Below are positions 1-46,005 of a stretch of 46,005 nucleotides of DNA, piece after piece. Origin of the DNA: Octopus bimaculoides (taxonomy: Eukaryota). The position numbers and the translations under genes were made by a program. The stretch is from positions 100,485,905 through 100,531,909 of the forward strand of contig NC_068983.1 in NCBI RefSeq assembly GCF_001194135.2. Direction: 5' to 3'. Each line of letters begins with the position of its first letter. The first letter of the stretch is position 1. Under the pieces are notes generated by a model. The model saw only the letters and a program-made list of their open reading frames with translations, searched no databases and was not told the DNA's origin.

Positions 1-4
1 CATG

Positions 5-348
5 TGTAGTAACGCCGTGCGCATGCGTAGAATTAAACAACCAAGCGTTCCCGCTCAATTCATTCTCTTTCTCGCTGGCCAGCGATTGAGCATGGACGTA
101 TTTAAGCTGTCTCTCTACATCTTTCGGACTTACACTCGACAGCTCGCTCACAACTACAGAACAACGTCCCAACAACTATGCTCATACACACAGAAGCTGT
201 AACAACAAGAACTAAAGATGTATATATTTACCACCTAAATAAAGTGTTGTTTAAGTTGATAGTCTGGAGTTCAGCGTTCCGTTATATTCTAAGTTTATAG
301 TAGGAAAGTCAGGTATACATCTAAAGATGTATAACCAACTTTCCTATA
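5..348 (+). mobile_element. Solo LTR-like element, copy 1 (subfamily A)
   Basis: Begins TGTAGTAAC and ends TTCCTATA. Flanked by CATG at 1-4 and 349-352 (4-bp TSD). Internal AATAAA at about 238. Highly similar to 2922-3250 and 17720-18047. Confidence 0.75.
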
Positions 349-917
349 CATGTATATGTTGATACTTTTTCCTTAAGGCAGTCGAACATTATTTCAAATT
401 TACAACTTCTAATACACAATGAAGGTGAACAACAAAAATAATCTTGGCAGAAGAAATAATAACGAAACAATCAAAATAATAATCGATAAAAAAAAATCAA
501 TAATATCTGATGACAAAATCAGAACTTAACATAAATTCATTGAATTCTTTGTTGAACTGATGAAAAAATCGATAAAGCAAACTATATAAATTGAAAGTCA
601 ACAGCATTATGTACGAACTCAGATTTAAGGGATCTATTTGTTTATCTAAGGAATGAGAGAATGATTAGGAGAGTGTGAGAAAGAAAAATGTTCTTTGAAT
701 GTTTGTGTATAGCTGTATGTCTATGTGAATGCATGAAATAAATAAATACTTGAGAGGATTATGTGCTCATGTCAGAAAATATGAGTGGTTGCGTTTACGC
801 ATGAATATACATTCGCATGTGTGTCGTTAAATCGTCACTATTTTCACTACTATTACCGCTATCATAATTATCATCGTGCGCATGAAACAAAGTATAAAGT
901 GTCGTACGAATACATAC

Positions 918-1095
918 CTGTGCAATCAATGATGAACACCCACGTGGTAACACCAGGTCTCATTGTTACTTTGGCATTTTCAATAAGGTACGTCACGTGT
1001 CTGATAGAATCTTCAACTGTGATTTTCCGTGCGGTTGTCTGTATGAAACTGGAATAGATAACTGGACGGCCCAATTCATCAAACCCGACTTGTCT
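918..1095 (-). CDS. Internal coding exon of a CRAL-TRIO/Sec14-like lipid-binding protein (start of the lipid-binding domain)
   Basis: Minus strand: acceptor ttattttcttacttag|AGA CAA GTC and donor ACA G|GTATGT. 178 nt encode RQVGFDELGRPVIYSSFIQTTARKITVEDSIRHVTYLIENAKVTMRPGVTTWVFIIDCT(G). The GxDxxGRPV and WVFIIDCxG motifs are typical of CRAL-TRIO domains. Its phase-0 start matches the phase-0 end of the 18622 exon. Confidence 0.9.
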
Positions 1096-1693
1096 CTAAG
1101 TAAGAAAATAAATAACAATACTCAATAAATTCAACAATAAACATATTTGGATGAACAAAGTTCTCTATTAATCACAATAGGAATATATACTTAAATTACA
1201 TTTTTAAAACTTAAAATTTTAAATAAAATTGCTCCAACCTTATATTTACATAAACTGGCTTTTAGTATGCAGAAGACTTGTTATTTGTGCTGCTGAATAT
1301 TATTTGAACGGGCGATGTCTTTGCCATAAAATGTGCAACTTCAAAAAATTGAAACCTGAGACTTACGGATTAATTTCGTTTGTTTGAAGGCTTAACTCTG
1401 GATACAATATGATGGGGAAGAAAGTGGATCAATGTACAATTAAATGGAGCAGAGTTGTCCACGCAGTGTAGTCAGTGATAGATAGGGACAGAATTTGGAA
1501 CATAACAGTGATGGATGAGAGCTTCCACAATGCAGATAATGATAGTGTGGAACCTAGATCACACTATAATTAATGACGGAAGTAAACCACGATACTAATG
1601 GAGTTTGGGTTATTAGTATGACGTCATCTAGTAATAAGGATAAAATCAGGGTTACATCTAGCCTATACGAAATGTACTGCGATTATTGCTGTT

Positions 1694-1894
1694 GCTAGCA
1701 GAATCGTTAGCACGCTGGGTAATGCTTAGCGGTATTTCGCCCGTCTTTACGGTGAAAGTTCGAATTCCGCTGAGGTCGACTTTGCCTTTCATCCTTTCGG
1801 AGTCGATAAGATAAGTGCCAGTTATGCACTGGGGTCAATTTAATCGACTGGCTCCTTCCCCAAAAATTTTAAGCCTTGTGCTTTGGTAGAAAGG
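1694..1894 (+). mobile_element. tRNA-type SINE, family 1
   Basis: Contains GCAGAATCGTTAGCACG, a B-box-like GTTCGAATTC and the core GAGGTCGACTTTGCCTTTCATCCTTTCGG. Followed by an (ATT)n tail. Confidence 0.85.

Positions 1895-1955
<61 letters not shown>
1895..1955. repeat. (TTA)n microsatellite
   Basis: Directly visible. Confidence 0.95.
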
Positions 1956-1956
<1 letters not shown>

Positions 1957-2089
1957 AAAGGTCGCACAGTATCCAATATAGTGATGTTGTTGATTGAAGA
2001 TATTGTGTCTACTGGGGTTTGTACTGCCTGTCAAGTCACAACAAGGACCTCAGACAGTACTTCACGCAATATGCGTGCTGTTCCAAGTA
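1956..2089 (-). mobile_element. 3' end of a Dong/R4-type (RLE) LINE
   Basis: The minus strand encodes LLGTARILREVLS..., then a 3' UTR and a (TAA)n tail. The same C-terminal motif occurs in the 35975 copy (LLGTAHILRKTL). Confidence 0.7.
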
Positions 2090-2743
2090 AATCCGAGATG
2101 TGTGCAGAGCGATGAAACCATTCTGCATGCACTCGTCCAGTGCCCGACAATTTCTAACGTGTGGGTTTATGTCGAGCACTTGCTGTCGCGTGTCGCATGG
2201 GTCTGGCTATCAATCGAATCTATTGTTAAGATTGCTCCGCCCTCTTCCTTTGGTCGGGAAGGCCGGGCAGTTTTCATCTGCCTGGCGGCCATGGCGAATG
2301 AGGTTGTGTGGTGGACAAGACTGAAAGTGCTGAAGACGGGGACTTTCCTCTCTAGTGAATTTCTGATCAATTTTTCAGGTTCCACTTGAAGAGGCGGATC
2401 AGAGTGAGGAGGGAGGTGCTCCCTTGTAGCAAATTTATTGAAAGGTGGATGAGAGCGGCGAGCATAGTTCGTGTGAACTGGCCTGCTCTGAGCATGTGCT
2501 TCTGAATGGAATAAGAAAGAGAGGAAGCACTTGCCTAAGTGGTCAAGGAAACCGTAATTTTCTGTGGGGTTTGCATGGTTTTTCTCATGGAAGTCTTCCC
2601 CACCTATTGGGGAATTGTAATTGTTTAACTTTATTATTTTTTAAAATATTGTTATATATGTTTACACGGTAAACCCCTCCGTTTGTGATTTGTATTTGCG
2701 TTCCTGTGTGTTCTGTGTAGGCCTATGTGGCTAATAAAGAAAA
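2090..2743 (+). mobile_element. 3' fragment of a Tx1/L1-clade LINE
   Basis: Encodes (x)PRCVQSDETILHALVQCPTISNVW...AVFICLAAMANEVVWWTRL, a CCHC/zf-RVT-type C-terminus. Ends with AATAAA (2733-2738) and a short A-rich tail. Confidence 0.75.
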
Positions 2744-2751
2744 CATTATTA

Positions 2752-2924
2752 AAGTCGGCGAGTTGGCAGAATCGTTAGCACGCCAGGCAAAAATGGTTAG
2801 CGGCATTTCATCCGTCTGTACGTTTTGAGTTCAAATTCTTAAGAGGTCGATAAAATAAGTACCAGTTTAGTACTGGGTCGATATAATCGACTAAGCCCCT
2901 TCCCTGAAATTGATGGTCTTGTGC
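2752..2924 (+). mobile_element. SINE family 1 copy (3' end fused to LTR copy 2)
   Basis: Head GGCGAGTTGGCAGAATCGTTAGCACG, with part of the core deleted. Confidence 0.85.
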
Positions 2925-3250
2925 GTAGAATTAAACAACCAAGCGTTCCCGCTCAATTCATTCTCTTTCTTGCTGGCCAGCGATTGAGCATGGACGTGTT
3001 TTTGCTGTCTCTCACCATCTTTCGGACTTTTACACTCGACAGCTCGCTTACACCTACATAACAACGTCCCAACAACTATGCTCGCACAATCAGAAGCTGT
3101 AACAACAAGAGCTAAAGATGTATATATTTACCACCTAAATAAAGTGTTGTTTAAGTTGATAGTTTGGAGTTCAGCGTATCGTTATATTCTTTAATTTTTA
3201 TATACGAAAGTCAGGTATACATCTAATGATGTATAACCAACTTTCCTATA
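2922..3250 (+). mobile_element. Solo LTR-like element, copy 2 (5'-truncated, subfamily A)
   Basis: Collinear and highly similar to copy 1 from TGCGTAGAATTAAAC to CTTTCCTATA. The 5' end is fused to a SINE. Confidence 0.75.
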
Positions 3251-4195
3251 AGGTATTGTCTTCGAAGGCAGAACCTGAATCACAATATAATTCACAGTCA
3301 AATGGCTACTTTACAGTATCTAGTTCTGTACTGAAATATGATTTTAAACTTTATCAATAATCGACTTTAGTTTCACCAATCTTGGATTGATAAGATTAGA
3401 ACCCAAGAAATATTAGGTTCAATTCAACCCTTCTATAAAAAAAAAGAACAATTCTTGTGCCCTACATTCAAAGCAAACATCTATTTTCCTTATATTTCAG
3501 TTAGTTTTATAGTGAGTTTGCAACAGATTCCCTTTGGGAATTCAGTTTCGTTTTTCCTATAATTTCCATTAAGACTTCATCTTCTTGATAACTCAATACA
3601 TTAGTGAAGACATCATTTTCAAGCGTTGATCAGAACTAGGTTTAATTAGTGAAACGATTTATTGTTTTATTGCATTAATCACTAAGCTAATCAACTAAAT
3701 ATCTCAATAGGACATATTTGTAATTAAGATCGACTATAAACAAAAGGTTAAAGGTACAACGTCAATTTCTATGTGCCTCCAGATGATGCAACAAAATAGC
3801 TATTATGCAGTCAGTCGCAAGACTTGCTAGAAATAGCAGCGAAATTTCCCTTAAATTCTACCACTTTAAAATAAGAGAATACGTTGGATTCTGTAGTCCT
3901 GAAAGTCTCTGAAAAAATAGGATGGCTACGGTTGGAATGCCGTTGATCGTAAACATTTTGACCTGGTATTGAACATCAATAACAAATAGCACGTAACTAA
4001 CTTCAACATACTCGGTAAGACAGGCCTGGTAGAAATAACAGCTATACTGCCATTCAAGTTTATCTTAAATAAGGAAGAACACAATGCATACGTTTTCTAT
4101 AAATATGTCACGGCGTCTTTGAGGGAAGGAAAAAAATTATCAACCACACCGCTAGTTGACACATTATTAATTAGCCTGGAAAAAAACATAGATTA

Positions 4196-5046
4196 CATGG
4201 GAAAATGCGAGCAAGAGAAATAATATTAAGATTATAAACCCAGAAAATTACAGGCCAAGTTATTATACTTGGAAAAGTTCAGGACAACTTATTACATCTG
4301 GTGAAGTACAGAACAAGATAATTTTTACTTAATTTATTGCAGCTAAGGATAAAATTTGAGTATTAAAAATTATTTGATTTTAATTTACAGAATAACATTA
4401 TAATTAAAAAAGGTATCATTTTCTTAATGAACCATCATTTTCTTAAATGACATGCTAGAATACTTAGAAAATGAGAACCAGAAGTACCAATATGCAAAGT
4501 AGAATAGTGTATATGGTAGGCAAATTCATTATGTAAAAAGTAGGCATTGGTTCAGGACTAAAAATGTGAAGACTTGGCAATAACTTTACTGTGAATTTGT
4601 TGTTATAGGTAGATTTTACTGTAATATATAACTAATTTTTGTATTATTCTATTTATTGTAATAACTAATTATGTACTACTATTATTTTTATAACCTATTT
4701 TCAAATTTCTAATTATTAATTAATAATTTTTAAAAATGAATTTTTAAAGTGCAAAAATATTTTGTGTTATTTTTCATTTTTAATAGAAGTAACAAGTAAT
4801 AACAGATAGAAATAATAACTTGTAATAAAATGTTTAGCTTTAATAAAAGCTACTATTTTCTAGATCTAAATATTTTATTTGAAATTTTATCCTTATCTGC
4901 AATATTTTAAGTAAAAATTTTCTTGTTCTGTACTTTACCAGATGTAATAAGCTGTCCTGAACTTTTTCAAGTGTAATAACTTGACCTGTAATTTTCCAGG
5001 TTTATTATCTTAAGAATATTAGTTCTCTTGCTCGCATTTTTCCATG
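4196..5046. mobile_element. MITE with ~165-bp TIRs and TA target duplication (Tc1/mariner-like)
   Basis: TA|CATGGGAAAATGCGAGCAAGAG... (4196-~4357) is the inverted repeat of ...CTCTTGCTCGCATTTTTCCATG|TA (~4885-5046). The interior is AT-rich and non-coding. Confidence 0.8.
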
Positions 5047-5065
5047 TAATATATATCTATATAAT

Positions 5066-5270
5066 AAGGCAGTGAGCTGGCAGAAGCCTTAGCATGCTGC
5101 GCAAAATGCTTAGCAATATTTCGTCCCTCTTTGCGTTCTGAGTTCAAATACTGCCGAGGTCGACTTTACCTTCCATCCTTTCGGGGTCGATAAAATAAGT
5201 ACCAATTGAGTACTGGGGGTCGATGCAATCGACTTACACCCTCACCCTTGTTCCAAAATCTGAAACCAAT
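5066..5270 (+). mobile_element. SINE family 1 copy
   Basis: Full head, core and GAAACCAAT tail. Confidence 0.85.
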
Positions 5271-5631
5271 ATATAAGTGTATACAGTACGTGTGTATATA
5301 TATCTGAAACTAATATATGTGTACACAGTATGTGTGTATACATATCTGCTCATCCTCAGCTTCTGTCACAACTCATTAATCACAATTGTGTAATTAGGTA
5401 ATTCCACTGGTTGCTATACCTACCATCCCCACTTCGCCTTACATCTTCCTTATGTATGTGCGTCTATGCTATTATTGTATACGTGACGTTCTGTCCACTT
5501 CTCAGGTTGCATTCTCTCTTCTTTTACCTCACTTGATCTGACCTTCATCAAATACCTCATATTTCAACTGACTTGAATCCTGTAACAAACTCCTTTATTC
5601 CTTTCACACTTCTTTTCTCCCACAACTTTAT

Positions 5632-5857
5632 ATCATTTATCTTTTACTTGTTTCAGTTATTAGACTGCGGCCATGCTGGGGCACCGTCTTCAAGAATTTT
5701 TAGTCAAATGAATCGACCCCCAGTACTCATTTTATTATTTTTTTTTTTTTGTTAAGCTTGGTACTTATCCTATCATTCTTTTGCCGAACCGCTAGGTTAC
5801 GGGAACGTAAACACACTAACACCTGTCGTTAAGCAGTGGTGGTGGACACACACACAC

Positions 5858-5894
<37 letters not shown>

Positions 5895-5998
5895 TGCGTA
5901 ACACCTTGGGTACTATAGGTAGGGAAGCAAGTTTCTTATCACACAGCTGCACCTGCTGCCTCTGCGCCTGCCACCTCTGTGCCTGCCATAGCTGCACC
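5632..5998 (-). mobile_element. SINE family 2 (CORE-type octopus-like SINE with internal microsatellite), internally deleted
   Basis: Tail GACTGCGGCCATGCTGGGGCACC and GCCGAACCGCTAGGTTACGG, internal (CA)n(TA)n, head GGGAAGCAAGTTTCTTATCACACAGC. Shared with 38040-38435 and 45558-45966. Confidence 0.8.
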
Positions 5999-6188
5999 TT
6001 TATTGACATTGTTTCTTTTTACCCAAAACGGTTAAGATTTTTCTTCTTTACAGAATAAAATTTATTTCATTTTATTTGTATTTCTTGTTGCTGACGTTGA
6101 ACATAGATAGTATCCTCAGATTTTATTTTACCATCAAGTATATGCAATAATAAATCTCCAAGCGAGATATAGACAGTAGCAGCACGAC

Positions 6189-6503
6189 ATCGTGAAGTAT
6201 GTTTGCCACCTAAATGTGGCTAACCCCTAAGGGTCGATGCTACTGTAACTTGTAGCCCCAGGAAGACATCTCATCCAGCTGGCTATTGATATACTATCAG
6301 TATTTGCAAAGGGAAGTCATCATCCAATCTCCAGCCAGACGTGATACACACGGACACGAGTTTCTGGGTTTTTGCAAATACTGATAGGGCACAAACAGTG
6401 TGTCAATAGCCAGCTGGAGGAGATGTCTTCCTGGGGCTACAATCTACAGTAGCATCGACCCTTAAGGGTTAGCCACATTTAGGTGGCAAATATACTTCAC
6501 GAT
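6189..6503. mobile_element. Palindromic MITE with ~120-130 bp arms and a 60-bp spacer
   Basis: 6189-6310 is the near-perfect reverse complement of 6371-6503. The right arm carries about 11 extra bases. Confidence 0.8.
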
Positions 6504-9500
6504 CAAGTACATGGTTTCTATTTTTGTGAAATTATTTTTCTTTATATTTAATATTTCTGTACAATTAATCTTACCTGTTATAGTACAGAAAACTATTCAG
6601 CCTTGTAGGCAACTGATAGTGTTGAAAATAACACATCAGAAGATACGACATTGACGTATTGAGACAAAGTAAGAGCATTTGTCCAAGAAGACACGAATGT
6701 GCGCTTGAGAAGGAAAGGGTAGAGGGAAAATGAATAAAGGGACTTTTGTGTGCCGATACATTAACTAATAGTAGAACAGCAAGATTAATAGAAACTAGAC
6801 CAAAAAAATTCCTAACAATCAAAAGACAACTAGACATGATAATATATATAATAGATAAAATAATACAGCGCCAGGTTGGATACTCCACAATATCTGAACA
6901 GTTATCACCAGACTTATCGAATGCAAATCATACCAGTGTCAATCGATTTCTTCTTCCATCTGACAATAATCGCTAAAAAAAAAAATATATAAAAATAAGC
7001 TAGGGTTGATTCAGTTTGCTATGATTCTCTCACATAAAAATAAAGCTCGATGCCTTGTTATATAAATTACGTGTTGGATAGTAAACATCATGCCAACGTG
7101 TCTTCATGTTTGTTTGAGCGAGGATTGGATTTAGTGTCATGTGTTTGTTTGCTCAACAAAACTACCTTATCTTCATTGTATTAAAGATTAAGTCGTTGAG
7201 TATTTCACAGACAATTATTATTAATATATTGTTTGGATAGATTCAGCTGACAAAGTATGTGATACAAATGATTCTTGGAATTATGCGTACAAGGCACTTC
7301 AACGGACTTCCAACGTTTACGTCAACCTGGTCTTCTTCACAAGACTTAGGTTGACTCCAGTTCATCATAAAAGGCATTCGCTTCAGACACCGTACAATGG
7401 GATAGAACAAGAAATATTCTAATTGAGAAGTGGCGCCATATATTATAATTACTACGCATGAATCACATGCACAATAGTTAACAATAAAAGATACTAACTT
7501 TTACAACAACTGTGTCTCATTGAGTAATCGTCTAATCTGCATCAAACTTTTATTTCAAGATATTTCTGTTGATACTGAAAATATTTCTGTACTAGCTTTC
7601 TTTTTACCATAAGACAACATGCAAAATTTACTCTATTTTCTGCTTTCTTGAGCAAGTTTTACTAGTTTCACGATCGACCAGATTCTAATAAATTTTTACT
7701 TCTTTCAAGAATATTCTTTCAGGCTTTCTGTAGCAGCTCTATTCTTTTATCCATATGATTAATCATTCAAAGACTTATTTTCTTATTCTTCCTTATCTTT
7801 GACCAACACATAATCTATGGATGCCATTACTGTTAATATTATTTAGCACTCTTTGAAACGTTGATCAAAATTAGATTCATTCAGTGAAATGATTTACTGG
7901 TTAATCAAGCAATCCAAACTAAATATTTGTATAGAACATCATCTATATAATACTAAAATTCAATTTATGTTTGTCTTGTTTGTGTTTCTTGTTTTTTTTT
8001 TTTCGCCGAAACTGTGCATTGATAGAAGAGAACGTTTCGACCTATGTACTTTTGTGCATACACGTTTGTGCATGAGAAGCTGTCAAGGGAACTCGATCGC
8101 TTGTGGGGTCAAAGACAAGAATTTTGCTCATTATACCGAAACTTTTGGAAATGAGAAGAGAACGCGCTAGATGTATACTCATACAGTGGACGATTTATAA
8201 TAATTAAAAAAGTAGAAGAGACATATAGGCACATACATATTCGCATATATACAGAGTATGTGCGTATTTTTCAAAATCTTTTCCTCTTTCTCTTCCTACT
8301 CCATCTCCTTTCTTCTATTCTCCCTCTCTTGCTGTGCGCACACACACATGTTTTCAACATCACTTTTACAAATGTAAAACTGAAAGAATTTTATCATATA
8401 AATCTTCTCTCTGAATCATTGAAAATACTCTTGGCGTCCATACAAATATTTTTGTTTATTAATTCGGATTCACAATATCAAGATTTTTCAGAAGTAGGGT
8501 GAGATGCAAGGACTTGGAGATACGCTGCATTTATCTCGCCTGATTAGAATTTGATAATTTGTTCCTTCTCATGGTGGGATTATAGTTCAAATTGCAATCA
8601 GTTGAAGTACAGTTTACTAGGTTGAAGCTGGTCACGAAGTCAGAGGATCACGTAACATTATAAATGATAGTTGCAACTTAAGTTACAGCTACATTAGGTC
8701 TGTGAATGCATCATGTGACAGCATAGATAATTGCACGCTGTGTCCGGTATTACGCCACGTGGCAATATGAATGACAATTGCGCCACGAGTCAAAGCTATT
8801 TGCTTAACATAGGTGATTGGAAGATTTTAGAAGAGTGGTAGATTCATGTGGAGGTGCTGGTGGTGAGAGTAATTTGAGCAAAAGTAGCTGGGAGAATTCG
8901 TTGCTGATCTCAAGATGAAAACAATGAGATTCGTGGAAAGTGTAAATTAAGTACCCAGAGACGGTTCGTCTCTGAGTGAAGAGTGTTGCCTGGAAAGCAG
9001 ACATGAGTAAGGATTGAGAGGTTTTAGTCTCAATGAGGAAGAGACGTGTAGTTTGCGTCTTGGTGAGAGGTGACATGCTGTCGGGTGTCAGGTTGGATTG
9101 GATTCCATATATGATAGAGAAGATGAAGTAGAATTATAAAACTGTTTTCGTTTTTGGTATCTCGGGAAGTGTAGAGTGTGTCGATGTGTTGTGACGTCAC
9201 GATAACTTCCTGCTAAGAGCCCTAAGATTCTTGTCCGAATGATTGCAACAGAGTGAAGTCCGTCAAGGACCACCATGGGTCAGTGATGATATTAAACCGG
9301 GCGTTGTGATGTGCAACGCTTCTCCCCCAAATGGAAGGACATCTACCCATATTAAGTCAATGATAATCTACCATTATATCGATTTATAATTGCTTGATTT
9401 TAATTTACAGAATAACCAGAATACAATTTTCCAGAAATACCAATATATCGTTTTATAATTGCTTACAGAAAATAGATATGTAGTTGTATATATACGAGAA

Positions 9501-9520
9501 TGTGTATATCTATATTTCGC

Positions 9521-9575
<55 letters not shown>

Positions 9576-10767
9576 TTCCCAAACACTAGACTTTCATAAA
9601 AGAAATTACAAAACAATGATTACAGGTGCACCATCAAACACCTTTATACATTATGAAATGTTTTAAGAACTGCTGCAGATGATCAGTTACGAATCTTGGT
9701 AAGCGATCATTCAACGATTCGTTGATTTTCCCCATCTCTTCTTTGACAGTTCATATTTTATGTACTAGGGGCAATAACAATTGTAAGAAGAAGAAAAAGA
9801 ATAGTAATACAAGGACGAGTGCTGCGAGACTTGAAAAGGATACTGAAAACAACAGTAGTAGGAAGAGGTTCGGAGGTGGAGTAAGAGAGAGCCTATAGCG
9901 ACAGTAACAGTTAATGTTTGGAAAATCAATAAAGCAATCTATAAATAGATTCAATAAACGTTAGGAAAACACCATGTTCTTCTTGGTGATATCAATAGAT
10001 TTTAGTTTTTCCGTTGGGCTTTTCATATTCTGTTTTAATTTTCCATCGTTTCGCTGCATCAGGTACGTAACGTAATTTCAGTTGAACAGCGATCTACATT
10101 TACATTACTCGTTCTCAAATGTTAGATATTGATCAAAAGAATTTATTATATTATTGTATGCAAATCTCTGTGTTTGCAGAAGAGAGAAGAGCACAGCTTT
10201 TCTATTCAATAGTGTTTGTGTAAAACAGGTGGTATTTAGTCATATATAAAAAAAAACGTCGGTGTGCGCAATCGAAACAGCATTAAATTAAAATTGCCAT
10301 CTGTGAATCATACTAAATGCATTGTTCGACTAAAGGTAGTACTCCAGCATGACCGCAGTCAAATGACTGAAATAAAAAAAAAGAATAAAATAATACACCG
10401 TAGAAAAGCATGTTGCTGTAGCATCTGTCTGAGAGAAAATCTCTTCATTGACGCGTTGAACTAATAAAAGTCGAAATAAAACGAATATCGTCGCAGCAGT
10501 AACGTATAGAACGGTAGACGCGTTTGCCCCTTCTTGGGATTTGTTAATAATGTGCATCCATTTGTCACATGCTTGAAAGAAAATCCTGCCTCGTTATATA
10601 AGAAACAGCGAGTGCGTCTAAAGTTCCCATGTCTCAGTGCTTCGAAGATGGTTGTTTTTGCTTCGGTATATAAATCGTGTTTCGAACACGTCTATAGCGA
10701 TATTTTTAGAAAGACTCCCTCCCGTCCCGTTTTCTCCCCAATTTTTTTTTCCCAAAACCCCCGTTTT

Positions 10768-11095
10768 CGGATACGGAGATTCCGGAAAATTGCCAAAAAT
10801 CGGCATTTTGAAATTTGCACCCCCACCATCAATTTCTTCATTTTTGACTTTTTCCCCTAACCCTTACCCTAAAACCTTAACCACAAAAAATTTTTGAAAT
10901 TTTTTTCAGAATCATAATCTCCGCATTTTCCCGCATATTTTGGAAAAAAAAAAAAAAAAATTCTGAAAAAAGTAACCGTACACTGCGAGGGGAGGGGTGT
11001 GTGATTTTTTTTCCCTTTTTTTAAATTGAAATTTTACAAAAATTATTGGAAATATTTTTCAGAATCATAATCTTCGTATTTTTCCGCATATTTTG

Positions 11096-11128
<33 letters not shown>

Positions 11129-11220
11129 AAATAAGTAAAAGATGAAGAAATTAGTGGGTGGGCGGAGGGGTAATTTAAAAATGCCGAATTTTGCCAATTT
11201 TCTTGCAGATTCGTATTCTA
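10768..11220. mobile_element. Foldback/Helentron-like non-autonomous element
   Basis: Diverged ~85-bp inverted repeats (about 10768-10850 and 11133-11220), internal direct repeats ending in poly-A (about 10901-10960 and 11055-11125), and degenerate CCCTAA-like units at 10855-10882. Confidence 0.5.
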
Positions 11221-11374
11221 CAGATGGCTATACATAAACATATAATATTTTTCTATGTTGGAAGTGTTTCATGATTTTGCTTTGCGATTGCTTGTAGTTC
11301 TTGTAAACTTTGTGGGAGCTTGTAGGTGGTCTCTTGATCTACTGACTGACTCATCTCCATTAACTCACACGCTA

Positions 11375-11740
11375 CTGCCTTAAAAACAGAAAAAATAGAT
11401 AATGTAGTCTGGGTTTCTTGCACACAGGAGAATGACGAATAGTCACGGTCGGAATATCTTTGATCATAGGTGCCCTTGATTAGGGCTGACCTGAATCTAA
11501 AGAACAATAGCAACAGTAACATCGGAAGCCCCAGGTACTGTGGTAAAAAGTACATCATTAGAGATAACTGCGGAGAAACAACAACTATTAAACTTCGACC
11601 AAGTCTATTTTTCTTATCTGTGCTGTTACCAGCATCAGTATTTATGTGGATATAGTTATCAAGGGCGCCTCCTACAAGGCAGCTGAACCTGCTAGAAGTA
11701 ACAACCAAATCTTTCTTGTATCATGCACCATGGTCATTTT
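11375..11740 (+). mobile_element. RTE-like 3' tail fragments (SINE/LINE tails), two in tandem
   Basis: GATAATGTAGTC...TTTGATCATAGG...GGCTGACCTG...AACAATAGCAAC. Related fragments at about 3810-3965, 20070-20200 (-) and 44130-44200. Confidence 0.5.
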
Positions 11741-13929
11741 GGAAATAACATTCGATAATGTAATTCAAGACATGTCTCAAGGAAAAAAAAAAAAAAAAGG
11801 AAAAGAAAAAAGATGATTAAGACTAGACATCAACAACGTCAAACTACATATCTACCTGCCTGCCTAATCAGAGTTGACCATATTTAAACATCAAAAACAA
11901 TGTCATTTCCAAAAGTTGATTAAATCTACTAAACTACTAAGTTTCTCTCTATTATGATACGATGTCTTATCCACACAAATGTCACGTATATGCCACAAAA
12001 GTAGGATGAAATTAAAATAAGAAAGGAAGGACTGGAATTCGGTTCATGTTTTATAAAAAAAAAGTCCTTGGTATAATGATGTTGAGAGTAATATATAATC
12101 ACGCGGAGGAAGTGTTACATAGAAAATTTACACACAAAAAAAAAAGAGAGTAAAGAAAACTTGCATATTTGTTGTAAGTCGTCCTTACGGACCCACCAGA
12201 ACATAAAACCACACAAACAGAACTGAAAATCCCTTGAAATCAATAACATGAAACGCTTTAATAATTTTGGCAGCCGTGTTAAATAAATATGCTAATACAA
12301 AAGAAACGTGATATCAGTTTTATTGAAAGTGAAGTTAGTTATTTTCGTTCTTTCTTTCTTTCTTTTCACTGTTTTGTAGCAGAAGAATTGTGAAAATAAA
12401 TTCCGTGATAACAAAATGTCGTTAATTTTAATCTGAGATAAATCAAGTGCTACATGTTCTTGAATATAGAAGCTGCTAAACAATTTGTTCAATAAGATGA
12501 AGTTTTTATTTCAACAAATAATATTTAAAATGAAAACAAAAACTGATAAACCAATATAAAAGAAACATAAATATTCTAGAACTTGATGACAGATGTAGTT
12601 TTAGCTGTGTATTGTCTATTACTGGTCTAAACCATTTCATGTATACATTTGCTTTTCTAAAAGCATCAATGTAACTGAAAATTTCTTAGAATGCGATGGA
12701 CTTCACTTATATTGTAGGTGAGAAATCGATCTGAACACCTTTAATAAGTGTCTTCCTTCAACAAATAAGATATGATCTGTTAAGACATAGACTTAATCCT
12801 TCATTGGTCATTGTGTTATATAAACAATCAATATGTCTTTGTGATAAAAATATTTAGTGACTTCCTTTCGCACGATGTGAACGAAAATTAGATACTAAGG
12901 GGAAATACTTTATTTGATGAAAGCACGAAATTTAAGAGTATTAAGTAAAGAAAGAAACAAAATTAAGATAGAAAGAAAAAGGAAGAAAGAAAGATAAAAC
13001 GAAAGAGAGGATAAGGCACAAATACTTCAAAGAAAATCTAGAAATCATGCATACGAACATAGGTATATAAGCGTATTTGTACGTGCATATGCTTATTGAT
13101 TTATACAGTTAATGTAAGGAAAATACTCTTAACGAATTTATTTTGTTATTAGCTTTAAAGTGGAATAGCTTTTAGCAGAATCAGAACCGTCATATACTAT
13201 CAAAGAATGTCACATGAAAGTCAAATCAAAGCGAGAAGCAATGCTTCAGCTGCTTTTAGTTTTGTTATTCAAGTGAAATGAATTTATGAAGTGTCAAGTT
13301 ATGGAAGCTAATTTAAAAGAATATTTAAGACATCGATCCAAGTTTAAAGCAACGAAAAGAAAGGGTCAAATGTTATCGGAGAGTTTGTGGCAAAGAACCA
13401 TTTCCACTTTCGTAATAAGTGTTAAAATCAATTCCTTTGTCAATGATTATCGTTTTCATTGGCTGGTTTCTGATGATGTTGACTGGTTGCCATCATTTCA
13501 TTTTCTAATTCATGAGATATTCTTTTTTCTAATAGTTGTCTTCGTTTTGTTCATCTATGTATCAGATTTTCAAAGTTTTTTTTTTTTGCTGAAGCTGTTT
13601 TCTTAAATTGTTTATCTGTATATCATGTCTCAATTATCAATAATAAACAAGGCCCAAGACTTTTAATCTAAGGAAAGGATATGTTAAATCAATTTACTCA
13701 ATTCAGTATATCACTACTTATTATTTTATCAACTCACATGTTTGACAGGTATTTCAATTAGAACTTAAGAAACGGAAAGAACAAAGTGGGATACAAAGAA
13801 AATTATTTGTTCAAGATGTAACTCATTCCTTGTAATCCCACCACGTTGTGCACTGATCTAAGTCAGTAATTTCAACTTTTTCGATACACATAAATATATA
13901 TGTATGTATATATATATATAAATATATAA

Positions 13930-13964
<35 letters not shown>

Positions 13965-14339
13965 NNNNNNNNNNNNNNNNNNNNNNNNNNNNNNNNNNNN
14001 NNNNNNNNNNNNNNNNNNNNNNNNNNNNNNNNNNNNNNNNNNNNNNNNNNNNNNNNNNNNNNNNNNNNNNNNNNNNNNNNNNNNNNNNNNNNNNNNNNNN
14101 NNNNNNNNNNNNNNNNNNNNNNNNNNNNNNNNNNNNNNNNNNNNNNNNNNNNNNNNNNNNNNNNNNNNNNNNNNNNNNNNNNNNNNNNNNNNNNNNNNNN
14201 NNNNNNNNNNNNNNNNNNNNNNNNNNNNNNNNNNNNNNNNNNNNNATATATATATATATATATATATATAAACATTTGTCCGGCGCACTCACAATTTTCC
14301 CATCTCACCGCCAGATACGCAGTAAAGATAATCCTCTCC

Positions 14340-14440
14340 AGTATAGGCACAATCAGAGCGTAACCAACATCGGCGGCATTTGTACTTAGAACGTAACAGC
14401 ATTTTGCCCAGCGTGCTAACAATTCTGCCAGCTCGCCACA
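14340..14440 (-). mobile_element. SINE family 1, partial
   Basis: GCGTGCTAACAATTCTGCCAGCTCGCC is the reverse complement of the head. Confidence 0.7.
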
Positions 14441-14745
14441 TTACGTGTATAAAATAGGCCAAAATATTTTCATTGAGCGTAAAGTACCCCACGAAAAAGA
14501 ATATGTTGGCAAATCATTTGTCATCAATTTTTCGTCTTCAGCGTCTAATGTAACCAGTAACAAAAATATTGTGATCGAATAACTGAGAATTCAGAGCTAT
14601 AACGTTTGACCCACAAGATGGAAATAGAGATAATGTCCGACCGAAACCATTAAGAGATAAACAAAGTAGTAATGATCATGTAAGTAGAAATCGTGTCCGT
14701 GTGTATAAAGATAAAAGAAGGCATCAAGAATCTCTTGTAATGATA

Positions 14746-14958
14746 CTGATTTCAAGTTTTGGCACAAGGCCAGAAATTTCAGAGGAGTGGGTAAGTCGAT
14801 TACATTGACCCAGTTCTCAACTGGTACTTATTTTATCAACCCCGAAAGGATGAAAGGCAAAGTCAACCTCTGCGGAATTTGAACTCAGAAAGTGAAGACG
14901 GACGGAATGCTTCCCAGCATTTCGTCCGGCATGCTAACGATTGTACCAGCTCGCCACC
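14746..14958 (-). mobile_element. SINE family 1 copy
   Basis: Reverse complement of the head, core and tail. Confidence 0.85.
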
Positions 14959-14976
14959 ATTGTGTAAGCACAGAAT

Positions 14977-15159
14977 ATTGGTTTCAAATTGTGGCACAAG
15001 GCTAAACATTTGGAGCGAGGGGGTAAGTCGACTACATCGATCCAATTAGTACTTATTTTATCGACACCGAAGCAGAACTTCAACCCGGAACGTGAAGACG
15101 GACGAAATACCACTAAGCATTCTACCCGGCGTGTTAACGATTCTGCCAGCTTGCCGCTT
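14977..15159 (-). mobile_element. SINE family 1 copy (tandem with the previous one)
   Basis: Reverse complement with the core partly deleted. Confidence 0.85.
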
Positions 15160-15311
15160 TATCTCTTTAATAATATTGATAAGAACATGTACCCTCACAA
15201 AACAGTAGTGCTGCCGTTAATAGTAGAATTAAAACCCGAAATCAATATAGCCTTGTAGTGAATCGCGGAAATATACAAGCTCGTAAAAATAAGTTGTAAC
15301 GAAAGAAATAA

Positions 15312-15476
15312 ATTCGTCTGTCTTTAGGTTCTGAGTTCAAATTCTACTGTGGCCGACTTTACCTTCCATCATTTCGGGGATGATAAAATAAGTACTAGTT
15401 GAGCAGTGGGATCGATGTAATCGACTTACTCCCTCTTCCTCGAAATTGGTCGCCTTGTACCAAAATTTGAAACCAA
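15312..15476 (+). mobile_element. SINE family 1, 5'-truncated
   Basis: TTCTGAGTTCAAATTC...CCATCATTTCGGGG...GAAACCAAT. Confidence 0.8.
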
Positions 15477-15574
15477 TATATAGAGATGAATGTATATGTG
15501 TGTACGCACCCCAGACATATATTTATAAATGTATAAATACATGTATTATATATGTATATTTATATGTGTGTACA

Positions 15575-15605
<31 letters not shown>

Positions 15606-15893
15606 TTCTGGGTTAACAAGGCAACCAATGATTTCATGTAAAGAGATCCTCACAATTGTTCAAGCGTACCACATGAATGTTACGGTATTTGTCTCTCATT
15701 CAAAATAAAGATGAGTACTAACAAGTCCAAGTAATATGTTCGAGCAATTGTGAAGATCTCTTCACATGAAGCCATCGGTTGCCTTCTTAACCAACAAATA
15801 AAGAATATTTACCGATGCAGTGTTGAATACTTATCTCCACTGTTCGATGTCAGCGCGCGCACACACATGTATGTATGTGTGTGTGTGTGTGAA

Positions 15894-15950
<57 letters not shown>

Positions 15951-16020
15951 GGTAACTTGCGAAAGTATAGCTTTGCCATCATGGGTAATAACAGAAAATA
16001 TGGCATGCACACAATAATTG

Positions 16021-16465
16021 TCTCATGGTAAATATCGCAGTATTGAGTGTTCTAACACAACAGCAACTTTTAAGCGGTGATAAATTTTACCTTCAGCTAT
16101 TAACACTGTTTCTGCCACTTCAATTATTTTTTAATAATCCCACTTTTAGCGACGCCAGTACCTGATTGGGCTCTGTGATTCTATGTATATCGCTAGCGGG
16201 ACGGTTACGGCTATTCCTAGCAATCAAATATCTACCATTGACAGGGCCCAAGAAGGTCGAAACCACGTGATCTGGTAATCTTGGCAGGAGTAATTGTCTT
16301 TCACTAGCGGTGTATACAGGAGTGCTCATATGCACCACAAAACCACATGTGTGAGATTTTCTCATGGTAAATATTGTAACATTGTGTATTCTAAAACACC
16401 CACTTTTAAATGGTGATAAATTTTACTTTTTGTTATTAATACTGTTTTTGTCACTTAAATTATGT
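16021..16465. repeat. Two diverged ~105-bp direct repeats flanking a ~230-bp more GC-rich core
   Basis: CTCATGGTAAATAT...GGTGATAAATTTTAC...ACTT(C/A)AATTAT at about 16021-16127 and 16361-16463. Confidence 0.7.
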
Positions 16466-16680
16466 ATGTTTGTACACACACACATATTTGCATATAGCTC
16501 ACGCACACATACACGTGTGTGTGTGTATGTGTGTGTGAGTATGTGAGTGAGTGAGTGAGTGAGTATGTACATATGCATATATTCATTTTTATTTGCGATT
16601 TGGTACTAACTAAATGAACTATTTCAAGTTCCTCTTTGAACTCTCCTCAGAGACAAATCTGTGGAAGCCAGATGCTACAA

Positions 16681-16717
<37 letters not shown>

Positions 16718-17719
16718 TGCGTGTGTTCACAAACTGACAGCAAATGCAACCCTTGGATACAGATATAAACTTTGAAATATAAACATAATTCAAAGCGGTC
16801 GCTTTTCATTTATATAGTTCTACCTGATGATAGGTAAACAAGGAACTAAACTAACATTTTGAAATTAAATTTACTTTTAAAATCTATACAGAGAGTTTAG
16901 AAGTTAATTGGTTGATACCTAATATTGATACAACCTTCAGGTGTTAATACGGACAGTAAATGTTAATATTAAAATGTATGTAGTCAGATAATCATTTACT
17001 TAGAACGAATCCAGATTTTAGCTTTTGACATATATACCCGTAATGCAGAGAGTCACGTTTCAATCAATTATATTCTCTGAGTTAGCTACACTGCATTAGT
17101 TTGAATCAGTTCAAACATTATATAAACAAAGATTTTCAAAAAGTATTAAGGAAGTACATAAGATGAATAATATTTATTATTATCCAACTTTAAGCATCAA
17201 CTTATTGCAACTATCAAAGGCTTACCGAACGCAAATTACGACAGTATCCTTTAAAAAACCGAAGAAGATTTAGATACGTTGTACTGACTAGCTTATTTTT
17301 ACGAACTAATACCACAGAGGAAATATTTAATTTTCAGTTTTTTTTTTAATGGTCAGGTATTAAAAGCTAACACTTGGGAATCCTGCTAAAATATGCTAAA
17401 TCTATATTCACGTACGTATGCCAGCTGAAGATGCAACACTCCAAAACTTGGAATTGAGTGTATTGACTAAAACAAAGACTTTTAATGACACAGGACAGTT
17501 GTGGTGATGATGATTCTATTAGCAAAAGAACCACTGATAAGTAAGAAATCGGAAACGTTTAATGCATGTAACTGTAACAAATATAGGAAGATATCGCAAT
17601 TATCAAACCATTTTGTGCACTCGTGGATGTCTAATAGTTAGTATTAGTGCGTTATGCGCAAATATTATATCTTGTGATAATTGCATCGCATCCTGTTATT
17701 ACAATTGCTCTAAGACTTC

Positions 17720-18047
17720 TGTAGTAACGCCTGCGCATGCGTAGTTTTACGCATGCGTAGAATAAAACAAGCAAGCGTTTCCCGCTCAATTCATTCTCTT
17801 TCACGCTGGCCAGCGATTGAGCATGGACGTGTGTTTAAAAGCTGTCCCTACATCTTTCGGTCTTATACTCGACAGCTCGTTATTCTCACCTCTAAAGATG
17901 TATAACAAAAGATATGTATGTTTTACCAAGTAAATAAATGTTGTTTAAGTTGTTTAGTCTGGAGTTCAGCGTTCCGTCAATTTCTTTAATTTTATGGTGG
18001 AAAGTTAGGTATACAATCTAAAGATGTATAACCCTCTTTCCACTAAA
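17720..18047 (+). mobile_element. Solo LTR-like element, copy 3 (subfamily A)
   Basis: Starts TGTAGTAAC with the same body as copy 1. CTTC at 17716-17719 and 18048-18051 is a TSD. Confidence 0.75.
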
Positions 18048-18621
18048 CTTCTAACTTTGTGTTCGTTATGTATTGGTTCAAGGCATCTTTTAAAAAAATC
18101 TTTTGTAAATAATTTCAATATGCTGTATATATTTGTTCTTCACATCAGATTTATTATTGTTCGTATTTTGTCCTTTGTCCGAAAATGTTTCGCCACACAT
18201 CATGTGACCGCTTCACCGATTCTATTTTCCACGTGTGGTTTATCCTTTTAATACACAAAACTTGATTTGTCCTTTTAGACATGTAAATGGATCTATTATC
18301 TAAAATATTTTATTTTGGTAAGGTTTATGATCAATAAATACTTGCGAACCTTATCCCTAAATTATAATGGAATGATGGTTTGTACTTTCTTTTCAACAGG
18401 GAAGATCTTTTCCATACATTTTTTTACTACAGAGGTGTATCAGAGGAAATACTTTATGATATTGCTACTTACAATATGCGCGTGCACACCTGGATAGGGT
18501 CATGATTTATGAGCACTGTGTAATGAGCAGTGAAAGCATGATGCCATTAGCAATCAATACTTCAAAAGAAGAGAAAATGAAGAACAAGAAGAAATTAAAT
18601 GTAAAATCAAAAACATCTCAC

Positions 18622-18766
18622 AATTGAATGATATCCAGGTCGATCGTGACACCACTGACAATCTACTTCTAGTGGTTTGACAGTCCGTCGATATTCTATA
18701 GTCGCTTTCAAAGCTTTCTCGGCAACATCAATATCCCAGTCTCTTGCTTTGAGAAACCGGCAAAGA
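18622..18766 (-). CDS. Internal coding exon of the same CRAL-TRIO gene (CRAL_TRIO_N helical region)
   Basis: Acceptor ctctctttatccag|T CTT TGC CGG and donor TCA ATT|GTGAGA. 145 nt encode (x)LCRFLKARDWDIDVAEKALKATIEYRRTVKPLEVDCQWCHDRPGYHSI, containing the LxRFLxARxWDxxxA motif of CRAL_TRIO_N. Splicing gives the continuous reading ...GYHSI|RQVGFD... Confidence 0.9.
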
Positions 18767-19296
18767 CTGGATAAAGAGAGAAATGACAAAGAATTAGAAA
18801 TGGCAAAATAGCAATGCATTACGAAAATCTCAATCCTAATGATTGAAATATATAAAAGAAAACAAAAAATAGCTTCCACCGTTGTTAAATGTCAAGTAAA
18901 TTTATCACTTTGGCCATAAAATATGTTCGCCTCTTCCATGCTCTTCACGTTAAGAACTTACTATGGAATATGTACTCTACTACATATACATAGATACAAG
19001 GAGACGCAGAGTTTCGCATGACCACATAGCGATATACAGAGTCACATCTAAAGACAAACATAATTATATCTATTAAAAAGAATTTGACAAATGTATAAAT
19101 CAACTGAGAAATTTAAACATTAAAACACAAAACAGAAACGGAAATAAAAATTCCTGTCGTGAATTTATGGTTATTATTCTGAGGTCATGCATCACATTTT
19201 TTAAAAATCAATAGGATATATCTTCATAAGGTCTATATATTATATGCTGTTGCGAATTGCAAGTAATACATTTCTCCTTTTAATGTTAACTATGGT

Positions 19297-19515
19297 TAGG
19301 ACGGCGAGCTGGCAAAAACGTTAGCACACCGGGCAAAATGTTTAGCAGTATTTCGTCTGTCTTTACGTTACGAGTTCAAATTCCGGCGAGGTCGACTTTG
19401 CCCTTCATCCTTTCGGGGTCGATAGATTAAGTACCAGCTGCGTATTGGAGTAGATCTAATCGGCTGGCCCCCACTCCCCAAAAATTTCGGGCCTTGTGCC
19501 TAGAGTAGAAAAGAA
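19297..19515 (+). mobile_element. SINE family 1 copy
   Basis: Full head and core. Confidence 0.85.
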
Positions 19516-19749
19516 TCGTTAGAGCAACGGACAAAAATGCGTTCGCTAATCATTTGATAAGTTGTTTAAAATATCCTGGGTAATAATGAATATTCCTAAT
19601 CTTATGTATCGCCTGAATATTTTTTTGAAAATCTTTGTTTATATAATGCTCGAGTTGACTCAAATTAATGTAACGTAGCTAACTCAGAGAATATAATTAG
19701 GTGGATTGAAAAATAACTCTGCATTAAGGGGATATTTGTTAAAAACTAC

Positions 19750-19872
19750 ATTCTGAGTTCAAATTCAGTGGAGATCGACTTTGCCTTTTTTTCAAGGTCG
19801 ATAAAATAAGTACCAGTTGGGCACTAGCCTCTCACTGAAAATTGCTGCCTTGTACCAAAATTAAACACCATT
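19750..19872 (+). mobile_element. SINE family 1, partial
   Basis: TTCTGAGTTCAAATTC...GGTCGATAAAATAAGTACCAG. Confidence 0.75.
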
Positions 19873-20976
19873 GCTAACTATTGTAGAGTTAGACGACGGG
19901 TCGTAAGTTCGCATCCTATCGCATTAATCAGCTGATAATTCCCTTCACCCTAGAAGAAATCGTTTAGCAATTATATTTGACTAATAATAATGATGATAGT
20001 TGAATCCATCACCGCAGACATCGCAGTGATCACTTACATAGCAAAGATAAGAATTTACGAAGAGGTTGTTGGCTTCGTCATAGTTATTTAGCCCCAAATC
20101 AGCCCTGATCTAGCAGACTGATGATCAATAGCTTTCTAGCCGTCAATAACTTGTCGATCTAGTGGTGTCTAAGACTACATCAAGAGGTTATCTATAGAAC
20201 ATTAAACATTTACCGTTTAAATAACATTTTGGTATATTATACACCATTTAAATTGCTTGCACTGTTTGAACTTCCTCCTTATTGGAAGTAGTATTCTGAA
20301 GTGAATCTTTAAGGCGAAGAAGTTCGTGTTGATGGAGGCCACTGAGTGGGAACATTCAAGAAAATGCAGCATGCTGATATTTAACAAATTACCATTGCTT
20401 CTTTTCTTAATATATATCTAAAAGATTATATAATCTAAGATGGTCCTGATCGAAAATAAAATGCTTCTTGTTTGTAAACAGTGGCAGTGGCAGTAACTAC
20501 TACCACTCCAGGCAAGTAGACGAGCAGACTTTAAATAAGAAATTAAATTCAAATTCACTTTCATTGAAATATAATTAATGGACAAAGTTTTCTTTTTCTT
20601 TTACCTCAGTAATAATTTGAGTATAAGTAATATTGTAAGTATAGTTCATAGTTGTCAGTTTAACTGCAAAGTTACATTAAATATAAAGAATGAGACCTGA
20701 AAGAGCTATATCTATTGCAGTAACAAGCACAGATCTAGATACGCACGCACACATTCACATCCACTTGCGCATTTATTTGCCTTTCGTTTTATAATAAATT
20801 GTTGAAACTCAAGTAATATTTTAAGCACGCGTGCACACAATATATATTATATATATTCTGTTACGAATAATTTAAGCAGAATTACAATGATTCGAATTTA
20901 ACTTATTGGCCAAGAACTGGTTGCATATTTTGCGTGCAACGGGAAATTAAGTACTCATAATTTGGATAATCATATT

Positions 20977-20977
20977 A

Positions 20978-21046
<69 letters not shown>
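20977..21046. repeat. (TCTA)n microsatellite
   Basis: Directly visible. Confidence 0.95.
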
Positions 21047-21310
21047 GTATGTATGTGTCTGTTGTTGGTTGTTGGCACTCCGTCGCTTACGACGTCGAGG
21101 GCTCCAGTTGATCCGATATATATATATATATATATATANNNNNNNNNNNNNNNNNNNNNNNNNNNNNNNNNNNNNNNNNNNNNNNATATATATGTATGTA
21201 TGTATGTATGTATTTATATATAAAGTCTACTCAACACATGGATTTGAACGGAGATATAATGTGTATGTATGTATGTATATATATATGTGTGTGTGTGTGT
21301 GTGTTTGTGC

Positions 21311-21348
<38 letters not shown>

Positions 21349-21367
21349 GTGCGTGTGTGTGTGTGTG

Positions 21368-22220
21368 CGTGGTCTGATCAATAAGTATCCAGACTGTTGA
21401 CATAGTAACGAAGCTAAAGCAAGCAGAGTGAAGCCGCACGACACAGATTGATCTTCAACTCTGCTGTGCATGCGCACAAAGTCTTAACGTTCTATTTCAC
21501 TTCCACTGTTTACAGCAGTTCTTGTAGCGGGTGATCGTCACATTAACCATAACAGAGAAAGTTGAGCAGAGAACCTGCAACAAATTTTGCCGAAAGCTTG
21601 TCGATACCTGCTCAGGGGCCTACGCAAAGGTTTCAAAAAGTTTTCTTCGTTCTTAACACAATCAAGTAGATCTTGTGCAACTGAAGCACGTTTGTCATTT
21701 TGGTCAGCTGAAAGCAGTTTTGGTACAAACTTGGCAGACACGCGTCTCACACCCAAATCTTCATTGCTAATGGACTGAACTGAACTGTAACTAATTCGCA
21801 CAACTCTGATAACGCAGAGATGGTGATTCGACGATTTCATCTCACAGCTGCAATGTTTTTCTCAGTTCTGCTGGTTGCGGGTCTGCCAGAATGTTCGTCA
21901 ATATCGACATTTTATGAGCCATCTTCGAAACGTCTGAACCACTCATACACTTGTGTGTGGCTCATACACTTTCTGCAAATTTGCACATACCTCTGCGCAG
22001 GTATCACCATGGCAACTTTCTCTGTGATGGTCAATGCGACGAACACACGCTACACACGTTCCTTCAAAGCACTGCTGTAAACAGCCGAAGTGAGCTAGAA
22101 CGTTAAAATTTAGTGCACATGCACAGCAGAGTCCAAGGTCAATCTGTACCAAGCGGCTTCACTGCATGCTTTAGCCTCAGTACTATGGCAACAGTCCGGA
22201 TACTTATTGATCAGAACTCG
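21368..22220. mobile_element. Non-autonomous mariner derivative built from two inverted 5' ends
   Basis: TIRs GGTCTGATCAATAAGTATCCAGACTG and CAGTCCGGATACTTATTGATCAGAACTCG|TA. The + strand gives the transposase N-terminus (TEKVEQRTCNKFC). The - strand gives the N-terminus through YEWFRRFEDG, SGRPATS and RRVSAKFVPKLL to EENFLK. Confidence 0.85.
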
Positions 22221-22316
22221 TATACTAGTAGAAACATCTGTCACTGACTGGGTTGAAAAAGCTGCCAAAAGTGTATTAGGAATATTGAAAGTTATTCACT
22301 TAGATTGTATTGAACA

Positions 22317-22688
22317 TGTAGTGACGTCATTTGGCGCCAAGGTACGGTCGCCATTGCTGCGTTTTTATCCACGCATGCGTGGAGTTCAACATCTAAGCGT
22401 TCCCGCTTTTTTCATTCTCTTTTCTCGCCAGCCTGCGAAGAGGTAACATAGGTCCTACAGAGCTCTCTCATTGAGCGTGGTCGTACCAGGCTGTCTCTCC
22501 AACAATCCAACTCTGGGGACGGCTCACAGCAACATTCCGGCGTCTCAGCAACCAATTTAAGGCTGCCTATTTCATCCATAAATAAATATTGTTGTGTTGA
22601 TAGTTCAGAGTTCTGCGTTTCGTTGTTATTCCGAATTTAATATAGGAAAGCAGGTATACACCTAATGGTGTATAACCGCTTTCCTAAA
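22317..22688 (+). mobile_element. Solo LTR-like element, copy 4 (subfamily B)
   Basis: Starts TGTAGTGAC. Shares AAGCGTTCCCGC, the CATTCTCTTT block, AATAAA and the terminal hairpin. AACA TSD at 22313-22316 and 22689-22692. Confidence 0.7.
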
Positions 22689-25132
22689 AACATATATAGA
22701 AGAAATAGCTGTTAACTTTCGTGTAGATGATAGAGCTGTATCCTTCTGGCCAACATATAAGAAATGACTGTCAATTTTTATGTAGACTATAGAGCTGTTT
22801 CCTTCCGACCAATGGCACCATGGGTACATATAAACTTCTGATCTATGATCTCTATTTCAGTCTATAAATGAAGCAAACATTGCACAGAGTTTCGCTTATG
22901 AGTAGTACAAGGTAACTAAATAAAAGTTAGGGGAAAACTAAAAACATATGTACCATAATTTATTGAACTTAAGTATTACAAACAAAAATACAAACAGCTT
23001 TTCTTAGGCAAATAGCCAGGTGGCTCGAAGATATAAATATGAAACGAATAAAAACACTATAATAATGCTATCAAAGTGCATACACAAATTTATTAGGTAT
23101 ATATAGTAACAATCTATCTCTGTAAGATTAAACATCGTAAAACGTGAATAATTTTCCTATTTTAGTTTTCCCAGAACTTTCATTTAGTTTTGTTGTACTT
23201 GAGGAGAGTCATTCTGTTCTGATGCCTTATTAACTCTCATCGGTTCGATTTCCACTCATTTATTTACAGTTTTCTACAATTTTCGTTGCTTCTTGCAGCA
23301 TCTTCAATAGTTCTTGACTATGTCCGTTATCGGAGCTGCGTTACGTTTTTTGTTCGTTTGTTTGTTTGTGTACATGTGTGCGTCAGCGGACATGTGTATA
23401 CACGTATGCATGTATGTGTGTGTGTGTGTATTCTGCATATTCATTTGTTTCTGTGTGCATGTTTGTGTATTTGTATGTGTTATCTCCCTTTAGACCGGGC
23501 AGTTATTTTCAGTGAGAACTGCGCTATGGGCAACGTTTTGGAAAAGGGCCTGTAGCTCCCTTAGGGGTACCTAGAGACTCGGGACTACTTCCATTGTCTT
23601 CCTCAGAAAATTTTACATAAGAATTAACTTTTAATTTTTATGTAGATGTTATAAGCCTTTCTTCCTATAAATCGACAGACAGAGACATACTCATAGGCGT
23701 TCATCTTTATCATATATAATAAATTAGATGAATATATGCGCGCGCGTAGTATATTTTGTGTTGGTTATCTCCTCAGATTCTTAGAATTTCGACTGGATCA
23801 CTTCATTGTTTTTGCAATGATTTTTACTTATTGTTCTAGTTATTAAATCAATAATTCACTCTCTCAATAATACACCAAAGATCTACAGGTAAGTATAGCT
23901 GAAATCATGAATTAGTAATACGCCGCTAACACTGAAAATTGTTATAATAGTACACAAATATTTTGTTTTCTTTTTGTTTTGTTTTTTGCTTGATCATATA
24001 CTTTATATAGTTGTTTGGTCATAAAGATATTGCCACGTTAGTGTAGATTCAATTTTACCATTTATCTTTATTTTGAGAAAAATTATAGATCTTTCGCTCG
24101 GATTCTTTATATTACCATTAAGATTTTTTTTATTGATTTTTTTTTTCGTTTTTGCAGTAAAGTTTTCGTAAGCATATTGTAAAGGTTCACTAAAGGACTG
24201 TACAAGTTCAGTGATTTTACGTCATAGAAATTGCTCAGGGACATATTTCTGAAAAATTCTATAACGAAATTCTGTTCACAATATCCTTGTTTAAACTGAT
24301 ATCAAGTGTCTAATAGAATCGAAATACGATACAACTGTAAATATATCTGAAACAATAAATAGATAATCAAGAACAATTAATACACACGATAGCTCTTCTT
24401 TCCCCAGGTGCATGTTAACCAATAAACTAACAATGTTTCATAATAGCAAAACATTAGGAATATGCAGTTACATAAAAAAACTAAATCGTATTCGATTTTT
24501 GTTTGCTACTGAAAATTTAAAACTATTACTTTCCAGACTATGAGTAACTGATCTGTTCTTATGGATCTTGTATGACAGGAAAGCTTGAATTAAAAACAGA
24601 GAATATGAAGGTGTTGACCACAATGTTTAAAATAGAGGTTATAATCTAACATGATTATCAAACTGCTGAAAAACTAAATATATTTGTAAAGTTTGGCAAT
24701 TTAGAAGCAAGGTCTTCTTACTTAGACACAAGGCCTGAGATTTATAGTCAAGTCGATATGAGATTAAATAATGTTCATACAGTTTGCCAGAAATATAACA
24801 ATACACCAAAGGTAAAATGATTACAATTTGAAGTAGAAAGTAGGTTACAAAATCAGCTTATTATTAATGGTTGCTTTTAGAAGGCACTAATAAATAGCAA
24901 GAAGAGCCTAATTTTTTAAATATGTGACCTACACTCAGGTTTATGCTTTCAAAAGACATTACACGTATATAAAGAAATAATAGCTGGTTATTATTGATAA
25001 TGTAAAATAATGAGCGGCTTTCTGATATAACGTAGAGCAACGTTACTGAACACAGTTGGAAAAAGTATGGATGTCCGAACTACTTGTTTCTCCACGACAC
25101 TGTTAATTTTTATTTTTATTCACGTAATTCAG

Positions 25133-25350
25133 TGTAGGCGGCAAGTTAGCAGAAATGTTAGGAGCGTCCAACAAAATACTATGCAATATTTGCTTCAACT
25201 TCAAATTTAGCCGAGATCTACTTTGCCTTTGGTCCTTTCGCAGTCGATAAAATAAGTACCAGCTGAGCACTGGGGTCGATGTAATCGACTTAACCCCTCC
25301 CACTAAATTGCTGGCCTTGATCCTAAATTTGAAGCCAATTTGAAACCAAT
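25133..25350 (+). mobile_element. SINE family 1 copy
   Basis: Diverged head, core and tail. Confidence 0.8.
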
Positions 25351-26648
25351 ACGTGTTCTGGCTCTTTACTGTCAGAAGTTAGATCCGACGACGTCATCTT
25401 TCATGCTTCCGAGTTGGCTAAAATAGAATAGCAGGCCACGTCAGTAGACTGGTGAATAGACTGGTTGGATAAATGTTTTACAATATGTACTCCAGCTCTT
25501 TACGTTCTGAGGAACAAGGTAGTGTGTCCAATTTGTCAATATTTAACCGACAAGGTGGAGTCTTTAAAAATATACCCAAAGAGACGGGAACCACCATTGG
25601 TATGCTCCCTCGAAAATATCATGACAAGTTCAGATCTCTTGTCAAGATCAAGGACTTTCGTACAGAGAAAGAATTCAGTGTGAGCATATTTGAAAGATTT
25701 GCTCTCGATTTAATCACACCGTTTACAGGAAAATCTTTGAAAATATTAGTTCGAGTATTTGATTTCACAAATGGTAGGGTGTTCATTTAAAACTTTAGTT
25801 TCAAATTCATCAGTGCTGACTAGACTTTACATGCGTGTGCGCGCGTGCGTGTACATTTAACATATACTTTTAAATACCCTCTTAGTATATATTCTTTTAT
25901 ATACAAACTTTAAATTCAGAATGACAGCTAGCCAAGTCGATTGTAGTGAGCAAACTATTTGATGTGTCAGTGCAATCACTATTACCACATAGCCCATATC
26001 TACTGGCTCAGTAAGGGAAAATATCGCATGCCATGTTAGTTTACTGTTCTCCAATTGGCTAAGACTATCATGGAATAATTCACATAACGGTTCTGTTTTA
26101 GCTAATTCTACTCACTTTACGTTAAAGTCGGTTCAAAGAATATTGGACATAAGCCATGCAAATACTCATCAACAGTTCAGATGTAAGACAAGCAAATAAA
26201 AGATGCTGTTGCCTCGAAATCTGGTTTTTATAAAACGACTTTTTACTCTTTACACTGAGAAAGAAAAAGTAGCAGAAAAGAAGAGCAGTCTTAAAAGAAA
26301 AAAAAAACTATCAAGAAAAGAAATGAATTTTGGATAGTGTATATGTTATGGCAAATATTTATAGAAATTAGATGTAGAAACAAAAAATGAAATTAATAAT
26401 AATAACAACAATAATAATCTCAATACTAATGACAAAAATACTTAAAACAAATATGGATCACAACAACCTTGTAAACATTCGCATTACAATGAAGAACAAT
26501 GATAATACACTCATATATAAACCAGTTGTGCTTAGAGAGAAAGTAATCTATTAGCGTTGGTGCGATACTGAAGACTAGGTCTTGAGATTTAAAAATCCTG
26601 CGATAATACTTCTTGATTATCTTGATTCAACTGCATGTAGACTATATT

Positions 26649-27933
26649 CGACGGTGGGCTGAAAAGTTCATTGGCTGATTATAAAGGAGCTATGCTAGAG
26701 CTGTGAAATATTGCAAGCATTAATTTCAACTCTTTATTAATAACTGTTTTGTTTCTTTTCCTGTAAACTAACATCTGACTGTTCAAAGAAGACTTCAAAA
26801 ATAACTAATAGCGATTTCTCTTGAAAAAGGACAAAATTTGGCATCGCGGTGTTATCAAGTACCTGTAGATAAAAGGTTTAGCCCGCACTCCCCCAGGACA
26901 TTCATGCTGACATGGTTGCTACATCAAGAGAGGACACTTCAACTTTATCAACACTACAAAAGTGAACAGCTGAATTTAAGAGGCGGAAGGAGAGTCTTGA
27001 AGATGACTCATTTTCTGGATGTCTTGCAACTGCCACCACCAAGGAAAACATTGTGCTCACCGCATGCTGATAGATGACAGGCGATTGACTATAAATCAAA
27101 TAGCCAATGCTGTTAGCATATTTCATGAGAGTGTTGAGAATATTTTGCACAGTAAATTTGGCATGACAAGGTTTCTGCTCGGTGGGTGCCACATCTTCTG
27201 ACACCTGATCAAACGCGCACCCGGCTGATCACATCACAGAAAAATCAGACATTGTTTGAGGCAGATTCAGATAGTTTTCTTGAACGTTTCCTAACCCAGA
27301 ATAAGTGTTGGGTCCATCACTTTGAGCCAGAGACAAAGAGACAATCTATGCCGTGGAAACACCCCTTCTCACCTGCTCCAAAGAAGGCCAAGGTCGTATC
27401 ATCTGCTGTGATGGTGAAGGCCTGTTTTGGAGGGATGCAAAAGGATTATCTTCAAAAGAGTCACCATCAATGGAGAATACTATGCCAATTTGCTGAGGCA
27501 GTTGCGAAAGGCTATCAGGACCAAATGCCCAGGAAAACTGAGCAAAAGGTGTCGTTTTATCAGAATAATGCTCCAATACATATGTCCTTGGTTTCAATGG
27601 TTGCTGTGTGTGACTGTGGCTTTGAACTGATTGATCGGCCTCCTTATTCTCTTGATTTGGCCCCATCTGACTATCAGCTGTTCCCCAACATGAAAAACCC
27701 CCCACTAAGATGGGAACCAGTATCGCAGTGATGACGACGTCATGTCTGCTGTTGATAACTTTTTTTGATAAACAGGATAAAAGCTTCATCAATGGATCCA
27801 AGCACTGCAACACCAATGGAAGAAGTGTGTGGACTGCAAGGCAGTGGTGGTGGGGGGCCGAAAAATAAACCTCATTTGGTCATATTCCATGAGAGTATCT
27901 TGGTCAGCCCATGAACTTTTCAGCTGGCCTTCG
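26649..27933 (+). mobile_element. Full-length (~1.29 kb) defective mariner (DD34D) transposon
   Basis: TIRs GCTGAAAAGTTCATTGGCTGA and TCAGCCCATGAACTTTTCAGC. Frameshifted transposase with WVHHFEPETKRQS, YYANLLRQLRKAIR, YQNNAPIH and PPYSLDLAPSDYQLF. Confidence 0.92.
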
Positions 27934-28689
27934 GTCTTTGGACTCATCCCTTTCATGTAATATTTATTTATCACACAAAAGACACCAATTCATGGAGTTC
28001 AGTGCTACATTGTCTATATTTTGCTTTGATCTTTAAAAAATTTGCTTTTAATACATGAATTGCAAAAATTGAGAATTGACGTAATATGTTGATACAAGGC
28101 TGTTTTACCCAGCCGATCAGTCTAGTCGTTTTATAAATGTTTCTTGTCATTAGTTAGTTACTTTACCATTTGTAACTGCGACACAAGTTGTGCAATCAAC
28201 CAGTTATTTTTTCTTTTAGCTACCAGCCACTTTAGAAGTGTAGAGCTGAGCAATAGAGCTTTCTTTAACCAATATAATATATGTTGTTTTTTACCTTTTA
28301 ATTAATCAGTTAAGGGAGGGAGACAACTGCCTGTAACTTCTTTCAGTCCTTCGTGAGTGGTAGGAGTTAAGGAGGCAGGATACTTGCAACAGAATGGACT
28401 CTACTAAAAGCAAATAAAGGAGAAGTGTTAAACTGGGCTCTGGGGCATCTTAACATCTAGGATGATTGCAATGCAGACAGTAGCACAAAATGTAGCAGGT
28501 GAGAGGTAACCAGGAATCACGACCTGGATGCGGCCCAGCTTCCTTTGAATATAAGTAGTTAAGAATCGAAGCAATTACATGAGTGGTGTGGTGTTTATTC
28601 TCTGAAGATATGCTGTTCAGATCTCCCTAAAGTTTCTTACTACCCGAAGAATGTGAACGGCACCTTCGGTAGGCTGCCATAGAAATCTC

Positions 28690-28775
28690 ACCTTGCAAAG
28701 TATTGCACCTTGAGATCGAACCCGAACCCACGTTGTTGCGAAGAGAACTTCTTAACGATACAATCAAGATGGCGT
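28690..28775 (-). mobile_element. tRNA-like SINE head fragment
   Basis: The minus strand reads ...GTTAAGAAGTTCTCTTCGCAACAACGTGGGTTCGGGTTCGATCTCAAGGTGC, with a B-box-like GGTTCGATC. Confidence 0.5.
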
Positions 28776-29453
28776 CTGTAACAATTATTGATTATTTATG
28801 AAATTATATAATTAAGAACCAATGAGTCATTACTACCCGAAAGGTATCTCTTTAACTGCAATAGTTAACATCAAAGGTTCAACATCCATGTTATTGATTT
28901 ACTAACCTAATCGATATTGTTTTTTTTCTTCTTCTTCTTCTATCCTCGCTTACTGAACTTCAGAGACATCTGGTGTGCAGCATCTCTGCATAACGTATGT
29001 AATATTAACTTATTTCGTTGTTTCCAGGAAACAACCAACCAATAAGCTCTATGATACATTAAAATGTGATACATTCTACGCAGTTTGTATCACATGATAG
29101 GATACATCATTCTGCGTAAATGATACATTCTACGCAGAATATATCAGCAGAATGACGAAGTTAATCTTAGTTCAATGATTTCTATTTTATGAATCAATGA
29201 AATTAAGGTACCCCTTTTACATTAGATTGGAGAATTCAGTATTCTTATTTGTTGTGAATAATGGATATCAAACACTATAGTTAGGATCTGATTTACTCGT
29301 CTTTTCGCCTAAGAAACAAATCTTAAAGGAATGGAAACCAATAAATAAAGTTTGAAAAACAAAATCTCCACATATATTACAGAAGATCTGAAAAACTGTT
29401 AAACAATTACTTGTTAATCTCATTAGAATATAGGCAAATGATAATAATAATAA

Positions 29454-29891
29454 TCCTTTCAACTATAGGCACAAGATCTAACATTAATGGGAGGGGACTA
29501 GTCGATCATATCGACCTTAGTGCTATACTAGTACTCTATTTCATTAACCCTCGAAAGGATGAAGAGCAAAGTCGGTATCGGCGGAATTTGAACTCAGAAC
29601 GTAGCGACGGACGAAATGCAGCTAAGCATTTCTCTCGGCGCGGTAACGCTTCTGCCAGCTCCCGCCCTAATAATAATAATCCTTTCTACTAAAGGCACAA
29701 GGCCTGAAATTTGTGGCGAGGGGGTAAGTCGATTTCATAGACCTCAGTGCTCAACTCGTACTTATTTTCTCGGCCCCAAAAGGATGAAGGGTAAAGTCGA
29801 CTCACGTAGAATTTGAACTCAGACGTGAAGAAAAGATGATATACCGATAAGCATTCCGTCCGGCGTGCTAATGATTCTGCCAGCTCCTGCC

Positions 29892-29893
<2 letters not shown>
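29454..29893 (-). mobile_element. Head-to-tail tandem of two SINE family 1 copies joined by (ATT)4
   Basis: Copies at about 29454-29668 and 29681-29893, each ending AAAGGATTATT on the minus strand. Confidence 0.85.
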
Positions 29894-29955
<62 letters not shown>

Positions 29956-29983
29956 TGATGATGATGATGATGATAATAATAAT
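29894..29983. repeat. (TAA)n(TGA)n microsatellite
   Basis: Directly visible. Confidence 0.95.
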
Positions 29984-30350
29984 ATTTACATTGGACAATA
30001 TGTCAGCATTATAAAATCAAAACCGCCGACAAATGGTATAAACACCATCCTGAAGCTGTGACTGAGGGAGAAAATGTATCGATTCTCTGGGACTTCCCCG
30101 TACATACTGACAAGGCTATAAAAGCTAATAAACCAGATATTATTATAAAAGATCAGACAAAGAAGACGTGTTTATTAATTGACATGAGTATTCCCTCTGA
30201 TCATAATATAGCGCCGAAAGAATTTGACAAGATCAGTAAATATAAAGACTTGCTAATAGAAATTGAAAAAATGTGGCACCTCAAGGCAACTACCATACCA
30301 GTGATTGTAGGATCTCTAGGAATGATAAAAAAGGGTACTGAAACCTATTT
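29984..30350 (+). mobile_element. 5'-truncated Dong/R4-type LINE (restriction-like endonuclease region), running into an assembly gap
   Basis: Uninterrupted frame LHWTICQHYKI...WYKH.PE...ILWDFPVHTDKAIKANKPDIIIKD...CLLIDMSIPSD...KISKYKDL...MW...IPVIVGSLG, with PD-(D/E)xK RLE motifs. (TAA)n lies on both sides. Confidence 0.9.
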
Positions 30351-30478
30351 NNNNNNNNNNNNNNNNNNNNNNNNNNNNNNNNNNNNNNNNNNNNNNNNNN
30401 NNNNNNNNNNNNNNNNNNNNNNNNNNNNNNNNNNNNNNNNNNNNNNNNNNNNNNNNNNNNNNNNNNNNNNNNNNNNNN

Positions 30479-30555
<77 letters not shown>

Positions 30556-30581
30556 CAACAACAACAACAACCACCACAACA

Positions 30582-30933
30582 ACAAGAGCACTCAGAGAGC
30601 GCAAACCTCCGCCAACGCAACACCAACGTCTTCCTAGCGATTAGTTAGAGATGATTTTTAAAATGAGAATATCTGAAATAAACTCGACTGCTCTCACAAA
30701 CGAGAATACTGAAAATGAACCCGACCACTCTCAAAAATTAAGTAAAAAAACAAGAAAAATAATCCAGAATCCTTGTCCGGTATCAGATCGATACCAAAAT
30801 CTAATCAGTTCGTGCCAGTCATGAGTTCAAACATCCCTGAAAGTTTCATCCGAATCCATCCAGCGGTTCTTGAGACAAACAAACAAACACGACTGAAAAC
30901 AATACATCTGCCTCCGCTAAGGCGGAGGTAATA
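30582..30933 (+). mobile_element. Helentron-type non-autonomous element (HINE/DINE-like)
   Basis: A 5' subterminal CCTCCGCC (30606-30613) is complementary to the 3' GGCGGAGG. The 3' hairpin is CCTCCGC-TAAG-GCGGAGG (30911-30928), preceded by (ACAA)n. There is no TSD. Confidence 0.6.
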
Positions 30934-31148
30934 AATGATTTCAAATTTTTGCCACAAAGGCAGCTTGGGGGAGGGGATTAAGTCGATTACGTCAACTCCA
31001 GTGCGTAATTGGTACTTATTTAATCGACTTCGAAAGGATGAAAGGCAAAGTCGACATCGGTGGAATTTGAACTCAGAACGTAGCGACAGGCAAAATACCG
31101 CTAAGCATTTTGCCTGGTGTGCTAACGATTCTGCCGGCTCATCGCCTT
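30934..31148 (-). mobile_element. SINE family 1 copy
   Basis: Full reverse-complement copy. Confidence 0.85.
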
Positions 31149-32108
31149 AATAATATAATTTGCACAAATGTACTTCAAATACATACGTCCTTTTCTTATT
31201 GTCATACATTTAATCTACACACACGACTGATAACACAATCCTCACTAACAATTATGTTGAGAAAGATACATAGTCCCATAAATATAGATATTACATTACA
31301 ATACGCATACTCCTTTTTATCACACACAAAAGCAAATCTACAGACTAATGTAGCTACAGTTATAGGACTCCATCACACTGCTACACTTATAAATCCCAAT
31401 TAGATATAATAGCTAAGTATAAAAAAATAACGACAGATAAATATTTATATGTCTCTCTCAACAGAGCCGTTTTGACGTTTATGTCTTTTCCTAAGACTTA
31501 GACGTTAGCAGTGTATGGAAGCCGAAATAGCTACAATAAGGTATTAATGCTGAATTGCAGTATTAGAATTTACCTTACTTCTTATTCTACTGCGCGAGAC
31601 ACATTAAAAACAATACATTAGTGTCGTAGATTAACTGGAATATTTGTGGTTGAAGATCGATGTATGCAAACAAAAGAAGATAAAAGATAATGATTTTAAT
31701 TTAAGTATGCTGACTGCTACATAGAAAAGATTCAGTTGTTTACTGCAGTGGAGCTATACATTAGCACAAAGATGCAATTGTGTGTGGGAGAGGATAAATT
31801 CAAACAACTTTTGCGTTAATAGATTTCTTTCACATAAAAAGTCACTGAGGACTCAAATTTATAAATATTTACCAGATAATTTCTATAGTCACCAACTGAC
31901 ACCATACGATGACAGAAGCTATTAATGTAGCTTTAAAATAGTTGATTGGATTCCACTTTTACGTAACTTGCCAGTGGGAAGCTGCACCTTGCTAAGGTAA
32001 TAGTCTGTTGGCCTACCAACAAATGGGGGGAGGGGACAACAGTTCACTTTTCCAACGCTATTTCTGTAGTTAAAATGATGTGATCATGCTAACCAGCTGC
32101 GTGCGTGC

Positions 32109-32142
<34 letters not shown>

Positions 32143-32677
32143 NNNNNNNNNNNNNNNNNNNNNNNNNNNNNNNNNNNNNNNNNNNNNNNNNNNNNNNNNN
32201 NNNNNNNNNNNNNNNNNNNNNNNNNNNNNNNNNNNNNNNNNNNNNNNNNNNNNNNNNNNNNNNNNNNNNNNNNNNNNNNNNNNNNNNNNNNNNNNNNNNN
32301 NNNNNNNNNNNNNNNNNNNNNNNNNNNNNNNNNNNNNNNNNNNNNNNNNNNNNNNNNNNNNNNNNNNNNNNNNNNNNNNNNNNNNNNNNNNNNNNNNNNN
32401 NNNNNNNNNNNNNNNNNNNNNNNNNNNNNNNNNNNNNNNNNNNNNNNNNNNNNNNNNNNNNNNNNNNNNNNNNNNNNNNNNNNNNNNNNNNNNNNNNNNN
32501 NNNNNNNNNNNNNNNNNNNNNNNNNNNNNNNNNNNNNNNNNNNNNNNNNNNNNNNNNNNNNNNNNNNNNNNNNNNNNNNNNNNNNNNNNNNNNTGTGTGT
32601 GTGTGTGTGTATTTATTTATTTATCTATTTAAAAGACAAGGTATAAATAATGGCCATTACAAATTACCTCATTGTAG

Positions 32678-33099
32678 TGTAGGAAAGTGGTTATACACCA
32701 TTAGGTGTACACCGCTTCCGTACATTAAATTTCTAGAAGAAACAACGGAACGCAGATTCTGAACAACATAACAATATTTATTTACAGTGGAATTCAGTTC
32801 ACGCTTGGAGGGAATTCGGTAGCTCGTCGCCCTCGGTTACTGAGACGCCTCCTGAATGATTTCCGTGGTTATTTGTGATGCTCTGGTGCTGACATGTGAG
32901 AGAGCTTTGTTGGACGTCTTGGCTCGACGGGGATCAGTCAACGAAGAGACTGAGAAAAGGCGCCAAAGCTCGGTGTCGAACTCTACGCATGCGCATGAGA
33001 CTCTTCCTGTATTCCTTCCGGAACTAGTCCCTGCGCATGCGTGGATAAAACTCCGGACATTGAACATATAACAGTCGCCTGCTATAAGGTGTCACTACA
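32678..33099 (-). mobile_element. Solo LTR-like element, copy 5 (subfamily B-like)
   Basis: On the minus strand it reads TGTAGTGAC...CTTTCCTACA (TG...CA). GTAG TSD at 32674-32677 and 33100-33103. Confidence 0.75.
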
Positions 33100-33204
33100 G
33101 TAGTAAATTTATCTTACAACTGATTCCAGCAGTCATTATTGGTTTATTATTGATTGATTTACTCAATCAGTTCATTGATCGGTTGAGAAAAATTGCTATA
33201 TAAA

Positions 33205-33235
<31 letters not shown>

Positions 33236-34387
33236 TGTATGTATGTATGCATGCATGCATGTATGTATGTATGTATGTATGTATGTAATACAGTTACACA
33301 ACTGGATAAAATTGGAGTATTGCTTTTTTTTCTTTATTTTTTTCTGTTTTTGTTTTCGTCTTGCTTTGAAATAATTGTATTTCCTGCTTTTAATTTGGTT
33401 AGTTTCTCGAATAGCTTATGGTCACTTAGTGTAAGTTTCGAGTGATTTCTGAGCTTCTTCAGTGGACACTAAAGTTGTTTGAGCTTGTTGTTTAATAAAT
33501 TGGGATCATTATGTATATTCTGTNNNNNNNNNNNNNNNNNNNNNNNNNNNNNNNNNNNNNNNNNNNNNNNNNNNNNNNNNNNNNNNNNNNNNNNNNNNNN
33601 NNNNNNNNNNNNNNNNNNNNNNNNNNNNNNNNNNNNNNNNNNNNNNNNNNNNNNNNNNNNNNNNNNNNNNNNNNNNNNNNNNNNNNNNNNNNNNNNNNNN
33701 NNNNNNNNNNNNNNNNNNNNNNNNNNNNNNNNNNNNNNNNNNNNNNNNNNNNNNNNNNNNNNNNNNNNNNNNNNNNNNNNNNNNNNNNNNNNNNNNNNNN
33801 NNNNNNNNNNNNNNNNNNNNNNNNNNNNNNNNNNNNNNNNNNNNNNNNNNNNNNNNNNNNNNNNNNNNNNNNNNNNNNNNNNNNNNNNNNNNNNNNNNNN
33901 NNNNNNNNNNNNNNNNNNNNNNNNNNNNNNNNNNNNNNNNNNNNNNNNNNNNNNNNNNNNNNNNNNNNNNNNNNNNNNNNNNNNNNNNNNNNNNNNNNNN
34001 NNNNNNNNNNNNNNNNNNNNNNNNNNNNNNNNNNNNNNNNNNNNNNNNNNNNNNNNNNNNNNNNNNNNNNNNNNNNNNNNNNNNNNNNNNNNNNNNNNNN
34101 NNNNNNNNNNNNNNNNNNNNNNNNNNNNNNNNNNNNNNNNNNNNNNNNNNNNNNNNNNNNNNNNNNNNNNNNNNNNNNNNNNNNNNNNNNNNNNNNNNNN
34201 NNNNNNNNNNNNNNNNNNNNNNNNNNNNNNNNNNNNNNNNNNNNNNNNNNNNNNNNNNNNNNNNNNNNNNNNNNNNNNNNNNNNNNNNNNNNNNNNNNNN
34301 NNNNNNNNNNNNNNNNNNNNNNNNNNNNNNNNNNNNNNNNNNNNNNNNNNNNNNNNNNNNNNNNNNNNNNNNNNNNNNNNNNNNNNN

Positions 34388-34477
<90 letters not shown>
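34388..34477. repeat. (TTA)n microsatellite adjacent to a gap
   Basis: Directly visible. Confidence 0.95.
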
Positions 34478-34480
<3 letters not shown>

Positions 34481-34602
34481 GCTGGCGAGCTGGCAGAATC
34501 GTTAGCATGCTGGGCAAAATGCTTTGCAACATTTTGTCCATCTTTACGTTCTGAGTTCAAATCCCACCGAGGTCGACTTTGCCTTTCAACCTTTCTGGGT
34601 CA
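34478..34602 (+). mobile_element. SINE family 1, 5' half
   Basis: GGCGAGCTGGCAGAATCGTTAGCATG to GCCTTTCAACCTTTC. Confidence 0.85.
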
Positions 34603-35943
34603 AATAACTGACAAGCAACTCTGTGGTATTTCAGCAAAATATTTGCTGTAGCCCATCTTTTATACCAAGACAAAACATTGAACATGATAACACTTCCAAT
34701 TATTATTATTTGCCTTAGCCAGCAAACTTTAAGGGATCTTGTAAGACAGTTTTGTTGAAAATACACGCTTTTAAGAGCATGTATCCTCTAACACAGAGAG
34801 TGAATTCTCCAATATACTGCACACATTATCCAACACACTGCATATGCACAATATCAGTCCGAAAGCATAGAATAGTCAATGGTTTGCAAATTACCAATTT
34901 CGTTCGAGTACATTTCATTTTCTTTTGAAATGTCAGTACTATCTGATCAAATAGCTACAGTTTGTGAATAATTATTATTACAAGATCTGACAGTCTTCAA
35001 TAATATGCAACTAATCTGGCCACCAAGGGTTTCATCAAAGACTTCTAAAACCTCGATAAAAATAGCGTAAAGACAACGAGATGTAGCCAGGTTTTAAAGT
35101 TAGCGGGAGCGAGCACATAAGAAAAAAGGAACCGCGGCACATACCAGACAATTAACTTATTTCTCTTATATTCCACGAAATATTTCATTAGTTATAATAC
35201 ACATAATTGTATTCTACATTCATTAATTTCATGTTTCAAGTAACAATGTCATAATGTATGAAACTTACAACTGACATGGAATAACTAAAGAGTTTTAAAA
35301 AATTGTTGATAAGGTGCCAATTCTGAAAAATGTGCTCGTGGTTGGGGCGGTCGCCTCTCTTGCTCTCCTATTAGCTACGCCACTGCAACAAACAATTCCT
35401 TTTATATTATGAAATTTACAATTTACAACAAAGTCAGTTACAAAAAAATTGTTTAGGGTTTCGAAAACAACCAGAACATCGATAAGAGTGCATGCAGACT
35501 GATATTTAAAATTGAAATCTCAAATATTTGACTGATGTTATTTTGAGCTAATTGCTCCATACTGATGATGGAAGCTACATGTTTCAATATACACGTCGTA
35601 AGCAACAGAATCACCTCTGTGACAAGAGAATGGTCGATAGTATAACTAAAATGATTCACTATATCTAGTGTCTGTCATTTCGTGGGCAGCTGTCCTTCAC
35701 TTGGCAGACCCAACTAAAGTGGTCTCCAATTGATAAACTGGATATTACCACAGGCACATTTTTTGTGGAATGAGCTATTCAAAAAATGCAACAATAATTC
35801 ATCAAAGAACATTTATATAACATATTACATGTAACTGAATATTCAATGCAACTTGTAGAGAAAGTCACTTTAACTGTCTTAGGTTCATAGTTTCTCCCAC
35901 TTATTCAGTTGTATAATACATTTTATATACTACATACGACTGA

Positions 35944-35974
<31 letters not shown>

Positions 35975-36270
35975 GTTCAGTAGTTTTATTTTTATAACGT
36001 GCTTTCACTTCACTACCGAGTGCAGCTCTGTGCGCCTTGGGTATGTGCTGTGGTTTGCTGTGGTGCTCTTATGGTTACTGTATTGAAAGTGTTTTGCGTA
36101 GGATGTGTGCAGTGCCCAGTAGTGCAATTTTCTGTATGTTATATATATTTGTAAGTCCTGGTGTTTTTGTTATGTATTTGTCTGAATATTATTTTATTAT
36201 ACCTAAGGCACCTACTATGATAGGAATTGTTTCTGTTTTTAGATTCCACATAGTTTTGTTATTTCCCTCT
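35975..36270 (-). mobile_element. 3' end of a Dong/R4-type LINE with (TAA)n tail
   Basis: The minus strand gives MWNLKTETIPIIVGALGIIK*YSDKYITKTPGLTNIYNIQKIALLGTAHILRKTLSIQ*, then a 3' UTR and (TAA)n at 35944-35974. Confidence 0.85.
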
Positions 36271-36315
36271 GTGTCAATTACAAGATGAACATATTCACAC
36301 TCGTGGATTCGTACC

Positions 36316-36492
36316 ACAGAATCGTTAGCACGCCAGACAAAATGCTTGGCGACATTACTTTTGGTTTTACATTCTGTTTTTAATTTTACATTTCATCGTT
36401 TCGAGATCGATAAAATATGTATCAGTTGAGCACTGGTATTGATGAAATCGATTGGTATCCTTCTCCAAAATTTCAGGTCTTGTGCCTGAAAG
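36316..36492 (+). mobile_element. SINE family 1, diverged
   Basis: CAGAATCGTTAGCACGCC...GATCGATAAAATATGTATCAG. Confidence 0.7.
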
Positions 36493-36886
36493 AATTTTAC
36501 AATAACTCTATTAACTTCTCAATTATGTAACTGGGAGTGTTATATAAGTGAACTGTAGGCTACAAGGAAAAAATTGTTTATACACTTATTCATATCCTAA
36601 AAAATATAAGAAAAGCTTCATTACACTTTTTTGTAAAGGTGGCAGAGATTATTAATTGAATAAACTTAAACATCTCGAGACTAGATGCCAGAAGTAGAAT
36701 CTCTGCTGTCATGTAAAAGTCCTAGATATGGTTGTTTGAACTTTTCAGTCCATTAACTACGACTTTTTGTTTTTTCCTCATCTCAGTGGCCTTCAAATAT
36801 ATCATATCTACATATCTATTAACACACACCCCACACACACTTACACACACATCCTCTTTCATATCTTTGTCTCTCAAATATATGTA

Positions 36887-37117
36887 CGAGGTCTGGTCAA
36901 TAAGTATCCAGACTGTAGCCATAGTAACGAAGCTAAAGCACGCAGAGTGAAGCCGCTTGACATAGAGTGACCCTGAACTCTGCTGTGAGCTAGAACGTTA
37001 AAACTTAGTGCGTATGCACAGCAGAGTTGCAGGTCAATCTTTGTCAAGCGGCTTCACTTTCCTTGCTTTAGCTTCGTTACTATAGGAACAGTCCGGATAT
37101 TTATTGATCAGACCAGG
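36887..37117. mobile_element. 231-bp mariner-derived MITE with TA TSD
   Basis: TA|CGAGGTCTGGTCAATAAGTATCC...GGATATTTATTGATCAGACCAGG|TA. It has the same arms as 21368-22220. Confidence 0.9.
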
Positions 37118-38039
37118 TATTTCAGCTTTTATGTCTGTAAGAATGCGTGCTCTTATACACACACCTATGAAAGCTTACACGTATATATGTTAAAATATAT
37201 AATGCAGCTTCTCACCCACACACTAAACATTTTTGTACTTGTCTTCAAACATTTATAGGTAAGTATAATTCAACACAATAAGCGTGTATGTTCAGACTTC
37301 TGGTCATGCAGTCACAAAATCCTATTTATTAATTGCTAATAGTGACACCGTATTTTGTTATGCAGTCATAATATACTACCAAGTATATTAAAGGCTTTTA
37401 AGTCAATACTATATCGTACCTGTGTTAGCAGTGCGACGCAATCACTGCATTGACTTGTAAGCCGTTAAAATACTTGGAAATGTATTATGGTTGCATAACA
37501 AAATATGGTGTCCCTGCAAGCAATTAATATGTACATAGCAATTTCCAGGAATAAGTTTAATATGTAAATGTGTTATTTAGTGGCTATTTAAGCTTTGTGT
37601 TCGTGGATGATTAATAGGTTAGATGTGGTGCCGAAGGAGCAAGAATTCCTGAAATATGACATATACACCTATTACCTATTTTTCACTCTTCGACCGCATT
37701 GTTTACGTCGACGTATTCGTATACAAAACGCTATAATGTTCAATGCTGGCTCTAATTTCTATAAAGTCTCTGAAGAAGTAACTTTGAAAAGTGATAATCC
37801 TATTTATGTGAAGTTTAACTGTCGATTATATAATTTTAAGTTGATCTTATCTAATAAACTTTAATGTGCAATGATGTGGTTCAAAGAAATTTTAATAAAA
37901 TCATAGCAGCAACTTTCAAGTGCAAATAATGTTACACACCAGACAATATAATTGTTAATGTTAACTTATTCTTTGCAATTTTTGCGTCACACACGCATAT
38001 ACATGCTACTCTAAGTTAGCGTTCCTGCCTATCTTAGAA

Positions 38040-38227
38040 ATATCATTTACCTTTTACTTCTTTCAGTTATCGGACTGCGGCCATGCTGGGACACCGCCTT
38101 GAGGAGTTTTAGTCGAATGAATCAACCCCAGTACTTATTCTATTGATCTTTTTAGATAAGTTACGGGGACGTAAACAAACCAACACCTGTCTCCAAACGG
38201 TGGTAGGGAACTAAGACCCGCGCGTAG

Positions 38228-38261
<34 letters not shown>

Positions 38262-38435
38262 AACATATACACATACATACGCACATACACATATACGACG
38301 GGCTTCTTTCAGTTTCCGTCTAACAAATCCATTCACAAGGCTTTAGTTAGACGAAGGCTTTAATAGTAGACTCTTGCCCACGGAGCCTCGTAGTGGGACT
38401 GAACCAGGAACTGTGTGATTAGGAAACAATCGAAT
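38040..38435 (-). mobile_element. SINE family 2 (CORE-type) copy
   Basis: Tail, internal (CA)n, CGACGGGCTTCTTTCAGTTTCCGTC and the CORE-like CTCTTGCCCACGG...GTGGGACTGAACC. Confidence 0.85.
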
Positions 38436-38955
38436 AATCACGTCTATTCCAGAAAATTTTTCAAAAGATATTACAGAGGTTTAAATTTTGATCATTTTTA
38501 CCCAATCAGAAAACAGAAATTTTGTACGTGATAGCTGTGATAAAATGAAAGTAAACAAGAAGATGAGGTGTTAAATAAATTGAAAGCAATGCATGAGAGT
38601 TAATACATATACAGAGGGCGAGTGTCAAAGAGTATGGTAAATACAGAGAGAAAGAGTTTGGTGGTGACAGATAGACAGTGGGAGATTTATCGATTTAAAA
38701 GTTGAGTTATTTCCCGTAGTAAATTATATTATTCTATTATTATTTATAAATGATATTGTTTGTGGGACGTAGAATTCGAAAGTCAAATTCGTTTTTCTTG
38801 AGGATGCACCGTTTCAAAGCCTTTTTGAGCTAAATACACATACATAACCACACATTTGCATTTATATAGTAGATATGTGTGTGTGTGTATGTGTGTATGT
38901 TTATGTATGTATGTGTGTGTGTATGTATGTATGTATGCATGTATGTGTGTGTGTA

Positions 38956-39175
38956 TCATCATCATCATCGTCATTTGACATCCGCCTTCAATGCATGCAT
39001 AGGTAGCACGGTTGACAGTTGACCACCCCAGGCTACTGTGTCTGTTTTGGCAGGATTTGTACGGCTGGATGCTCTTCCAAATGCCAACCACTTTACACTC
39101 TGGACTGGTTGTTTTCTACGTGACCCCAACACCAGCAGGGTCACCAAGTAACTTACAAGACAAGGAATTTTGAGG
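38956..39175 (-). mobile_element. RTE-like LINE/SINE 3' tail with (CAT)n
   Basis: (CAT)n followed by ...ACGGCTGGATGCTCTTCCAAATGCCAACC, a typical RTE-type 3' end (recognised from memory). Confidence 0.55.
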
Positions 39176-39899
39176 TCACTGGAGGAGGGGATCTTGCGTC
39201 AGATGATGAAAGGTTAGGGAGTGATTGAAAGTTATGTGGTTTGAAGGCTTTATTTGTGTGAAGTTCTATTATTGACTATATAAAATCATACATATACACG
39301 TATACAAGCTCAGAGAAATACACAGTACATAACACAAACGTTATGATAAATATACTTATAAAAATATACTGACTGATATATGCATTCAGAGGTATTTAAT
39401 TGGCTAATAATAAAAAATAACCCTCAAACGAAATGTTTACGCAAAGAAGTATTAATTCATTATGTGAAATAGACAAAAAATTCTTTGCAGATCACTACAT
39501 TCAGTATTCTAAACACAAAATGATGTTTAGAAAATTTATGAGAAAAGTGTTCCGTATGTTCGAAAAAGACGAATGAGAAAATTCAGTTCTACAAACAGGT
39601 TGAATTGGAATTTAAATAGGCGAAAGAATAATTTCTTCTAAATTTATTATTGAACAGGTAATGATTTTGTTATTCTCCGTTGCGCATTTTGTATGGGATA
39701 ATTCACAGATTTTGGTGGCTGAAGCGGAAAAGCCATAACAAACTAAAAATGGTACCTAATATTTCCTATATATTAGACGAAAATATAAGAAAAACTAAAG
39801 CAAATTAGAAAAATAGAAAAGACAGATGAAAGAAGAACAGCCAAATGTTTCTGTTGTTAAATCCTTTTGTAGTTTCCAAGAACTGAAAGATCTTATATA

Positions 39900-42260
39900 T
39901 AATTAGTCGATCTTTGAGAATGAATTCCAGCCTTGATAAGCTTTTGAAGACCAATTTCAAATTGGTCCTTTTCAGTTTTTGCATTGGAAAGGATGGTGCT
40001 TTATAGTTTCTGAATATAATCTCTACAAGAACATATACGAGCTTTTCATGGTAGAATACAGTTTAAAGTAATACAGCCTGCTCCTAGCCAACAGAAATCA
40101 TTGCTCATTGTCTAATGTTTTTGATGTTGCCAAATCTAGTTGTGATAATGGAGGGTTAATGTTTGATAGTTTAATTATAGATTCTTTCCAACATTCCACC
40201 TTTGACGTTGTTTTTACCAATTAATTTAACTTGTGATAGATTTTGAGGGTAATCTATACTATTTTTTTTCTTTTTGTGAATTCATTTGCTTTCAGATTTC
40301 TATTAATATCTACATGCCTGTCAGCCAAATCATTGTTACTTGGTTATTGTTTTCAAATTAGTAATTATCTGTTTTTAGCAGGATAGTTAAAAATTTTTAA
40401 AGCCGACCTTTTCTTTCTTTAAATATTTCTAGTTTGAATGAACAATCAGTAAATAGAAAACCAGTTTCCCAAGGCAGTTCTTTAGTTGAATCTAAAAGTG
40501 TTATCATTCCTCATCATTTTGCTTTGTACATTGTAAAATTGTAATGTAGTTCTAATCTCATGTTTTTATTATTGTTATGAAAATTCCATGGAGCACCATA
40601 TACTAATCCGTTGTCTGAATGTGCTGCATCTGTATAGCTGCCCCAGTTGCTAAAAGTCTGCTTAAGCAACATTATTAGTATATTCCAATGCTCCTCAATT
40701 TATGCGAAGATATTTTACTATTCAGCTTGTATTTGCTGCTTTTAAAATTATAACTTGCCCATTTTAAGCATTTCACTGCTTATCTAAAAGACCATGACCG
40801 ATAATGAGATGAGAGTTGTAACTTCTCAAGGACTGCTATTGTAGCTGATTTGGTTAATATTTCAAGCTGTCAAATTCTCCAAATATTCGTTTCAATGCAC
40901 AAGATTACGTTTAACAATATCCAAGGCCATTATAAATTGCATATCACTCTTTAATGCAAATGATGTTGAGGTTCATAATTAAACATTAACAAATAGATGG
41001 ATTAAAAATCAATAAATGGATGGACTGAAATCGATAAATAAAACTCATAAAATTTGAAACTGTTTCTCCGAAATAGAAAAGCCGAGGAATTTATAATGTA
41101 AAGCAATTTGTCTTTAGCATATCAATATTTCTATTTCTAACACGGACAATTGCCTTGATGTTATATTTAATAGAATTTTTAATTATACCAATAACTTGAT
41201 CAGTTACATACATTGCTGTCAGACAGAAATGGGTATAATTATGCTCGTCTTGTTAGAATACCACTAATAGAAGCAAGAAAACTATTTAACGATAAAGAAA
41301 ATCATATTTTGAAGAGCACTAACGCTTTGCTTCCTATTCATTTCACAAATTTATTCTACTTATTTTATAAGCATCTTTCTATTGTTGACTAGTACTTGAA
41401 TAATGTTTTGAAAAAAAATATTGCAAAATAAGATCTCTCTAAATATAGAATCCTTTCACCTCTATTGAATTAAAAACCTTTTCAAGAATCCATTCAAAGT
41501 ACATTCTTGTGATGTTTAATTTTATAAATAAACAAACCTTTGAAATCAAATCAAACTGTTCAAAATACATTTACTGTTCAATGAAAAATAATACATACTC
41601 ACACACAAATTATTGTTAGTTGTTATAAATGAAAAATCAGGGTAATTTAATTGATTTCTATATTCTATGTCGATCCAACTATCAGATACTTCCACACGCG
41701 TTACTATATCACTTGCTTCATATAGTTACCACAAATGTCTGGATACATTCTCTACACACACACGCGCACGTGCGCAGACTGATGAAAGCCGTGAAGTCAC
41801 AGAAACTGATCTTTGAAGGAATTAGTTAAATATTTGCTGTAAATATTTCATTTAAGTGTTATTTTGTTCATAAGCCAATTAAATTAAAATCTGAAATATA
41901 ACACCTCAGATACATGTTATTATATAATATAGGAAATGTGCACCAAAACATTGTGATCTAATAAAATAAAAATGAAGTCGGGACTATTTTAAAGTAAATC
42001 TTACCGAAAACGTTTTGGAATAGATGCCTAATAATATCGACTAATATTTTCTTTCAATTTCGACGCCAGAATAATATTTCCTATTCTGCTACATGCGACT
42101 CGAACATTTGTTTCTTCAGCATCGATCAAGCTGATTGGTTTCTTATAGAACATACCATCTTTGATAACTGGATCTATGGTAACAATTTAAGAACAAAGAT
42201 ATTTTTCTCCAAGTCTTCTCTGAAGATATCTCTAGCAATCTTGGTGAGGTGTAAAGATTG
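39900..42260 (-). mobile_element. Ancient, heavily decayed non-LTR retrotransposon ORF2 remnant
   Basis: Ordered minus-strand motif remnants across stops and frameshifts: IVTIDPV..YKKPISLID (about 42190-42120), LEKVFNSIE (about 41480), LYPFL (about 41240), YAKDKLLY (about 41121-41100, YADD-like) and CSC..ETIKH...C (about 40040-39990). Confidence 0.4.
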
Positions 42261-42829
42261 ACGTTAGAAATCAGATGAAGAAAATCTAAACGGAATGTTC
42301 AGAGCATACACGAGAATAAGGGCAAATGTAAACAAAATAGGGAATTCGTTTATGCAGAATTAGCAAAGATGGTTTTGTTTGGATTTAATAAATGGCTTAG
42401 AGGTAGAATGGCAGAGTCTATGATCTTTTTCAGAACCTCTGCAACTAGTAAGAGGACACCAAAGTGTAGGTGACTGTACCTTGCTGTGGAAAGATATTCT
42501 ATTCAAAGTGATATTTGAGATTTTACGATAACAGATGAAACAAATGTTCCTACACATATATTTAAAGCATTGCAAATCTACGCCCCATTTTCAATTCCCA
42601 CAGAGAATCATTTATTCCCTCACTTAATTTATGACATCAGAAATGTATGAATGCCACAACTCCTAGTTTTACTTTCCAAAAATTTTTATTTGATATTTGC
42701 AAAGTTAACGGTAAACCAATTCAATGTACGGGTTCTTCAATATTAAAACATTTTCTTGCGAACCCTCTCATGGATCTTTTTGTCAGGAAGTACAAAAACG
42801 AACCCTATTACAGATCTTTTTGTCAGGAA

Positions 42830-43140
42830 GGCAAAAATGAATGGTTAAAGAGTTTATTGCGCAATCTTGAGATTTCGGGTTCGATCCCACTACACGACAC
42901 AGTGGGAAAGTGTCATTTAACATAACCTCGGGTCACAAGCCTTGTGAGTGAGACTGAATAGGCAGAAAGTGTGTGGAAGCCTGCGTATGAGTTGTACCGG
43001 TAATTCAACAATCAACTTTGTCTTACAGTATCATACTGAGTTTTCCCGTAGGCTGCGTTAATAGCACAAGTCTCTGTGGAATACTCAGCCGCTTATGCCA
43101 TAATTAATTTAGTAAGTAATTCTGTCAATCGAACAACAGG
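42830..43140 (+). mobile_element. Diverged CORE-type SINE
   Basis: Head with GGGTTCGATCCCAC, CORE-like GGGAAAGTGTC...CCTCGGG and AAGCCTTGTGAGTG. The tail is related to the fragment at 21062-21117 (-). Confidence 0.65.
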
Positions 43141-45519
43141 AAAAAATATCAACGTCAAAATCAGCGTGAGACCCATTATATCTTAATTCAAAACCTATCC
43201 ACAACAGTTTGAAATAACCTCGTTTTACATTTACCAGTTCGTGGTAAACGTTGGCCGTACAAAAATATTGATTTAAGTCTCAGTCGAATGTGAATTTTCG
43301 GTCTAATAATTATCTGAATTTTTTAAAGTGGTTATTGGATCGATATTTGAATGAAACGGGCAAATTAAAAATTTTGCTAATTAAAGCAAAATTCTCAAAC
43401 ACAGAACCTTTAATTGTAAATAGCGCCACCCCATTTAAGATGGAGTTTAAAATGTATCATTCTCTTAAACGCTGCCTATGAATATTTTTATATTTGTAAT
43501 TTATTATAAGAATGATATGCAGTAATTGTGTTTGATATTTCAATATCAGTATGTACTTAAAATTTATAATAAATTTTGTGATAAAATTAAGTACAAAAAT
43601 ATATCCAGTTTCACAATATATAAATTATTTTCAAGTGTTAACCAAAATACGACAATTTTCTGCTTCAATAAAGGAAATTTATACGACAGCGAATCATTTA
43701 GAGTTAAATTAATGCGACTAGCTTCCATCTGTTCACTGGAAATTGCTTTAAGTATTTCTCATTAACTCGACCAGCAACTGAAGCTATGTTATTAACGAGG
43801 GATTTTCTGGCGATTAATGCAACATTTGCAATTTAGATACTTTCTACAACAACGAAACATTGAAATACGATAAATATGTAAACTACTAAAAATTAGTGTA
43901 ACAGTGGTGTTAACTAGCTTATATAGAAACTGGTTCATATAGTACACCTCAGTCAGTTTTAGAGCGTATCATTTACCAAGTCAAAGTTGGACTGAACAAT
44001 AGTTCTAGTCTTGCTTTTGCATTCACTGTTCCTAGATTTTCCCAGAAGATAGTAAAGTGAGTTTCCGGGTTACAGGATTTATTATTTAAACGTCAACGTC
44101 TATGTAACATAAGATGTACATTCAACTTTGAGGAATGGCTTCTTGAAGAGTAAAACTGCACAGAATGCTAGAAATAGTACTTATCTAAATAGCACCACCC
44201 CATGAAATATGTCTTGTATGTGTTTATATATTGTGATACTGAATATCTTTTTACACTTAATTTTATAACACTTACTTAGTACAAATTTTAAGTACATACT
44301 AATGTTGAAATATCATCAGACACATATAGAGAGTATAGCATATACATACAGAAAGTACAGCATGTATATACACCCAATTTGTAAATACAATATGACGAAT
44401 AAAACTTATTTTGAAGAAGAAAATTCAGAAAGCCAATAGATAATCGATATTTGATCTTACATTTTGACATGAAATATATATTTATATGTTTTTGACAATA
44501 TATTGTCTTATTCCAGAAAAAATTGGGTTTATTAGTTTACTGAGTTTCTTGATAATGGAAACGTAGAAATAGTTTGTTTAATTGATATGATTAACGTTGT
44601 TTAACAGCTGATATATAATGCATTGCATTGACAGAGAATCATAATCTTGCGAAATACTGTAAAGTGTTTAATCGTTTACTTTACAGGTTTGTGTCACTCT
44701 ATCTGCTAGAAATATCAGACAAATTTCCCGCATATCACATCCAATGGTTTTTAAAGTCTGGCATATTAACTAAAGCCTTTATATATTTATATTTATATAT
44801 TTATATATTTGATCCTTTATATTGAACACTCAATATTTCATCTACATTCAATACTTTCTTTCATGGTGCCATCCATTTTTATTTTATTTTATTTTATATT
44901 ATATATTGTATATTATATTATATATTGTATATTCCATATTCTATACCCCACATTGGTTCTGCAGGAATATAAATAAAACATAAAAAACAGACAGTGTTGG
45001 AACTCTTTTAAACAAAATAATATATTCCTTTATACACAATCATACAAAAAACCCCACCTTTTTNNNNNNNNNNNNNNNNNNNNNNNNNNNNNNNNNNNNN
45101 NNNNNNNNNNNNNNNNNNNNNNNNNNNNNNNNNNNNNNNNNNNNNNNNNNNNNNNNNNNNNNNNNNNNNNNNNNNNNNNNNNNNNNNNNNNNNNNNNNNN
45201 NNNNNNNNNNNNNNNNNNNNNNNNNNNNNNNNNNNNNNNNNNNNNNNNNNNNNNNNNNNNNNNNNNNNNNNNNNNNNNNNNNNNNNNNNNNNNNNNNNNN
45301 NNNNNNNNNNNNNNNNNNNNNNNNNNNNNNNNNNNNNNNNNNNNNNNNNNNNNNNNNNNNNNNNNNNNNNNNNNNNNNNNNNNNNNNNNNNNNNNNNNNN
45401 NNNNNNNNNNNNNNNNNNNNNNNNNNNNNNNNNNNATTATGTATAATAAAACTTTAATTCTGTCAACATAACAAAAATGACCTCATACAACTATGACAAC
45501 AGAGAATTAAGTGACAAAG

Positions 45520-45557
<38 letters not shown>

Positions 45558-45560
<3 letters not shown>

Positions 45561-45961
45561 TGTTACTTGTTTCAGTTATGAAACTGTGGCCATGCTGGAG
45601 CACCGCCTTAAACGGTTTTAGTCGAACAAATCGACCCCAGGACTTATTCCCTGCAAGCCTAGTACTTATTCTATCGGTTTCTTTTGCCGAACCGTTATGT
45701 TAGAGGGACGTAAACATACCAACAGCAGATGTCAGGCGATGGTACAAACACAGACACAAATGCATACGCACAAATGTATATAAGTAAACATGGCAGTAAA
45801 AATAATCCTGGCAGATATCAATTAAGCACTCTAATTAAAGGAATAAGGTTAAATTTCCAACAAACAGATACCAGTAAATGTAAGTAGAATACAAACCCCC
45901 GTGGACTGAACCCGGAAACATATGGTTGGGAAGCAAGCTTCTTACTACACAACCACGCCTG

Positions 45962-45966
<5 letters not shown>
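45558..45966 (-). mobile_element. SINE family 2 copy with the CORE region replaced or missing
   Basis: Tail at 45558-45770. Head GGGAAGCAAGCTTCTTACTACACAACCACGCCTGCGCC ends at 45966, next to (TC)n. Confidence 0.8.

Positions 45967-46005
<39 letters not shown>

Follow-up and report, generated by a model that had tools for sequence, protein, structure and literature searches.

Five related repeats in a 46,005-nucleotide stretch of the Octopus bimaculoides genome (contig NC_068983.1; hereafter "the window") end in a long hairpin whose two arms change together from copy to copy. Based on a comparison of these copies, we lean towards the view that the hairpin is a U5 stem-loop, which would adjoin the primer-binding site (PBS), overlapping the end recognized by integrase, as in avian retroviruses and Tf1. 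The repeats themselves are probably solo long terminal repeats (LTRs) of one LTR-retrotransposon family of the Gypsy type. The copies are referred to as c1 to c5, and all coordinates are given in Table 1.

The window has a G+C content of ~34%, is rich in microsatellites, and is interrupted by six runs of N. Microsatellites border several of these gaps, and c5 sits between two of them. The two exons of a CRAL-TRIO gene are separated by an intron of more than 17 kb, and c1, c2, and c3 are located inside this intron, in an orientation antisense to the gene. The window also contains a SINE family that is found on O. bimaculoides chromosome CM046608.1 with an identity of up to 89%, a second repeat family, and remnants of mariner/Tc1-like transposases and of LINE reverse transcriptases. 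One of the mariner/Tc1-like segments (36883-37058) resembles an internally deleted version of the element at 21364-22163, and the relatives of the LINE remnants, at 65-75% identity, are distributed across many marine invertebrates. Another O. bimaculoides locus of 20 kb (L001) carries two copies of the same SINE family and no copy of the LTR family.

Table 1. Coordinates of the features discussed in the text. Paired positions are numbered as in c1; z-scores refer to shuffled sequences.
Feature	Position	Strand	Remarks
Assembly gaps (N runs)	13965-14245, 21139-21185, 30351-30478, 32143-32593, 33524-34387, 45064-45435		
CRAL-TRIO (Sec14-like) gene, two exons	874-1095 and 18610-18891	-	99% identity to O. 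bimaculoides A0A0L8IGV2
Octopus SINE family, at least 10 copies	1681-1908, 2752-2929, 5065-5242, 14742-15485, 19297-19524, 25200-25339, 29443-29894, 30928-31149, 34478-34629		
Second repeat family	5630-5840, 38040-38204, 45549-45743		
Mariner/Tc1-like transposase remnants	26647-27933 (+), 21541-21861 (-), 36883-37058		Relatives with PF01359
LINE reverse transcriptase C-terminal ORF remnants	1994-2389, 30058-30350	+	Relatives with PF00078
c1, probable complete solo LTR	5-348	+	TGTAG...CCTATA; duplication CATG at 1-4 and 349-352
c1, Inr-like TCATTC	60-65	+	
c1, AATAAA	238-243	+	
c1, GT-rich run	244-258	+	
c2, probable 5′-truncated LTR	2922-3250	+	First ~19 nt missing; SINE adjoins 5′ side
c3, probable complete solo LTR	17720-18047	+	Duplication CTTC at 17716-17719 and 18048-18051
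c4, probable complete solo LTR	22317-22688	+	Diverged subfamily; duplication AACA at 22313-22316 and 22689-22692
c5, probable complete solo LTR	32678-33099	-	TGTAG...CTACA; duplication CTAC at 33100-33103 and 32674-32677
c1 hairpin	299-348	+	-22.7 kcal/mol, z -6.26; loop TAAA
c1 outer helix	300-309 with 338-347	+	
c1 inner helix	312-321 with 326-336	+	A334 bulged
c2 hairpin	3201-3250	+	-17.5 kcal/mol, z -5.67; reaches last base; C:C mismatch equivalent to 303:344
c3 hairpin	17995-18045	+	-19.8 kcal/mol, z -4.31; outer helix GT...AC versus TA...TA, both arms changed
c4 hairpin	22643-22686	+	-27.0 kcal/mol, z -7.30; T-A to C-G at equivalents of 309:338 and 320:327
c5 hairpin	32678-32724	-	-22.1 kcal/mol, z -5.11; TGTA pairs with terminal TACA; two G:U, one C:C
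Pair	300:347		G:T in c1 and c3; A-T in c2; G-C in c5
Pairs	301:346 and 302:345		T-A and A-T to G-C and T-A in c3
Pair	309:338		T-A to C-G in c4
Pair	320:327		T-A to C-G in c4 and c5
Second occurrence of CTAAAGATGTATA	212-224 (c1), 3112-3124 (c2), 17892-17904 (c3)		

Whether searched with BLAST, with an nhmmer profile, or with a covariance model run unfiltered, the window gave exactly five copies of the repeat family, with lengths of 330-420 bp. The c1 and c2 copies are 92% identical, c3 is ~75% identical to c1 and c2, and c4 and c5 are further removed; judged by their sequences, the family comprises at least three subfamilies. Each of the four complete copies begins with TGTAG and is flanked by a perfect 4-bp target-site duplication. 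The duplications differ from copy to copy (CATG, CTTC, AACA, and CTAC), which points to independent insertions by an enzyme with a fixed 4-bp stagger. Only c5 terminates in the dinucleotide CA; TA is found at the 3′ end of c1 and c2, AA at that of c3 and c4, and canonical inverted ends (TGTAG...CTACA, 5 nt) are present in c5 alone. LTR ends other than CA are known.

Several motifs follow one another in the same order in each copy, namely GCATGCG, a motif resembling an initiator (TCATTC or TCAGTC), AATAAA, and a run rich in GT directly 3′ of AATAAA. The initiator-like motif (TCAKTY) is located ~55 nt from the start of c1 and deeper inside c4 and c5, whilst AATAAA lies ~105 nt ahead of the LTR end. 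The motif set of animal Metaviridae LTRs consists of short inverted repeats resembling TGTTRNR...YNYAACA, AATAAA with a downstream GT-rich stretch, and a TCAKTY initiator (PMC3601003), and it is the match of the copies' initiator, AATAAA, and GT-rich layout to this set that argues for the solo-LTR reading. All of the 275 full-length LTR elements recovered from O. bimaculoides with LTRharvest were Gypsy elements (PMC6238403). Solo LTRs of the Gypsy type had been proposed in an earlier note on this DNA, based upon a TG start, 4-bp duplications, and AATAAA. AATAAA is indeed present in all copies, and the duplications, the TG starts, and the Metaviridae-like motif set lend support to the proposal, in which the LTR identity is deduced from copies without an interior.

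Within the window, we found no full-length element, PBS, PPT, or gag-pol of the LTR family. Scans of JGI metagenomes, GTDB genomes, and IMG/VR with exact patterns, taken either from the core of the hairpin or from the poly(A)-to-U5 block, gave zero matches, and no called ORFs matched a composite query made of all stop-free LTR translations. We considered c1 and c2 as the LTR pair of one 3.2-kb element and rejected this pairing, as a CATG duplication of its own flanks c1 at either end; the pairing also fails because nothing resembling a PBS follows c1, and a SINE, rather than a purine tract, precedes c2.

The five solo LTRs, from at least three subfamilies, are packed into 33 kb (5-33099) and make up ~4% of the window. 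LTR elements account for <1% of mollusc genomes (PMC6238403), and the density seen here could reflect either local clustering or an under-annotated family.

That only solo units are seen would also suit small non-autonomous DNA transposons, either Helitron-like or of the Ginger type, an identity that we regard as scarcely probable. Ginger1 elements generate 4-bp duplications, as found here, and their integrase is related to Gypsy integrase. In addition, TGTAG fits the TGTNR termini of Ginger1 (PMC3601003). However, Ginger elements possess long terminal inverted repeats, whereas in the octopus copies the inversion between the two ends covers 5 nt at most, and this in c5 alone, instead of the >10 bp that would mark a Ginger-type element, another TIR transposon, or a MITE. 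The likeness to Helitrons lies in a hairpin close to one end of a mobile element. Helitrons carry a short 3′ hairpin 10-12 nt inside the end, have TC...CTRR ends, insert between A and T, and make no target duplication. In contrast, the octopus copies have perfect 4-bp duplications, TGTAG starts, no TC...CTRR ends, no insertion site between A and T, and a hairpin that reaches the end itself. Moreover, promoter and poly(A) signal are laid out as in an LTR.

In all five copies, the 3′ end of the LTR can be folded into a hairpin of two helices spanning 46-50 nt, and the stem stops 0-2 nt short of the LTR end, as set by the target-site duplications. At its base lies an outer helix of 9-11 bp, which a small internal loop separates from an inner helix of 10 bp; the latter has one A bulged out and ends in an apical loop of 4 nt (TAAA or TAAT). 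None of the five copies lacks the bulged A334, and each has an internal loop, albeit of varying size, which argues for a specific structure and not a mere palindrome. The terminal 60 nt of each copy were folded and compared with 200 shuffles, none of which folded as well as the real hairpin for any copy. When up to three mismatches are allowed, the 22-nt core of the hairpin has three matches on the + strand of the window, as compared with 0.00 expected. The hairpin begins >50 nt (about 55 nt) downstream of AATAAA in each of the five copies, and would therefore fall in U5. The five copies with a terminal hairpin described in the earlier note were all located, at or very near the same coordinates.

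RNAalifold, when given the final ~115 nt of the five copies as aligned with MAFFT, recovered the hairpin de novo, with four pairs changed on both sides. In a structural alignment of the same copies, 99 of the 104 cells (95%) are paired, 13 of the 21 pairs are invariant, and five are changed on both sides; this alignment was built with the structure in view, and it represents five sequences and ~4 independent events. The change at 320:327 is common to c4 and c5 and is therefore taken as one event, and the adjacent c3 changes at 301:346 and 302:345 may also be one event. Two further pairs are altered on one side, to G:T, in c5, and G:T pairs occur at 300:347, 305:342, and 315:332. When columns were shuffled, the observed number of paired cells was reached in 2 of 5000 trials, and the number of double-sided changes in 27 of 5000. 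When the partners were slid by 1-3 columns, only 30-47 cells paired. The covariation of the arms that had been claimed earlier is thus borne out in these five sequences, with both controls far lower. In c5, TGTA pairs with the terminal TACA. C303 lies opposite C344 in c2 and c5, an uncompensated mismatch.

The hairpin is also the best conserved block between subfamilies, with an identity of 62-84%, as compared to 15-50% in the middle of the LTR and 14-69% in its U3-like start. Such conservation suggests that active lineages kept the hairpin. It is not accounted for by the idea that the pairing is maintained by mutation, through intrastrand template switching (in host replication or reverse transcription) that copies one arm from the other without any function, and we consider this idea quite improbable. 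Template switching has been reported both to generate hairpin stems and to mend them, and to yield compensatory multibase changes in a single step (PMC8794818), and the c3 changes, which affect two adjacent pairs in both arms of a copy that is 2 nt longer, are a possible single multibase event. The additional 2 nt in c3 follow the CC, and an alternative view of the c3 change is that of a matched insertion of 2 nt into each of the arms. Arm-to-arm templating may therefore have made some of the changes, including that in c3. However, the process should push the arms towards perfect complementarity, and yet the A334 bulge, the internal loop, and the C:C mismatches persist. It would explain the origin of variants, but not their retention. 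The bulged A334, conserved in five of five copies, speaks against arm templating as a full explanation.

The antisense strands of c1 to c5 fold with energies of -24.1, -23.0, -19.3, -28.4, and -21.6 kcal/mol, respectively, which are as good as, or better than, those of the sense strands. C:A mismatches on the sense strand are G:T pairs on the antisense strand, and vice versa. Since both strands fold equally well, energy gives no means of choosing among a sense RNA, a minus-strand DNA, and a plain palindrome in DNA. For the same reason, we dropped the G:U pairs as an argument for the sense strand, as the antisense strand gains G:T pairs of its own and folds as well. Equal folding of both strands is what a plain palindrome should exhibit, and it is conceivable, if rather unlikely, that the arms are mirrored half-sites for a dimeric protein, so that the paired changes track binding specificity and no hairpin is formed. 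Candidates for the protein include a host factor and the integrase of the element, which would contact the end and, in addition, a subterminal site in inverted orientation. In keeping with this idea, the 3′ arm of the hairpin would be the terminus recognized by integrase, and not only the pairing but also the sequence of the block is strongly conserved, as seen from its invariant pairs. On the other hand, the bulged A334 and the unequal sides of the internal loop would break a two-fold symmetry, and the three G:T combinations pair but do not make mirrored half-sites. Furthermore, we know of no retroviral-type intasome that uses an inverted subterminal site.

The hairpin might also act as RNA, but in another capacity, such as 3′-end formation or termination in the 3′ LTR, packaging, dimerization, or as the precursor of a small RNA. 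We judge this unlikely. As it follows AATAAA and the GT-rich element by ~55 nt, its position is compatible with such a job, and so is its stem of ~20 bp with a 4-nt loop, which resembles short hairpin RNAs in overall form. Nevertheless, the loop is not self-complementary, as a kissing-loop would require for dimerization, and 46-50 nt is shorter than the usual animal pre-miRNA. There was no match to an miRNA or any other family in Rfam: the window gave no gathering-level match, and the copies gave just chance-level hits (E 0.4-2.8). The exact reach of the hairpin to the LTR end in all copies is, in addition, better explained by a connection of the hairpin with the PBS and the integrase-recognized end.

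Several smaller features were observed in and around the hairpin. The sequence CTAAAGATGTATA, which is the 3′ arm of the inner helix in c1-c3, has a second occurrence ~108 nt upstream, ahead of AATAAA. This upstream occurrence, which is not found in c4 or c5, could pair with the 5′ arm of the hairpin as an alternative helix. The sequence AGCGTTCC occurs twice in c1, in the U3/R border region (44-51) and in U5 (273-280), and is also found at 2942, 17968, and 22396. The ~20 nt around the two c1 sites are alike, and may be a repeated factor-binding site. A second, weaker stem was placed by RNAalifold between AATAAA and the hairpin (233-288 in c1 and the equivalent positions), but it is probably not meaningful, being made mostly of G:U, with no double-sided changes and several broken cells. 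A TGG site complementary to tRNA in the 3′ arm of the hairpin was set aside, as it is present only in c4 and c5 and hence is not conserved.

According to the U5 stem-loop reading, the solo LTRs would have remained after an integrase-mediated insertion that was followed by loss of the interior. The LTR would have a short U3 (~55 nt in c1), an R of ~200 nt running from the TCAKTY initiator to ~20 nt beyond AATAAA, and a U5 of ~85 nt. The last 46-50 nt of U5 would form the two-helix stem-loop, whose 3′ arm would be the terminal ~22 nt of the LTR and, at the same time, the LTR end recognized by integrase. In the full-length transcript, the hairpin would be located directly upstream of the PBS and would hold the R-U5-PBS leader in shape for the placement of the primer and the start of minus-strand DNA. 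The terminal bases would thereby serve twice, in RNA pairing and as an integrase site in DNA. As the same bases would form the integrase site, changes at the end would have to be matched in the 5′ arm, giving rise to covariation, and such double duty would explain strong sequence conservation together with matched changes. In this scheme, we infer the U3/R/U5 borders, the adjacency to the PBS, the action at the level of RNA, and the role in reverse transcription. Several points speak against the U5 stem-loop reading: four of the five copies do not end in CA, the C:C mismatch is uncompensated in c2 and c5, the antisense strand folds as well as the sense strand or better, Rfam gave no matching family, the stem of ~20 bp exceeds known retroviral U5-IR stems in length, and the window yielded no full-length element, PBS, PPT, or gag-pol. 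The sample, moreover, comprises five copies and ~4 independent compensatory events. There is also a small chance that the hairpin acts at the DNA level, and not in the RNA leader, and that the paired changes are due to arm-to-arm templating during reverse transcription.

If the hairpin is indeed a U5 stem-loop, then a structure of a few retroviruses and one yeast element has also been kept in a mollusc LTR family, in a form that is unusually long and that wholly overlaps the integrase-recognized end. It would offer a clean natural example of how two constraints, base pairing in the RNA and recognition of the DNA by a protein, bear on a single sequence, and the hairpin would be a useful annotation marker for this octopus LTR family.

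The U5-IR stem-loop of avian sarcoma/leukosis virus is said to adjoin the PBS, in work attributed to Cobrinik et al. from 1988 and 1991 and to Miller et al. from 1997, and overlapping U5 elements of avian retroviruses are reportedly needed both for integration and for the initiation of reverse transcription. The octopus hairpin would resemble it in being a U5 inverted repeat that immediately precedes the PBS, but is longer (two helices, ~20 bp, 46-50 nt) and resides in a mollusc LTR element; the known retroviral U5-IR stems are shorter than ~20 bp. Self-primed Tf1 reportedly requires a U5-IR-like stem-loop for reverse transcription, a finding from 1998 ascribed to Lin and Levin. The likeness here is that a Gypsy-type retrotransposon, and not only retroviruses, needs a U5 stem-loop beside its PBS, whilst what sets Tf1 apart is a PBS that is complementary to the transcript's 5′ end and with which the stem-loop cooperates. 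The U5-IR precedent is also mentioned in PMC3601003. The earlier note had taken the octopus hairpin for an undescribed feature that could mark an unusual replication mechanism. This part of its argument finds no support, as a U5-IR stem-loop beside the PBS is established in avian retroviruses and required in Tf1; the U5-like stem, which it had also suggested, is in our analysis the best reading of the hairpin.

A hairpin has likewise been described in the fungal GalEa Copia elements, where the Conserved Hairpin Site is proposed to be essential for transposition (PMC5445492). As in the octopus copies, it is a conserved hairpin at an LTR boundary, that of the 5′ LTR, and it includes the last LTR base; one of its mismatches is strictly conserved, and its loop varies (PMC5445492). 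In contrast to the octopus hairpin, it is located just outside the LTR and replaces the PBS, and hence is missing from solo LTRs; its stem is 9 bp, and the elements are Copia, not Gypsy (PMC5445492). When placed beside these systems, the octopus hairpin is, on the present analysis, most likely a further example of a known device and not a new replication mechanism, and it is notable mainly because it is long (~20 bp, two helices), because it overlaps the LTR end completely, and because of the host in which it occurs.
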